In this document: one piece after another, positions 1 through 64,000 of the stretch
Numbering within the stretch: position 1 is the stretch's first letter
How the letters are laid out: every line of letters begins with the position of its first letter
NCBI GenBank assembly: GCA_046563655.1
Contig: CM102288.1
Coordinates: 558,001 to 622,000 of the forward strand
Length of the DNA: 64,000 bases
Reading direction: 5' to 3'
Source of the DNA: Yuukianura sp. NJ FZ-2021
Lineage: Eukaryota
Made by a program: the position numbers and the translations under genes
Notes under the pieces: model-generated
Told to the model about the DNA's origin: nothing
The model's database searches: none
The model's input: only the letters and a program-made list of their open reading frames with translations

Positions 1-1255
1 CGGCGTATTTTGAGTAACCAAAAGTCGATACAGTTTGTGTGAAATCCTAAAAACCCAAAAATTGAAGTTTTAAAAAAAATTTGGCTTTCTTTTATTTGTT
101 TTAAAAAGTTACTTTACCGTGATTACAAGGCAGTATTTTCAAAAGTTCAGCATCCCCGTACTCTTCCATACAAATTACACAAGTTTCAAATTTTTCAACC
201 AAATCGTCCTTCCATTCAACAATTGCTAAAGAAGATACTGCCCGTGTTAGCAGCGTTTTGCGCCTGTCACGTCGATGTCGCTCCACCCATTGTTGAAATC
301 CACATTCATAAATCTGCAAAATCAAAATTTTGAAATAAAATTTTTGACTTTTTAGTATTTGCAAACATTGTCTTACAGGCTTTGCAATACATAACACGAA
401 AAGTAAGAAAAAGAAGGCTAGAACGGTCCACAGGAAGTAGAAAACGACATCTTTGTAAGTTGGTGGATTAGTGTTGATTCTAGCAAAATATCTACACAAA
501 ACAAATAATTTTGAAAAAAAAAATATTTTTGAAAAAATTGTTTTATTTTATGAAAATCACCTTTTGCTGTCGTTTTGAGTAAAAATGTGTTTCAACTCGC
601 GTCCATCGTAATCTCCAACGAAGAATGAAGGAACGACGATTTTGATTGGTCGTCCGGCTTGTTCTTCCGTGAGGCCAATGACCTCTGTGTCATTTGACCC
701 CACGTTAAAAATCACTAGTGCTGAGTAGCCAGCAGCATCAGCATGCTCAATTTTAGTTTTGTAAGGACAGTCCAACTTGGAAGCCAATAAAATCCAGGGT
801 CTTTGACCTTTGACCTCTCCACTACTGACAAGGTCAAGGTCAAACATTTTGCGAAAATTCGCTGGAAATCCGGGCGGTGGGTCAACGTCTTTGCAAGCGT
901 TGATTGGATTTGACAACTGGACGAGTCCCTGCAAAAATTAATTTGATTAAACTTTAGAGGTCAGAGGTCAACGTTTAACTTTGAAACTCTTTTAACCCTA
1001 CTTTAGCCTATTTTCAATCTAATGTTTTACCTCAATTTCGGTAGGAATTTGTGTAGTAAATTCAACTACTGATGGTTGGTCAATTATGGAGGTCACAAGA
1101 GTGTCATTGTCCAGTGAGTCAAAAATTGAAATTGTTCCTTGTGGTGGGATCATGTAAAAATAGGCGTCTAAAAATCCTGTGACACTTGGGTCAAAGGTCA
1201 CCGCGGTCACAAAAGCAAAAAACAAGGATTTGACCTCTGCTGCTGATGATGACAT
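1..1255 (-). CDS. PA-domain transmembrane RING-H2 E3 ligase (RNF13/RNF167/godzilla-like); 3' end runs off the window
   Basis: Signal-like N-terminus; PA-like segment (NPINAC...CPYKTKIEHADAAGYSALVIFN); TM helix; RING CVICMEEY...LKILPCNH continuing in the next exon as FHTNCIDFWL. Confidence 0.85.
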
Positions 1256-1692
1256 TCTGAATATTTTGACTCAAAGATATCTAATCAAGCTTCTCACAAA
1301 ACTATTTCTTTAATAATTTCGAAAATTCTGCACGGGATTGAGCAAAACCAAAATTTTGAATTCAAAAACAGAACAACATTCTATGTCGAAAAAATTCATT
1401 TGAGGAATGAGTCACACTCTTCAAAAAAAAACACAATAGGAGTTCATATTTAGAAAAGATTAAGGAAGGAATCAAAGGTCAAGTTCAACAAAAGCATGAA
1501 AATGTGAAACACTTTTTCAGAAAAAAAAAGTTCAACAAAAATGTTTTCCCCAAAAAGTTTGATTCAAAAAATACAAATGGAAAAATTCTCTTGAAAAATC
1601 TGAAAAACTTTGATTTTTTAATATTTAGATTTTTGAACAAAGGTGTAGAGTAAACATAAAGCAGTTTTTAGTCACTTTGGGTGAATTCGTGA

Positions 1693-4600
1693 TTATTTTT
1701 TCTTGGATTGACCTTGACCTTGCCCCATGGGGGTGGTCATGCTCTTGACAAAGTCTTTTCTCTGTTGTTCCAAAAGAAGTTCCAAATGATTAATTCTAAT
1801 TTGACTCTTTTCTAATTGCTTTCCCAGTTCAATCAAAGTTTCTTCTTTTCTTGCTAGTGTCTGTTTGACCCGTTGACCAATTCGTTCCATCTCGGCTTCT
1901 TTGTCTGTTCTAAATTTTTCAAAATTCCTTTGACTCTGTTCTAATTCTAACTTGTTCTTGGCTTTCAATTCAACCACGGCGGCTTTCACTCCTGCGCAGT
2001 CTTCTTCTAAAGCTTCAATTTGAGCCGTGAATTCCCGCCGAATTATGGAAGTCAAGTTAACCCGTTCTTCGAGCATGCGCAGATTGGCTTCGGTCAGATC
2101 TTGATTTTCTTTTGTTCTAAGTCCAAGTGTAGTTTTGATACTAAACAACTCTTCATCTTTAGCAAGCACCTCGGTTTTTAAAGTTGAAAACTTGACCTTG
2201 AGGTCACGCTCTGATTTCTCAAATTCGTCCAGTTCTGCTTGGAACTTTTCCTGTAGTCGTCTAAAAAAAAACAAGAAGAGATTCCATGATTTTTGAAAAT
2301 TTTGAAGTTTTTACAATAACGAATACAGAAAAAGATTTTTTCCTTACTTCAACCGAGATTCTTGAGCGAGCAATTCTTCTTGCCGAATTCGCTCAAATTC
2401 TTCGCGTAACTTTTTTTCACGTTCGCGAATTTCCTTTTCTTTTTCTTTGTTCAGAATTTCAATCAATTGTGATTCACGTTCTGCCAAAATTTGTTCATTT
2501 TTCTTATTGAACGTTGTAATCCAATTTTCACGTTGAGATTCAAAATTGTCTCGTAAACTTTGAATTTCACGTTCGTGACGTTTTTCTAATTGGCCGATTT
2601 TGAGTTCATGTTCTTGACGAATATTTTCAATCTAAGGAGAGAAAAAAAATCTCTTGCTTTTTTGAATTTTTGAAATCTTGAAAATTTTCAAAATTTTACC
2701 TCAACTTCACATTTGATTTGACCTTTCCTGACGTTTTCTTGAGCAGATTCACGAATTTTCACTTCTTCGGCCGAAATTCGATCTTTTTCGTCTTGCATTT
2801 CTTTTAGCCAGCGTCTTTTTTGTGTCTCCAATTCTTCCACTTGACGCTGAAAATCTGCTTCAAATCGCTTTTCAAGCAATTCGCGTTCTTGACGACACGC
2901 CGATTCTTTTTCGCGACTGAAATTTTCACGCAGTTCTTGTAGTTGGTGCGTTTGTTTTCGCGCGTAGCGTTCTTCTAGTTCGTGAATTTCGTCGGCATAG
3001 TAGGCTCGTGTTTCTGACATTTCTTGTTGGTGTCGCTGAATGAGACGCTGAACTTCCGGTTCTAGGCCTTTGACCGTCATGTCCTGCAAAATCATACAAC
3101 AAAAAAATGTCAACAGTCAAAAACGTCAACAACAAAAAGCTCAACTACAAAATGGTCAATTACACAACTGAAAAGTTACCCGAATTTCCTGGGTCTTCTG
3201 TCCCACCCATTTTTGTTTCTTGTTTTTGTCCGAATTTTCTTGAAGTTTTCTCAATCTCTTGATTTCTTCTAAATGTTTTTCTTGTAAAGACTTAATTTGT
3301 TGTTGAAATTTTTCTTCAGTTTCTTTCGACTCTTTCAAAATTTTCTCACACTTTTCTTGTAAACTTCGTTTTTCAGTTATCAGTTGATCAACAAATGCTT
3401 GGTGTCTGGTCACAGTCAGCTCAAATTCTTCTTGTTGCAGCTTCAGCCGTTTCTTGGCATCTTTTTCCGAATTTCTGAAACAAAATCAAAATTTCAGAGA
3501 AAGTTTAAAAAAAATGAAATTTTTTTGTGAGTTACTTCATATTGCGAATGTTCAGTTCTCGTTGACTGATCAGCGTCTCTTCAAGGATATGTACATTATG
3601 AGCAGAATCTTCAACTTGTCTCTCCAACATCATAATTTCCCGCGCCAATTCCGCCGAGCCTTTTCGAATCAAAGTGTCCAGTCTGAGGTAATCCATTTTC
3701 CAAAATGAAAGTTTCGAAAAAAAAATTTGAAAAAGAGCAAAAGTCCAGTGAGTGACCTCATTTTCCTATAAGTTGTAACAGTAATCGATAAATCAATGCT
3801 TCACTCACTTGCTAGCGGTGGTCACGTCAGGAGTAACGGAAAGCGATAATTTAGTGGCCGAGGAAGGAAGTAACCGCCGCGGTGCGTGACCTTGACCTTG
3901 ACCTGGCAACACAGTGGAGGTGATGGGGTCAATGTCCTTTTGCTTAAATTTTAGTTGAAACAGTTTGTCACGATCAGACTGCTCCACTTCGTCCAAAAAT
4001 GAGAGAAGCGTCCTACAAAAAAAGTCAAAAATCAAAAGTAATTTCAAAATTTGAAACTCCAAAGATCAGAATTTTTAACTTTTTTTTAATTACTGAGATT
4101 TTGTGTCAAAATTCTCCCAAGGTTCCGAAATATGTGAAGATCTGCTGCTGCCTGGATCCCTGATCCAATCCCCAGCTCCACCATTAGGTAAAAATTGACC
4201 TTGACCTTTGACCTCTTCAAAAAGATTGTGGCTTTTGACCTCTTCGAAAATATCTTGACCTTTGACTTCCCCAAAAAGCGAATCCAAAAAATCAAAATTT
4301 TCTGGAAGTGGTGATTCGTTTCTTTGTCCAGGCGCTGGTGAAGGTGACGAGCGTACCGTAGAACAGGAAATTTCGGAAGTAGCAGGCTCAAAAGCGGGTA
4401 AATCCGAAACAATTTCGGAAATTTTCGGAACTTCGGAAATTTGTTCAGAATTTTTCCGATTGGCAGTAGCTGGCATAAGAGTGGATAAATTAACGCTTCC
4501 GGAAGGAGATGGTGACGGTACTCCAGCGGTATTTTCTTCTAAAAACGTTTCAATTTCGGTTCCTTTTGCCTCTTCTTCTTCGATCATCCGAAGAATCCCG

Positions 4601-5637
4601 AACACTTTCCGGAAGTCGTAGTCAGGCGAAGGACTCTGCGGTGGGAGCTCAGAAGTTATGCCACCAACAACTAGCTTTTCTGGATTTTGAAGTTCGGCGG
4701 TTTCCGGATTTCGAAGTTCGGTAGTTTCCGGATTTCGTTGTTCGTGGTTCAGTGTTGTCGGCGGAACATTGTATCCGGTATCGGGTCGAGCCGATACCAT
4801 TGGAGTGCTTGCTAGAGAGCTGATGAGTGAGAGCGTCGGTAAGGAAGTCAGTTCTGGACCGGTCATGTCGAAAACTTTGTGCTTCTGCGCCGGCACGTAC
4901 CCAGTTTCATCGTTACGCATAAGATTCAAGTCATCTGTTTCTGCACAATTGTGATTAGTAGTCAATCCTTGACAAAGAGAAAGAACTTCGCGGCAAAGTT
5001 CGTCCGATTGACTCAGCAGCAACTTATCGTCAGCTGTAAATTCCGCTGGGACGGGAGAGCGCGAATTTGAAAATGGCGGCGGCGACATTGAAAACTCCTC
5101 TTCATCGTCTATCGTGTTACTATGAACCGAAATAGACATGGATCCGCTTGCCGGTCGCTGGCTTCTGTTCTTCACCGGGGTGGACTGACAAGAAGAGTTC
5201 TGCGCCGAATCGATACCGGAACCGGATACCGGTTTGGTGGTTCGAAGGAACGTAGATGACGCTGACCGTGGTTTAGGATTCGGCGGATGAATGACCTTCG
5301 CTCTAGCTCTCACGCCGGTCAAAAGTGCTGGAGCCGAAAGTTTTCTGGATCCACTTGGCAGTACATCCTGCTCCTTCAAAACATTAATATCTTAATTATC
5401 CATATGATATAATATTAATAATATATATAATATGTATAATATATTATAATATAATATTATGATCCTAGCAATATGTCTTACTGGAGATGACCTAGGTGAA
5501 GCGGAGAGGTCAAGGTCACCTACTGACGACATTTGAGACTCTGGACGAGAGGTGACCTTGGCCGAACTTCCAGGTTCAATTTGTTTCTTTCTGGGTCCGG
5601 TAGGCGGTTTTCCGTAAACTTTACCGTATATTTTCAT
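1693..5637 (-). CDS. CEP131: Centrosomal protein 131 (AZI1/dilatory)-like coiled-coil protein, multi-exon
   Basis: Motifs HQAFVDQLITEKRSLQEKCE, TVKGLEPEVQRLIQRH and RVKQTLARKEETL resemble the CEP131 C-terminal coiled coil; disordered N-terminus; GT-AG introns. Confidence 0.75.
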
Positions 5638-5926
5638 GTTAATTTTTATATTTAACTTTGTTTAAATTAAAAGTAACTTTTTTAAATTAAATTATTCTAA
5701 TTTAATTAAAATCAACACAAGTCACCAAATTCCCAGACTACGGAACTGCTCCGAAAGAGCAAGTACAAAAAACAATACGCTGTTTGTTGTGAAAATGGTT
5801 TCCAAGGTGACACAATGCGCAAAGGGGGAGCAGGGGACAACCCCTAATCAAAATGCATAAAAATTTTTATTCTAAAAATATTACCTGTACAATAAAATAT
5901 TAAAATTGCAGTAAATTGTACTCTAG

Positions 5927-8900
5927 TTAGCTCTGAATACAGCTGAGACGGGTTGTTTTGCGTTCTGGACGGCAGATTTGCTTATTCTCGAGAATGCTGT
6001 TAGTGTTACGAATGTCGCTGGTTTTCTCTTGAATGTCGCTGGCTTCGTTACGAATGTCGCTGGTTTTGATTTGAATGTTGTTAGTTTTGTTGCGAATGTC
6101 GCTGGCTTTGTTTCTTGGTGTTGCCATTGGTCGTGGAGGTGGTGGGACTTTAAATTGAAATCCAACCAAAATGTTTCTTATGGTTTCCGCTCGTTGTCGA
6201 TTGATTGAACCTTGAAGATCATCCAGTGTTGTGATCTCATCAGTGGACACAATGATTGTAAAAGATTCAGCATCTTTCTTAGAAGATCTTCCAGAAGGAA
6301 TCACTGAAGTGTTAAACTGGCCAGAAAGTACTGCTGACAGATCAAACGTCGAAGTTCCTGCATTGGGAAGTATTTCATTTCCGGTTGAGTTTCGTTCCAA
6401 AAACGTTGGTTCCAGAAATGAATTTGGCAGATTGCATAGGAACTGTGGAAAGTTGCAATCGAAGAGTGGATGGTCCGAAGCTGTTAGTTCAGTTCGGTAC
6501 TTGCTAATTGTTGTTGTTGGTTCTGCTTCGCAAGTAATGGACGGAGGTGGAGCTATTTCTGGCTTGTTTGAAGAAGCAGTTGATGCTGGAGCGTTCGTTC
6601 GAAGTTTTGGCAGCACTGTAGCAACTACAGGTTTCGTTGTGGACTGTACTTGTGCAACTGCAGCCACAAATTGTTGTGGTACACCCAATTCAAATGTGCT
6701 AATTTCCGTCTCGTCTGTAGTAAACTTCAAACTGGAAAGCGGAAGTTCAAGTGTGTCCATCTCAGAGCCGAAGCGTAACAACTTCCAAGACCTTGAAAAT
6801 ACAGAATCAAATATCAGAATTAAAATACATACAAAGTATTCAAAGTTTTTCCAAAATTTTCGGTTGAAGTAAGGTTTAGACTGAGAGATTGTATCCCTAG
6901 TAGCATTGGCGCCGTACCCCGCCAAGTTCGAAAACACTAGAACTTAATTTTTTTTTAGAATTAGAATTTGAGACTTGTATTTTACCCGTGCTGAAGTGGG
7001 ATTTGAATATAACGATTCTGTCCTTGCAAAACAACGTCAACCTCAAGGTGTCTCCGGATTCTTTTCAAGTGAATTGGCTCCACAGCGACAGACTGCTCAA
7101 CAGGAACGACGGAACTGACAGTGCTAGATGGCTGACATTCGGCCATCAATGCTGGATGCAGACATTCTCTGTAAAGATTAAAGCACATTAAGACTTAACT
7201 AATTAACTAACCTAACTAATTTACATATACTTTGTAAAAAATCCTGTTTGATTAATAGAATTACAAACTTACGGATTGTTAATCTTGATATTGAAAAGCT
7301 CATTTTCGTCAACCTTGTCCAGAGTCAGTCTCATGCTTTTGGCAATTTCTAAAATATGGTCGGGTATACTCGATTTTCGGTGATTATTGGAGTCAACAGT
7401 ATAAGTATACGGTTCGTCAACTGCCTCAGTCAACAATTCTTCAACTGTCTTCTCTTCATTAAAGTGTCGCAGTTTTGGTGGTCGCCCAGGCCCGCGACGT
7501 CTACTCTTCCCAGCCACTTCCGAGTTGTAGTCGTAAATACTTGGAACTTCCAACTTCCTGATGAGAGAATTGTAAACTTCTGGGTCGAATTTTTTTGAAT
7601 AACGACGTTGCCTAGCCGTATTGCAACCTACTTTCTGTTTCTCCAGTACGGGCATCTCGTTTTTCTCTAAGCTTGGATTGTAATTTGGAAGTACTTGAAT
7701 TAATTGCTCCACCATCGTCATTTCTGTTTCACTTTCATGATTGCCTTGGATATTGTCATCGCTGTAAATTAAATCAATCTCAACGGGCTTCTTCGTTTCC
7801 CGAAGTCTGAAACTTCTTCGGCGTTTGTCGGCATTCCGACATTGCGGCAGTCCTTGTACTGTGGTATCGGTATCGGTGTCGGTATCACGCAATATCGGTA
7901 TTTCCAGTTTAGAGGCTAATGGTCTATTCTGCCATCGGGGTCTGAGACGACGTCGCTCGTTATCCCGCCCTTGGGATCTCGTGGTTCGTCTCAAACCATT
8001 GAGGAATCTGGCTCTGGAGTTACGAACTTGCCCAATCGTCTTCGGTGTCGTTTTTGAAACGACAGGAGTCAGAGTTTCGCTGATTGATTTAGTCGCAGTA
8101 ACTGGTGTATCTAACATTGGAGGCAGTGGAGATACCGTGATCGATGAAGTTTCTTTGCTTCTACCCGTATGATAGTCGGTGAGTTTCGTCTGTTTTAGTT
8201 TCGAAGTTGTGTTAGGTACTGATTTGACGCAGGTACGTTCTGACATTCCAAGTTCTGACGGCCTTGGCATGAAAATTACTCTAACTCGCTGGTGATCTGT
8301 TTTCTTAGGAGTTTCAGCACTTCTGGAGATGCTACGGGTATGGGAGCCAGTGTTTGTCGCAACTTCAAGCGAAATCTTATCATCTTCAAAACGTTTCCTC
8401 TTGGAAGCAAGTCGCTTGAGATTGATTTTCAGTTCACGTGGACAAATCTGAGTAATAATTTGAGGTGACATTTTCTTTGGTACAGGAGATAGTGCCTGCG
8501 ATGTTATTTCTGGAACTGGTTCTGCAGTTGCAGTAACAGGAATGGCGGAATTCGATTTCTTAGCAGTTGAGGGTGGTGTGAGGAGTGCCCCGAATCTAGA
8601 AACAAAAATAAACAGTTGTAAATGCTGCAAGGACGTAGTAATATGGACGTTTGGGCTTCTACATTTCCTTGTATTTCTACATTTGTGTTTCTATTTATGA
8701 AAATGTTAGCCGTAGGTCAAAGGTCAATACACTCATACAAACGTTGTTTGTCTCAATGTGATGAACAACTTTACAGGTCACTGGCAGCAAAAGAAACTTG
8801 ACTTTGACCTTTGACCCGGAAGGTATTTACCTCCGTATGACAGGAAGCACTGGTAGATCCACTGATTTCTTGTCCATTTCTTGTTTTCGTTTCGCCATCG

Positions 8901-9133
8901 ATTGTGCAGTAGTGTACTGTCTCATGGTAATAAATTCTTCAACCCTAAAAAGACGGATTGAAGTTAACCGCAGCTATTACATTAATGCAATTTAACACTT
9001 AACAAGATGAAATAAACCAACTTACCAGTCTAAAGATACTATTAGTACGACCGATTAGTGTTGAAACAGCAAATGAAATGACGATTCCGGTCGAGGTCGA
9101 TTGTTTCCGTTTATACCATTCAGCCTCAAGCAT
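5927..9133 (-). CDS. Uncharacterised low-complexity, probably nuclear protein with an AT-hook-like motif; 5' exons uncertain
   Basis: Long co-oriented ORFs 7269-8630 and 5927-6937 separated by short introns; RRGPGRPPK motif. Confidence 0.55.
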
Positions 9134-9723
9134 CCGGGAACTAGAAAGACAAAAGAAGATGAAACACAGAAATTGAGTGTTTTCTAAAAAGGAAAATAGA
9201 TTTTTCTTTTACCATTTGAAATTTCGAAAGTCCTTCACCTTTCTGTGTTTTTCCCTTTTTCACAGGATTTTATGAGAATGTTTTCATGCCCGAATCCTTA
9301 ACTTGCAACCCTAAAAATAACCTAAAACACTTTTTAAAGTTTTGTTTAAGTGTTCAGATTCAGTGTTCAAAAGTACCGAAATTTTGACCCACTGCATTTG
9401 CTGTCTTACCACCTTTGACTAGTACGCAGAAGCGGACTTGAAAATTACAATCCAAAATTCGGAAGGCGTCTCTTCCCTTATCGCGTCGAAATTCTTGAAT
9501 TTAAAAAATTGGCCAAAAGTTGCCATCAAAAAATTCACACGACTTTTAAATTAAGAGTCGTATGAATTTTATGTTAAATTTCTATTTGAACGGAATCCTT
9601 TTTTAAAATTTTTAATTTCAGTTTAATTTGTGTAATGTGACATTGACATTTAACATAAAGTAATCGCAGCATTACATTTTTATTGAGTTCATCACTTTTG
9701 TTTGTGTTAACTGCTAAAGTTCT

Positions 9724-11419
9724 TTAGACAAAGAATGAGGCAAAGATGACCTCGGAATGGTCATGCGTAATGATTGAAATTCGATTTCCATTGAAGATTC
9801 CTTTGATATGATACACGTCAAACTGAACAAAAATGCAACAAATCATTGCACTAACCTATGTTTCAATTAAGTTTTTGAGGTCAAAGGTCAAATTTTACCA
9901 GCAACACGACTCCACCAATGGCGATGACTGGAAGTCCTTCCAGCAGAAGACTCTCTAAAACAGTTTCATTGGCAGGAACAACGGAATTTCCGAGTGCAAG
10001 AACAGTATATACGATTGGCCAAAGGATTAATGCTCCGGAAGTAATCACAGGAACAATGGCATAGTAAAAGTTGTTTGAGGTCACATCAATCTAAAAGTTA
10101 AGTTAGAAGGGTAAGCATTTAGAACTACGTTGAGGTCAAAGGTCAAAGGTCAACTTACGTAAAGCTTTCCGTTGGGGTCAGAGGTCACGAGTCGACGGAA
10201 TAGAAAGTACGACCACAGCAGACTGCCGAAGGTCACTGGCACAATCATGGCTGGAATGATGTCGGCAAATCCAAGACTTAAAGCGTAGCCAAATAGGGAG
10301 AGAAAAACAGTTGATAGGATGAAGATGACCTTGTCCAAGGGCCCACCACGAACCCCTTCTGGGGTAACCAACCGCACATACATGATGAGTAACGTGTATA
10401 AACACCTAAAAAAATTTTTTTTTTGTTAAAATTTTACAATTTTGTTTTAAAAGGTCAAAGGTCAAAGGTCAAGGTCATTTGTTGTTACAGCGGAATCGAC
10501 GCAAGCCAGCGATGATGTGCCAGGAGGAGTATAGGAGGAGGCGTTCCGTAAATTTCATTCCAGTGTAGATTCCTAAAAAATGAAATTTTGGATAAAATAT
10601 TTCAAAAATTTTTGAAATTTTGGACAAACTATTTTAAGAATTTCGAAATTTTTGATTTTTTTAAGTGTTTTACCAAAGTAGTTGTGATGCAAGGGTGACT
10701 AGAAAGCAAACTAGCATTTGGATGACCTTGACCTTGAAAATTTGACCTGCATAGTTTTGTCTGAACTGGGCATTTGTAAACATGGATGGAACGGGATGTG
10801 GTGGCGGAGTTTGATCCGGATGGTTCTGCCAACACCAACACAAATTTGGCCACTAATTTTCAAAAAATATTTCAAAATTTTGATCAAAACTATCTTTTTT
10901 GTTTCGTTTTTGAAAGAATCTTCGATTTACTTTTAGAACAAAATCCGGTTTCATCGGTCGAGTCGATTCTCCCGGAATTTCCCCCACTTTTTGGTACGCC
11001 TGAGAGTGTGAATACGTTTTTTCCTCCTGCGTCTGCGCACGACCTTTTCCCACTGGGGCAAGTAGCGGCGTCTGCTCCGTGTCATCCGCAAGGTCACCGC
11101 CGGCCATTTCATTGTCACTTTCGTCCAGTGCTACAATGTGAACTTGACCTTGACCTCTCTTCAGCGATTCGACTGAAATAGTTGTATGCGCAGTCACTGG
11201 AACTACTGCGGGAGACTGCGTGACCTTGACCCCTTCAGAAGGAATAGGCGACAGGAACACATCAGGAGATGGATTGTGGTCACTTCCAGACTTAGTAAGG
11301 TCATCTCCACCCCCGGGGGGTCCGGTGTAGTTTGGATTCAGAATGGAACTGGCCGAAACTGACGTTCGGAGAACAGTCGGAGGAGGCGGATCGGTTGAGG
11401 CAAGGCCTTTATCAGACAT
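9724..11419 (-). CDS. Uncharacterised multi-pass membrane protein with a disordered N-terminus
   Basis: ATG at 11419; hydrophobic exons 10150-10383 and 9881-10084; stop at 9724. Confidence 0.55.
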
Positions 11420-11619
11420 ATCTGAGTTTTAGTCAACACTTTTACTTCAAATCACCCAAAAAAAAGTTTTAATTGTTTTAATTATTTGTTTCATACAAAA
11501 AAAAATTCAAAAATTTTATTGAAAAGCGGACCAAAATAGTTGAAACTTTAAAAAAAAATTTTTTTTTAAACGTTGCTCTTAGCAACAATTTTGAATTTAA
11601 AGTGAAGCTGCCACGCGAA

Positions 11620-13174
11620 CCCACGACTTTCGATTTGGAATGGCAAATCTTCGGCCGTTCAAAATTCTTAGAATTTCGACCAGATCCAGCTTCAAAAATG
11701 CAAAAGTAGTCAGAAAGTTCGAAAGTTTAAAATTTTGAAAAGTTTAGCATGTAAAAACTTACAATTCCTACACATTCTGCAGCGAAAGCGGTTGATCCAC
11801 AGTAGAGGAACAGTTGCGAGTAGATGTTTTCATGCTGGAATGTGAAGCTCACAAAAGCTGTGTAATTTGCCAACATCTTTGAAACCAAAAACCAAGATCC
11901 CACAGAAGATAGCACAACCTCAACAATCGTCATAATGAGCAACAAACTTCCGCGTTTCGAAATGTGAATCTAAAAAAGTCACTGATTAGTTCAAAACTTT
12001 TTTGAAAATTGAAGCCAACAAAATTTTTAAATTAAACAGTTTACGTCTTCTTTAAACTGCGGCAGAAAGCCAAGAAAGAGGCAATGAATGGCCAAGGTCA
12101 AAGCAATTGTTGGAACAACGACAAGCTCCCACCGAACTCCAGCGATGAAAACAATCATCAAAATGGCAATTCCCTAGTTTCAAAATTTGGAAATTTTGAA
12201 AAAATATTTTCATGAAAATTTTAGTCTATTTGGTTAGTAGTTACCTTTAGAGTGTAAATGAGCAGAGCAAGGCTTCTATACTTGGCAGCATTTGTGAAGC
12301 GAACGACTGTATACAAAATGCCATAGAGGAATCTAGTTTTCAAATTCAAAACACCAGTACTAAATTTTGAAAAAATAAAAAAAACTGAATTTCGAAATTA
12401 AATTTTTCTTTACATTCCGATATACAGGAGCCACGAAAACTGAAACGCGAATTTGACCAACGCCGGTTGAACTAAAGAACTTTCTTCACCACTCCTAAAA
12501 GTTAATTAAAGTTTTTTGATGAACTTAATCACACCTTAAGAAAGTTAATTACAAATGTAATTATGTTATTTCAAAATGACCTTTACCACGTGACCTGGAC
12601 GTAAAAAGTAAGTCCGAATGCTGTCAACATTTGGAATGCCCTGAGGATCATGACCTTGAGAAAAAGCGTTCCTTCATGCTCAAGGTCAAGGTTCACTTCA
12701 TATTCCCTTGAAATGCAGCACTAAAAAACAAAAACTGCTCTTAAAATCGATTTGATTTAATCTGTATTTTCAAATTACTTTTCTTAATCGTTTCTCTAAA
12801 GACGTAAAAACATCTTGTTTAGTCTTTTTCTTCGGTGGAGCTGATTGTCGTGGTGGCTGTGTGGCGGGGTCATTGACCTTGTTTTCATTTTCTGGATTTG
12901 GGGCTTCCGGAGCGACATTTTGCATCTGAGCGACTGCCGAGGGATGCTGTTCCCTGTACCGTTTCAAGCATTCCCGCCACCGATCCACTTCGGGGGTATA
13001 AAGTCTCCCTCGGGGGTATCCTTGCTCGTTCAACTGGTTGGGGTCATTGGGGTCAAGCACAAGGTCGTTCGGACGGGGGTCAATTTCAACTAACCTATTT
13101 TGGTCATGAATGTGAAGACCAGGCAGGTTGTACTGACTGCGTCGCGCAGGACGATGAGGTTTTATAAAAATCAT
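11620..13174 (-). CDS. Uncharacterised multi-exon protein with hydrophobic C-terminal segments; boundaries approximate
   Basis: ORF 12770-13174 plus hydrophobic ORF 11727-11945, with splice-like sites between them. Confidence 0.4.
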
Positions 13175-13732
13175 TTTGAAAGGTCAAAGGTCAACTTCAA
13201 ATCTCTTGGACATATTCTCCCACCACCATAATTGTTTAAAAAAAAATACTTTCAAAAAATAACACACATCTCGCCCTAGCACCACATAGGAAGTTTGAAT
13301 TTAAAATTTTGGAAAAATTTTAACATTTAAACGAGGTCATTGACACAAAAAGGTCAAGTGACCTTGCAATGCTTTTATGCAGAATTCATGGTATTTTTTT
13401 TAGAGTTTGAGTTTTTTTATTTAAAGAAATGTTAAGTCTTGCACAACTATATCTATCTAGTTCAGAGTTTTTTTTTAAAAGTTGGATTTGTTGTGCTTGT
13501 GTTTGTTTTGGACAAGGGCTGAAATGTTTTTATCAGTCAATGTCAAAGGTCAAATTGATTAACAGCCATTCGGGTGAGGGTGTGTTGCTTTGTAACAGCT
13601 TATATCAACACTATTAGTTAACTTTTAGAATCGAAACGCTAAAAATTTCTAAATTTCTAAAAACAAAAGTTAAAAGCGGACAAGCAAGGTTTCCGTTTTG
13701 AAGTTTTAGACTGTTATTTAACTCAATGAAAA

Positions 13733-15693
13733 ATGATTAAACTTGTATTTTTTATATTAACATTCCTGTTATGGACTTGTGGAATGAGGAGGTCAGAGGT
13801 CAACGGCCTTGGATACGTCCGTCAAGGCTCAAATCCTACGAAATTGGATTTTGAAAAGGTCAATGACCTCGATCAGGTCGATGACCTTGAAGAGGTCAAA
13901 TACTCGGCCACATGGGAGAGCTTAGACAAGCGTCCACTTCCGGCATGGTACGATACTGCCAAAGTAGGAATTTTCATTCACTGGGGCGTATTCAGCGTTC
14001 CAGCGTTCGAAGGAGCTTGGTTCTGGGAGAACTGGATTAATCGAGGTTAGTTAAATAAAGTATTAAATAATATAAATCAATAATTAATTCAATTTTATTA
14101 ATTTAGGAAACAAATTAATTACGGACTTCATGAAAGATAATTACCCGCCTCGCTTTACGTATATGGATTTCGGACCACAATTTACCGCTGAATTTTTTAA
14201 TCCAAACGACTGGGCTGACCTGTTTGCGAAATCTGGTGCAAAGTAAGCCATCGACATCAAGTAATTAAGTAATTACTCAAGTAATTACAAAGTAATTAGT
14301 AACTAATTTGTAATTCGAGGTACGTTGTGTTGACGAGTAAGCATCATGAGGGATTTACGTTATGGCCGTCCAAGTACTCCTTCGGATGGAACTCAATGGA
14401 CATTGGTCCCAGGAGGGATCTAGTTGGTGAATTAATACAAATGTTAATTACTAATTACTAAAGTAATTAACCCTACTTACTAATTTTCAGGTGAGTTGGG
14501 AAATGCTATACGGAACAAAACGAATTTGAAATTTGGACTTTACCATTCTTTGTACGAATGGTTTAATCCTCAATACATAAATGATCAGAAAAACAATTAC
14601 ACCACGGATGTATTCGTAACTTCAAAAACAATGCCGGAATTGTATGAACTGGTAATTTGATCTTTGACCTCACGACTAGAATGAAACAGAATTTTCAAAA
14701 AAATATATTTCTTCAAAATTTCAGGTCAACAACTACCAACCAGAAGTGATTTGGTCCGATGGCGACTGGGATGCATCGGATGACTACTGGAAGTCTCGTG
14801 ACTTTTTGGCCTGGCTGTACAACTCCAGTCCAGTGAAGGACACTGTGGTGACGAATGACCGATGGGGGGCTGGGTGCATGTGCAAACACGGTGGATACTA
14901 CACATGCTCAGACAGATACAATCCAGGTACGAGTCACTCTAACCTCCAACTTCCACATAAAAGTCAACTTTTGACCTTTGACCTCGTTCAAGGTCATCTT
15001 GTGCCCCACAAGTGGGAAAACTGTATGACTTTGGACAAGCACTTCTGGGCCAATCGCAGAAACGCAAACATCCAAGACTATCTCACGCCCTGGGAACTCA
15101 TCAAAACACTCATCCAAACTGTCTCATGCGGAGGTCAAAATTGTTTAAAATGAAATAGAAATTTTCTAAACTAAATTTTAATTGAAGTTAATTGTGAATT
15201 AAGGTAACATTTTAATTAACGTTGGGCCGACTAAGGAAGGAATGATCGTGCCCATCCAGCAGGAGCGACTGCTGCAACTCGGGAAATGGCTGGAGGTCAA
15301 TGGAGACGCAATTTACGGAAGCACTCCTTGGACACATCAGAATGACACGCTCAACCCCAATGTGTGGTAAGGTCAATGACCTCCAAAAACTTAAAAGTTT
15401 GAATTTCAAAAGTTTTTTTTTCAAATTCACAAATTTTCAAATTTCTTTCGTCTGATGACTTAAGGTACACTTCTCGACCAGCCGAAAAAGCCGTGTTTGC
15501 GATGACCTTGACCTGGTCCCCTTTTGTCTTTCTGGGGGCAATTGATGGAGGTCGCGTGTGGTCAATTGAGTTGCTGGGTACTTCAGAAGACCTCAAATGG
15601 ATACAACTTGATGAAGGAATCTCTGTCCAAATGCCTAAGTGGGAATCAGTCGTTTCGAGATACGTCTGGACTCTGCGCATTACAACAATTTGA
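13733..15693 (+). CDS. FUCA: Alpha-L-fucosidase (GH29), copy 1
   Basis: Signal peptide; [27 protein letters not shown], nucleophile motif IWSDG, NDRWG, KWENC, VSCGG. Confidence 0.92.
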
Positions 15694-16101
15694 AAAAGAT
15701 TCAAGTTTTTTAAATTTTTAGAATCGTTTTTGACATTCAAATAAAATTAAGTTTGGAAATTAATAAAGTTAACACAAGCTATTCCAGTTCTCTTTGATGA
15801 TGAATTGTCTCTCAATATTTTAAAGTTATGCTTTTTGTTACGTTTTGAAGAAAACACATAAACTTATTTATTGCCCTGTTTTTGTTTATGCTAAAAGTTG
15901 ATACTGTTAGGTCAAAGGTCAACGTGATTGAATTGAGCCTGTTTTCTTATTATTGAACGCTGAAATTGTTATCCACTTTACATTAGTCCAGCTAACAAGA
16001 GGGTCAAACACGAGTTCAGCTTTTAATAGTTTTCATAGATTGTAGTTTTAGAAATTTAAAATTTTGAATTCAAAAATTCCAGTTTTTTAAAATTGGAGAA
16101 A

Positions 16102-18202
16102 ATGGGCGGAGTTTCTTCGTTTTTGACGGTTTGGACTCTTACGAGTTTCGTGTCTCTCGAGGTTAATAGCCTCATCAATATTGGTCAGAGGTCAAACGAA
16201 TTGAAACTAACGCTAGAAGAAAGTGACCCCAAAGATGACCTTGAGGTCAAGGTCAAGTATGTCCCCACATGGGAGAGTTTAGAAAGTCGCCCACTTCCTG
16301 CTTGGTACGATGAAGGGAAAGTAGGCATTTTTATTACTTGGGGAGTATACAGTGTTCCGGCGTATGAAGGGGCGTGGTTTTGGGACTACTGGATTAACAG
16401 AAGTAAATCATTACAATTAATTTTAATTAAATTAATTTATAAAATATTTAATTGTGGTGAAATATTTAGAAAATATTAACATCACGGAATTCATGAAAAA
16501 TAATTACCCGCCGCGATTTACGTACATGGATTTTGGACCACAATTTACAGCAGAGTTTTTTAATCCAAACGACTGGGCTGACCTGTTTGCTCAATCAGGT
16601 GCAAAGTAAGTTCAATTATTTACCAAGTAATTACACCATAATTACTCAAAGTAATTCGAATTACTTTGAGTAATTAATTACGTGGGATCACAGGTAATTT
16701 ACCAAAAACTAACTACTCAAAGCAAAGTAGCAAAATAATTTCCATCAAATTGTTATAATTACTTACGATAATTATTGTAATTACCAAAAGTAATTCGTAA
16801 TTATTTCAGATATATTGTTTTCACGAGTAAATTCCATGAAGGATTTAACTTGTGGCCGTCTAAGTCCTCTTTTGGTTGGAATTCAGTGGATGTAGGACCC
16901 AAGAGAGACATTGTTGGTAATTAACTTGTAATTATTTTAAATTCATAATTAAAATAATATAATTCTAAATTAATTACAACGTTGTTCATAATTCTAGGTG
17001 AATTGGGTACTGCATTAAGGAACAAAACTGATCTGAAATTCGGTCTTTATTACTCTCTGTTCGAATGGTTTAATCCGAATTATTTGAGTGATCAAAAAAA
17101 TAAATACTCCACTGACCTGTACATAACTTCCAAAATGATGCCTGATTTATATGAACTAGTAAGCTGACCTTTGACCCCTTGACCCCGGCAGGTCACTGAA
17201 CTAAAATTATTGCACTTCTTAGATCAACAATTACCAACCGGAGGTCATCTGGGCCGATGGCGACTGGGATGCATCAGATGACTACTGGAAGTCTCGTGAC
17301 TTTTTGGCCTGGCTGTACAACTCCAGTCCAGTCAAGGACACAGTGGTGACGAATGACCGATGGGGGGCTGGGTGCATGTGCAAACACGGTGGATACTACA
17401 CATGCTCAGACAGATACAATCCAGGTACGAGTCACTCTAAGCTCCAACTTCCACATAAAAGTCAACTTTTGACCTTTGACCTCGTTCAAGGTCACCTTGT
17501 GCCCCACAAGTGGGAAAACTGCATGACTTTGGACAAGAACTTCTGGGCCAATCGCAGAAACGCAAACATCCAAGACTATCTCACGCCCTGGGAACTCATC
17601 AAAACGCTCATTCAAACTGTCTCATGCGGAGGTCAAAAATGTTTAAAATGAATTAAAAATGTTCAAAATGTCTAAATTAAATTTTAATTGAAGTTAATTG
17701 TGAATTAAGGTAACATTTTAATTAACGTTGGACCAACAAAGGAAGGGATGATCGTGCCCATCCAGCAGGAGCGACTTCTGCAACTCGGGAAATGGCTGGA
17801 GGTCAATGGAGACGCAATTTACGGAAGCACTCCTTGGACACATCAGAATGACACGCTCAACCCCAATGTGTGGTAAGGTCAATGACCTCCAAAAACTAAA
17901 ACGTTTCAATTTCAAAAAGTTTTTTTTTTTCAAATTCACAAATTTTCAAATTTCCTTCGTCTGATCACTTCAGGTACACTTCTCGACCAGCAGAAAAAGC
18001 CGTGTTTGCAATGACCTTGACCTGGTCTCCACTTGTTCGCCTGGGGGCAATTGATGGAAATCGCGTGGAATCAATTGAGTTGCTTGGAACTACTGGACAT
18101 CTCAAATGGACACAACTTCATCAAGGCATCTCTGTCCAAATGCCAAAGTGGGAATCAGTCGTTTCGAGATACGCGTGGACCATGCGAATTACAACAAAGT
18201 GA
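16102..18202 (+). CDS. FUCA: Alpha-L-fucosidase-like (GH29), copy 2, with altered substrate-binding residues
   Basis: Same exon layout as copy 1; IFITWG, TSKFHEG, IWADG, KWENC. Confidence 0.9.
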
Positions 18203-18435
18203 AAAAGATTCAAGATTTTTTACTTTTCGGCAACATATAGGTTAAATCTAAAATTCAATTTAAATTAAGAGGGAAACCTTTTTAAAAGTTATTTTCCATT
18301 GAACTTTAATTTAGCCTCACTGCGTTAACATGTTATGAGATTCCAGTTACATCTGAATTATAATAATTTCATAATAAATAAATTTCAATAACTAATTGTA
18401 AAAGTAGTGGTTGCTTAGAATTCGCGAAATAAATT

Positions 18436-19912
18436 CTACGGTTTGAATAGCGGCATGTAGCCCAGAATCTGAAAATTCAAAAAATATTAGTATAAAATAT
18501 AAAAGTTTGTCATTTTTTTTTAGAAATGTGTTTTGACCTCAGCAAATTCATTGAGGCATTCGTCTCTTTCAGTAAAGTGTGAAGGATCAGTCCAGAGTCC
18601 AGTGTCAGTACATCCAGCACACAAAAAGTTTTGAGCATGTTGTACAAAAATTGGACTTTTTTGAGTACGTTCTGACACTAAGAAATTGAGCGCAAGGTCA
18701 TCACAGTTCATCTTGAGGTCAATGATCCGGCGCATCTTTTCTGGCATCTCATATGTATAAAGCTCCAGAAAATTTCGATGAATAAATGCAGATCCTGAGA
18801 GTTGTGAAATAAGGACTTAATTAATACTAATGTAATCAGTATTTTAATTAACTTAGTTAATTAATTAAGTTAATTAATTAGTTAATTTAATTAATTCACC
18901 TGCTAACACTAGCGAAATGGAATCAAGCGGTGGACTGCTGTCATACACCCATTTTCCTGCCGTGCTGCCTCCAATTGGATTTGGTACAAACTTTACCCCA
19001 CGACCGTGGAATCCTACAATTCTGTCTCTGTTATCCTGCCAAATACTTTTCAAAAAAAAAAGTTTTTCAAAATTTCTTTTTCGAAATTTAAAACACTTTT
19101 TTGAAACCATTTGAAAAAAACTTACCGAAAGGCTTCTAATACTTTTTCATGAACAACAAACAGATCATCGTCCAAAATGAAAATGGCCTCTGTTTTGACA
19201 ATACTCAGCGGCAAAAATCGGTTGTGCATTGTGTTCTTTCCGTTTGACAACAACTGAAATTTGAAAAACAGTTTTCAAAAAGTTAGTTTTTTGAAATTTT
19301 TGAAATTTTACCCTAATGTTGTAGTTAACAGTAGGCCATTGGAGGTCGTGTGGAGGAGGTTCCGGATTGTTCCAAATCAACAAAAGTTGGTTCAAATGAG
19401 GAAGTCCACAGAGATGTTGGAGTAGCTTCATCAAAACGTCGGTTCTATTGAAAGTGAGCATTACAATGGTAAATTGCTCAGTGACCTTTGACCTCTCCTG
19501 GTCAGGTGACCTCAGTCTTTCAACAGATTTGACAGAATGGAAGTTAGCAACAGGGTGTGCAAAATTTCTAATGGTTTGATTTGTAACAAAAGAGTCCAAG
19601 GACTCTAGTAGAAGGTTTGAAGTTGAAACTGGAACTTCATTAATATTTATAAATGTTCCGTTGATTCTTCTCCAAGTATTTCTTGTTTGAACAGCACACG
19701 CCTAAAAGTTAAACAAAACCAAACAAACATTAGATTTTCGAAGAATTTTTGACAAGATTCTGAAGAATTTTCAAAATTTTGAGTTTTTTTGAATTTTGAT
19801 GTTTTACCGGAATTGGCTTGGGTATGACTTTGAGTGAGCTGTAGTAGAAGATAAATCCGCAAAACAGCAAAGTACTGGCAACAATTAGCTTGTGTTTTCG
19901 TATGATGTGCAT
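18436..19912 (-). CDS. EXTL2-like glycosyltransferase family 64 (type II membrane)
   Basis: N-terminal TM; EQFTIVMLTFNR, LLIWNN, ILDDDL (DxD), DRIVGFHGR, NCDDLALNFLVS, HFTERDECLN. Confidence 0.85.
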
Positions 19913-21009
19913 CCTGACGACGCTACTTTTAGTAGTTGGACGGCAATAAATGTTGGTCTGTCATTTGTCCATTCCGCCGTAGTCAGAATGTAGTAGCTTA
20001 AAGACTTAAAATTATCATACCAAGGGCACGTACAGGTCACGCAAACTACAAAGTGAACGGTAATCACTACTTACATGTTATAAAACTTATAGAAATCTCA
20101 TGGAAGTTGAATTACAACAGAAGAGAGTAAGATAGAGTGGAAATTTAGTAAACACAAGTGTTTTAAGCTCTTACGACTCGTAAAACTCGCAACGAGGTCA
20201 CTGCGATCATGAATGAAGTTTTTTTCCACGATGAAAGAGAAAGTGTAATAAAACAAGGTTTTTTGTGTGAAAATTACTCTGGAAATCCTCCTTTTGAATT
20301 TGAGGTGCAAAATCATTTTGGGTTTTTAACAGCTGATCCCTCTACTAAATGTGTACCAGCAGAATTTTCATTCTTACTACCCGGGTAAAATCCGATATCT
20401 AAAATTGGTCACATGTACTTATAGTAAAAAGTGAAACCAAGCCAAAGCCGATAAGAAACCACAAACTTTCTCCAGTTCTTCCATTTGACAATTCATTTTT
20501 AACACTTCAGGCTTAAAAACATTTCACTTTGATTTGGAATTTGGAAAATAATTTTTGAAATTCTTGGAATCTATTTAAGTAAGGAGGTCATTGACCTTAG
20601 CACGAGCTGCGTCACCCCGATTGTGAAATTGTGTCAGTTTTGCATTCCTCTGGAATTATACACAAGGTTTGGACAAAAAGTTGAACTTTGGAGCGTGAGT
20701 TTGACGTAGGAAGAGGATTAAAATATCAACATCGACCTGATTATGTAGAAATCTGGATTTGGATGGAGGTCACGCCTGAGGTCATCAGTCGAACTGTGAT
20801 AAAAACATATTTGTTCACGCCTGCTAATGTGAAAATAATGCATTTACATTTGTGCTACAGCAACTCAGTTGAGTCTTATCTACATCAGCTGCTTAAATCC
20901 TCAGTTCTACTCTGCATTTACAAAAGTTCAGTTCAATTTACACACTCAATCGTTCCACGTCAACTCTTGCCTGATATTTTCGAAATTTTGAAAAAAGAAA
21001 TTATTCATC

Positions 21010-23257
21010 ATGTCTGGTGTGAACGCGGCTTTACTGGGAGTTGAATGTGGTGCAACGAGGTCAACAGCCATTTTGAAATTTTTGAATGACCCCGCACGTC
21101 CAGAACAAATTTTTAACTTTGGACCTTCAAATTTGAGACTTCTTAAAAACGAAGGGCAACTTGAACCGTATTTTAAAAATGTTCGGGAGAAAATTGAACA
21201 GGAAGTGCATGGCGTTCGGATTTTGAGAATCGGAATTGGAATGTCCGGGGTCAGAGAGGATTGTGACCGACAGGTAAAAAATTGAAAACCAAAACTTTAT
21301 TTTTTGAAAATAATTTAAAAATTTTGGATTTCAGGCTGTTCGGGAAGTCGTGGAACGAGTTTTCCCGGATCTGGAAAAAGTTTGGGTGGGAAGCGACCAA
21401 GAAACGGCAATTGCATGTTTAACAGATGACGACGAAGTGCCGAAATTTATTGTGATTTGTGGTACCGGTTCTGGATTGTTCGGAACTAACGGTTCAACGA
21501 CTTTCAAAATTGGAGGCTACGGACATATAGTGGGCAAGAAAAAAATTTCAGAAAAAAATTTTGTCATGATTTTGACAAAAAATTATGATTTTCAACAAAA
21601 ATTTACCCTAAGCCTGGTTCACACAACTCACGCTGTTTCCCAAAAGTGGAAAAAAAAATTTTGCTCACATTTTTTTAAAAGTATTCTTTTCATGTAGGTG
21701 ACCGCGGTGCTGGTTACACTGTTGCACAGAACGGTCTGAAAGCCGCATGCGCAGAATATGATTTAAACAACGAGAAATCTTCTCTTCTGGACTCGTTTAT
21801 GAAGGCAATGGACTGTGAATCCATTGAAGATGTCTGCACGAAGTCGCTAAGTCCAGAATATACAAAATCCAAACTAGCTGCCCTTGCAACGCTAGTTCTT
21901 AGTGCATGGGAGTCGAATGACCCAGCGGCTACAAAAGTAGTCAACAATGCTCTGGATGAACTCGCAGCAGATGCTGCCTGTTTAGCCGTGAAGCTCGCAC
22001 GGTCAAAACCTGGAACTAAGCAAGTCAGTGCCGGACTTACCGGAAGCCTACTCACCAAAAATGAAAAATTCCGTACCGAATTTGTGAATCGCGTGAAACG
22101 GCACGTGAGAAAGTTCGTACCGGGCTTAACTCTAAACGTCACTGTACTTCACCACACGTTTCACGGTGGATTGATGATGGTTTCAGACAAAGAAAACCGC
22201 GACGTGAAAACTTCCACTGAAAAGTCAGCTGATCGTCCAATCACAGAAGAGGAGTTGGAACAGCTGATTCTGCCCATTCGAACGGCCTTGTCTCCCACTG
22301 AAACTCGGAATCCAAAATCCAAAAACTTAGATAAAATGTCAATTTCAGAAGCAATGGACTTGTGGTTAGAAGAGGAGAAGTCAATTTACGAAAAAATTGC
22401 GCAACAAAAACCAATTTTGGAAAAAATCATTGCTCGTGTTGCGGAAACTTTTCGAAATGGTGGGAGGTTATTTTATGCAGGAGCAGGAACGAGTGGAAGA
22501 TTAGGAATTCTGGATGCTTCTGAGTGTCCGCCTACTTTCCAATCGCCTCCAGAATGGGTCCAAGGTTAGTTTCAAAATTTCAACAAAAAACTCAAAAAAA
22601 AAATTTTTTTTCCCAAAATTTTAGGAATAATTGCGGGAGGAGAAGAAGCAATTGTCAATTCGAAAGAGTCAGCAGAAGATTCAGTTTTTGGCGGATCAGA
22701 AGCCGTGGAGTCGCGTGGACTCAATTCAAAAGACATTCTAATTGGTTCGAACTTTTCAAAATGTCTAAGAAATGAACTTTTCAAAAACTTTAAAAAAAAA
22801 TTTTTTTTTAGGAATTGCTTCTTCCGGCACAACTCCGTTTGTCTGGGGAGCAATGTATAGAGCCAAGCAGCTAGGAGCTTTTACGTGTTTCTTGACCTTT
22901 AACCCGCACCTTGACCTCAAATTTCAACCAGATGAAACGATTGTGGTTAATGTTGGACCAGAAATACTGACTGGAAGTACGAGACTCAAATGCGGAAGTG
23001 GAACTAAAACCATTTTGAACATGATTACAACTTTGGCGATGGTTCAGTTTGGAAAGTGTTTGGAGAATTTGATGGTTGACCTTGACCCGGCATGTCAAAA
23101 ACTTAGAGAACGAGCTCTCAGAATAGTTTTGACGATTGTCAATAATGCAAGTGATGGTGACGGAACTGCACGACACATTCCGGAAGATGTTGCTCAAGAA
23201 ATTCTTGTGAGGAACAACTACGACATTAAGAAAACAGTCCAGGAATTGAAAAACTAA
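21010..23257 (+). CDS. murQ: Fusion of a BadF/NAGK-family sugar kinase with an N-acetylmuramic acid 6-phosphate etherase (MurQ); 5 exons (21010-21273, 21335-21533, 21698-22564, 22625-22744, 22812-23257)
   Basis: Kinase motifs GVECGATRS, ICGTGS, GGYGHIVGDRGAGY; MurQ motifs TETRNP, GAGTSGRLGILDASECPPTF, ESAED, GIASSGTTPFV, GPEILTGSTRLK, NLMVD; spliced frame is continuous. Confidence 0.9.
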
Positions 23258-23406
23258 CATTATCATTTCTGAAATTTTGGGTATTTTTTCAAAATTTTAT
23301 TTTGGGTAATTTTCCAAATGCTGAGGTCAATAAAAAAAACTGAGATCTTCGGCAGTGCATTTTAAGAAAGTTTTAAATTCTTACATTTTTTTTTTGAAAA
23401 AGTACA

Positions 23407-24145
23407 CTATGGTCCAAAATGAGGTTGTACAACGTTGTTTAAAAGAGTTAGCAAACACTTTGGTTCTAACCTTGGACACAATTCGTTGTACTGTATAGGT
23501 GGTGCGATTACTGCAAACACAAATGCTTGGCTCAGGAGACAGTAGTCGTTCTGGACACAGAAAATACTGGAAATACTGGACAATACTCGCTCGGGATTGG
23601 TGGAAAAAGTGAGATCAATGCGTTTGTTCAAGAAATATTCTTGTGCTACTGCGCAGTGAGGGTCACCCGCACATGACCTTGGCCACTCTTCAGGTCCAAC
23701 GCAGCGATGGCCATCTATTTCTGCAACGACGAACGCAGGAACGTCTGTCTCTGGGTCGGATTCATTCCTGAAAGCAACAAAATGACCTTTTCTAAAAATT
23801 TTGAAACATTTCCAAAAAATTTTGTTAACGTCAAGGTCAAAGGTCAATTGAAAATGCAATGCCAAAGGGATTACCAAATCCTGAGGACATGACCCGGGCC
23901 ACAGTTAATCCTGTCAAATCCACGAACTAGACCAACATTCTGTGCGGAGTTTCGAATCAAAAGTTAGTTTTTGGCACATGCATAAGGAAAATTAAACAAA
24001 AAGCGTTACAAAACAAGGTCAATGAGCATGCGCAGTGTGAATTTCTTACCGAGTATAACGTTTTACTCAAAGATTGTCCAACTACTGTAGTTGACAACGC
24101 AACTAAAACGGAACAAAGAGCTGTCGATGCTACTACGATGTCCAT
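23407..24145 (-). CDS. Small secreted cysteine-rich protein, about 3 exons
   Basis: Hydrophobic signal peptide from ATG 24145; Cys-rich last exon. Confidence 0.55.
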
Positions 24146-25080
24146 AGAGTTTAATTCTAAGTACTAAATATCGCAAAGTCTAACAATTTTAACGGCAAAA
24201 TTCAAAAAGAATTGGATTAGGAGGAAGTGGTGAGGAAATTCAGGAAAGTAGAAAGTACAAACATTTTTACAACAAATGCATAAAAACCAATTGTCATGTC
24301 ACTAATCATATCTGTGATGATTTATTCATGGGAAATAGTGACGAGGTCACGTGACATTTCAGAGGTCAAACGCTTTTTTTAGCACCAAAATAGCTACTTT
24401 GTCAAATCAATTTTTATGGAGAACTCACAAGCTTCACTTTACAGGAAAAGCAAAAACCGCAATTTTTTTTCAAAACTCCGCAAATTGATTCATCAAGAAA
24501 AGCCTTTTTCTAAAACCTATTTTGACAGAAACGGATGCTTGAGGAAACTTTGATTTGAAATTATAACTATTTTGATTGAAAAATTGTCAGTTACAGCAAA
24601 ATCTAAATTGAATTGCGAAACTTACCAATTGACTAACTCCGTGAGGAATGAAGTTGCAAAGGGCTTCTTGACTTGAGTCTGACGGTGTTTCTCTTCCAGA
24701 AACATTTTCTCATGATCATCAAACTTTTAATTGAGATTCACTTTAATTTCTGTTTGTTTTAAAAAGCTTAATGGAAAATTTCCACTGAATGTCATCAATC
24801 ATCTCACTCTTGTGATTTTTAGTTCCACGTGGGAAGCCACACCAGATTCCAGTGGAAGGTCAAATTAAATTTCTCAGGCCTCTTAGTTTTTAGTATTTCA
24901 AAAATAAAGAAAAATTTTGAAAAAACAAAATACATAAAAAAAATTTGATTCCTCTGAATCTCGCAAGGATTTTGTGTGTCTATGTTTGAAAATTTTTCAA
25001 AATGTTTTTTTTTTCAAAATAATGTACACATTTGAAATGGTTGATGAAGATCAGTTAGGGAAGTATGATGTTCCAGAATA

Positions 25081-25716
25081 AACGGTTGTCAACCGGTGTA
25101 CGTAAGTAACGTAAGCCCCGGTGGGAGGGGGGAGTGGGGTGGGTTCCCCCCGCTTTCCCGCCTCCCCCCCCGGGGGGAATGGAGATGGGTTCCCCCCGGG
25201 GGAGTGGAGATGGGTTTCTCCGAGGGAGTGGAGATGGGTTTCTCCCGTGGGAGTGGAGATGGGTTCCCCCGGGGGAGTGAAGCTGCGGTGCCACCTATCA
25301 GGGCGTTAAAGCGAAAAAAAATTGACCTTTGATCCGGGAGGAGGTCACCTGGGTTCACGTCACGTCCACAAAAGTTGTTGGTCTCGATGAGACGAACATT
25401 TTTTGTAGAGGTCATTTTGCATGTTACCGGGGATGAAACCGGTTGACCTTGACCTTTGACCCGGAAGGAGGTCACTTGGGGTCATGTGACGTACACAAAA
25501 GTTGTTGGGCTAAAGGAGACGAACAACTTTTGTAGGAGTCATTTTCGAGGTTACCGGGGTTGAAACCGGTTGACCTTGACCTTTGACCCGGAAGGAGTTG
25601 ACCCACCGGGATGATATTCAATAGTGAACATCACCGGGTCACTAGGTGTCCACCGGCGAAAACAGATCCCGGAAATGTTGAGCGGTTCCCGAGATAATCG
25701 CCGCTGACGGCCGGCC

Positions 25717-25751
<35 letters not shown>

Positions 25752-25783
25752 GTCAAACCAATAAGTAACTTACGTTACTTAAT
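25081..25783 (-). mobile_element. Non-autonomous Helentron-associated (HINE/DINE-1-like) element
   Basis: Inverted repeats TAAGTAACGTAAG (25103-25115) and CTTACGTTACTTA (25769-25781); terminal stem 25762-25781; (GACA)n 25716-25749; hairpin CGGTTG-T-CAACCG 25083-25095; internal G-rich and ~127-bp repeats. Confidence 0.7.
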
Positions 25784-26306
25784 AAACAAACACTGAATCA
25801 CACGATTAAGAAACTAAATCCATTAACACGCCCTTGGAGGTGACTACGTCTTAATTTTAAAAAGTTTTTAAAAAATCATGTGATGCATCACCTCCAGAAT
25901 CCAGAAATTTCAAGTATAAATACTGGCTTAGGGCAACTCGGAAACCATTGCACTCTTGCTCCACTCTTTTACCAAAAACGCTTAAAACTTCCAAATTTTT
26001 TCGAAATTTCAAAAATTTCTACTCGTCAAATTTTGCATTTTGAGCAACCTGTTTGCTCATTTGTGAATTTGTAACACTTTTTTTGGAAGTGGAACCATTT
26101 AATGGGTAGAAACCATTTCCTAATTTCGACAGCCGAATTTAAATTTGTCCTCTTCTATACCAAGTACACGATTCCTCCAGTCACAAACACCATTAGGTGT
26201 AATTTATCCAAACTCAGAAAAAAATAAATTTTCAAAAGAAAAAGCTTTTTTCAAAAAACTAATTTTTTCTAAAAGGAAGTACTTTTTAAAAAAAAACTTG
26301 AGAAAC

Positions 26307-28861
26307 ATGCCTTCAACTTGTTGTGAAACTAAGGCCGTACCTGTCTCCACTCCTTTGATTGAAACTGCTCCTGTTCCATCCAAGGTCAAGGTCACGGCGA
26401 CACTTCATCCACTGGACTCTTTGACCTTGACTGAAATTGCTGCTTCAGTTCGCATCATTCGCGCGAACTATCCCACGAAAAAATGGATTTTCAATGCTGT
26501 TTCGCTCGAAGAACCTGAAAAAACTGCAGTTCTGGAGTACATTAAGGCTGAAGAGAGAGGGGAGACCATGACACTTCCGGTCATACCACGTCGGTCCAGA
26601 GTCATACTCATTGAGCATTACACTGGCAAGGTCACGGAGGTCACGATCAACTTGACCTCGGAGGTCATTGACTCCTACGAAGACATTCCCTTTGGTAACC
26701 AACCCACTTTTACCATGGAAGAGACAGTTATTGCTGAAGACATTGTGAGAAAGGACGTAGGAGTTCAAAATCGGTTGGCCAAGATGGGAATTCAAGATTT
26801 TGACAACGTCGTGTCTGATCCATGGTAAAAAATTTAGATTTCACTTTTCAAAATTTCAAAATTTCAACAAAAAAAAATCAAAATTTTGTTTTTTCTAGGG
26901 TTGTGAGTTACGAAGGAATGGATCCGAAGTTAAGAGGGCGTCGTCTCATGCAGTCCTTCATGTACATACGGTTGTACGAACATGACAATCACTACGCACA
27001 TCCATTAGATTTTGCACCAAGTAAATTTTAAAATTTTGAAATTTGAAAAATGGATTTTTGAAATTGACGCTTTCTGACAGTCGTGGACATGGCTACGGAG
27101 AAAGTTGTGGCGATTGAGGATGTTCCTGTTCATCTGGACATGAAGACCCCCGGGAGGTCAAAGGTCACGTACCCCAAGAAATGCAGTAACTTTGTCCATG
27201 AGTTACATCCAGAAGGATTCCTAAGAAACGACATCAAGCCTCTTCAGGTTGTGCAACCGCAAGGACCAAGTTTTAGCCTCAAGGGGAACGAAGTCAGTTG
27301 GCAAAAATTCAAAATCCGAATCGGGTAACAACGCAAACATAACAAAAAAACTAATCTGGGTCAATTCTTAACTGACATTTGACCTTGACATTCAGATTCA
27401 ACTACCGCGAAGGACTCGTGTTGCACAACGTGTCGTACCAAGATGGCGACCGACGCCGTCCTTTGATATACCGCGCCTCACTGTCCGAAATGATCGTGCC
27501 GTACGGCGACCCCCGACCTGTGTACCATCGCAAATGTGTTAGTTTCAGACTTAACTAATTCGTTAATTAAGATTGTTAATTAGTTAATTATAATTTAGGC
27601 TTTTGATGTGGGTGAATATGGACTTGGATACTGCACAAACTCTCTGCAACTTGGTTGTGACTGCTTGGGTACAATCAAGTACTTGGATGCGCACGTCGTC
27701 AATCACAAGGGCGAACCAACCACAATCAAAAATGCAATTTGCATTCATGAAGAAGACGATGGAATTCTGTACAAGCACTACGAGTACAGAAACAATCATG
27801 TCACTTTGGCACGATCGCGCAAACTCATCATCTCTTTTATCGTCACGGTCGCCAACTACGAATATGCTTTCTACTGGACTTTTCGACAAGATGCTTCCAT
27901 CCACTTTGAGGTCAAAGTAAGTTGTGACCTTTGACCTTTTCAAAAATTTCAATTATTTTCAAAAACTTTACCCTAGGCTACTGGAATCATCAGCACGATT
28001 CTTCGACTGGACGGTGAAAAGGCGTCTTTTGCTTCTCCTGTCATGGACAACGTGAGTGGCCAGTTTCACCAACATGTCTACTGCATGCGACTGGACACAA
28101 TGTTCGATGGTGTCAAAAACACAGTCTACACTGTAGACACGACTCCACTCAAAGGCAACGTAGGCTCAGAGGACAATCCGTGGGGACAAGGATTCGGTTC
28201 GGCCATGACGCCGCTCAAACACGGTTTTTCGGACAATTCGACGGAAAAGTCTCGGTTCTGGGTCATTGGGAACGACGACAACCGACATCCGACAACTGGT
28301 GGACCGACATCGTGGAAACTGTACCCGGGAAATCCGGTTCGGCTCATGGCCAAACCAGGAAGTCACATCTACGAACAAGCTGGATTTGCAAGACATGCTG
28401 TTTGGGTAACACCTTACGACGCAGAGCAAGTGTATCCAGGTACACTTTTACAAAAACTTTTCAAAATTTACCAAAAAAGAAACTGCTTTCAAAATTGTGT
28501 TTTGAATTTGTTAGCTGGGAAGTACATCAATACGATCAATGGTTTCAACGGTTTGGCTGAATGGGCACAAGAGGAGAAAAATACTGAAAATGAGGACATT
28601 GTGCTATGGCATGTCTTTGGAACTACGCATGTCGTTCGAACAGAAGATTTTCCAATTATGCCAGTGGAGTAAGATTTTTTCAAACAAAAATCATGGAGTT
28701 TTGAAAAGTTTTTTAAAGTTTTCTTTTCCATTTTAAGATCTTGTGGGTTCGCTCTGAAGCCTTTCAACTTCTTCCTTTGCAATCCGGCTCTGGATGTTCC
28801 ACCTCCGGATCGAAACGAAAACAAAAGCGCTCAAGTTCTTTCCATTGGAAATGGAAAATGA
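26307..28861 (+). CDS. Copper-containing amine oxidase (TPQ-dependent), multi-exon, no signal peptide
   Basis: HPLDSLT, AFDVGEYGLG (catalytic Asp), VANYEY (TPQ motif), HQH and HVVRTEDFPIMP copper ligands, FFLCNPALDVP. Confidence 0.93.
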
Positions 28862-30281
28862 AATAGGTTGGCCATTGACCTATTGACTCTACAGAAAAAC
28901 ATTTGCTAGTAGGAACAGGATTATTCTTGAGTAGTTCGTTTAATGAATATTCAAATTGAATTGAGTTGAAGCAGGTAATTTTGCTGTACAGTGAGACATG
29001 AAGAAATTAATTAGAAGGAATTGAAATTTCTGCAAATTCCAAAATAAATCCTGATTTTCTGAGGAACAACCAATTCGACTTGGAATACAGAACACAAGAA
29101 ATTACAATTATGAAAATGAAGTTTTAGTGAAAAGCAAAAATCAGTGATTTAGGGAAGATGTTAATTTGCATATACATAACTCATTCCTCGAAAACTGGTA
29201 TGATTTCCTTCAATGCGAGAGCCAAAGCTAGAGTATGCGTCTTCATCATTGCTTTCTTGCTGCGATTGGTTTCCTCCGAACGTTTGACGGTTAATTCCAC
29301 CAATGCATCTTTAGCCCGGTTGATGATCCCCAAAAAATACGTTTTCTCTTTGTCGTCCGACCCATACCGATCCTGAAAAACATTATAAAACGTCGCTTGT
29401 TAGTCCATTTTGTTACTCTGAAATCTGGAACACTAGAAACACTCTAAACTAGAATCCTGACTCGTACTTTTCTTATTTGACCTTTGACCTCAAATGGAAA
29501 CAGCCTCTGGTAATTCCTAAATAGAATATTTCAGATACTAACCAGCGCTGGTTTGACGATAGTTATCGCAGGATTGTTCCTGTCCTGGGGTAGAGTGGGC
29601 GGAATTATGATGGTGTCGGGCATAGGAACTGCAAAAACAATTTGTCGGATATCCAAAATGTTTTTGTTGAACTCCCTGTCAGTGATTACGTTATACAGTT
29701 TGAAGAATGCCGCAAGTTTTGGCGATGAGGATGACATTGTCCACTGTACAAGCTAATTGCTCAAAGAACAAATCTGGATTTGGACCATAAATGACAACTA
29801 CTGACCACTATGGATTGGAAAGACGTACTGACCGAGCTGAATTCTTTAGTCATAATTTTGACCAGTCGGTGGGGGTGCAATGATAGTCCTCCCTACTACC
29901 TACGACCTTGCCAATGTCATCGGAAGTTGAGCTAAACTGCTCTAGTTAACTTACCTTGGTTAGCATAGTTTGCAACTTTGAGTTTTAGTACGTCTGATTA
30001 ACTTAATGTACCAATATACGGTGACCAGAGCGAGACTTACCTTGAGAAATTTCATTTCCACGATAGAAATTCAATGTGGTAAATCCAGATGTAAAATATT
30101 TGAATTCAAAACTGAAACTTACTCAGATACAATTTGAATGTTGAAGAACAGAAATGTTCACCCCCTCCTCCACTTTTCATCCCCTTTCTCATTTATTTCT
30201 ACTCTCTGTTTCCTTTTGAAAAACCTCCCTTTTCAAAATTTCCGTTTTGAATTTGATGTTTGAAGTAGCATGGAAAGCCTT

Positions 30282-32260
30282 TCAGGTTGAAGTAGGTGGA
30301 ACTCCGGCGGTGGCTCCCGTCCCACCACTCCCACCATCAATAGCCCCGCCATCAGCCAATGCAGAACTTCGTCCGGCGTCCTTGTTTTCTGCAGAAGTAC
30401 TCTTGACCCGACTTTCTCTGTTCATTTTCCGAACTGACTCGACCTAGTATCAGTTTAAACAAATTTTGAAAATGATGTTATGAAAATCAACTGAAAAAAA
30501 AACAAAGTTTAGTTCAATTTTTGGTTGAAATCACCTTTTCCAAGTTCGCTTTGCGTCGATCTTCTGTCGCATCTTCCAAATTCTTCATCACTTGAGACAT
30601 TTTCTGTTTGAAATCTTGCGTCGAAAATTTTTGACGCAGAGCCTCTGGATCAATTTCACCAAAATGCTCATGCGTAAACGCTGGAGGTAACTTGAGTCCC
30701 TGCAAGAAACGTAAATTCAAAAGCTGTTTAACACTCAAAACCACATAAAAAGTTAACATAACATAACTTTTTTGATCCAAAATTAAAAAACTCTTATTTC
30801 TAAAAATTCCAAACCTCCTGAATTTCTTCTTCTTCGGTAGCATCGATTCCTTCCGGAAAAAACGCTTCGTACTTTGGCTTCTCTTCCTCCAATCCCTGCA
30901 TTTCCTTCATATCCTGTTTTTAAAAAAAGAAACAAGTTTTATAATTTCAAAATTTTGAATATTTTTCAAAAGTTTAAAAAATTACTTCAGCATATTCTGA
31001 CTCTTGTAGCTCGATTGTCTCTTCTTCTTCCTCCTCCTCCTCCTCCTCTTCCTTGTAATGAAAACAAAACGTTGTTGTAATTATTAAGTAAAATTTGTTA
31101 ATTACAGATTTAATTAAATTAATTTTAATTTAATAAATATGTTTCCTTACTTCCTCTTCTAAAATTTCTTCTGCAACTTCATCCATAATTGCTTCCATTG
31201 CATCTGACTCCATTTCCTTCAGATTTTTACGAGTCATGTATCCACGGAAGGCGGACTATTTCAAAAACAAAACTAAAATTTTGAACTTTTTTTTGAAAAA
31301 CTGTTTTTTAACCTGAATTTTAGCAGCATGGGCGTCGGCCACTTTGCGAGTAATGCCGAGTGAGTGAAGATGAGCTGCCAATTCTGGTTGTGTTGCTTCC
31401 AGTTCCTTTCGATAGCGATGTCCACGAAACGTTTTTTGAATTCTCGTGGCAAAAGCATTTGCTTCAAAAAGACTGATTTTGTAGTACGCCAGAATTTCCA
31501 AAACGTCATGACCCGAAACGTACTAAAAATATAAAAAAAGTCAATTTTTTCACATTTTCAAAAATCCAAATGCAATTCGTCACCATATTTCCAGGATGTC
31601 GCCATTCCTCCCAAAGTTCCTCCTAAAACCAAAAAAAGTTAGAGTTTTCAAAATTGAAAAGTGAAAGTAGTTTTTTTTTGAAAGTACGCGGTGGAGGTCA
31701 CGGTCATGTTTGACTGATTTGAATTTTTTTCTGGCCATGAATCCACGATACGCGGATTGAATGATCAATGCAAGTCGTTCTGCCATTTCCAATGAAATGT
31801 TAAAATTTTGCAAAAATTCAATCAACTCTTCTTCCGAAAGCAAACTCGATCCGTCCCAGCTCCAGCGTCTCCATTGCCAGCTTTTCCGAGCGCCTCCGGC
31901 GCCGTCCAAACGCATCACCTTTAAAAATTAAAAAAAAATTGTTTAACATGTTAAAAAAGAAAAAAATGTAAACTCTATGATCACCTTGGCCTTGAATTCA
32001 CGAACTACCAATTTATCCTCCAACAGAGTAGCGAGAAACTGATACAAATTTGCTGGTTGACTCCGGAGCACCTGAAACAATCACGCATTTTAAAATTTTT
32101 TAAAAATAATCAAAATTTTGAAAATCACATTTTGTACTACCTCGCGTGTACAATCTTCCAACATCATCTTGAGTCCTTCCGGAATGTGAAACACTTTTCG
32201 TTGTCCATGCAGCTCCAGCACTGGTGCTGCCGGCATCTCAGGTAGCTGAAGATGCGCCAT
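30282..32260 (-). CDS. RIIa dimerisation/docking-domain protein with three IQ motifs (Sp17-like architecture)
   Basis: IPEGLKMMLEDCTREVLRSQPANLYQFLATLLE; IQSAYRGFMARK, IQKTFRGHRYRK, IQSAFRGYMTRK. Confidence 0.75.
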
Positions 32261-32525
32261 TTTCAAAAAAAAAACTCTTCAAAAAAAGCAGACAGTACTT
32301 TCAGAACAAAGTTTTCAAAACTCGGTCAACTTTTTCGAAAAAACGAAAAGCTTCCTCTCACTTCGTTTTCCGTCGTAAAATAAACTGACTAACAAATTCC
32401 TGTCGACCGACCATTGTTGATGTTTTAAGTTTGAAAAGTTGCAGTTAGCGGTTGCTAGAGCAACAAAACAGAAAAATAAAATTTGAAATTTGAAAAATTC
32501 CGGGAAATTTATTGGGGAAAGACGT

Positions 32526-35295
32526 TTAGTATCGAGCAGAAGATAAGCAAGATGGTGGTGTATAGCAAGAAGGAGGCGACGGCAGCATAAGCGGTGGTTT
32601 GCTGATGCCGTAGAATCCTGGTGGCGGCAGAGATACTGGCGTAGGTGGCGCTGAATTTGAAAGAAGCGCTGAAATTCGTCCAATTCCTTTCACAGCTCCA
32701 TACCCAACGAGAACCAAAAGTCCAGTTCCAAAGAGAAGGAATTCCAACCCACAGTCGCTTACGCTTCTCTGTCCAGATAAAACCTAAAAAACAATTTTGA
32801 AAAAAATATTTAAAAAAAAACTTCTTAAAAATAAGCTCCAAAATTTGAAAATTTTAGTTTTAGAACAAACCTCTCTTAAAGTTCCAAACTGCTCGGCAAA
32901 AAATGTTGCGTCTTGTGCAGAAGCCTCAGAAACTGTCAAAATTTCTGGAGAATTTCCAGGTTGTTGCTGCGAATCGCTGTTGTCCGCCGTATTTCCAGCA
33001 GCATCAGGTGAATTCAAAGTTTCTGCACCACCGTCAGCGCCTTGAGTGGCTGCAAGGCCGGCTTGATCTGCACCTTCAGGTGAAGTTCCTTCGGCTGCAC
33101 CTTCCAACGTAGTTGCTTCGGCTCCACCGTCTGACGAACTTGGTTCGACGGAATCTTGTGCTGCACCTTCCGTCGGTACAGTTTCGGTTTGTTCTCCACC
33201 TTCGGTCTCCCCAGCAGCAACTGTCTCATTGCCACTCGAACTTTCAATTTCCGACGTTTCTGACGATTCGGCACCCTCCGCCCCTTCACGAGTCTTTTCA
33301 AGCATTCCTTCATCCCCTTCTGCACATTTAGCTTCGCCAGAGTCTTCTCCTGTTGTATCTGCACATTCTCCTGTGGCCTCTCCTGTTGCTGCGACTTCTG
33401 TGGTAGCCTCTCCTGTTGCTGCGACTTCTGTAGTGACTTCTCCTGTTGCTTCGACTTCTCCAGTGGCTTCTCCTGTTGCTGCGACTTCTCCAGTGGCTTC
33501 TCCTGTTGCTGCCACTTCTCCAGTGGCTTCTCCTGTTGCTGCGACTTCTGCTGTAACTTCTCCTGTTTCTGCCACTTCTCCGCAACCTCCTTGACCTTCC
33601 GTTTCTGCTGTAACGGCAGCGTCAACACAGGGTTCCGTTCCTTCAGCAGTCTTTTCAAGCAATCCTTCCTCACCTTCTGCGCAATTAGCTTCTCCTGTTG
33701 TATCTACACATTCTCCAGTAACCTCTCCTGTTTCTGCGACTTCTGCAGTAACCTCTCCTGTTGCTGCGACTTCTGTAGTGACTTCTCCTGTCGCTTCACC
33801 TTCTGCAGTGACCTCTCCGCAACCTCCTTGACCTTCCGTTTCTGCTGCAACGGCTGCTTCAACACAGGGCTCCGCAGCTTCAGCGACTTTGTCAAGTTGT
33901 TCTTCCTGGCCGCCCGGCTTGTCGTCGCAGAGAGGCCAAACAACTTCCGGATTTTGGCCGTCCTTTGGCTGATCCCGGCGCATTAGTTCTAAAGTAAACA
34001 ATTTAGTATTCAAATTTAACATTGTGACCTAGCATGACCTAAACTTCAAAAAATCAACCTCCAACACAAGTTCCAGTTGGCATTTGATCCAGTGCTGCTT
34101 CATCTGGTGGAGGAGGAAACTCCAAGTCTGCTGCTACAACTTGAGGAGATCCAGTGACAGTGTCGCTTCCGGGAGTCACAGTGGCAAGAGCATGATTTTC
34201 TTGGGTTGGTTGAAGTGGGATTCCACTCATGGGCTGAGGCTGACATCGTTTGACCTCATCTTCTTGACCTTTGACCTTTGCCTGTTGACCTTCCTTGACC
34301 TCTTGTTCTTGTGTCAAAGTGTCTTGGTCAGTCTTGGCACCTTGACAACCAGAAAGTTGGTCTCTTCTTACTCCAAGACGTTCCAGTGCAGCAGCGATCG
34401 CTTGAGCATGTTCCAGTGCAGCACTCATGTTTCGCACTTGCGTAAGGAGTGCTTGAACTTCTTGACAAATCAGTCTGTCCAGACTCTTGGTCGAAAGATT
34501 CAGAAGGTCAGCGTTCGGCTCACTTGATCCCTGCACTCCCTCACCTACATTTTTAAATTTTTCAAAAAATGCAAAAATTTTAAGCTTCTGGAAACTTTTT
34601 GTCATCTTTGAATGTGTTTTTATAAAGTTAGAGTGACCTGTACACTTGACCTCTCCTTGACCTTCTGCCACCATTTCCATGTTTGATAGTAAGTTGGTGA
34701 GAACATTAATTTGTTGATCCAGACGATTCTCATCTGTATCCTGCTGACATCCTTCCGGTAGCAGTTGAAGTTCACCCGCTCGGCGATACTTTTCTGCAAA
34801 TTTAGTCCCAACTTCAACAGAACTCTTTACGAGTTCTTGAAGTCCCGAGAGACGCCTGCGCAGCGATTCGGGGTCATTCGGGTCATCGCTTTTCCCAGTC
34901 CCATCTCCAACTCCTTTGGCCTTCTGTCAAGTACACAAATGGTTGAAGTCAGGTTTAACGACCATCATTATAGCCGCATAGTGTTGCCACTCCGCCATTT
35001 TAAGTGGCTACACCGTGTGGCAACATGTGTTGCCACCCATTGTAACTAATTAATGGATTACCGGTGCCGAAGATCCAGCTCCTCGTCCGAGCTTTTGATC
35101 CAAGTAGTCAGCAACGAAACAGTAAATGTTTTGGGGTTTACGATTCAGCACCTAAAAGTATCATTAAACAAATTTTTGCTGTTTTTTGAAAAAGAAACTG
35201 TGTTTTTTAAACTTTGCCTGTGTGGAAATGTCTTGAAGGAGCTTTTCAAGGCCGGGGGGTAGCGGTGGCACAAAGTCATCGCAAGGATTTCCCAT
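32526..35295 (-). CDS. RIIa docking-domain protein with a long acidic repeat region and a C-terminal hydrophobic anchor
   Basis: Spliced N-terminus LPPGLEKLLQDISTQ|VLNRKPQNIYCFVADYLDQKL; EVAATGEATG repeats; FLLFGTGLLVLVGYGAV near the C-terminus. Confidence 0.65.
33360..33870. repeat. Coding 30-nt tandem repeat nested in a larger duplicated block
   Basis: TCTCCTGTTGCTGCGACTTCTCCAGTGGCT-like units; EPCV..AETEGQGGCGEV occurs twice. Confidence 0.85.
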
Positions 35296-36044
35296 TTAGA
35301 AACGACAAAAGTCAAATTTTGAATTTCGGAAATTCTAAAGTCATGTGATCAAACAGAAAAACTAAAAATTCGGTCACATTACTACTCGTTTTTCAAAAAT
35401 TTCAATTTTCGTAAAATACGTTTCAGATTATTTGTCCGTTCAAACCGTGCATAACGTTGTAGTGTTGTCCCAACAAACTTTAGAAAAACAATGTCACTGT
35501 CGGCTTGTCGTCATTCCAATTTTAGTTCGTTTATTTTTAATTCGTTTTTGCAAAATTATTTTTAAATTAAACCATTACCGACGTTGTTGTATTTTAATAT
35601 TTAACAAAATTGTATTATTTAAATTTTGATTTCAATTTCCTATTTTGGACAAATGTGACAAAATGCATCTAAAAACACTCTCGTTTGTCAACCCTTGAAC
35701 ACATTTTTTTAGCTTATTTTTTTGTTTAATAGTATTTGTGTGTATTCATTGGAATGGTATTGTGTATTGAGTGGAAAGATACTCAAGGGCAAAGATCTCG
35801 GATGCGATGCAAATCCTAAAGTTTCCGACTGATTTCATAGCTTTAGTTCTACAAACTACTCCGACCCTGTCACAAGTCAACTACAACTTCAATTTCCAAA
35901 ATCAGTTGTGTGTAGATTACTGTAGAATTTAATCGGTCACTTGAAAGTGGAGCTCTTGTATAGAGTTGTCCTAAAAAAAGTGACAACGGTTTAGTTTTAC
36001 TAAAAACCTAAGTTTTTAGTTGAATAATTTCCTAAAAGTGAATA

Positions 36045-37177
36045 ATGGACACAATTCTAGAACTGCATGACAAGTACCTGTTGACACCTTATGTTTATCC
36101 AAGTGACTGGGCAGAGGGGTCATGGACACGACAGTACATTTCTCTTTTTTTCATCATCACGATCAATGGATACGTACTGTACTTTTTAACGGCTGGACTC
36201 AACTACTGCTTAATCTTCGACAAACGACTGCTCCACCATCCACTCATTCTAGAAGTAACAAAATATGTTAATATTTAAATATATTAATGTATTTTAATAT
36301 ACTGTTGACTTTACAGAATCAAATTTCAAAGGAAATTGGAGTTGCCTGTAGATCTGTTCCTGTCATGGCCATCCCTACAGCACTGTGCTTCCTACTGGAA
36401 GTTCAAGGTTATTCTAAACTCTACCATTCGGTCGACCAAGCATATTGGGGTAATTTTTCCAAAAAAGTTCAAAATTTTCAAAAAAAAAAAAACAAATCAG
36501 AATTCACATATAAAAAATCAAGCATTTGAAAAAGTCTTTGGGTTCTACCGAAAACAAAAACCTTCGGTCCACAGTGCAAACTTTTTTGTGACTTTTGAAC
36601 GTAAAGCAGACGAAATTGTAAGTTGACCTTTGACCTTTTGATTTTGAAATGCTTTTTTCTACTTGTAGGTTGGATTTCCGTCATTCTGAGTGTCGTGACC
36701 TTCATCCTATTCACAGACTGTCTAATATACTGGATCCACCGTGGTCTCCACTCCCGTCTTCTGTACAAACGTCTTCACAAGACACATCATCTGTGGAAAG
36801 TGGCCACGCCCTTTGCATCTCACGCATTTCATCCCGTCGACGGATTTCTGCAGAGCCTGCCCTACCATCTCTATGTCTTCCTCTTCCCAATGCACAAGTA
36901 CGCATCTCTCCTCATGTTCGTACTCGTGAATATCTGGACAGTGTCGATCCATGACGGGGACTTCCGAGTGCCCAGGGCCCTTAGACCCTTCGTCAATGGC
37001 TCTGCTCATCACACTGACCATCACATGTACTACAACTTCAACTACGGACAGTTCTTTACGCTCTGGGATAAAATTGGACGGAGCTACAGAGAACCGGCGG
37101 CCTTCTGTGGGGATTCCCCAATGGACCAAATACTGCGCAAAGCAGTGCTAGATCAGAACAAAAATAAAAGTTCTTGA
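36045..37177 (+). CDS. SC5D: Sterol C5-desaturase / lathosterol oxidase (SC5D/ERG3-like), copy 1
   Basis: His boxes [42 protein letters not shown]; 3 exons. Confidence 0.9.
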
Positions 37178-37513
37178 GTCAGTTTTGGTTCAAATTGGAA
37201 AAGTACATAATTAAGTTGAATTATTGTGAAATAACGAACTTATCTCATTTAAATACGGAATTAAATAACAAATCTACTCTTCGATCTCGGAAATTCCAGT
37301 AACAATGGTTCCAATGCGATTTCGTAAATCTTAATTTTCAAGTTACAGAAAATTCCAAGGTCAAAAAAGGTAATTCGTTAGTATAAAAGAAATAGGAAAA
37401 AGCTTCCTCAGTATCAGTGGCCAAAAGTGGTCCATGCCTGGCAGATCATCACTTCGATTCCATTACAACTCGCAAGTTACAAATTGTCAATTACAAATTG
37501 TAAGTAAACAAAG

Positions 37514-39017
37514 ATGGACACCGTTCTGGAATTGTATGACGAGTACTTGATGACCCCTTATGTGTACCCCAAGGGGTGGTCAGAGGGGTCATGGTCACGA
37601 CAGTTGTTGACATTGTCATTGGTCCTCACTCTCTACGGATACGCTCTCTACTTCGTCTTGAGTGGACTCAGCTACTGGCTGTCATTTGACAAGCGACTGC
37701 TCCAACATCCATTATTTCTGGAGGTAAAATAATATTTAACAGGCAGGTTGCGTTATAAATCATTTAGAGAAATTATACAATTTACGATGAGGAGTGACAT
37801 CACTTTTTCCAACTTTTTGAATTTTCAAAGTTTAACACGACCTCTAAAGTTCCGTAAACGAGAAAAGTTTGGAAAGTGACGTAACATATTTGGAATCGAC
37901 CAATCGCGGGAGCCGTAACAAAACGGGTGGAAAGAGGCGGCACTTGCTAAATTCTATACTTTTATAAATTCTGATTTGAAAGTTTGAAACCCAAACTCCC
38001 TAATATATTTATAATTTTAGTTAATTTTAGTGTTCATTTTATATTTCGTTTCATTTAAGAATCAAGTTGGAAAGGAAATCAGAGCCGCCTGTGAGTCAAT
38101 TCCTTTGATGTCCATATTAAGCGCTGCGTTCTTCCTCCTCGAAATCCGCGGTTTTTCCAAACTCCACCATTCCAGCGACGGCGGTGCATGGGGTAAATTA
38201 AATTAGTTTTATATTTAAATAAAATAATAAATAAATTCAGAAATCAAAAGCAAATTCAAACCTAATTTACATGGAACAAAACTCTCAAGTTTTTCGTAAG
38301 TACTATAAATACGTTTCTTGGGGAAGAAAAACAACATAGTAAACGAAAAAGTGTGCAAAATTTCGTTTCTCAGAAACTCCGTGCTTTTTTCACACCTAAA
38401 ATTTTCCCCACGAGGAACCAATTTCCCAGGATCTGGAAATTAAAAATGATATCAAACATCAAAATTCGTTTTAAATTAGTTTCCAGTTTCCTAAAATTTT
38501 GACTATTATTTTCTTAGGCTGGATTTCCACTTTGTTCGAGATCATGACGTTCATAGTTTTGACGGACTTGGCATTTTACTGGACTCATCGTGCCCTTCAC
38601 TCTAGTTTGCTCTACAAACGTTTCCATAAACTGCATCATAAATGGAAAGTGACCACTCCCTTTGCAGCTCTTGCAATCCATCCCCTAGATGGATTTGTCC
38701 AGGGACTACCCTACCATATCTACGTCTTCATCTTCCCCATGAACAAAAACGTTTTCCTTTCCCTCTTTATGTTGATGAATATCTGGGCAGTATCGATACA
38801 TGACGGTAACTTCAAAGTACCCAGAGCCCTTAGACCCTTCATCAGTGGGACGGCACATCACAGTGACCATCACATGTACTACCACTACAACTACGGTCAG
38901 TACTTTACCTTCTGGGATAGAATTTTCGGAAGTTTTCGGGAACCTTCGGCATACACCGGACAGTCTCCATCCCACAAAGGCGCTGGGAATGACCTTCTGC
39001 TGGACAAGAAACAATAA
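37514..39017 (+). CDS. Sterol C5-desaturase-like, copy 2
   Basis: Paralogous 3-exon structure; HRALH, HKLHH, HHSDHH. Confidence 0.85.
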
Positions 39018-39096
39018 AGTCTTGATTTACTCTAACATTGGGCAAAATAAAATTGATTTTTGAGGAATTGGTTTGCTTTAGCAATGATTTATCTGA

Positions 39097-39366
39097 GTGT
39101 TCGTCGATATCCACTTTTTCGGCGTCATTATGTGGACAGCGTCGCATGACGGTAACTTCAAAGTACACATGGCCCTTAGACCCTTCATCAATGGCTCTGC
39201 CCACCACATGTACTGCAACTTCAACTACGGACAGTACTTGACGCTCTTGGACAAAATTGGGCGGAGCTACAGGGAACCGGCAGCCTACTCTGGGAATGCC
39301 CCGATAAACCGAGTTATGCGCAAATCAGCTCTAGGCCACAACAAAAATAACTCAACTTTGTTCTAA
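39097..39366 (+). pseudogene. Fragment of a sterol desaturase last exon
   Basis: HDGNFKVHMALRPFINGSAHH-MYCNFNYGQ; third His box partly deleted; no upstream exons. Confidence 0.75.
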
Positions 39367-39985
39367 ATTTCAGAAGCGAACAATTTGAAGTTGAATTTTA
39401 TCAAATAAAATTCTATAAAAATAAAAATAAAATTTTATCAAATTTAACAAATAAACGACTTAATATTGCTCAAGCTGCTTAATATTGATAATTAGTTAAT
39501 TAGTTACGTAATCTACACCTCGGCCTTGGAAATTCCAATCACATTGCATACTCACAACATTTTTGAGGAATCGCCAATCTTAATCTTCACTGTAACACAG
39601 AATCCCAAGGTCAACTTTTACCAACAACCAAGGAGTAAGAGAACGACGACTTAAAGTTCAATTTATTGAGGCATCTAGGAATAGGCATGTTGCTTTCAAT
39701 GGGTTTTGCCCATGCGTCAAAGATGTACAAGGCATCAGCAATCTTTTGATGTAAGCGCAGCCTAAAAGTAAACCAATTATTCAACAATCTTGGGAATTTG
39801 CAGATTCAAATTGCAATCTTAATTAACAATCTGCTAGTTCCAAAAAAATTCCTGGTCAAAAAGTACTTTAATGAAGGAAAACAGTATGAGTTCTCACAGG
39901 ATTAAAAATACTTTTCCTTTTGCGCTGTGTACAAAAGTTCTCCCAGTGAGGTTACATAACTTGGCGAATTACGTATACAGTTAGG

Positions 39986-41060
39986 ATGGACATCGTTCTA
40001 GCACTGCATGACGAGTACTTGATGACCCCTTATGTGTACCCCAAGGGGTGGTCAGAGGGGTCATGGTCACGACAGTTCTTGACATTGTCACTCCTCCTCA
40101 CTATCTACACGTACGCTGTGTATTTCACTTTTGGCGGACTTATTTACTGGTTGTCCTTTGACCAGCGTCTGCTGCAGCATCCCTTGGCTATGCAGGTAAA
40201 TAAAACAAATTCATTTATAATTTTAATAATAAAAGTAATGTTTTATATTTTATTTAAGAATCAAGTTGCAAAGGAAATCAGAGTCGCTTTTAAGTCAATT
40301 CCTGTGACTGCGACTTTCAGCGCTGCGTTCTTCCTCCTCGAAATCCGCGGTTTTTCAAAACTCCATGATTCCAGCGACGGCGTTTGGGGTAAATAAGTTA
40401 CTCTTCTATTTAAATATATTAAATAATTTAAATATAATAGATAATTTAAATAAGATAATTTAAATATAATAGAATAATAGTGGGTTAACAAGGCTCTAGT
40501 CTACGTCTGCGGCGCACAACTCGCTCCTGAGTGCCGAATTTTAACTTCCGGTGTTTCTTACAGGCTGGGTTTCCATATTGTTGAGCACCATTACGTTCAT
40601 TGTCTTCACTGACTTTTCACTTTACTGGATTCATCGTGCCGTTCACTCTCGTTTGCTCTACAAAAGGGTACATAAAAGGCATCATCAATTTAAAGTGCCC
40701 ACTCCCTTTGCATCTCTAGCTGCCCATCCTCTGGATGGAATTCTCCTTGGACTACCCTATCACATCTACGTATTCCTTTTCCCCATGCACAAAAACGTTT
40801 TCTTTGCCCAGTTTCTACTCATTTCTGTGTGGGCAATATATCTACATGACAATAACTTCAAACTGCCCAGAGTCCTTAGACCATTCATCAACGGTACGGT
40901 ACATCACACTGACCATCATTTGTTTACCAACTTCAACTACGGTAACTACTTCAACGTCTGGGATAGAATTTTCGGAAGTTATCGGGAACCGTCGGCATAC
41001 ACCAGAGAGTCTCCCCTACACAAAGTCCCTGGCAATGACTTTCTGGATAAGAAACAATAA
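39986..41060 (+). CDS. Sterol C5-desaturase-like, copy 3
   Basis: HRAVH, HKRHH, HHTDHH; exon 1 and 3' flank similar to copy 2. Confidence 0.85.
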
Positions 41061-41173
41061 AATCTTAATTTACTCAGACATTGGGGGAATTAACATTGAT
41101 TTTTGGGAAATTGGTGTCCTTTAGCTGGAACTTGCCGGAACGATACCGAGAAAACAATGGTATCGGAAACCGT

Positions 41174-42440
41174 CTAAGGAGTGGGAAAATACTGGACGAC
41201 TTGATGTTGTAGAGTGTTCGGAGTTTCAGTTGGTTCGGTTGCGGGAGAAGAGTCGACGGTAATCGTAATGATCGTGTCGTTCCCAACTGTACTCATTTCA
41301 AAGCTGTATTCATGATCATCCATGTCAGTGTAAGTCGTAGAGGGTTCCGGTTCGACTGGAATTGACGGTAAAGGTGGCGGAGAGACATGTTTCTTGCAAA
41401 TTGGGCAAGCTGCCTTGGTCTTCAGAATCCAATTGTCGACGCATTTGACATGGAAAACTAATCAAAATCAAAATTATGATTTTGAATGCCTGTGGACATT
41501 TTGAAATTCTTTTTGATACCATGGTCACAGTTTAGCTTCCGAACCAAATCGCCTTGCTCAAAGTCTTCCAGGCAGATGACACATGAAACGTTATTTGGAA
41601 AATGGTGATGATGAGGCGACCAAAGTTCAATTTTGGTCAGCGCCAAGGCCTTTTGAGCTTGTTTTCGGCGGAATTCGGCAATTGTCGGGGGCGTTCCAGC
41701 GGAGGAAACTCGAGACCATCCAAACACTTCATAAAACTGTTTTAAACGAAACAAAAAACTTTCAAAAAAGTTCAATAGTTCAAAACGAATGTTTAAAAAA
41801 AATTACCCAATTGGTAGCCACAAGACAGAAGATTATGAAAGCCAACAGAATACAGAGCAGGATACTGAAGAACAGAATATTTCGGTACAAGTATTCGTCG
41901 TCATCTCCAAAGCTGATGTTAGACTCTCGCAATTTCTGCAAATGCTGTCGGATACTGGAAACATGAAACAATTTTTCAATTAACATTAATCTAAATATCA
42001 ATTTTCAATTTCTTACCTTATGGGTGCCAAAATGTAACTTTTCTCTTCCGAACTGGCCCCACCAACCATCACAGCCTCAATGACTCTGACCGAAGTGACC
42101 TCAACGTCACCTTCACTCTGATTGGCAAGATCCTCCATTCCGATCAGGTCACGCGATTTCAATTGTCAAACTCAAGTGAGCTAATTGAACGAAGTAAGAT
42201 GTTACTTTCCCCGAAATACTTCTAGTTTTGAAAAGTACTTGGCCACGGTGATTGCAAAATGTTTCGCAGCTAACTTCAACTTCTTTAGGTGACTTTTGTA
42301 ACTTTGAATTTTTGGAAATCGTAAAATTTAAAATTTTATGGACATAAACAATAAGGTCACACGAGAAGTTAACAACAGACAACAAGGTGACAGACAAGTT
42401 GTTCCAGAAATAAGCAGCGACTGTAGTAAATGAGTAGTAG
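41174..42440 (-). CDS. Transmembrane RING-H2 E3 ligase; start uncertain
   Basis: TM segment ILFFSILLCILLAFIIFCLV; CVICLEDFEQGDLVRKLNCDH|VFHVKCVDNWILKTKAACPICK. Confidence 0.75.
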
Positions 42441-42773
42441 GCATTATGTTTACAGTTAAATGAGTTTAAAGTTCAGTTAAAACAAAACCAACGGAGCAAT
42501 TCCCTTTGTGGTTAAATAAAATGTAATTAAATCATTAAATTAACCATTGTTCAACCACAAAGGCAAAAAGTTCCTGTCATCAACATGTAAAACAAAGATA
42601 ATTGAAGGAAAGATTCCTTACCGTGAATTGTCCAGAGCAGAGTGAGAGTCCTGGACAAAGACAAAAACGTTTGCATATCGTTTGGACTAGTTTATTTCAA
42701 ATGCGATTTGAGATCCAGCTGTCAATGTTGTTGCAAAAATAAGTTAATTTGAGACATTGAGTTGCGATTTTTG

Positions 42774-44434
42774 TTAGTCTTGCCGTTGGAACGTCATGAG
42801 ATCAAAGGTATTGTCCGGAGTTGTCCAGATACTTGTAAAGCCCAGTTCAGCCGCATGTCCACTGAGGGTGACATGTCGATCCATGATGGATCCCGGTAGT
42901 TTATGGTCGCTAAGAGACAGATTCTTGATGTTTGGTTCTGACAGGGCAGCTCCAATCGTCTCGATAAACTCCACGACCGGAAGAACTGTGCCCATTGGAC
43001 CAGGAACTGGAGTAAAAAACTGGAGATTGATGACCGTCAGGGATTCGGAGTGCAGAAGAAGGTGTTCCAGATCTTCAATGTCGAGATCGACATACTTGAG
43101 CTCCAGTTCAGTCAAAGTGTTGAGTAACCATGACGACAAGTTCCGGTGTCTCAGACCATAGTATCGTGCATCGCCCCATATCTTCAGGTATTTCAGATTG
43201 ACAAGATGTGCAATGTGGTTCCAGTTGAAGGGGTCAACGTTAGTGGAGTCTCCGTTGTAATTAGTAATTGAGTACAGTTCCAGCTTGGTCAAGGTTCCGC
43301 TGAGAGCTTTTAGAATTGGCTTGTAGAAACGCCACATAACAGCGTCGAAGTTGCAGATTAACGTTGACAAATTCGTTTGAGACACGATGAAGCCACGGTA
43401 GATGAAGAGGTGGTGCAGAGTCACTCCTGGACAGTAGATGATCAATGTACTCAGTTTCATCGGATAGTCGCTGCGAATTGACTGTCCAAGTGAGTCGTCT
43501 GTTGGTATTATGTTCTCTTGCTGGTGAATATGATTTCGCCAATTGTCAATTCGAATCCGAAATTCTTGAACGTTTGGATGAAGAAAGGCTTGTTGCAGAA
43601 TTTCAAAAACGGAGTCTGATGTCACGTCAGGCGGAAACTGGCGAAGATCAAACTCAATCGTAAGGAGCTTGAAACTCAAGCTATGATCCAGGTAGGATTT
43701 GAGCTCAGCTTGTGTCAGATGCTCATTGATGACAAGAGTCTTCCCATCTTTTGAAGATGTCTTGACTTTATCTGACTTTCGGTTCACACGAAGATGATCT
43801 CCGCTATCTTTTTTCAGATCACATGAATACCACATTCGGCCAAGAACTTCATTGGTTGGCTCTAGCTCAACGACGTGATGGCGCGGAGAGGCATTGGCGG
43901 ATTGACGAGGCGTCCCAACCTGAAATATCAATAACGACATGAAATCGTTTCATTGTTTAACTTTTAACGATTTTATCATATTAAAACCTTGCTAGCTGGC
44001 AGTGAATACTGTATTCGAAGGTCATCGCCGTGACCGTTTGTGAGAAGTTTGACGTTGACAACTACCGGTTTCTCTTCTTCTTCTTCGTCCTCATCAGGAG
44101 TATGTTCAGTTTCAGTTTCAATGTCGCCCTCTTCATGTCGTGGTCCAGAAATTTGTTTGAAACCGTCATCGTTCTCTTCTGGCTTAACTTTGGATGTCTT
44201 TCTGAAGCAGAAACACAGTCGAACGAGGTAAGTAATAATGGCACACAATCTTCTCAGGAGCCAAAATGTGCTTCGGCACAGAATCATGCTCCTTGAAGAA
44301 TTTGAAGTTCGTCTGGGAGATGGTAACGGTAATTGATCTACGTTTTTCCCTAGTTGCGATTTGCGTTCCATCAAACCAAGGTGAATCGGAGACGATACAG
44401 CATTTGACCTCCTGGAAATAAACAAATTCAACAT
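42774..44434 (-). CDS. Uncharacterised protein with a leucine-rich/RNI-like C-terminal region; 5' end uncertain
   Basis: Two long co-oriented ORFs joined by a short intron; LxxLxL repeats (LTKLEL, LKYLKI, LTELEL). Confidence 0.55.
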
Positions 44435-45207
44435 GTATCAAATTATCTCTACGTTCCAAACGTTTTGAAATCGTAAGATTCCTGCAAACAAACGTTTTTT
44501 AGATTAAAAGTTGTAGGCAACTGGATTACGATAAAAAGTGAAAACTATTCTCCAGTTCCGGTCAGCCTTCCAAGGTCAAGAGGTCAAGTTCATCTGTCAA
44601 CTGAAAACAAGAAATAACGTTGACGATTGGAGCTGAGCGACAGCAGTGATGGTAATGCGAAATGAATGAATTTGCGAAATAACGGAACAAAGTTGTCAAA
44701 AATCAAAACAAAATAATTCTTATCATAAAATCAGCTGTGGTGCAACGCAGGCGCAGCTTACATTTTTTATCGAATTTTTTTTCTATACGCGGGAATTGTT
44801 TGAAAAATTTAAAAATAGCGTCAGTTTCACTTATCGCTACGAAATTTTCTTTTTTTTTGTTTTCCTTTTCATTTTTTTAATTGCTGATGTCAATGATTTA
44901 TTTTACTTACACAATTAATTTAATTGCGTACAATGTAATTGAGTTGTGGAAGTGAAAGCAGGTTTGATTGACGGGAAGTGTTGAACTTGAGTATAGTATT
45001 CCCTTCATTGTTATGCACACACCTCCCATTATTGTTGCTCTATTATTCGACTTTGTTATTATTCAATGTTAAATTATGCATAAATGAAAAAGTAGACAAG
45101 AAATTCATTTCATCTCTGCGAACTAACTTTCAATTTCATTTTTTGCATTCTGGCATAACCAAGTTACAGTTGTAATCCTGTGTAGTTTTGGTCACGTAGA
45201 GACAAGC

Positions 45208-46351
45208 ATGGCGAGTGGCAGGGTCACGTCCAAAGGTCAAGTTCTCTATTGTGTCATCTTTCATCTTGTATTGGCAGTTGAAGGCCTCAGAGTGTCATTT
45301 TACGAACATTATGCCAAAGAAGGTAACTGAAAAAGCACTTAAAGTAACTAAAAAATTTAAAAATTTAAACATTTTTGAATTTTGGCGGTTATTTTTGCAG
45401 GTAGGTCGATAAAGGTGAACAACCTCAAAGAATGCACAGCGCTTCCAACTTCTTGGCAAGAACGGATTTCATCAGTGGATTCCCACGGTGGCTGCGTTTT
45501 GCTTTACGAAAATCCTGATTGTTCTGGAAGACTCGTGAGACTTCGGGCGGAGTCGGGCACTTACTTTCCAAATTTAAAGCAAATACGATTCAACGACGTC
45601 ATCGCTGCGGCAAAACCGTGCCGTTTAACAACGTTGCGTAAGATTTGAAAAAAATCTGTAAGATCTGCTGAATAGTGCTCAAACTTTTTAAAATCTGAAA
45701 CGTTTGCGTGATTTTTTAGTAACTCCAGGACGTTATGCAATACAGAATGCAGATGACAAGAAGGTTAGTGAACTAGCGGACATTTTTAAAAAATTGTTTC
45801 AGTTTCATTCAAAGGTCAAATCAAAGTGAGGTCAATTTTTAGTACTTGACAGCGAGGCATTTAGTCGTAAAAGGATTTACGGCGGTTGAAACTGAAAAGT
45901 GGCGTGGAAACATGGCACAGCAGTGGGACATAATTAAAGTAAGAATCATTTTATGTAATTAATTAATTTATATTTTATAATTAATTCATTTACATATAAT
46001 TAAATGTTATAGAATCGTGATGGTTCGTTCTGGCTCATCCCTAGAATCCACTTTAATAGAAATCCGTTGACCTATGACATGCGGAAGTACACCAAAGATG
46101 ACTTCCCTGAAACTGGAATGTTCAAGGAAAGAGAGTACTGGAATTTCAAAAATGTCAAAGGAAATACTTTTATGATCAAAAACGATGACACGAGGAAGTG
46201 TCTCCTCACAGAGTAAGTGACCTTGACCAAGTTTTTCAAAATTTACATTTTTTGACTATTGTTTTTCAGAGATGAGCGCGTAATTGAGCAAGACGACTGC
46301 GACAAAAGTTCAAAAAGTCAACATTGGATATTCCATCGTCTGACGACTTAA
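45208..46351 (+). CDS. Probably secreted beta/gamma-crystallin-domain + ricin-B (beta-trefoil)-like protein, copy A
   Basis: VSFYEH..EG, ERISSV, CVLLYENPDCSG, FNDVI; C-terminal AQQW and SQHW (QxW) motifs; multi-exon. Confidence 0.65.
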
Positions 46352-46618
46352 TTTTGCACTTAAAATTAAAATTTACTTAAGTTAAACACAGTGAAATATT
46401 TAAAATTTTAATTCTCTATTTTGTGTTGTGATCAACATCCTTCTTATATTCACCTTTGGGAGAGGAAACTTCCCACTTTTTGACCACAATTATTACTAAC
46501 AGTTCAATAAAAATTCGAACGTTGCCAACAAAAATTCCAAAATGAAATTAAAATTTTACATTCATTTGTAAAAGGAGTTGATGTTTTTTCTTTTTAAACT
46601 GAAACAAAAAAAAAAACA

Positions 46619-46843
46619 CGAGCCACGACCTTCTTCCTACAACGAATAAGCCTAGCTGTTCAGCGCGGAAACTCCTGCTCAATCTTGGGAACCTTACCCT
46701 CAGGAAAAGATCTTTACGAGTTATTCATATTATAATCTAACTTAAATCCTACTTCTTTTCTCAACCTGCCTTTGGCAGGTGACTGTGAAACTAAAATAAA
46801 CCGAAATAATGAGAGAAGAAAAAAAAAAAAAAAAAAAAAAAAA
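46619..46843 (+). mobile_element. 5'-truncated non-LTR retrotransposon 3' end (CRE-like clade) with poly(A) tail
   Basis: Frame FFLQRISLAVQRGNSCSILGTLP ending at stop 46733-46735; short UTR; A25 at 46819-46843; A-run+CA on both sides (possible TSD). Confidence 0.7.
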
Positions 46844-47322
46844 CAGGTGAAATCTCACTTGTTGAGTTTTAATTTTATGTAAGAGGATAATCAATAACAG
46901 TTCTGTAATTAGTATTTGGTTTCAAAAGGAAAAGAGTTAGAAAGAAGCTGGCAATCGACAACCTATTGTCATTTGTTGTAATATTTACTATAATCATCTT
47001 ATTCGAAGTAACATGTTTGACCTCTTCCTCTGTTATGTCTAAACCAGTTTGACCTCTTGAATTCATGTAACAATTTGTTGATTTAACAGAAAGAAAGTGG
47101 AAAGCGTGTGAATTTTGTTTTGAAATATCAGCCACTCCTTCAACATAACCATGAAGTTCAACTTCCTCAAAGATCCAATCACACAAAAGAAGTAATTTTT
47201 ACAATTAAATGTCAGTTGTTCAGTGAAGCTGAATGAGAACATCAACTTTCAGTTTTTGTCATTCAGTTGAGTAACTACTGCTGTTAATTAAGTTTCTAAC
47301 TCCTGTTAATTACTCTATTAAA

Positions 47323-48551
47323 ATGCGTCTGATTTTGTTAAGTTTTGTAATTAGTCTTTACGTGCTAAAAGTTTTCTGTGAAAAAGATCTGTTTTTGAGT
47401 GTTACTCTGTTCGAAAACCCAAACAAAGAAGGTAAGTTTTCCTGAAATATTGAAATTTTAAAAAAATACCGTATTTCCTGGCGTATATTTCTCAACGTGT
47501 ATAGGTTCTAATATGACCTTGGGAATTCGGGGGTGTGAAAATGTGCCATCGCAGTTCAATGACCGTGTATCGTCACTTGAACTGTCTGGAAGATGTGTTC
47601 GATTGTATAAAGATCAAGACTGTACTGGACGCATGATGACCATAAGTCCTCAGAATAAAGTTTGGACAAATGACCTTCAAAAGGTCAACTTTCACAATAT
47701 GATTTCATCTATCAGTTCCTGCAGACCGGAGTCTCCTACATGTAAGTTTTAAAAAAAAAATCAGTTTTAGAAGAAAAAATTCAGTTTTAGAAGAAAACTT
47801 TCAGTTTTTAGAAGAAAAATAGTTGTTTGTATTTCGAACAAAGTATTTGTTCGAAAATACCAAAAATGGAGAATTCTGGGGAAATGTTTCGAATTTTTGG
47901 ATTTTGTTTTATGTAGTGGAAACGGGGAGATACGCAATTCAAAGTCCATGGGACAGAGGAGTAAGCTACTTAAATATTTAGTTTATTAAATAATTATATT
48001 AGATTAATTTAATTTAATTAATTTTATATTTTAATCAAGGTCCTCACGGTTCGCCGATTAGTTGGAGGTTTCACTCTACTGAAGACGCTTCCGTGGAGAA
48101 AAGACTTTACACAGCAGTGGGACATTGAGAAAGTTGGCAAATTACTCTTTTTTCTTCTTTTTTATCAAAATTTCAAAAAAAAAAAATTCAAAATTTTGAC
48201 AGAATGAGGACCACACTTATTGGATGACCCCGCGTCAATTTGAAATCAACCCACTAAGCTACACTATGGACAGCACACGAAGGTATCCTACTGAACGGGT
48301 CAACTGGGTCATCGAAACCCTTCATAACAAAATGTACATGATGAGGAAGTATCCCACCAACATGTGCATAACGATGAGGTGAAAATATTTTCTACATTTT
48401 GCAGTTTCCTGAAAAAGTTTTTCTAAAAAAAACGTGTTTTTTGAATGTTTGAAGACAAAAAATGGAAGCCTATTTGAAAGAGTGTAGAAAAGAAGACAAA
48501 AAGCAGCACTGGGTGTTTCATAAAATCCAAGGAGCTGCAAACGACAAGTGA
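47323..48551 (+). CDS. Secreted beta/gamma-crystallin-domain + ricin-B-like protein, copy B
   Basis: Signal peptide MRLILLSFVISLYVLKVFC; VTLFENPNKEG, FNDRVSSL, CVRLYKDQDCTG; TQQW and KQHW motifs; same exon layout as copy A. Confidence 0.7.
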
Positions 48552-49101
48552 CCTCGTGACCTCTCCTGAATGTAGAAATGTACGCAAAGTTCAAAGGTCA
48601 ACTCAGATCAATCGTCGTCGTGAAATGTGTCATTCCTCTATAATTTACATTACTTTGTTGCTCAATTCCTAGGAAATAAATTACCTCAACCTCAACATGA
48701 CAAAAATGTGTTACTTCCTACACCTAAATTTACCAAAAATGCAACAATTTTAATTAGCTTAATGACGCAACATTTAATTAGTTGCTAAATTATTCGACTT
48801 TATAATTTTCAAGTTGTAAATTACATTACAGCTTGAAGACACTCCAATATTATGGCATTGTGTTATTTGTGGCGTCCTTTTTCACAAAATTTTTGAATTA
48901 AGCGCGATCTACCGATTGGGAACCGAACTAAAATTGGCTCATGTTTTTGAACCGTGTCGGGAAGCATAAATGTTTTCCAAACCGGTACCGGTTCGCAACA
49001 CCATAAAACGTGTTGTCATTTTGGATTTGTGAAAGCTACGCTTTGTAACTTTAATTGGAAAGTTAATTAATTACAAAGACTTTAACTTCTGGATTATCAA
49101 A

Positions 49102-51884
49102 ATGGCCAAAACGTTTCCAAAGTTTATCCCACCGGTGATTAACGACAATGAAACTGGATGGGGTCCAACGGGAGTTCCAGAGCAGTTCAAGGATATGCCG
49201 TATCAACCATATGCAAAGAGTGACCGATTGGGAAAGGTACGATTACGAAACGATTATCCTCACTACATGCAGTTAGCTATTTTTAATGGCTGTGGTTTAT
49301 AGATTGCTGATTGGACGGGAACTACATACCAAGACAGACGATTCCAGAGTAAGTTGACGAATTGAATACGGCAATGTTGAAAATTGTGTCAGTTCAATAA
49401 TTGTATTGTTTTTCAGACAAGTACAATTCAACTTTTGGAATTGGGACGGGCAATCAGTTTGCCTATTTTCATGATGAGGATGAGAGTTCGTTTCACTTGG
49501 TCGACACAACCAAAATACAGCGACCGATGTACCAGAGAGCCAGATTTCGTCCTAACCAGCGCCTGCTAAGGAACCAACGCGGTCAACAACGACAAGGACC
49601 CGGTGGAAATCAGCAACTGAAATCCGGCAAAGGGAATCGCAAAATTCAGCGGGGCGGAGGTCGAGGACGTTATGATCAGAGAGGTCAAATGAAGATACGT
49701 GAAGCCTCGGTTGTAGTGAAGGCAGATTGGAAGAGTATCGAGGAAATGGATTTCCCAAGACTTTCTAAACTGTCACTTCCAAATGTGAAAGAGGCTGTAG
49801 ACATGTAAGAAACTGTCTTTATTTTCAAGTATTCTGAGAAATTGTTAAATTCTTCCTCTTTTTCAGTGTCAAATGTGGATCCATGGAATGGTACGACAAG
49901 ACATATGATCGAGTGAACGTTCGGACGGAGAGGCCATTGATTCCAGTCGATCGGATAATTCATACCGTCACAACAGCTGATGATCCAATAATTCGACGGG
50001 TAAGCGTTTTTTTTTTATATAAACGTTATTTTTTTCTCTTACTTTGGCACAGAATTTGATCATCCTACTCGCAGTTGTGCGATTTTGGATATAAAGTCTG
50101 TGCAAAATCAAAGAGTAGCCTCGATTACCGAGAAGTGGAGTGCGTAACAATACGCTCACTTTTCCAACTATCCCGGCACACCTTGGTTTTATTATTTAGT
50201 AAACGAATCAGAGTTTGAATTTGGAGTTTTTGGTTTAGATTTCGAAAACAACCGGAAACGTGTTCGCTACTGATACCATTTTGGCTACGCTGATGTGTGC
50301 CACTCGATCAAACAACTCTTGGGACATTGTCGTTCAAAAGTTTCAGGACAAATTGTTTTTCGACAAGCGTGACAACACATTCGGTAAAAGATCCAGCTGT
50401 TCTGTCACAAGCACAGTTTCGTTTAATCTTTTCTGTTCTTTCCAGATCTTTTAACAGTCAATGAAACCTCCAATGAACTCCAAATTGATGATCCCGATAT
50501 GCTGAACACGTTGAGCTTAGAAGCAACTTTTGTCTGTAACAACTTCTCGCAACAAGTTTTGAAAACGGTAAGTGTTTCTTCCACTAAATTTAGCACTAAA
50601 AATGTCGAAACTAAGAGTCACTGTCGTGCAACTTTTATTGCGTTACAGTGCTATAGATTTCGAATAGAAACTACACAGTCCTAAACACTCTAGACTTTGC
50701 AAATGAAATTCTAGGCAATAGTGTTGTGTCACAGTCGAGATTATTCAAAAATAAGGATGTTACACATCATAGGAAGCATCACGAGATTTGAGAAAAAATG
50801 ATTGATTACTTTTGTTAATTTTCAGGGCGAAGATCGATTTAAGTTTGAGGAGCCAAATCCATTTATACTGGAGGGAGAGGAACACAAAATGGCTTCAGTT
50901 GGGTACCGATACCGGAAATGGGATTTGGATGGTGGAATTACTCTTGTGGCTCGTTGTCAACATGACGCAATTATGCAGGGACCGAATGGCGAAATGCAGT
51001 TCATCAATGTCAAGGCCCTCAACGAATGGGATCCCAGAGTACGTTGTCATTTTGTGCTTAAATTCCAACCAATAACGTTGTTTGGAATTTAAGAAAAACA
51101 ACATTCGTTTTTAGTGAAAATGTCTTTTTTGAAACAGTATTCCGGTGGAGTGGATTGGCGTCAGAAGTTGGACACACAGCGAGGTGCTGTCCTTGCCAAC
51201 GAATTGCGAAACAATGCTTGCAAGTTGGCCAAATGGACTGTACAAGCACTGTTGGCCAGTTCAGATCAACTGAAATACGGATATGTGTCTCGAGTAAACA
51301 TGCGAGATGACTCGAACCACGTAATTCTTGGAACACAACAATTCAAACCAACTGAATTTGCAACTCAAATCAACCTGAACATGGACAATGCTTGGGGAAT
51401 CTTGCGCTGTGTCATTGACTTGTGCATGAAACAACCCGATGGAAAGTATTTGATTCTCAGAGATCCAAATAAGGTAGGAGAATTAACATTTAAATGTTAA
51501 CATTAGTAGTAAAAGTAAAATTTAAGTGTTGCGAAACTAGAGTCACTGTTCTGCTTGATGAAATAGCAGTGCAGTGCTATAGATTTCGAAAAGAAATGGT
51601 GCCATTATGCCCTAGTTTCACTCAATTGAAACTCAGACACCATGGTTCCAACAAAAAAAAAATTCAAAAATTGTTCAATGTTAAAGTATTAGCTTCTAAA
51701 CCTGTTTTTTGATTTGAATTTGTAGCCAATGATTCATCTTTTTGATATTCCGGACAACACTTTCGATTCGGATGAAGAAGGTTCTTCAGAAGATGGCGGA
51801 GGTGAGTTAATTCATTTAAAAAAGTGAAAACAGAAATATGAAACTGAATTTTTATTTTTATTTTCAGATGATGATGACAACTAA
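49102..51884 (+). CDS. eIF3d: Eukaryotic translation initiation factor 3 subunit D
   Basis: GWGP...[69 protein letters not shown], acidic C-terminal tail. Confidence 0.96.
50043..50183 (+). ncRNA. Putative intronic H/ACA snoRNA 1 (eIF3d intron)
   Basis: Hairpin GCACAGAATTT...AAAGTCTGTGC; H box AGAGTA 50112-50117; second hairpin GCC...GGC; ACA 50178-50180. Confidence 0.7.
50605..50736 (+). ncRNA. Putative intronic H/ACA snoRNA 2 (eIF3d intron)
   Basis: Hairpin TCGAAA..CACTGT/ACAGTG..TTTCGA; H box ATAGAA 50664-50669; second hairpin; ACA 50731-50733. Confidence 0.7.
51532..51656 (+). ncRNA. Putative intronic H/ACA snoRNA 3, paralogue of snoRNA 2
   Basis: Shares the 5' hairpin (GAAACT..AGAGTCACTGT...CAGTGCTATAGATTTCG); H box AAAGAA 51590-51595; different 3' hairpin; ACA 51651-51653. 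Confidence 0.7.
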
Positions 51885-52617
51885 AAATCCGGGATTAGAG
51901 TAGGCTGAAAGTAATCATGTTTAATTTATGTCAAACATTTAACTAACTCTGTTTTAAAAATTAATCTCTCGTCGTTCAGAAGTAAAAGAAAATCTAACTT
52001 TTCTTACTCATATGCACAACAACAGAGGTCATAGTTTTAAATAATTGTCAAGTTTTTTTTTAAATCAGTGAAATGAAAAATGACTAAACACTAGTTTTTA
52101 ACTGATTTTGAGCTGAATTGTGAAATTCGGATTTCGTCTTGTTGCATTCAGTAACAAGTCTTAAAAGTTTGAAATCTCTGCAAATATTTTTGAAAACACA
52201 TAAATTAAAACGCAGAATTTAATGGCAATGTTTTGGTTTATGTTGAGAAGCGCTGGGTTTGGATTTCTTGGAAGACAAACTTTTTTTTTACTTGACCAAA
52301 CGAAGTTTGTGGTGAGATTGTGCGTTGACCTCGTTTTATCACTTCCATGACCTCTACTCTATTTTTTGCTGCTTAACTTGGAACTTAGAAGAAGGAGATG
52401 AGATGGGTGACACTTAAATTGGATATGATCAGCTACAACTCATTGAGAACTTTTCCATTTGTTAGTTTCTGGACTATGTTTTAGTCCTACACTTTTTAGA
52501 TAAGTGGGAAAATCCACAGACTTTTTGAATCTTCACACAGACAGTTCAGTTCAAGAAGTTTAAATTTTGCACATATTTTGAATATTTCGGAGATTCGAAT
52601 TTGTAGAATCTGCAATA

Positions 52618-54435
52618 ATGTTGAAAGGCAAAGAAATTGGGTACAAACAGCAAAGTTTTGAGGATTCTTCGTCTGAAGAGGACGAGGTCAAGGTTTCACC
52701 GAAGGCACGGGCATCGGAACAACTCAATTTGACAAGCAAGTCACACTGACATCAGTTTCTTGAAAATGAAATTTTGAAAAATAAGAAATCAAAAATCTTG
52801 ATTTAAAATGTCTTGTTTTTGTTAGATGCAGCCGATTTTGGAAATTCCCCGACTGGACGAGTAAAAGTTCAAGTTCAAAAGATTCCGCGTAGTAGCGTTC
52901 CAGAACATTCGACAGATACGGATAATGGCTGCTGTCCAAAAGCGTGTTACTCAACAAAATGTGCTGTGACTGGAACTGTCATGACGCTGATCGTTACTAT
53001 AATTTTGATCGTGACCCTTGACCTCGCAATTTTCGGAGCGGAACGATACGGTCATCGACGTCCTTATGTCATTGACGAAACGAATACGACGCTTGTCAAG
53101 TTCGAACTGAACGGTACAAGATCCGGATCCAGTAAGGTATTCGTCGCTTTTGAAGCGATTCCATCCAGCGACCGAGAGCAACTTGAGTCTATTGAGCTCA
53201 ACTTTGTTAAAGTCGGCATTCCCGAATTGGCGGAAACGTTGGACTATGCTTGGTATTTCAAAAATTTGAAAAACTTGACCCTGAGCAACGTTTGGCTCCA
53301 AGGGGTCATGCCTTGGGAAAACTACAAACGCTATAACGTTCCGAAGGGACTCGAAAACTTTCATCTTGCAGTCATTCGAGATATTGGACGAGATGAAGGA
53401 TTTACGCTGGATTTGTGTAACACATGCACTGGCAGCGATTTTAACCCGATTTTAGCAAATCGCTTCAACATTTCGTCGATTCTGCAGCGTCATTGTATCG
53501 AATCGCTGCTGTTTCTGAAAAGACCAAGCGATTGGGCTGGAAGTTTGGCAGAATTGAACTATAACTATTTTTTGTCCGTCTGGGGCTGGACACTTCTAAG
53601 TCTCAACAATGTCACAGGCGAAGTGACCTCTACGCTTCCTTACAGTGACGAACTTATTCGGAATGTCACAAGGTCACCCAGATTTGGCCCCTCGGGGGTC
53701 AAGGTCATTCGATTGAGAAATGTCAAGGTCAACGTGTCCACCATCGTGTCACTCCCTCCGACACTTCAAGTCCTCCATTTGGACAATGTTGACCTTGAGG
53801 GGTTTCAAGGTCAAAGAATCTCTTCAATTTTGAAAACTTTTACTTCTCTGGAAGAATTAACTCTCAAATTCAGTCGTTTCCAGGATTCCAGTCCGCCAAA
53901 ATTTGAAATCTGGCTGGATGACCTCCCGGGGTCACTCAAAAGTTTGACCTTGGCAAATGTCATACTCCAAGTTCAGCCAAACAGCTCAGCCAACTTTCAC
54001 TTGACAGATCTTAACATCTTTGGAGCCCATTTGCAAAATGACGACTTTTTGGAAAATTTTTCAAAATATTTCAAAGTAAAGAGGATCGCTTGGCAAGTTG
54101 AAAAATTTAGTGGATCGCCAACAAAAAGGAGTTCGTGGCTCAGCGTTTTGGTGGCTCTGGCCATGGCGGATCCGGATTCGATATATTTAGACAAAAATGG
54201 ATCGGTTCGCTTGTCTCCAACGGCCCCACCACTCAAATTGATCCAACTCATTCCACCGTTGACCTTTGACCTTGGCACAAAAGCCATCACGCTATCAAAG
54301 AGAGTTCCAAATTTGGAGTTTTTGGGCCACGCCCCCACGGGGGTCATTGACTCTTCGCCGACATCTACTTGGTTCAAACTGCTCAAAGTTAATGCATTTT
54401 TAGACGACAAATTTATGTTGGAGTACAATTGGTAA
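52618..54435 (+). CDS. Type II membrane protein with a large leucine-rich, N-glycosylation-site-rich ectodomain
   Basis: Short first exon (GC donor at 52736) joined in frame to a 540-aa ORF; TM VMTLIVTIILIVTL; LxxLxL repeats. Confidence 0.7.
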
Positions 54436-54801
54436 AACTCAAAGATGTTTAAACTTGAGAGGCAATATTAGTTCTTATTACATTTATTTTAAAATGTAAT
54501 TATATTAAATTACAATTATGTTAAAATATAATTAAAACTTAATTGTTACTTTACAAAAGCATAACTTTGACCTCCCCTGCTGTTACTCCGTGTTTCTTTT
54601 TTAAACAAGAACACAAGATCTATTTCTGTCGTTTTTGGCTCAGAGTCATAAAAACCATAAGAATCTTGTCTCACCAAAACAAACAGGAAACTGTGGAGAT
54701 CCAACTATTTTTGGTGTCATCTTACGCTAGAAAGTTCTGGTAGATTTCAACTGCCTAAAAAAAGTTAATACTGGCATGATTTGACCTTTGACCTCTTCAA
54801 A

Positions 54802-57800
54802 ATGTGTCGTGCAGAAACACTTCCAAAGTACTTGGTAATTTTAATCTTACTGGTAATTCATGTCGAATCAGCACTACATCAACCGCAAACGGTAAAACTC
54901 GGTAAGCTAAAAAAATTTCAATTCATCAAAAATGTGAACAATTTAATTTTTAAATGTTCAATTTACATTTAACAAGTAAAGCATTTTAACAAGAAAATCA
55001 ACAGGAAGTGGAATTTTTATGATGTGGAATTTTTGGTCAAATTTTGCACATCTTGCCAAAAAAAAAATTTAGTTAGTCATTTCTGAGAACTGCTTTCTCT
55101 TTTTTTAATTTCTGGCTTTGTATCAAAAATGTGGTTGCAGTAAACTCTAAATATGCTTATTGTAACCACCATTATAATGCATGGAAATTAAAAATAATAA
55201 TTTAATATTAATATTAATTAATTAAATATTAATGTTTATTAATTTATTATATTTTGTTGTTTACATGTTAAAGGTGGAATGTTTGACATTTGGGATCCTT
55301 ATGAAGAAACGGCTTTTCTCCATGCTGCTGACAGGGTCAATTCAGATCAAAATGCTTTTAAGATGTTCAACATTGGAGCGATGCTAGAAAAAGTTCAAAG
55401 GGGAGACTCTTACAATGCATCTAAACAAGGTTCGAACAAGTTTTTAAAACTTTTCAAAATCCAAATTTTGAAAAATTTTGGATTTTGGTTTTTCAGTCTG
55501 TAAGTTACTTCAAGAAGGCATTGCTGGCATAATCGGTCCACAAACTCCTGTGACTGCAAGTCACGTTCAATCCGTGTCTGAAGTTTTTCATATTCCGCGT
55601 ATTGAAACGAACTGGGACTTTAGGGGCAACCGAAGCCGAGGGCAGTTCCTCATCAACTTGTATCCACATCCGGCAACACTCAGCAAGGTTTCAAAATTTT
55701 GAAAAGTTTACAAAAATTCAAAAATTTTGAAACTTTATTCCTCATTTCATTTATTTTAGGCGTATGCTGATGTTATTCGAGACTTCGGTTGGTCTGAAGT
55801 GATTATAATTTATGAAAACAACGAGAGCTTGATTCGACTTCAAGGAATTTTCGAATTAACGGGAGATGTTATCAAGCAGTACGTTGTCAAATTGCTTCCA
55901 AACAACGAAGAAGGTGACGATTTCAGGTAAAATTTTGAATTTCGAAATTTTGAAAACCAACTTTTTCAAAAATTATCAACCAAAATTTACAAAAATAGAC
56001 CGTTGATGAAAGATTTAAAGACAAACTTCCACTCAGTCAATCACATCATTCTGGACTGTCACACGTCCAAGCTGCGTCGGATTTTTGAAGATGCCAAAAC
56101 CGAGAACATGTTGACGCATGCCCATGAGTACTTTTTGACCTCACTGGACATCCATATTCTGGATCCAAGTGACGAGGCATTTCAAAATGTGAATATCACG
56201 GCCTTCCGACTAGTCGATCCAGCAAATCCGAAGTTACAGGGCATTCGGGAGTCGTGGAATGTCAACTCGGCTTTAGTCGGAAAACGAGCAGATTTCTCCG
56301 GACAAGATCCGTTCCGCGTACCACGGCACAAATATGACTCCAACTCGTTTCCGAATTTAACACTAGACATGTTCATGGTAAAGTTCAAAAACTACTTTTC
56401 AAAAACTAGTTTTCAAAAAAGTCGTGTTGTTTTAAACTTTGAAGGTCGATACGGCCCTGATTTATGACGCGGTGGAACTGTTCGCTTCGGGACTCGATAA
56501 ATTTTCCAAGGAATTGAGGCAAGAGTTGCAAACTGAAGTGCTCGACTGTGACTTTTTTCCAATTCGTTACTGGAGTCAAGGACATGAATTTATGAAAGCA
56601 CTGAAAGATGTAAATTTCGATTAATTTCAATCGATTACAATCCGTTTTAGCCAATTTACCTCCGCGTGACCTCTGATTACTTCAATTATTGACCTTTCAT
56701 GACCTTTGACCTTACTATTTAATAGGTGACATTCCAAGGGGTCAGCGGCGACATTCGAATTGACGACGACGGGAAACGCAGAAAATTCAAAATGGAAGTC
56801 GTGGAGTTGACAAATAACGTATAGTTTTTAATTTTTTTTTTCAAAATTTTTCAAATTGGTTCAAAATTTTGAAAATTTGGAAGAAAAAGTTTTTTTTTAG
56901 AATATCACTGTGGTTGGGGTATGGAGTTCGTTGGGACAACGACAGAACTTGAATTGGACCAGAGATGAAAGCGAAACGCTGAAATTCCAAATTCAAGTAC
57001 TGAAAGGACAAACTTTTATTGTAACAACGAAAGAGGTTTTGAACAAAAAACGAAGCAACTCATTAAAATTATGTAACTTACTTTCTGATATTTCCATTTT
57101 TTTTTCAGAGTCTGCCTTATATAACGTTTTTTGAAAATGGGACGACTCCCGAAGGCTACAGCGTGGACTTGATCCAGAAACTTGCAGAACAACTTGAATT
57201 TAACTACGTTTTTAAAAAAGTTGATGACGGGAAAATGGGATCACCCGATCCGAGTTCCAAACACGGATGGAATGGACTCATTGGCGAAATTCTGGAAGAT
57301 GTAATGCTCACTTTTCGAGAAAAAAAAAAGAGAGAAAAGAAGAAGCTAAATTCAAAAATTTAAGCACAATGAAATTCTGTTGACGATGTATTTTCAGAAA
57401 GCTCAATTGGCCATAGGTGACATGAGCATCACTTCTGCTCGAGCTAGTGCGGTAACAGAATTTCGAAAATTTTGAAATGAAGAAGTAAAGAATTTTGAAA
57501 TTAACTTTTGTTGTTACTTATAGATTGACTTTTCGTTGCCGTTTATGAACATTGGAATCAGCATTTTGTACATGAAACCAGAGAAACGTGCTCCAAATCT
57601 ATTTTCGTTCTTGGATCCATTTCACTACGAAGTTTGGATCTACATGGCCACAGCCTACCTTGGCGTCTCCCTCACTCTGTTCATTTTGGCACGGTAAAAG
57701 AAACCCAAATTTTGAACAAAATTTTTAAATTTTCGAAATGTTCAAAAAAAAACTTTCGTAGAATTGCGCCCTCCGAGTGGCAAGTGACCTCCAGCGGAAG

Positions 57801-59972
57801 TAGCGACGAAGAAGTGCTAGAGAATCCCTTTAGTTTGATAAATATCCATTGGTTGGTCATGGGGTCACTCATGACAGCAGGATGCGACATATTGCCCAAG
57901 TAGGTCACCCCCCCCCCCACTGTTGACCCCCCCCTCCTACTGGTGACCCCCCTCCTACTGGTGACCCCCCTCCTCCTACTGGTGACCCCCCCTCCTCCTA
58001 CTGGTGACCCCCCCCCTCCTCCTACTGGTGACCCCCCCCCTCCTCCTACTGGTTACCCCCCCCCCCCTGCTGACCTTTATTTGCATTTTGGTGCGAATTC
58101 TAAACTGAGTTTTCGCGGTGTTTCACTCTTGCACGTAACCTACCCCGACCCGGCACCCGGCACGGGAATTACGGAATTTTCTCGAATTTGTCCCCTTCTC
58201 GATTACAATCAATCAGAACACTAAGGCTAAGGGATTGACCAAAAAATAAGCGCCTGTATCCCAATTTTGTGAAATTTTACGGTAACTTTCTGTGTTTGGC
58301 AGAATTACACCCTATGAATGGTTGAATCCGCATCCTTGCATTGAATCTCCCGATGAATTGGAGCTTACGCTGCATCTCGTCAACAGTTTATGGTTCACAA
58401 CTGGAACGCTTATGCAACAAGGAAGTGATATCGCCCCTAAGTAAGCCCTTAACTGTCTGCCCAGTAGTGAACTTAACTCAATGACCTTTGACCCCGCATG
58501 ACCCCACTTACCTCAAAACCTCCCTTATTTGCTTATTTGACCTTGTTCTGGAATTCCAGGGCCGGGTCAACTCGGTTGGTGGCTGGAAGCTGGTGGTTCT
58601 TCACTCTCATTGTGATTTCATCCTACACTGCCAATTTGGCAGCATTTTTAACGAGTGAAGGCATGGTTGAAGGCATCAGGGACATCAAAGATCTTCCCAA
58701 ACAAACAAAAGTCAAATACGGAACCCTTTTTTCAGGAACAACGCGAGACTTTTTCCGCGTAAGTATTTCGCGACGTGAAAATGTAGCTTGATATGCTAAA
58801 AATATTTAGTTCCCATGCCTGTAATGTTAACAAAATCAATATTTTGGGCTTTTTTATTACTAAATATTTATTGATTTTCCCATGCCCTTAATGCTAATTA
58901 ACTAAATATTTTGAGGTTTTCGATGAAAAATATTTAATATTTAAATATTTCGCGGGTTTTTAGTAAATATTTTTAGCATGTCTATGATAACCTTGAGCTT
59001 GGATGTTTCCAGGATTCGACGTTTCCGTTGTACGCAGAAATTGGAAAGAATATGGAGGGCATGTCTCCCTTGCCGCATGTGGAATCTACAAAGAAAGGTG
59101 TGGAGAAAGTACTTGCGTCCAAAGGAGAATTTGCGTTTTTCATGGAATCTGCTGGAATTGAATATGCAACGGAACGGGAGTGTTCTTTAGTTCAACTTGG
59201 AGTTCCGTTGGATTCAAAGGGATTTGGAATTGGATTTAGAAAAGGTAAAACAAACAAAAAATCAAAATTTTGATTTTTAGAAGTTAAGTTTTTGTTTTCA
59301 GGTTTCAAGTTCAGAAATGCCTTCAACATACAGTTGCTAAACATGTCACAGAATGGAGAATTGGAGACACTTAAAAACAAATGGTGGAGCTCACACGAGA
59401 AAGGAGGTGGAAAATGCAAGGTAAAATTCCATTTTTTGTAAAATTTTTGTACTTTTTCAAATTTTGTGAAAAGAGAGGAAATTGAAATTGTGTGTGAATT
59501 ATTTGAACGTATAGACAGAAAAGTCTTCCGATTCGGGAGCTAAACCTTTGACCTTGGGTCACGTGGGAGGTGTATTCGTTGTTCTGCTTGGTGGGTGTAT
59601 CACGGCGGTGATCGTGGGAATTCTTGAATTCATGTGGAAAGCAAGAAAACTTCGTAAAGAAGTTCAGGTTTGTCAAAAAAAAAAATTTACGCAACAGAAA
59701 AAAACCTATTCACGAAATGAGCAAAGATTATTTTCTTCTTGTTATAACTTCCAAATGTCATTTAACTTTTTTTGTAGAGTTCCTACTGGTCAGAAGTTTG
59801 GAAAGAATTGAAATTTGCACTTCAGTGTCAAAATGAATTTAAACCAATCAAGAAGTCTCTGAGCATGAATCCTACAATGCAAAGTGAAAGTGTGCCTTAC
59901 CTGGCGTTTAACAATGGTGGAGGAAATGGGAACCCATCAGAAAAAAGTGTCACTGGTAACATCGAGTCATGA
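54802..59972 (+). CDS. Kainate-type ionotropic glutamate receptor subunit with two alternative pore-loop exons
   Basis: ATD (GIAGIIGP), [69 protein letters not shown]. Confidence 0.93.
57904..58072. repeat. C-rich minisatellite (CCTCCTACTGGTGACCCCCC-like) in an iGluR intron
   Basis: About 7 imperfect units directly after the exon A donor site. Confidence 0.85.
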
Positions 59973-60159
59973 AACTTATCGTTAGTGTTAGAATTTTCCT
60001 AGTAAAGTTATGTTGAATTTCTTTTAGAAACCACCGATTGAAAAAATACAAATTAGTGCATCAAAATGGGAGTTTAAAATTCTAATAGTTTAGTTTTAAA
60101 AATTACTAAAAATCGGAATTTATTTGTCAATTTTTTTTAAACTTTGAGTTGAGTTTGAG

Positions 60160-60930
60160 TTAGTTGGAAATTTTAGCTCCCAAGTCTTGAATTTTGGAAT
60201 GGACGAGTGACCTTTGACCTTTGAATTCCATTTCACAGTATTTGGATAGAACAATCAGACATTCGTACTCTACTGTTGAGGTCATCAGTGTTGAATGGCC
60301 TTCATTTGTTTCTTTTGCCCAAAATTCGGTTTCTTCGAAAGTGATTACTGTCGAATGATTAAAATAATTTGTTTTTCATTCTCAAAATTTAATTTTAAAG
60401 AAGTTTAATCTAGGAATTGAATACAATACTAACGTGCAAATAATTGTGACTTACATGTACTTCCAAGTACGTGTGTGATGTGTTCTGAAACAATGCGAAA
60501 TGGTTGACCTTGACCTTTTGAGTAACTTCTGTACATTGCAGTGGCTTCGTGCGTCACAGAAGGGAAATATACCAAATGCTCTTTGTATAAAACTTCAAAT
60601 TCCGTTTCTAGAAGCGTCTTCTCCTCAGCATTCAGTTGATCTTTGCTGTTTTCCCGAACTACCGTGTAGGAAATACTAAAATTGAAAAGGAAATTCTAAA
60701 TTTTGGAAATTTTGTTTAAATGTTTCCACAATTTAACTTTTTTAAACTTGCATTGTAGGATTGAGCGTCATCAGCGTTTTGAAATTTGACATGAGAGTCC
60801 AGAGACGCTCTGGATCCAAGTTACGAACTTCCAGTTCCAACTGATGCTTGTACTTTCCTTTTTTAGTGAAAATCCAACCAATCAAAACAGCCGTCAGTAG
60901 AATCAGAAGCAGTTTCGTTTTTGTCAACAT
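60160..60930 (-). CDS. Small membrane-anchored SRPBCC/START-like protein, 3 exons
   Basis: N-terminal hydrophobic helix; DPERLWTLMSNFKTLMTLNP resembles the SRPBCC N-terminus; frame continues to a stop at 60160. Confidence 0.55.
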
Positions 60931-61417
60931 TTTTTAAAAAATGGAAAAAAATGAAGAAACTAAATTGTGTATTCCAATGTGTTGAACAGTCGGACAGGCA
61001 ATGACAATTCACAAAGAAAATTTAAGTAAAGCATAAGAAAAAGTTTGCGGCTGATAGAAATCTTGAATCTGTTTAAAAAACATTTCGAAACTCCTTTTGT
61101 CACTTTTGTGTAAAAACAGGAATTCAAATTTCAACCCTTCTTGACTTTTTCACACCAAAGAACAAAAGATTGGAATTTTAGTGCCGGTTTTCTATTTTTG
61201 AAAAGCGTTAAATTGTTTTTGGAAAAGAACAGAGAAAAAGTTGCATTCAAAGTCGTCGGCCTTTGGTTGCATTTATTGCTGTTGAATAACTTAACTTTTT
61301 GTTTGTACTTTAGTAAAAATTTTGAATTCGAATTTTGAATTTTCCAAGTCATTGTGTCGAAATAGAAATTTTAGTAAATTCGTCGTGATTTCTGGCGATG
61401 CGATGACCTCTCTTGAC

Positions 61418-63669
61418 TTACACATGGTATGTCAATCCGCTTGACGTGGCACTTTGTGTCGAAAGTCTTCTGAGAACTGATCGGTCGTGCTTTGAAATCC
61501 GGCGATTGAGTTCTTCTAACTCGTTGTATTTCCTAATATAAAAAGTTGTGTTTTAAATTATAATAAACCAGGATGTGCTTAGTGGGGCTTCGCCCAAGAC
61601 CTGCTCAACTGTATTAATTTTTTAACCTATTCTGGAATTTTTTAAATTTCCATAAAAAAGGAAAATGCACTGTACTGAATTTGTTAGCCTAATCCTGACT
61701 TTTTCCAAAAGTCCTTCTGTAGAAAGTTAGAAGGTGTGATGGTGTTTTTAAAAATCAATATTTTGGAATTTTTTAAATTTCCATAAAAAAGGAAAATGCA
61801 CTGTAGTGAATTTGTTAGCCTAATCCTGACTTTTTCCAAAAGTCCTTCTGTAGAAAGTTAGAAGGTGTGATGGTGTTTTAAAAAAACAATATTTTGGAAT
61901 TTTTTAAATTTCCATAAAAAAGGAAAATGCACTGTAGTGAATTTGTTAGCCTAATTCTGACTTTTTCCAAAAGTCCTTCTGTAGAAAGTTAGAAGGTGTG
62001 ATGGTGTTTTGAAAAAACAATATTTTGGAATTTTTTAAATTTCCATAAAAAAGGAAAATGCACTGTAGTGAATTTGTTAGCCTAATCCTGACTTTTTCCA
62101 AAAGTCCTTCTGTAGAAAGTTAGAAGGTGTGATGGTGTTTTAAAAAAACAATATTTTGGAATTTTTTAAATTTCCATAAAAAAGGAAAATGCACTGTAGT
62201 GAATTTGTTAGCCTAATCCTGACTTTTTCCAAAAGTCCTTCTGTAGAAAGTTAGAAGGTGTGATGGTGTTTTTAAAAATCAATACTTTGGAATTTTTTAA
62301 ATTTCCATAAAAAAGGAAAATGCACTGTAGTGAATTTGTTGGCCTAATCCTGACTTTTTCCAAAAGTCCTTCTGTAGAAAGTTAGAAGGTGTGATGGTGT
62401 TTTGAAAAAACAATATTTTGGAATTTTTAAATTTCCATAAAAAAGGAAAATGCACTGTAGTGAATTTGTTGGCCTAATCCTGACTTTTTCCAAAAGTCCT
62501 TCTGTGGAAAGTTAGAAGGTGTAATGGTGTTTTGAAAAAAACAATATTTTGGAATTTTTTAAATTTCCATAAAAAAGGAAAATGCACTTTAGTGAATTTG
62601 TTAGCCTAATCCTGACTTTTTCCAAAAGTCCTTCTGTAGAAAGTTAGAAGGTGTGATGGTGTTTTAAAAAAACAGTGTTTGTTAAGTTTTTAAATTTCCA
62701 TAAAGAAGGAAAATACGTGTTAGACAATTAAAATTCGAGAGTATGGGAATCAAATAGTAACAATGAAATTTCCGAATTGAATCTCAACTGAAACCTCTCA
62801 TTTAGTATATAATGGTGGATTAAATAAAGTATATTAAGCATTTTTAAGTAGTTACCTGTCAGAAATGACGTATTGGTGACTGAGTGTTTGCCAGTAGAAG
62901 ATGATGCTGACAATACAGATCAACAGAAGTACTGGGATCATGATGAACGTTATGCACATTGCCGGTGCTGTGTTGAATTTGATCCAGCCCAACAGTACTA
63001 CGTCCACAATGAACAGGAATATTGACACTGAGTTGGCCAAAACCTTGAGAAATTACACAAACTTTTCGGCAAATACTTTAATTTTTTTTTAGAATTTGTT
63101 AAATTTTTACCCAAGCTAGGTCAATATAAAAAATGAGAAGATTGTGCGGTGACTGAGCGGCCAACTTGATAGAATTGACCTTCGCAATTGCTTCAATATG
63201 TGGAAGCAGACAAGTACAGATCATTATGGACTGAAATTCGAAAAACATAAAATTTTGAACCCGAATCTCAAAAAATTTCAAAATTTTCCAAAAATCTTAC
63301 CAACAAACAAGCACTGACGAGCAGCGATGTCGTAATTACAAAAGCCGACAGTAGGAACTCATTCGTGTCAGGTTGAATCTGCAGTTCAACCGTCGCTACG
63401 ACCGAGAATCCTGCCATTCTGAAAACCAAAATTTGAAAAAAATTCAAAAATCTGAAGAAAAAAAATTTCAAAATCTTTCTTTCAAAATATCTCCAAAAAT
63501 CTTACAGTGCCGCAATTTCCGTTACACCTTTGAGCTTTGCCTTGCTCAACTGCAGGCGTCTCCAAATCAATTGTTCAGGCTCCGTTTTGTCATCGTCTAA
63601 ATTTTCCACTTCCCGCCCCAATTCGTCCAAAATGTCCAGTCCAATGCCCCTGTCCATGTCCATTTTCAT
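61418..63669 (-). CDS. Orai: Divergent Orai (CRAC) calcium channel subunit, 5 exons
   Basis: WRRLQLSKAKLK; TM1 AALMAGFSVVATVELQ; TM2 MICTCLLPHIEA; TM3 LFIVDVVLLGWIKF; TM4 IMIPV; C-terminal ELEEL. Confidence 0.9.
61634..62712. repeat. Tandem repeat of ~131-bp unit, about 8 copies, in the last Orai intron
   Basis: Units start at 61634, 61765, 61896 and onward; near-identical, with no spacers. Confidence 0.95.
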
Positions 63670-64000
63670 CCACTACACTGTCACTTCTACACTAATTGCG
63701 CAGATCCTGATTCTAACTTCTGCGCACCTCCACTTCCATCCTGTTGACCTCCGTGACCTCAGATTTAGATTTCCACTTTAGTAAAATTTCAAAGTCTCAA
63801 AATTCCCCTTGACCACACACTCAAACTCCGTCTTGGCTTTTCTACCAGGAAAAAACTGTAAATTGTCAAAATTGACAAAATAGAGCACGGTTGTGGTTTG
63901 TAGGTTAATTGACCATTAAATTCAAACTAAACTGCGCCTGTACTTAAGAAACAAACAAGACTCAAAATAAATGCAAAGTTTAGCTTAGAAGTTGAGTTCC

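Follow-up and report, generated by a model that had tools for sequence, protein, structure and literature searches.

A predicted sugar kinase-MurQ fusion of bacterial origin in the genome of a springtail-like hexapod

Does an intron-bearing gene for a bacterial-type sugar kinase fused to a MurQ etherase belong to an animal genome, and what could such a gene do there? The question is raised by a single-copy gene in the window, the whole 64-kb stretch of DNA analyzed here. An earlier note, made from the letters of this stretch, had proposed that it encodes a horizontally acquired two-step enzyme. We consider it probable that this gene is bacterial in origin and integrated in the genome of a springtail-like hexapod, and that it encodes one cytosolic polypeptide in which a sugar kinase and a MurQ-type MurNAc-6-phosphate etherase would work in series.

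The homology-guided gene model (Table 1) consists of five exons with 1896 nt of coding sequence, i.e. 631 codons plus a stop, and contains no internal stop codon. Its ATG is the first Met codon past an in-frame stop, and fused homologues align with the predicted product (the window protein in the following) from its residue 9 onward. The passage from kinase to MurQ lies inside exon 3 alone, so that the fusion is independent of how the exons are joined. The intact frame and the single exon spanning the fusion confirm the initial observation that one spliced frame joins a BadF-type kinase to a full MurQ domain. The four introns described at that time also hold in number and in their homology-based positions, with the addition that the donor of intron 2 is GC, on which the earlier note had not remarked. 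This GC-donor splice, and no other, restores GGYGHIVGDRGAGY, which is gapless against the homologues, and we infer that splicing follows the five-exon model with the rare GC-AG intron 2 included. A GT donor at 21530 was discarded for this intron; exon 3 then falls in a frame without a long ORF.

Table 1 Features of the kinase-MurQ gene, with positions given for the whole window.
Feature	Position	Strand	Description
kinase-MurQ gene	21010..23257	+	homology-guided model; ATG at 21010, TAA finishes at 23257
exon 1	21010..21273	+	88 codons; start codon, kinase N-terminus, phosphate-1 motif GVECGATRS
intron 1	21274..21334	+	61 nt, GT-AG, phase 0, 16% GC
exon 2	21335..21533	+	199 nt; kinase phosphate-2 motif GTGS, plus GGYGHIV
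intron 2	21534..21697	+	164 nt, GC-AG (GCAAGA...TAG), phase 1, 27% GC; homology-based only
exon 3	21698..22564	+	867 nt; C-terminal half of the kinase with LTGS and the catalytic-Asp motif GDRGAGY, then linker and N-terminal part of MurQ
DASECPPTF	22513-22539	+	exon 3, acidic active-site motif of MurQ
intron 3	22565..22624	+	60 nt, GT-AG, phase 1, 18% GC
exon 4	22625..22744	+	120 nt; MurQ segment including ESAED
ESAED	22666-22680	+	exon 4, second acidic motif of MurQ
intron 4	22745..22811	+	67 nt, GT-AG, phase 1, 19% GC
exon 5	22812..23257	+	446 nt including TAA; MurQ C-terminal part: IASSGTTPFVWG, TGSTRLK, GKCLENLMVD
candidate polyadenylation signal AATAAA	23329..23334	+	72 nt past stop; motif only

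Family models were scored exon by exon and not on the spliced protein. With the NCBIfam model MurQ PRK05441 (NF003915, cut-off 168), exons 3, 4 and 5 gave 104.8, 31.6 and 139.5 bits (sum 275.9; E = 4.2e-30 for exon 3) and matched model positions 6-96, 98-137 and 138-268 of 300 in colinear order. The equivalog model TIGR00274 (cut-off 302) gave 89.7, 24.5 and 118 for the same exons, the pieces summing to 232.2. Whole arthropod relatives reach 313-321 on NF003915 and 286-291 on TIGR00274, below the cut-off of the latter, on which a Pedosphaera protein scores 319.8. Among solved structures, exon 5 matched MurQ 4lzj at 1.5e-26 and GKRP at 8.7e-7. A single SIS/MurQ unit stands behind the kinase domain, without a tandem SIS; the Pfam labels on the SIS matches read GKRP_SIS. 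Both acidic etherase motifs are kept, as had been claimed from the first reading: DASECPPTF is identical, and the second motif reads ESAED where homologues have E-G-A-E-D, a change of Gly to Ser that retains both Glu. We take the Glu of DASECPPTF and the Glu of this second motif to be the catalytic pair of MurQ.

In the kinase half, exon 3 reached 23.7 bits (4.1e-5) with the Pfam model BcrAD_BadFG (PF01869), which is below the gathering score of 31.5 because the exon covers only model positions 140-250; full-length homologues of the window protein carry PF01869. The best solved match to the kinase part of this exon was the MurNAc/GlcNAc kinase 8zo3 (5.6e-5), and the ASKHA motifs GVECGATRS, GTGS, GGYGHIVGDRGAGY and LTGS align with those of the homologues. 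The conserved Asp would have the role described for MurK (PMC10465942), and in the Tannerella enzyme the specificity residues S133-P134-L135 and T94 are small and fit the lactyl ether (PMC10465942). Tannerella MurK was absent among the sequence matches of a profile built from the arthropod clade described below. From the fusion and the nearest solved structure, we infer that the kinase would prefer MurNAc to GlcNAc.

Both parent superfamilies of such a protein are present in animals and the Pfam SIS names refer to GKRP, so the gene could instead have arisen within eukaryotes, by joining of animal NAGK to a GKRP-type SIS protein, and have been passed on vertically. The arthropod-clade profile, however, scored 303 bits against MurQ structures vs 105-119 against GKRP, and 91.5 bits against 8zo3 vs 48.2 against human NAGK. 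The window protein moreover has one SIS domain and no tandem, and it nests inside the fused proteins of Verrucomicrobiota. An ancestry of this kind is therefore extremely improbable, and the bacterial origin that the earlier note had favored over animal NAGK/GCKR stands, as the domains go with the bacterial fusions.

Verrucomicrobiota have many fused kinase-MurQ proteins of ~600 aa that share this layout, 69 of the 80 retained loci being labelled as Verrucomicrobiota, and over the first 40 rows of matches the window protein shares 37.5-42.7% identity with them, the alignments running from residues 1-11 to 589-631. Trees were built as quick trees, with FastTree and after Dayhoff-6 recoding. Eight arthropod-type rows group together in all of the tree sizes examined (SH-aLRT 98 with 38 rows, 100 with 75 rows and 100 with 24 rows), and the sister of this arthropod clade is P0154/P0345/P0334 (support 96-97 in the 75-row and 24-row trees). 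Both groupings were retained upon recoding (99/100 for the arthropod clade and 96.3/99 for the sister group). The closest genome match of P0154 is L059, a locus in a Limisphaerales MAG, with 64% identity across residues 1-604; at this locus, the one bacterial locus inspected, an N-acetylmuramoyl-L-alanine amidase gene is encoded on the same strand, and the fused gene follows it three genes downstream. A metagenome scan with the arthropod-type row P0124 found bacterial-type loci only among the matches listed (37-57% identity). The nesting of the arthropod clade in fused Verrucomicrobiota proteins, with Limisphaerales-like sequences as its sister, is well supported in the trees. Since fusions of this kind are widespread among Verrucomicrobiota, the gene reached the animal already fused, rather than the fusion being made there, and the position of an arthropod-only clade among these fusions indicates that this acquisition took place long ago. 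On such comparisons of sequences, horizontal acquisition of a pre-fused bacterial gene is well supported. The verrucomicrobial proteins (e.g. Pedosphaera parvula P0060 and L059) resemble the window protein in domain order, in a length of ~600 aa, in 37-43% identity and in all kinase and etherase motifs, whereas the window gene has four introns, a host-like composition and eukaryotic flanks. The signatures differ as well: the arthropod clade has GG[YHF]GH and GKC[FL]ENLMVD vs GGWGH and GKVxxNL in the Verrucomicrobiota fusions.

As the nearest non-arthropod relatives are bacterial, the gene could also reflect bacterial contamination or a chimeric assembly. Yet bacterial proteins reach only ~40% identity with the window protein, and four AT-rich introns (16-27% GC) break an otherwise colinear alignment. 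The coding GC of 44% and GC3 of 38% lie inside the range of the neighboring genes. Upstream in the window are GT64 and two fucosidases, and downstream are a copper amine oxidase, eIF3d and an ionotropic glutamate receptor, all of them eukaryotic. The neighboring eIF3d exon is 88-90% identical to those of the springtails Folsomia and Orchesella; this taxon call was made by identity ranking, with exclusion of the three top-scoring records, which are labelled as fish, have 49-71% identity and include one marked UNVERIFIED_CONTAM. Short DNA contigs carry exon-intron junctions of the kinase-MurQ gene, none of them covering the gene and both flanks, and a 1758-nt DNA contig from a second study joins exon 5 to the downstream flank. 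The introns and the animal genes on either side, which the earlier note had put forward against contamination, are joined here by the host-like GC and the second-study contig, and an artefact of this sort retains next to no credibility. Integration of the gene in the genome of what appears to be a springtail-like hexapod is well supported.

As judged from the trees, the kinase-MurQ gene is not unique to this animal and belongs to an arthropod clade with a mite, sciarids and Orchesella. Its members are the oribatid mite Oppia nitens, two sciarid flies, the springtail Orchesella and rows without a species label. These unlabelled relatives are P0009, P0121 and P0124, plus fragments. Seven arthropod-type proteins stand at the head of the ranking among the best 120 rows listed, in which other insects, crustaceans and chelicerates did not occur. 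The window protein aligns end to end with that of Oppia nitens (residues 9-630, 42.8% identity) and over residues 93-630 with a Bradysia entry that is truncated at its N-terminus (46.5% identity). P0124 is an uninterrupted ORF of 471 aa across the positions of introns 3 and 4 of the window gene, and these two introns are therefore probably not shared with it. When the clade is rooted with bacteria, one side holds Oppia and two rows without a species label, and the other holds the window protein, Orchesella, one such row and the sciarids (support for the two sides 98 and 89 in the 24-row tree, 70/91 and 84/70 in the recoded tree). Sciarids fall among the springtail-type rows and not outside them, with weak support (88.8/65 in the recoded tree).

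Within this clade, no full-length member is more divergent than the window protein, which has the longest arthropod branch, with an end branch of 0.71-0.88. At near-invariant sites it has ESAED for EGAED, GDRGAGY for GDRGSGY and GSGTK for GTATK. This divergence could reflect relaxed constraint or an altered substrate. It also favors the view of a relic gene that is in decay or has shifted in function, being unexpressed or having lost its role as a MurNAc kinase/etherase, e.g. by acting on another phosphosugar or working as a GKRP-like regulator that binds sugar phosphates, for which GKRP itself, with regulatory roles evolved from an etherase, offers a precedent. Such a fate is nonetheless unlikely. 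The 631-codon frame is intact over five exons with well-formed splice sites, the kinase motifs and both acidic etherase motifs are kept (GxECGAT, GTGS, GDxG, DASECPPTF and E-x-A-E-D, together with TGSTRLK), and DNA contigs of the second study hold a related, diverged copy of exon 5 and its flank.

How did this clade come to be distributed among arthropods? The gene could have entered an early arthropod in one ancient event that preceded the split of mites and hexapods, and then have been inherited vertically and lost in most lineages. This would agree with a monophyletic clade on a long stem and with a bacteria-rooted split that fits the species tree at a coarse level. The named members among the best 120 rows are, however, only an oribatid mite, a springtail and two sciarid flies, and with so patchy an occurrence this scenario would need very many losses. 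It is also at odds with the sciarids sitting, if weakly supported, among springtail-type rows and with the supplement published with the Folsomia candida genome, in the available part of which no etherase is mentioned. We regard such a history as rather doubtful. Alternatively, a soil arthropod may have taken up the gene from bacteria in a single event, with later spread from arthropod to arthropod, reaching oribatid mites, springtails and sciarid flies, as has been proposed for canonical terpene synthases. This would account for a clade that is monophyletic and patchy in its distribution, and the sciarid rows nest with Orchesella and a row without a species label. The taxon set is, moreover, the same odd one (Sciaridae, Collembola and Acariformes) that the available part of PMC11665903 gives for terpene synthase genes. 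Against it stands the weak support of the internal branches of the clade, and this alternative is a serious possibility that we would still place short of probable. The terpene synthases belong to an unrelated enzyme family, and from that partial source their unusual soil-arthropod distribution, the same as that of the kinase-MurQ gene, serves as a lead and not as a test; it does open the exchange of genes between soil arthropods to a direct test. The full combination, in which a functional two-step MurNAc salvage enzyme entered once from a Limisphaerales-like verrucomicrobium and then spread among soil microarthropods by the route proposed for the terpene synthases, is offered tentatively. 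Were this combination true, it would imply that soil arthropods share genes repeatedly in a network, and that animals have a pathway by which a bacterial wall sugar is turned into GlcNAc-6-phosphate for energy or chitin.

With regard to function, MurNAc salvage by the window protein can reasonably be proposed from the domains that it carries. Gut lysozymes, amidases and hexosaminidases would release free MurNAc from eaten microbes, the kinase half would phosphorylate it at O6, and the MurQ half would remove the D-lactyl ether, yielding GlcNAc-6-phosphate and D-lactate. GlcNAc-6-phosphate could then enter amino-sugar catabolism or the synthesis of UDP-GlcNAc and chitin. A feeder on microbes or detritus would in this way gain the use of MurNAc, the sole peptidoglycan sugar otherwise beyond animal pathways. 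The earlier note had proposed such salvage or, as an alternative, the removal of immunogenic muramic acid, and both are hypotheses. Provided that the enzyme is active, a route devoted to MurNAc would exist in springtails and in some mites and fungus gnats, and soil bacteria would have supplied these animals with a function in nutrition and possibly in immune clearance. The same two steps are expected from MurK (Clostridium acetobutylicum, Tannerella forsythia) and MurQ (E. coli, H. influenzae 4lzj/1nri), which are encoded by two genes in bacteria, whereas both predicted activities lie on one polypeptide in the window. The literature search found no paper on a characterized bacterial fused kinase-MurQ enzyme.

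Parts of this picture were known already. The Orchesella gene Ocin01_02468 appears in the 2016 supplementary tables of transferred genes, with a Pedosphaera parvula etherase as best hit (PMC4987106); in the main text of that paper, as far as it was available, the term has 0 occurrences and the homologue is not discussed. We assume that P0123 is Ocin01_02468. The Orchesella homologue is like the window protein in its fused layout, its place in the arthropod clade and its springtail host, but the nearest-row path between the two amounts to ~1.4-2.1 substitutions per site, and a sister relationship to the window protein is not clear. Etherase activity in animals has precedents as well, since a 2026 preprint, in its available part, reports it for lancelet GKRP and cites the same for frog GKRP. 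The description of animal GCKR as non-catalytic in the earlier note thus applies to the rat protein and fails as a general rule. GKRP/GCKR share with the MurQ half of the window protein a homologous SIS fold derived from MurQ, but they are built of tandem SIS domains and a lid without a kinase and score far lower; the window protein does not have that architecture.

Another bacterial MurNAc-6-phosphate etherase gene in arthropods is found in Camponotini ants, where, according to the available part of PMC13320244, murQ from Spiroplasma-like Mollicutes is fixed and expressed. This represents an independent event with another donor, and murQ is described there without mention of a kinase. The authors call such a murQ transfer previously unreported, a statement that, in the part available, appears to overlook the springtail, mite and sciarid family.

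The kinase-MurQ gene is real, its interpretation as a horizontal transfer is well supported, and it adds a divergent new member to an already partly catalogued arthropod family with a bacterial origin. Five open pieces taken from stop-to-stop frames at 21010-23257 (+) join into a coding sequence of 1896 nt (631 codons and TAA), which bears out the location, the spliced frame and the four introns claimed in the earlier note, in a gene model that rests on homology. Introns 1, 3 and 4 (61, 60 and 67 nt) are of the GT-AG type and intron 2 (164 nt) pairs a GC donor (GCAAGA) with an AG acceptor; a neighbouring GT donor was rejected, since exon 3 would then lose its reading frame. With the GC-AG intron removed, the protein reads GGYGHIVGDRGAGY, which aligns without gaps to GGWGH..GD.GSGY of the homologues. 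GC content is 16-27% in the introns versus 44% in the coding sequence, and an AATAAA lies 72 nt 3' of the stop codon. Exon-intron junctions were present in short DNA contigs from public runs, and a 1758-nt DNA contig from a second study links exon 5 to the downstream flank at a divergence of about 5%.

Features of the kinase-MurQ gene and its surroundings (window coordinates)
Feature	Position	Strand	Basis or remark
Exon 1	21010-21273	+	stop-to-stop frames, homology
Exon 2	21335-21533	+	stop-to-stop frames, homology
Intron 2	21534-21697	+	
Exon 3	21698-22564	+	stop-to-stop frames, homology
Exon 4	22625-22744	+	stop-to-stop frames, homology
Exon 5	22812-23257	+	stop-to-stop frames, homology
PA-RING proteins	104-937, 41461-41802	- (both)	two gene pieces of PA-domain/RING-finger type, separated by about 40 kb
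Two tandem alpha-L-fucosidases (GH29)	13730-15150, 16060-18199	+	Pfam
GT64 glycosyltransferase			Pfam; immediately upstream of kinase-MurQ gene
Copper amine oxidase	26124-28669	+	downstream, adjoins transferred gene
Three tandem fatty-acid hydroxylase-domain genes	36605-37174, 38475-39014, 40545-41057	+	Pfam
eIF3d			Pfam; within window
Ionotropic glutamate receptor			Pfam; within window
Open frames	4093-5391, 5930-6943, 7272-8690, 32787-34028, 42777-43949	-	no Pfam match at E<=0.001
Open frame	52807-54432	+	no Pfam match at E<=0.001

Long frames flanking the gene match eukaryotic families in Pfam, in agreement with the animal genes that had been read on both sides; the six Pfam-less frames are 338-542 aa long. 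The eIF3d exon shares 88-90% identity with Folsomia candida and Orchesella cincta, 96% with a metagenome protein and 79-86% with the remaining named arthropods among the matches listed (insects, crustaceans, tick, scorpion and centipede), three fish-labelled rows of lower identity being left out. On these values the window derives from a springtail or a near relative of one. The kinase-MurQ gene occurs once in the window, with a GC3 of 38% (neighbours' range 34-58%).

Exon 3 has a sub-threshold match to the BadF/BadG/BcrA/BcrD kinase family within the first 138 of its residues and a match to MurQ within the last 90 (PRK05441, 4.2e-30); since it carries both matches alone, the fusion is independent of every splice. 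Exons 3, 4 and 5 successively cover positions 6-96, 98-137 and 138-268 of the MurQ model and, scored apart, sum to 275.9 bits for NF003915 (cut-off 168) and 232 bits for the stricter equivalog TIGR00274 (cut-off 302). For the latter, whole arthropod relatives score slightly below the cut-off (286-291 bits) and the Pedosphaera protein above it (319.8). Among solved structures, exon 5 matched H. influenzae MurQ at 1.5e-26 and GKRP, the MurQ-related SIS protein of animals, only at 8.7e-7, while the kinase part of exon 3 matched the MurNAc/GlcNAc kinase 8zo3 at 5.6e-5. A profile of the arthropod clade gave 303 bits for MurQ, 105-119 for GKRP, 91.5 for 8zo3, 68.7 for Sulfolobus hexokinase and 48.2 for human NAGK. 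All kinase motifs (GVECGATRS, GTGS, GDRG, LTGS) and etherase motifs (DASECPPTF, ESAED, IASSGTTPFVWG, TGSTRLK) are kept, and alignment to homologues confirms the two acidic ones, DASECPPTF and ESAED, noted at first reading. At near-invariant family positions the protein reads ESAED against EGAED, GAGY against GSGY and GSGTK against GTATK. As in the bacterial proteins, the N-terminus opens directly with the phosphate-1 motif, and a cytosolic location is therefore expected.

A query for longer proteins with exon 3 gave 2996 matches among 8000 scored candidates. Each of the best 120 of these 2996 was about 560-690 aa long with both domains, and the organisms named among them were Verrucomicrobia, except for Bradysia odoriphaga and Oppia nitens. 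The spliced protein matched Oppia at 42.8% over residues 9-630, an N-terminally truncated Bradysia entry at 46.5% over residues 93-630 and, among the matches listed, bacterial proteins at 37.5-42.7% over nearly full length. In a profile search, the arthropod-type set among the matches listed (Oppia, Bradysia, Pseudolycoriella hygida, Orchesella cincta, two Logan-derived proteins and one JGI protein) scored 583-1071 bits versus 557 for the top bacterial protein. A profile search run exhaustively over 1.84 billion representatives returned 17276 proteins at E<=0.001; it added arthropod-type fragments, several of which share 60% identity with Bradysia, 82% with Orchesella or 59% with Oppia, with no near relative of the window's protein among them.

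All eight arthropod-type rows formed one clade in each of four tree analyses, with bacterial fused proteins (P0154, P0345 and P0334) as sister. Support for clade and sister was 98 and 97 (SH-aLRT) in a quick IQ-TREE of 38 rows, where P0154, on a long branch, was the only one in the set; 100 and 96 in a FastTree of 75 rows; 100 and 97 in a quick IQ-TREE of 24 rows under a site-heterogeneous model; and 99/100 and 96.3/99 for 24 rows after Dayhoff-6 recoding. The recoding was done because the arthropod rows deviate in amino-acid composition, and both groupings were kept. In the FastTree and the 24-row IQ-TREE they nest together in a larger bacterial group with Pedosphaera parvula, and clade-specific residues are consistent with the trees (GG[YHF]GH in arthropods versus GGWGH; GKC[FL]ENLMVD versus GKVxxNL). 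The nearest match of P0154 in species-representative prokaryote genomes was a Limisphaerales MAG (64%, full-length), and 69 of the 80 kept loci in this search were labelled Verrucomicrobiota. With the arthropod clade inside a bacterial group, the gene very probably arose by horizontal transfer, as the earlier note had proposed. The two-domain gene is intact, descends from Verrucomicrobiota and is fixed in a springtail-like genome; it was already fused when acquired and has resided there for a time sufficient to pick up introns and the composition of the host. Rooted on bacteria, the clade separates mite rows from the window's protein, Orchesella, a database row and the sciarids; this latter group has support of 89 (24-row IQ-TREE) and 84/70 (Dayhoff-6), with no settled branching order inside it in these trees.

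The chemistry of MurK and MurQ is established (PMC10465942; assay description in a 2026 GKRP preprint), and based on it the kinase half would phosphorylate MurNAc at O6 and the etherase half would remove the D-lactyl group, leaving GlcNAc-6-P and D-lactate. GlcNAc-6-P could then feed amino-sugar catabolism or UDP-GlcNAc/chitin synthesis. In a detritus and microbe feeder, MurNAc would be freed by gut lysozymes, amidases and hexosaminidases. By analogy, MurNAc salvage is a somewhat favoured function for the fused protein; clearing of immunogenic muramyl fragments is possible but unsupported. At the Limisphaerales locus, the fused gene is preceded on the same strand by an N-acetylmuramoyl-L-alanine amidase, an epimerase and an aminotransferase, a gene order at one locus that lends weak support to a role in cell-wall recycling. 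The premise that the animal relative GKRP is non-catalytic holds for rat and needs qualifying, because the 2026 preprint reports etherase activity for lancelet and ancestral GKRPs and refers to the same activity in frog GKRP.

Ocin01_02468 appears in supplementary HGT tables of the Orchesella cincta genome paper with a Pedosphaera parvula etherase as best match, and is not discussed in the main text (PMC4987106); the examined supplementary files of the Folsomia candida genome paper do not mention the etherase. A 2026 paper describes transfer of a stand-alone murQ from Spiroplasma-like bacteria to Camponotini ants and claims no earlier report of murQ transfer (PMC13320244). No paper on the fused kinase-MurQ of arthropods or Verrucomicrobiota as such was found in the literature; supplements to PMC4987106 or on bioRxiv may list it. 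Canonical terpene synthases occur in exactly Sciaridae, Collembola and Acariformes according to a 2024 paper, which proposed arthropod-to-arthropod transfer (PMC11665903), and this taxon set is identical to that of the kinase-MurQ family. The significance of the gene would be greater if enzyme activity and arthropod-to-arthropod spread were true.

Fusions in reverse order, with MurQ first, were also seen in the exhaustive profile search (hits P0381, P0393, P0397-P0399 and others, about 610-680 aa); profile positions 365-638 matched there at residues 4-275 or so, and MurQ is joined to another domain. The gene adjoining the kinase-MurQ gene downstream encodes a copper amine oxidase, and PMC4987106 names amine metabolism among the transferred genes of Orchesella. 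The exon pieces of the tandem fucosidases correspond, the second gene carrying the C-terminal fucosidase domain. A segment just downstream of the kinase-MurQ gene, at 24873-25806, shows many internal joints and, in each of the three DNA runs, a summed contig depth about 100-fold above that of its surroundings; it probably represents a repeat present in high copy number or a mobile element.

Follow-up and report, generated by a model that had tools for sequence, protein, structure and literature searches.

Among the single determinants of Ca2+ entry through non-NMDA glutamate receptors the best known is the Q/R site, which in vertebrates is controlled by RNA editing: the Q/R sites of GluA2, GluK1 and GluK2 are edited by ADAR2 through a hairpin formed between exon and intron. 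In the insect nicotinic acetylcholine receptor subunit alpha6, exon 8 covers a pore-lining helix. The tandem, mutually exclusive exons of this gene (3a/b and 8a/b/c) diversify an arthropod ligand-gated subunit, as passages of PMC6393475 describe, much as we propose below for an ionotropic glutamate receptor (iGluR), although insect Cys-loop genes belong to a different receptor superfamily. In invertebrate NALCN, too, a single gene uses alternative exons to exchange a cation channel's selectivity filter, according to parts of PMC3557258. NALCN is a four-domain channel with no homology to a tetrameric ligand-gated receptor. Passages of Ramos-Vicente 2018 locate the Q/R site at Q586 and assign the control of Ca2+ permeability and polyamine block to the Q/R and +4 sites, part of PMC13520880 describes the splicing of invertebrate AMPA receptors as still to be studied, and sections of a preprint (10.1101/2025.10.06.680643) indicate that Drosophila KaiR1D probably forms Ca2+-permeable channels. 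A literature search covering titles and the beginnings of abstracts, with subscription journals, FlyBase and supplements outside its reach, returned no description of alternative pore-loop exons in arthropod kainate receptors, and the string 'splic' is absent from the accessible text of Ramos-Vicente 2018.

Here we describe an iGluR gene, probably of the kainate type, with two pore-loop exons, A and B, within the 64,000-nucleotide stretch of genomic DNA that was analyzed (the window). With a probability of roughly three in four, we regard these as tandem-duplicated alternative pore-loop exons, one of which enters each functional mRNA to supply either a Q-type or a T/A filter. Public isoform annotations already display such an exon pair, and the gap is one of description and function rather than of data.

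The gene occupies approximately positions 55249-59909 of the forward strand, an extent given by the span of tblastn HSPs of P0005, P0011 and P0012; refined exon boundaries cover 57524-58758. Full-length homologues match this interval from the amino-terminal domain through the C-terminus, and the parts of the gene comprise the amino-terminal domain, S1, M1, pore loop, M3, S2, M4 and C-terminus. An open reading frame at 55931-56467 matches Pfam ANF_receptor (E 2.2e-8), homologues of the gene contain PF01094, PF10613, PF00497 and PF00060, and Protein Atlas agreed on its likeness to Lig_chan. The M1 exon (57524-57693, forward strand, as are all features below) encodes the end of S1, pre-M1 and M1, and closes with ..FILA and the bases cg, the start of an Arg codon, before a GT. 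After a 68-nt intron (57694-57761), whose A-rich 3' end (..caaaaaaaaactttcgtag) makes a weak polypyrimidine tract, comes exon A (57762-57899, 138 nt), with an AG just before it at 57760-57761 and GTAGGT directly after. The 403-nt A-B intron (57900-58302) holds a C-rich 24-nt tandem repeat of about 7.8 copies at 57908-58072 (Tandem Repeats Finder) that is absent from the A-B intron of L001, a locus from a close relative. Exon B (58303-58440, 138 nt) lies between an AG and GTAAGC, with a better polypyrimidine tract (ctttctgtgtttggcag) than that of exon A. A 119-nt intron (58441-58559) then leads to the exon for M3 and the start of S2 (58560-58758), which contains the M3 gate motif SYTANLAAF and whose end is placed at ..FFR followed by gtaagt.

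Exons A and B are thus of equal length and the same phase, both are bounded by AG and GT, and both lie between single M1 and M3 exons. Each product comprises 45 residues between a split-codon (R) and a split-codon (K), and constitutes a complete unit of M1-M2 linker and M2 pore loop, as had been claimed in an earlier note on this DNA; direct re-reading of the sequence reproduced the coordinates and peptides given there. A permissive tblastn search of the whole window with both exons found no third copy (next best E 0.17).

The two exons are homologous, with 16 of 45 residues (36%) identical in a gapless alignment (BLASTP E 5e-8). Exon B carries a canonical Q-type filter, MQQGSD, shares 71-73% identity with kainate-type receptors of crustaceans and Collembola, and matches GluK1 and GluK2 in the PDB at E 6e-12, versus 2e-4 for GluA. 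Exon A aligns without gaps to residues 556-599 of GluK3, which puts T on the Q/R site with A following at +1; its filter reads MTAGCD, with D retained at +4, and its M1-M2 linker is rich in Ser and acidic residues and lacks the NPHPC motif. The MTAG of exon A may resemble the pore motif of GluRIIC, a separate subunit of the Drosophila NMJ. The best PDB matches of exon A are GluK3 and GluK2 (E 2.4e-4, versus 0.06 for AMPA receptors), while those of the M3 exon are headed by GluA2 and include GluA4 (E about 2e-23). By their PDB matches the two pore-loop exons are both kainate-like; the closest named proteins are 'kainate 2-like', and among pancrustacean kainate-type receptors either exon finds its match in the segment that forms the pore loop. 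With exon A as a lone query no word-sharing relative was found, and its relatives were found with a profile of A-type exons; the closest pore loops belong to A-type exons in kainate-type genes of other hexapods and crustaceans (76% identity in L001, 59% in Allacma), and the counterpart in Timema reads LMAAG. The gapless alignment to GluK3, together with passages of Ramos-Vicente 2018, upholds the earlier identification of the first Q of MQQG as the Q/R site.

Metagenomes were searched with an alignment of B-type exons, exon A being too short and the A-type alignment insufficiently conserved. In 11 of the 80 loci recovered, an A-type exon lies 141-769 nt upstream of a B-type exon. The two exons have the same boundaries, ag/N..(aa or ag)/gt, in each of the 10 loci checked (L001 and nine others), with all donor sites of the GT[AG] type. 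Across Pancrustacea the residue at the Q/R site of the upstream copy varies (R, A, G, C, T or Q) and that of the downstream copy is Q; the wasp- and bee-like loci encode R in the upstream exon by a genomic CGG and have CAG in exon B. On a tree of the exons, the labels upstream and downstream require 3 changes, compared with a mean of 17.6 after shuffling, and none of 500 shuffles was as low. A tree that splits all A from all B exons exceeds the free tree by 11.4 in log-likelihood, and the AU test does not reject it (p-AU 0.75). From these loci and trees, together with the database proteins that contain both loops in series (20 of 130), we conclude that the exon pair is widespread in Pancrustacea and that the duplication is old. 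An independent duplication inside Hemiptera was also considered, and is rejected (p-AU 1.5e-5). Exon A of the window lineage sits on a long branch, and a lineage-specific duplication, in which A and B of the window and L001 form one clade, is not rejected (p-AU 0.65), so the orthology of this exon A to other A-type exons rests on its position and its GCDILP ending.

Exon A might be suspected of being an unused, decaying pseudo-exon in a gene that makes only a Q-type subunit, given that it is far more diverged than exon B, lacks NPHPC, has a weak polypyrimidine tract and drew no word-sharing relative when first used as a query. Decay in relatives, which the earlier note had named as grounds for abandoning its proposal, is not what L001 displays, however. 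The L001 exon A (1964-2101) keeps an open frame, the exact length of 138 nt and the splice sites of the window; between the two, pN is 0.128 and pS 0.703 (dN/dS ~0.07), and the differences fall 10/3/21 by codon position. The filter Thr codon is ACA in the window and ACT in L001, a synonymous change, and the pore helix and filter of exon A are nearly invariant in three related sequences, an open reading frame of the third relative (P0137) reading ..NVHWLAMGSLMGAGSDVLPK in this region. The flanking introns, by contrast, are not alignable between the window and L001 (blastn), have at most one 9-mer in common, and differ in length before exon A (68 versus 125 nt) and between A and B (403 versus 142 nt). 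The proteins encoded by exon B and its L001 counterpart (2244-2381) share 93% identity, with dN/dS ~0.068, and the M1 exon has dN/dS ~0.045 against its L001 ortholog. Both exon copies are under purifying selection at the protein level, and the pseudo-exon reading of exon A is strongly disfavored. It would also be very improbable, in our judgment, that ADAR editing recodes the Q/R site of exon B, in addition to exon choice or in its place, by way of an exon-intron hairpin. A 17-nt inverted repeat, 76% complementary, does pair the MQQG codons with the downstream intron in L001, but it has no counterpart in the window, and exon B, taken from about 58395 to its 3' end and folded with its downstream intron, gives z-scores of only -0.46 (window) and -0.66 (L001); with exon A at -0.07 and +0.95, no editing-type hairpin was found at either exon in the two loci.

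A looser arrangement, in which A and B are independent cassettes yielding A-only, B-only, A+B and skipped mRNAs and only the single-loop subunits work, strikes us as unlikely, though several features are compatible with it. The length of 138 nt is 3 x 46, so that inclusion or skipping of both exons keeps the frame; all four splice outcomes are in frame, and nonsense-mediated decay therefore cannot enforce exclusivity. By minimal intron size, the A-B intron of either locus is too long for steric exclusion. Neither the window nor L001 revealed a structure or steric rule that would enforce exclusive use, whether by frame shift and decay, steric hindrance, incompatible spliceosomes or competing RNA pairing, and RNAduplex gave no intron-intron duplex beyond mononucleotide shuffles for three intron pairs in the window and L001, which with two species is a weak test. 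A 22-nt inverted repeat (58155-58176 and 58546-58567) pairs the A-B intron with the M3 acceptor in the window and has no counterpart in L001. Both loops are moreover present in six RefSeq 'isoform' models of other species (Vespa X12, Bombus X4, Halyomorpha X2, Lycorma X2, Bemisia X1 and Rhodnius X2), which may be model artefacts or real double inclusion. Set against this, none of the transcript-like contigs retrieved has two loops, and all five examined, Logan contigs called transcript-like for being barely longer than their open reading frames (P0040, P0041, P0049, P0056 and P0097), read M1-A-M3 with a single loop, as does Lygus P0099. The two-loop proteins are genome annotations, in which two adjacent in-frame exons can be expected to be joined by mistake, and a two-loop subunit has no counterpart in known iGluR architecture. 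Constant inclusion of both exons, giving every subunit two pore loops in series, is harder still to credit. The frame is open through A and B, and this layout appears in 20 of 130 gene models from the database (19 found by regular expression and P0038 as one more), but each subunit contributes a single re-entrant loop to the tetrameric iGluR pore, and relatives have, beside the single-loop contigs, many single-loop RefSeq isoforms, examples being the A-only Scylla X3, Penaeus X1 and Cherax X4 and the B-only Palaemon X3 and Hyalella X1. The gene of Penaeus vannamei is modeled with different pore-loop exons in two records, P0043 and P0006, which over 398 aligned positions differ by no more than 9 mismatches and 1 gap. 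The earlier note had also made its case depend on the two exons not always being joined and on neither being permanently skipped, and in relatives the M1-A-M3 contigs are at odds with both of those outcomes. These contigs, combined with conservation of the pair, make mutually exclusive use of exons A and B likely.

We therefore return to alternative pore-loop exons as the preferred reading, with A and B as interchangeable versions of the exon that supplies the re-entrant pore loop together with the cytoplasmic M1-M2 linker, and we infer one exon per mRNA in the window species. Splicing M1 to B to M3 would produce a subunit with the canonical filter MQQGSD, and splicing M1 to A to M3 one whose filter, MTAGCD, has Thr at the Q/R site and Ala at +1 and whose linker is the Ser/acid-rich one. 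At its narrowest, the pore is lined by the Q/R-site side chains of all four subunits, so the choice of exon should alter divalent permeability, polyamine block or conductance, and might thereby act as a splice-encoded counterpart of vertebrate Q/R editing. The acceptor site of exon B is the stronger one in both species, the window and L001; exon B is probably the default, and exon A probably a regulated choice.

A more far-reaching proposal, to which we would give even odds, is that pancrustacean kainate-type receptors have an ancient alternative pore-loop exon with the Q/R residue as its main variable, that arthropods use exon choice to adjust the Ca2+ permeability and rectification of the channel in individual cells, and that the window lineage has gone further. 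The upstream exon of that lineage has a filter with neither glutamine (M-T/G-A-G) and a Ser/acid-rich linker in place of the conserved NPHPC, and its A-form may be a modulatory or low-Ca2+ subunit with cytoplasmic regulation of its own. If the exon pair does swap the Q/R site in arthropods, the same functional need would be served by a different molecular route, and deleting or forcing an exon would offer a genetically simple handle on Ca2+-permeable versus -impermeable kainate receptors in arthropod circuits. Many automated arthropod gene models with two loops in series are probably wrong, and phylogenies or surveys of pore residues that take one isoform per gene would miss half of the pore diversity.

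Among known systems, insect receptors of the KaiR1D type are similar in that A-type exons that end in GCDILPK resemble the one pore loop present in KaiR1D-like proteins of Holometabola, such as Carabus P0073, and in that beetle and butterfly members have T at the Q/R site (SIMTQGCDILPKG). Carabus P0073 is named KaiR1D by its source. Unlike the window gene with its two alternative loops, these receptors have one pore loop in the models retrieved; window exon A has Ala instead of Gln at +1, and the likeness drawn here is one between pore loops. Vertebrate AMPA receptor flip/flop, as presented in parts of PMC13520880, likewise involves tandem-duplicated, mutually exclusive alternative exons of equal length and the same phase in an iGluR gene, but the window pair encodes the pore loop, and the two pairs differ in lineage of origin. 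Vertebrate Q/R editing also switches this pore position within one gene product, with an expected effect on the same class of properties, namely Ca2+ permeability, polyamine block and conductance, as passages of Ramos-Vicente 2018 set out. The window gene would do so by exon choice without deamination, gave no editing-type hairpin when its exons were folded with intron sequence, bears Thr with Ala at +1 as its variant instead of Arg, and would exchange a whole 46-residue unit of linker, pore helix and filter. Arthropod exon choice could be a hard-wired, genomic and convergent equivalent of ADAR editing, the exact Q/R pair being encoded in the Hymenoptera, where the wasp- and bee-like loci set CAG in exon B against CGG in the upstream exon.

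A gene for a kainate-type ionotropic glutamate receptor (iGluR) was placed by homologue alignments at about 55249-59909 on the forward strand, and an open reading frame (ORF) upstream of its pore exons matches the Pfam family ANF_receptor. The exon for the end of S1 and for M1 occupies 57524-57693 (+), its last two bases opening an Arg codon before a GT, while the M3 exon (+) begins at 58560, with its end placed at 58758. Between them lie exon A (57762-57899, +) and exon B (58303-58440, +), each 138 nt long, preceded by AG, followed by GT and in the same phase, which confirms the duplicated pore-loop exons that the earlier note had described from the sequence at these coordinates. The two align without gaps at 36% identity (E 5e-8), and a permissive tblastn search found no third copy of the pore-loop exon within the window.

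Elsewhere in the window, open frames at 26124-28672 (+) match Pfam copper amine oxidase (N2 domain, E 1e-8; enzyme domain, E 6e-46), and an open frame at 21679-22569 (+) has sub-threshold matches to the BcrAD_BadFG ATPase family and to glucokinase-regulatory-protein SIS domains. Six long stop-free frames of 338-542 amino acids, one on the forward strand (52807-54435) and five on the reverse (7269-8690, 4090-5391, 32784-34028, 42774-43949 and 5927-6943), have no Pfam match at E 1e-3 and may represent genes confined to the lineage or remnants of mobile elements.

The earlier note had raised the prospect that one of the two exons is decayed in relatives, and a locus from a close relative, L001, obtained by scanning metagenomes with a profile of B-type exons, bears directly on this. 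Its exon B protein is 93% identical to that of the window, and its layout is the same: M1 exon, exon A (1964-2101, 138 nt), an intron of 142 nt, exon B (2244-2381, 138 nt) and M3 exon. By blastn the exons of the two loci can be aligned and the introns cannot. Nei-Gojobori counts between window and L001 gave pN 0.128 and pS 0.703 for exon A (omega about 0.07; 10/3/21 differences at the three codon positions), 0.053 and 0.497 for exon B (about 0.07; 5/2/13) and 0.072 and 0.671 for the M1 exon (about 0.045; 6/4/24). The window encodes the filter Thr by ACA, L001 by ACT. Among 1.84 billion representatives there were 17 matches, including the L001 ORF and that of a third relative, which reads ..NVHWLAMGSLMGAGSDVLPK, its Q/R-site residue being Gly and its +1 residue again Ala. 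The conserved layout, the low omega, the synonymous Thr codon and the related ORFs together argue strongly against a decaying copy; judged by these comparisons, exon A is a coding exon under purifying selection, and both exons can be taken as functional.

The exon pair is widespread among Pancrustacea. Exon B is 71-73% identical to the pancrustacean 'kainate 2-like' proteins that it retrieved, and 6 of the 20 gene models it matched carry two pore loops in series. A profile of upstream (A-type) copies matched 176 proteins (120 of them listed). Among 130 database proteins, 19 carry serial loops according to a pattern search, and Rhodnius P0038, missed by the pattern, adds one. Upstream and downstream pore-loop exons lie on one strand, 141-769 nt apart, in 11 of 80 metagenome loci, with identical exon boundaries in all 10 of the 11 that were inspected. 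The downstream (B-type) copy almost always reads ..MQQGSDIAP. The upstream copy, which usually ends in G[CS]D[IL]LP, has a variable residue at the Q/R site, the first Gln of MQQG: R in wasps and bees, A in bugs and Timema, G in cockroach and termite, C in malacostracans and copepod-like loci, T in Homalodisca, metagenome locus L055 and the window lineage, and Q in ostracods. Arg at this position is the edited vertebrate form. Two metagenome loci whose exons match wasp and bee proteins, L047 (2203-2337 upstream, 3059-3193 downstream) and L049 (3369-3503 and 4219-4353), have genomic CGG (Arg) in the upstream exon and CAG in the downstream one, and thus hold in the genome the same Q/R pair that editing yields in vertebrates. 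An unnamed protein of 166 amino acids (P0139) contains two M1-plus-pore-loop units in series, LLRQGSGLNPK and LMQQGSDLNPK, which hints at a comparable R/Q duplication, including M1, in a different lineage.

The best reading of these data is that exons A and B are used alternatively, and probably exclusively, for which we estimate a probability of roughly 0.75. In relatives, a single upstream-type loop stands between M1 and M3 in five Logan contigs (P0040, P0041, P0049, P0056 and P0097), which are barely longer than three times their ORF and from that length are inferred to derive from mRNA; Lygus P0099 likewise reads M1, upstream-type loop, M3. RefSeq isoforms carry the upstream type only (Scylla X3, Penaeus X1, Cherax X4, Homarus X3, Procambarus X4) or the downstream type only (Palaemon X3, Oratosquilla X2, Hyalella X1, Portunus X1). 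Evidence against strict exclusivity comes from six RefSeq 'isoform' models with both loops (Vespa X12, Bombus X4, Halyomorpha X2, Lycorma X2, Bemisia X1 and Rhodnius X2); the remaining two-loop proteins all derive from genome annotation. The two-loop models comprise P0027, P0030, P0031, P0032, P0035, P0038 and 14 other database proteins. Such arthropod gene models, RefSeq 'isoform' entries included, would be annotation errors should the exons prove alternative. Over 398 aligned positions, the Penaeus vannamei records P0043 and P0006 show 9 mismatches and one gap, yet their pore-loop exons differ, one record having a first upstream type alone and the other a second upstream type together with the downstream type. 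In this pair and in the crayfish pair P0044/P0048 the two upstream types both read FLCQG and the single downstream type MQQG, and the difference between near-identical P. vannamei records suggests three alternative pore-loop exons in malacostracans.

On an exon tree of 76 rows and only 45 columns, which is hence weak, 3 changes of the upstream and downstream labels are needed, whereas 500 shuffles averaged 17.6 and none was that low. Splitting all upstream from all downstream copies raises the score by 11.4 lnL relative to the free quick tree and is not rejected (p-AU 0.75). The comparison does reject a separate duplication inside Hemiptera (p-AU 1.5e-5, 82.7 lnL lower). A duplication specific to the window lineage is not rejected, since holding exons A and B of window and L001 together as one group scores 6.0 above the free tree (p-AU 0.65). 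The probable orthology of exon A with other upstream exons rests instead on its position, on its GCDILP ending and on its nearest named relative among the matches listed, a protein of the springtail Allacma fusca (59% identical, LMAQGCDILP). We regard the exon pair as ancient.

None of the standard mechanisms that enforce exclusive splicing is evident from frame, intron length, donor sites or intron pairing. With 138 nt divisible by three, the frame is kept when both exons are included or when neither is; the intron between them is long (403 nt in the window, 142 nt in L001); all donors are ordinary GT sites; and in both loci shuffled sequences form duplexes at least as good as the best ones between introns. 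In the window, a 22-nt inverted repeat (82% complementary) joins 58155-58176 in the A-B intron to 58546-58567 at the M3 acceptor, and its pairing would loop out exon B; L001 lacks this repeat, and its duplex energies do not surpass those of shuffled sequences. A C-rich 24-nt tandem repeat of about 7.8 copies (57908-58072; consensus CCCCTCCTCCTACTGGTGACCCCC) fills much of the same intron and is absent from that of L001. In both species each exon keeps its own donor, GTAGGTCA for exon A and GTAAGC for exon B, and the polypyrimidine tract is better at exon B and poor at exon A, so that exon B may be the default and exon A may require activation by trans-acting factors. An editing-type hairpin at exon A or B is unsupported (z-scores -0.46, -0.66, -0.07 and +0.95).

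For both exons, kainate receptors give better matches than AMPA receptors do (exon A, 2.4e-4 versus about 0.06; exon B, 6e-12 versus 2e-4). Residues 556-599 of GluK3 (entry 6jfy) align without gaps to exon A, with LMTAG opposite LMQQG, so that Thr occupies the Q/R site, Ala follows at +1 and the acidic +4 residue is retained. Exchanging exon B for exon A thus turns filter Q, Q into T, A with the +4 Asp kept, alters the pore helix sequence and puts a Ser/acid-rich stretch, a possible kinase target, in place of the conserved NPHPC linker. According to Ramos-Vicente et al. (2018), Ca2+ permeability and polyamine block are controlled by the Q/R site (Q586) together with the +4 site. Because of this established role, we expect the exchange to alter rectification, divalent permeability or conductance, and leave the direction unpredicted.

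No description of alternative pore-loop exons in arthropod kainate receptors was found in the literature searched, which comprised titles and the beginnings of abstracts, with few subscription journals and with 'Q/R site' unsearchable as a phrase; isoforms with either pore loop are already present in public annotation. In its available portion, the main metazoan iGluR survey (Ramos-Vicente et al. 2018) has no occurrence of 'splic', and a 2026 paper (PMC13520880) states that splicing of invertebrate AMPA receptors remains to be studied. Holometabolan KaiR1D-like proteins differ in that the models retrieved show one loop; it belongs to the upstream type, and its Q/R-site residue is T in beetles and butterflies. 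In function the exon pair resembles vertebrate Q/R editing; in form it resembles the flip/flop exons of AMPA receptors, as treated in PMC13520880, and the alternative selectivity-filter exons of invertebrate NALCN.

What the first reader, a model, noticed from the sequence alone, without database searches (positions are those of the whole stretch)
61418..63669. Orai with natural substitutions at key gating residues (H134C, R91E and E190D equivalents)
Seen, by gap-free manual alignment to human ORAI1 recalled from memory: TM2 VSACLLSIMICTCLLP against VAVHLFALMISTCILP puts Cys at the H134 position (codon 63307-63309). KLKGVTEIAAL against KLKASSRTSAL puts Glu at R91 (63517-63519). TM3 LFIVDVVLL has Asp at E190. 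The selectivity residue E106, G98/F99/V102, the TM4 proline and the C-terminal ELEEL helix are retained. Established: small substitutions at H134, including Cys, give store-independent open ORAI1; R91 lies in the basic inner pore and R91W causes SCID. Inference: this may be a constitutively active or differently gated Orai paralogue.
Basis: partly seen in the sequence, partly recalled or inferred. Interest (0 to 1): 0.72.

Follow-up and report, generated by a model that had tools for sequence, protein, structure and literature searches.

The report
Springtail-type Orai lacking histidine brake
This is an intact gene for an Orai calcium-entry channel whose unusual gating residues are real, but they are the shared signature of a whole springtail-type group of Orai proteins with a rebuilt gating interface, not an oddity of this one copy.

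Summary
A five-exon Orai gene lies on the minus strand at 61418-63669 (234 aa, all introns GT-AG). Formal HMMER alignments to Drosophila Orai put Cys at the H134 position, Glu at R91 and Asp at E190. They keep E106, V102, F99, G98, the TM4 proline and both C-terminal leucines.

The interpretation needs changing. These residues are not private to this copy. All 10 named springtail Orai clusters retrieved (Allacma, Orchesella, Folsomia) have T, S or C at H134 and Asp at E190; 9 of 10 have Glu at R91. With the window's protein they form one clade (support 100/100, stem 1.65 changes per site).

The clade differs from 221 other Orai proteins at about 20 near-fixed positions on both faces of the TM1-TM2/3 interface.

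In human ORAI1, H134C opens the channel, M101V abolishes gating, and R91E and E190D are nearly neutral. The likeliest reading is a co-evolved interface in a channel still gated by STIM. Constitutive opening is not excluded. No canonical springtail copy was seen, but the genome could not be searched.

The parts
63506..63669 (-). Exon 1: start codon at 63669-63667, short N-terminus, the conserved N-terminal stretch next to TM1 (L-x-W-R-R-L-x-L-S-K-A-K-L-K) and the start of TM1. Ends in phase 2.
   Evidence: Weak phmmer match to Drosophila Orai, E 0.06-0.12. Gap-free alignment to springtail Orai proteins.
63517..63519 (-). GAA codon, Glu51, at the position of human R91 / Drosophila K163.
   Evidence: Clade column: E 15, Q 2. 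Others: K 104, R 46, T 17.
63301..63418 (-). Exon 2: rest of TM1 (G58, F59, V61, V62, T64, E66), the TM1-TM2 loop and the first half of TM2.
   Evidence: Pfam PF07856, 27.4 bits, profile positions 26-68; phmmer to 6bbf/4hkr.
63400..63402 (-). GTC codon, Val61, at the position of the human M101 'gate latch'.
   Evidence: clade: V 13 of 18 informative rows; others: M 168 of 199. M101V is loss-of-function in ORAI1.
63391..63393 (-). ACG codon, Thr64, at the position of human M104 in the hydrophobic cluster.
   Evidence: clade: T 20 of 22; others: M 201 of 220. Cluster membership taken.
63385..63387 (-). GAA codon, Glu66, the selectivity-filter glutamate (E106 equivalent).
   Evidence: E in 26 of 26 clade rows and 217 of 220 others.
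63307..63309 (-). TGT codon, Cys92, at the position of human H134 / Drosophila H206.
   Evidence: Clade column: T 16, S 6, A 2, C 2, no His. Others: His in 212 of 221.
63111..63230 (-). Exon 3: second half of TM2 (including I96 at L138), the TM2-TM3 loop and the start of TM3.
   Evidence: Pfam, 35.7 bits, profile positions 70-110; phmmer E 9e-8 to Drosophila Orai.
62856..63043 (-). Exon 4: TM3 (S141 at G183, F145 at F187, I146 at L188, D148 at E190), a short TM3-TM4 loop, TM4 with P171 (P245), and the hinge T-L-S-H-Q in place of L-V-S-H-K.
   Evidence: Pfam, 30.0 bits, profile positions 112-172.
63002..63004 (-). GAC codon, Asp148, at the position of human E190.
   Evidence: clade: D 25 of 26; others: E 204 of 221, D 6.
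61418..61532 (-). Exon 5: C-terminal helix K-Y-N-E-L-E-E-L with both leucines of the STIM-binding pair (L202, L205), the tail, and the TAA stop at 61420-61418.
   Evidence: The exon 4/5 junction gives a gap-free match to S-D-R-K-Y-x-E-L-E-E in relatives.
61628..62714 (.). 131-bp tandem repeat, 8.3 copies, 96% matches, filling most of the 1323-bp intron 4.

Best explanation
The locus encodes a functional pore subunit of a store-operated (CRAC-type) Ca2+ channel. It belongs to a divergent Orai clade whose named members are all springtails (Collembola). In the ancestor of this clade the contact surface between the pore helix TM1 and the TM2/TM3 ring was rebuilt as a set. On TM1, the serine ridge lost its hydroxyls (S89V, S93A, S97A; S90T) and two methionines of the hydrophobic cluster changed (M101V, M104T). 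On the facing helices, residues became small and hydroxylated (V133T/S/A, H134T/S/A/C, G183S, L188T/I), together with L138I and E190D. The pore-lining R91 position also changed, to Glu. I infer that the loss of the histidine 'steric brake' is offset by the other changes. On this reading the channel still rests closed and is opened by STIM through the retained N-terminal stretch, the hinge and the C-terminal leucine pair, perhaps with a shifted set-point and shifted pH sensitivity. Shown here: the gene model, family membership, the residue identities, the clade and its signature. Inferred: the compensation, STIM dependence and expression.
For: An intact spliced ORF, with Pfam Orai hits on three exons in collinear order. 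Alignment to Drosophila Orai fixes the residue equivalences. In the careful tree of 28 rows, the 18 non-His rows form one clade at 100/100 with a stem of 1.65. The window sits in a 7-row subclade at 99/96 with Allacma P0160. The quick 40-row tree agrees, with SH-aLRT 98. Signature counts, 26 clade rows against 221 others: H134 has 0 His against 212 His; M104 is T in 20 of 22 against M in 201; G183 is S in 24 of 26 against G in 218; S93 is A in 17 of 18 against S in 184; V133 is T/S/A/C in 26 of 26 against V in 208; E190 is D in 25 of 26 against E in 204. Pore and gate residues stay fixed within the clade: E106 in 26 of 26, F187 in 26 of 26, F99 in 18 of 19, P245 in 24 of 26. That argues for a working channel under selection. 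The STIM-coupling parts are kept: the equivalents of L74, W76, S82 and K85 and of L273 and L276, and the S-H of the hinge. Literature: M101V and other M101 substitutions lose STIM1 gating, and M101L attenuates H134S. LoF+GoF double mutants in this region give LoF. Neither single-mutant phenotype can therefore be read across to this protein, which fits epistatic compensation. R91D/E is gated normally and E190D keeps selectivity. Every named springtail Orai seen is of this type (10 of 10). If all of them were permanently open, these animals would have no gated Orai.
Against: H134A/C/S/T each open human ORAI1 without STIM1, and the equivalent of H134A also opens ORAI2 and ORAI3 (abstract). The brake role is thus conserved across vertebrate paralogues. 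One close relative, P0156 (59% identical to the window's protein), has Met at M101 together with Ala at H134. M101V therefore cannot be the sole compensator. Other clade changes lie at sites where human mutations activate: S97 (listed activating substitutions S97C/M/L/I/V; here Ala), the hinge L-V-S-H-K (here T-L-S-H-Q) and F250 (here Ile). No functional, expression or STIM data exist for any member. The presence of STIM in this genome could not be checked. My search could have missed a canonical springtail Orai, because 79 of the 199 hits were not listed.
Confidence: 0.55

Rival explanations
1. This is a constitutively open or strongly leaky, STIM-independent Ca2+ channel. Losing the bulky His releases TM1, as in ORAI1 H134C.
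For: [quoted passage not shown] H134A/C/S/T are all constitutive, and activity rises as the side chain gets smaller. The H134A equivalent also opens ORAI2 and ORAI3. The clade accepts only T, S, A or C at this site. There are further changes at S97, F250 and the hinge, where human mutations activate. P0156 combines Met101 with Ala134.
Against: M101V and a polar residue at M104 are loss-of-function changes in ORAI1, and loss of function dominates in double mutants. The C-terminal leucine pair and the N-terminal stretch, which serve STIM coupling, are conserved across the clade. 10 of 10 named springtail Orai clusters share the state, so no gated copy would remain. A permanently open Ca2+-selective channel carried as three or four paralogues per genome is physiologically hard to accept (inference).
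Confidence: 0.2
2. This is a modulatory or heteromer-only subunit. One of several springtail Orai paralogues co-assembles with the others and tunes gating or selectivity, rather than forming its own channel.
For: At least four paralogue lineages exist within the clade. Allacma has four clusters, Orchesella dallaii three and Folsomia two. The lineages differ at the K87 position (K in the window's subclade, S in most others) and at H134. One Allacma paralogue (P0113) has lost the filter Glu, which suggests functional diversification.
Against: The window's protein keeps every pore-lining residue needed for a homomeric channel: E66, V62, F59, G58, K47 and K43. Nothing here tests assembly.
Confidence: 0.15
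3. This is a decaying or unexpressed copy, and the substitutions reflect relaxed constraint.
For: No RNA evidence could be obtained. The protein is only 46-59% identical to full-length relatives (68% to the fragment P0166), and it sits on a fairly long branch.
Against: The 705-nt ORF is intact across five exons with four canonical GT-AG introns. All pore, gate and hinge landmarks are kept. The unusual residues are the conserved state of the clade, not private changes.
Confidence: 0.05

Closest known systems
Drosophila melanogaster Orai (PDB 4HKR closed; 6BBF/7KR5 H206A open; 6AKI P288L)
   Same: Same family and four-TM layout. The TM1 filter Glu, the Val/Phe hydrophobic gate, Gly98, Phe187, the TM4 proline, the same hinge length and the C-terminal L-x-x-L are shared. 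About 35% identity over 205 aligned positions.
   Different: The fly protein has K163, M173, M176 and H206, a Ser-rich TM1 back face, G255 and E262. The window has Glu, Val, Thr and Cys, a Val/Thr/Ala/Ala back face, Ser and Asp. The fly numbers M176, G255 and E262 are derived from the +72 offset given in papers, not read from a structure.
Human ORAI1 gain-of-function mutants H134C/S/T/A
   Same: The same small residue at the same TM2 position facing TM1.
   Different: Those are single changes in an otherwise canonical background. Here the partner residues on TM1 and TM3 (S93, S97, M101, M104, G183, L188) have changed too. The human equivalents of some of those changes abolish gating.
Annotated springtail proteins 'calcium release-activated calcium channel protein 1' (Allacma fusca, Folsomia candida, Orchesella cincta, O. 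dallaii)
   Same: The same clade and the same signature. The window groups with Allacma P0160 (53% identity) in a subclade supported at 99/96.
   Different: Most have Thr or Ser at H134. Cys occurs only in the window and O. dallaii P0157 among rows covering at least 120 of the 173 core columns, and in fragments P0057 and P0084. The window's subclade keeps Lys at K87 where most others have Ser. No named protein is more than 53% identical, so the source species is not among them.

Membership tests
Orai / CRAC channel pore subunit (Pfam PF07856) | Profile match above the curated cut-off | tested here: met
   Exons 2, 3 and 4 score 27.4, 35.7 and 30.0 bits against a cut-off of 25, on consecutive profile positions 26-172 of 173.
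Orai / CRAC channel pore subunit (Pfam PF07856) | Four transmembrane helices with TM1 lining the pore | tested here: met
   Four hydrophobic segments at about residues 49-69, 81-99, 135-153 and 165-183, each aligned to TM1-TM4 of Drosophila Orai. That TM1 lines the pore is inferred from homology.
Orai / CRAC channel pore subunit (Pfam PF07856) | Selectivity-filter glutamate (E106) and hydrophobic gate (V102, F99) with G98 | tested here: met
   E66, V62, F59 and G58.
Orai / CRAC channel pore subunit (Pfam PF07856) | Basic inner pore (R83, K87, R91) | tested here: inconclusive
   K43 and K47 are kept, and Glu51 replaces the third basic residue. This position also varies outside the clade (T 17, Q 7, S 7 of 196 informative rows). 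R91D/E is functional in ORAI1.
Orai / CRAC channel pore subunit (Pfam PF07856) | TM4 proline kink, hinge, and C-terminal helix with the leucine pair that binds STIM | tested here: met
   P171, a hinge T-L-S-H-Q of the same length as the fly L-V-S-H-K, and L202 and L205 in E-L-E-E-L. Binding itself was not tested.
Orai / CRAC channel pore subunit (Pfam PF07856) | Hexameric assembly and activation by STIM after store depletion | not testable with these tools
   The spliced protein cannot be handed to the structure tools. No genome is held in which to look for STIM.
Canonical (His-brake) metazoan Orai | Histidine at H134, with Met at M101 and M104, the serine ridge S89/S90/S93/S97, G183 and E190 | tested here: not met
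   The window has C, V, T, V/T/A/A, S and D at these positions. Others have H 212/221, M 168/199, M 201/220, S 184/194 (at S93), G 218/220 and E 204/221.
Springtail-type non-His Orai clade (defined here) | Placement inside the clade on a tree, and its signature residues | tested here: met
   Clade 100/100 and subclade 99/96. The window carries the commonest clade residue at most of the 27 signature columns listed, and a minority state of the clade at the others, such as V133, H134, L188 and L261.
Springtail-type non-His Orai clade (defined here) | The source organism is a collembolan | tested here: inconclusive
   All 10 named clade members are Collembola. The nearest relatives of the window (P0166, P0156, P0004) are unnamed metagenome proteins. 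A second gene used to place the organism returned only fungal and bacterial names.

The most novel reading that the evidence does not exclude
Springtails have replaced the canonical Orai with a family of three or four paralogues. In these the histidine brake, the methionine latch and the TM1 serine ridge, three elements thought central to CRAC gating, are all gone, and the polarity of the TM1-TM2/3 interface is swapped. If these channels are open without STIM, or are gated by a different trigger, they would be the first natural STIM-independent Orai channels. If they are STIM-gated, they show that the gating interface can be rebuilt wholesale, and they give a ready-made natural set of compensating mutations.
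Probability: 0.2. Interest if true: 0.75.

Novelty: new variant of a known kind. Interest (0 to 1): 0.55.

Why it matters
Current models of Orai gating rest largely on single-residue mutagenesis of human ORAI1 and fly Orai: the H134 steric brake, the M101 sulfur-aromatic latch, the serine ridge and the hydrophobic cluster. Here a whole animal lineage carries, as its normal state, substitutions that individually either lock the human channel open (H134C/T/S/A) or kill its gating (M101V; for the hydrophobic cluster that includes M104, small or polar substitutions). These sit alongside an intact pore and intact STIM-coupling motifs.

That is a natural epistasis experiment. It tells experimenters which about 20 positions to move together. 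It also offers a direct test of whether the brake and latch are mechanistic necessities or one of several workable solutions.

I found no paper linking Orai with Collembola or discussing H134 in arthropods. Searches returned one incidental co-occurrence, zero papers, and nothing relevant among the eight of 192 that were listed.

Tried and rejected
- **Own genome.** A search for a canonical Orai or for STIM could not be made, because no genome is held for this window.
- **Source names.** The listing of cluster members, which would have named the sources of unnamed clade members, is switched off. Names came from the search for homologous proteins instead.
- **RNA evidence.** No RNA holder was listed by the look-up of sequencing runs.
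- **Earlier findings of this scan.** Nothing by place, sequence or words.
- **Placing the organism with a second gene.** The copper amine oxidase exon returned fungal and bacterial names and one unnamed 70% hit, but no animal. The taxon is therefore not pinned.
- **First tree.** The careful search with the mixture model on 40 rows did not finish, and only its quick tree was used. I rebuilt with 28 rows under LG+G4. I left out nine long-branch rows (P0018, P0072, P0085, P0094, P0110, P0113, P0142, P0143, P0148) and three redundant insects (P0169, P0175, P0251).
- **Canonical springtail Orai.** A third database search aimed at one was judged useless. Only the best 120 hits are listed, and insects would fill the list.
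- **Structure and complex prediction.** Not run. The spliced protein is not accepted, the hexamer exceeds the copy limit, and a monomer model returns no coordinates for measuring contacts.
- **Second Orai in the window.** tblastn finds only this locus. The gene lies 331 bases from the window's end.
- **A simple 'M101V compensates H134C' pair.** Rejected as the whole story, because P0156 has Met101 with Ala134.
Full report
**What is at the coordinates**

Reading the minus strand and joining five open stretches at GT-AG borders gives a 705-nt coding sequence of 234 codons plus TAA. The exons are 63669-63506, 63418-63301, 63230-63111, 63043-62856 and 61532-61418. The introns are 87, 70, 67 and 1323 bases long. 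The long intron is mostly a 131-bp tandem repeat (61628-62714, 8.3 copies).

Pfam's Orai-1 model (PF07856) matches exons 2, 3 and 4 one by one. Each match is above the curated cut-off, and together they cover consecutive profile positions 26-68, 70-110 and 112-172 of 173. Exons 1 and 5 have no Orai hit in Pfam. Both align without gaps to the corresponding parts of relatives. Exon 1 also has a weak phmmer match to Drosophila Orai (E 0.06-0.12). A hydropathy scan finds four hydrophobic segments. tblastn finds no second Orai in the window, but the gene lies only 331 bases from the window's right end.

**The three highlighted residues**

phmmer against Protein Data Bank chains aligns exon 2 to Drosophila Orai. 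The window's Cys92 falls opposite the His of 4hkr and 6aki, which is Ala in the H206A entry 6bbf. Exon 3 continues TM2 in the same register. Papers equate fly H206, M173, F171, F259 and K163 with human H134, M101, F99, F187 and R91, a constant offset of 72. Cys92 is therefore the H134 position.

Exon 1 aligns Glu51 with the fly Lys that corresponds to R91. Asp148 falls at E190 in every multiple alignment made. GAC lies at 63004-63002.

**These residues are not peculiar to this gene**

With exon 4 as query, the only database hit was an Orai of the springtail Allacma fusca (P0001; 54% identity over the exon; 1 hit among 23 candidates). It already shows Glu at R91, Thr at H134 and Asp at E190.

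A full HMMER scan with P0001 found 558 Orai relatives, of which 150 were listed. A profile search then returned 199, of which 120 were listed. Ten of the listed clusters carry springtail names: Allacma fusca 4, Orchesella dallaii 3, O. cincta 1 and Folsomia candida 2. At H134, all ten lack His (Thr 6, Ser 3, Cys 1). At E190, all ten have Asp. At R91, nine have Glu and one has Gln. The seven named non-springtail proteins aligned beside them have Lys or Arg at R91 and Glu at E190. Six of the seven have His at H134; the hemichordate Ptychodera has Asn.

**Tree**

The careful tree had 28 rows and used LG+G4. I left out nine very long-branch rows and three redundant insects, as listed under Tried and rejected. 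In it, the 18 non-His rows form one clade with support 100/100 on a stem of 1.65 changes per site. The window sits in a 7-row subclade (99/96) with Allacma P0160 and five unnamed metagenome proteins. The earlier quick tree of 40 rows gave the same clade at SH-aLRT 98.

Inside the clade there are at least four paralogue lineages, each holding several springtail genera. The duplications are therefore old and came after the signature arose. The window's nearest relatives are unnamed:

- P0166, 68% identity over 160 columns
- P0156, 59%
- P0004, 58%

The nearest named relative is at 53%. The source species is not among the named ones, and its being a springtail is an inference from the tree.

**The full signature**

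I aligned all 259 Orai proteins fetched plus the window's product. I kept the 247 rows that cover at least 120 of the 173 core columns, and took the clade of 26 from a FastTree (node support 0.85). I then counted residues in the clade against the other 221 rows.

| Position (human numbering) | Clade of 26 | Other 221 |
|---|---|---|
| H134 | T 16, S 6, A 2, C 2, no His | H 212 |
| V133 | T/S/A/C in 26 | V 208 |
| L138 | I 19 | L 213 |
| G183 | S 24, A 2 | G 218 |
| L188 | T 15, I 9 | L 204 |
| E190 | D 25 | E 204 |
| S93 | A 17 of 18 | S 184 |
| S97 | A 15 of 19 | S 153 |
| S89 | V/I 15 of 17 | S 142 |
| M101 | V 13 of 18 | M 168 |
| M104 | T 20 of 22 | M 201 |
| R91 | E 15, Q 2 | K 104, R 46 |
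| K265 | Q 23 of 24 | K 174 |
| L261 | I/T/M/V/A in 24 of 25, no Leu | L 195 |

By contrast, pore and gate residues stay fixed in the clade. E106 is present in 26 of 26 rows, F187 in 26 of 26, F99 in 18 of 19, V102 in 18 of 22 (the rest Ile or Leu) and P245 in 24 of 26.

The pattern is striking. TM1's back face loses its serines and methionines, while the TM2 and TM3 residues that face it become small and hydroxylated. I read this as a swap of polarity across the interface. That is my inference, based on published descriptions of a serine ridge and hydrophobic cluster packing against polar and non-polar stripes of the TM2/TM3 ring (passages in PMC7825772).

**What the literature says about the single changes**

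I read passages, and one whole section of PMC7679135; I did not read any of these papers in full.

[quoted passage not shown] H134A/C/S/T are all constitutive, and smaller side chains open the channel more (review PMC7825772). The H134A equivalent also opens ORAI2 and ORAI3 (bioRxiv 10.1101/2021.10.26.465861, abstract only).
- **R91.** R91D/E do not open the channel and are gated normally by STIM1 (PMC7034092).
- **E190.** E190D keeps Ca2+ selectivity but shifts external pH sensitivity in divalent-free solution by about two units (PMC4649748).
- **M101 and the hydrophobic cluster.** M101G/A/S/T/C/V/L/I all lose STIM1 gating, and M101L attenuates H134S (PMC7679135, section 8). Small or polar substitutions in the cluster, which includes M104, abolish gating. 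Double mutants combining one loss-of-function and one gain-of-function change in this region come out as loss of function (PMC7825772).

**Interpretation**

Taken one at a time, the window's residues predict opposite outcomes: open (Cys134), dead (Val101, Thr64 at M104) or neutral (Glu91, Asp190). The clade nevertheless conserves its pore, gate, hinge length, N-terminal coupling stretch and C-terminal leucine pair. It has also kept three or four paralogues per genome. The proteins are therefore almost certainly working channels.

The simplest reconciliation is that the interface co-evolved, and that the channel still rests closed and is opened by STIM. It may have a different set-point, and Asp at E190 could alter pH dependence. 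I put this at about 0.55.

A constitutively open or leaky channel remains possible, at about 0.2. The brake effect is strong and conserved among vertebrate paralogues. Several other clade changes lie at positions where human mutations activate. One close relative (P0156) pairs Met101 with Ala134, so M101V alone cannot be the compensator.

A heteromer-only modulatory role (about 0.15) and a decaying copy (about 0.05) are the other rivals.

**Comparison and novelty**

The gene is a member of the Orai family by every sequence test I could run. It fails the tests for the canonical His-brake type. It belongs to a springtail-type clade that databases simply label 'calcium release-activated calcium channel protein 1'.

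Three searches looked for prior description. Orai with Collembola, springtail or Folsomia gave one incidental co-occurrence. Orai with H134 and arthropod gave zero papers. Orai with phylogenetic, hexapod and store-operated gave nothing relevant among the eight papers listed of 192. Papers outside the held library were not searched. I rate it a new variant of a known kind.

**What remains open**

- Whether this genome, or any springtail, also has a canonical Orai. None appeared among the 120 listed hits, but 79 further hits were not shown.
- Whether STIM is present.
- Whether the gene is expressed.
- How the channel is gated.

None of these could be tested here.

Noticed in passing
window 26124-28672 (+): A multi-exon copper amine oxidase (N2 domain in 26124-26828, enzyme domain in 27977-28672). 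With the second exon as query, the best named hits among the 120 listed are fungi (Basidiobolus 39-40%, Colletotrichum 36-38%) and bacteria, with no animal. One unnamed metagenome protein is 70% identical. This may be a horizontally acquired gene in an arthropod genome.
   Followed up: partly
window 36605-37177, 38475-39017, 40545-41060 (+): Three tandem open frames, each matching the fatty acid hydroxylase family (PF04116, E 1e-25 to 2e-29). This looks like a local gene triplication.
   Followed up: no
window 61628-62714: A 131-bp tandem repeat, 8.3 copies, 96% matches, filling most of intron 4 of the Orai gene.
   Followed up: no
window 19165-19701 (-), 21679-22569 (+), 55931-56467 (+): Open frames with Pfam matches to glycosyltransferase family 64 (exostosin-like), to a BadF/BcrA-type ATPase with a glucokinase-regulator SIS domain, and to an ANF receptor ligand-binding region. 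Six other long open frames at 4090-8690, 32784-34926, 42774-43949 and 52807-54435 had no Pfam match.
   Followed up: no
P0001, P0002, P0113 (Allacma fusca, one 218,098-bp contig): Three Orai-like genes share one contig. P0113 has Asn at the E106 filter position and Arg at V102, so it is probably a non-conducting or otherwise diverged paralogue. It groups with the unnamed P0072.
   Followed up: partly
P0171 (Ptychodera flava) and unnamed P0018, P0110, P0142: Outside the springtail-type clade, a few Orai proteins have Asn at the H134 position while keeping Leu at L138 and Gly at G183. Three of the four also keep Met at M101, and P0142 has Leu there. The histidine brake has been lost independently elsewhere.
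   Followed up: no
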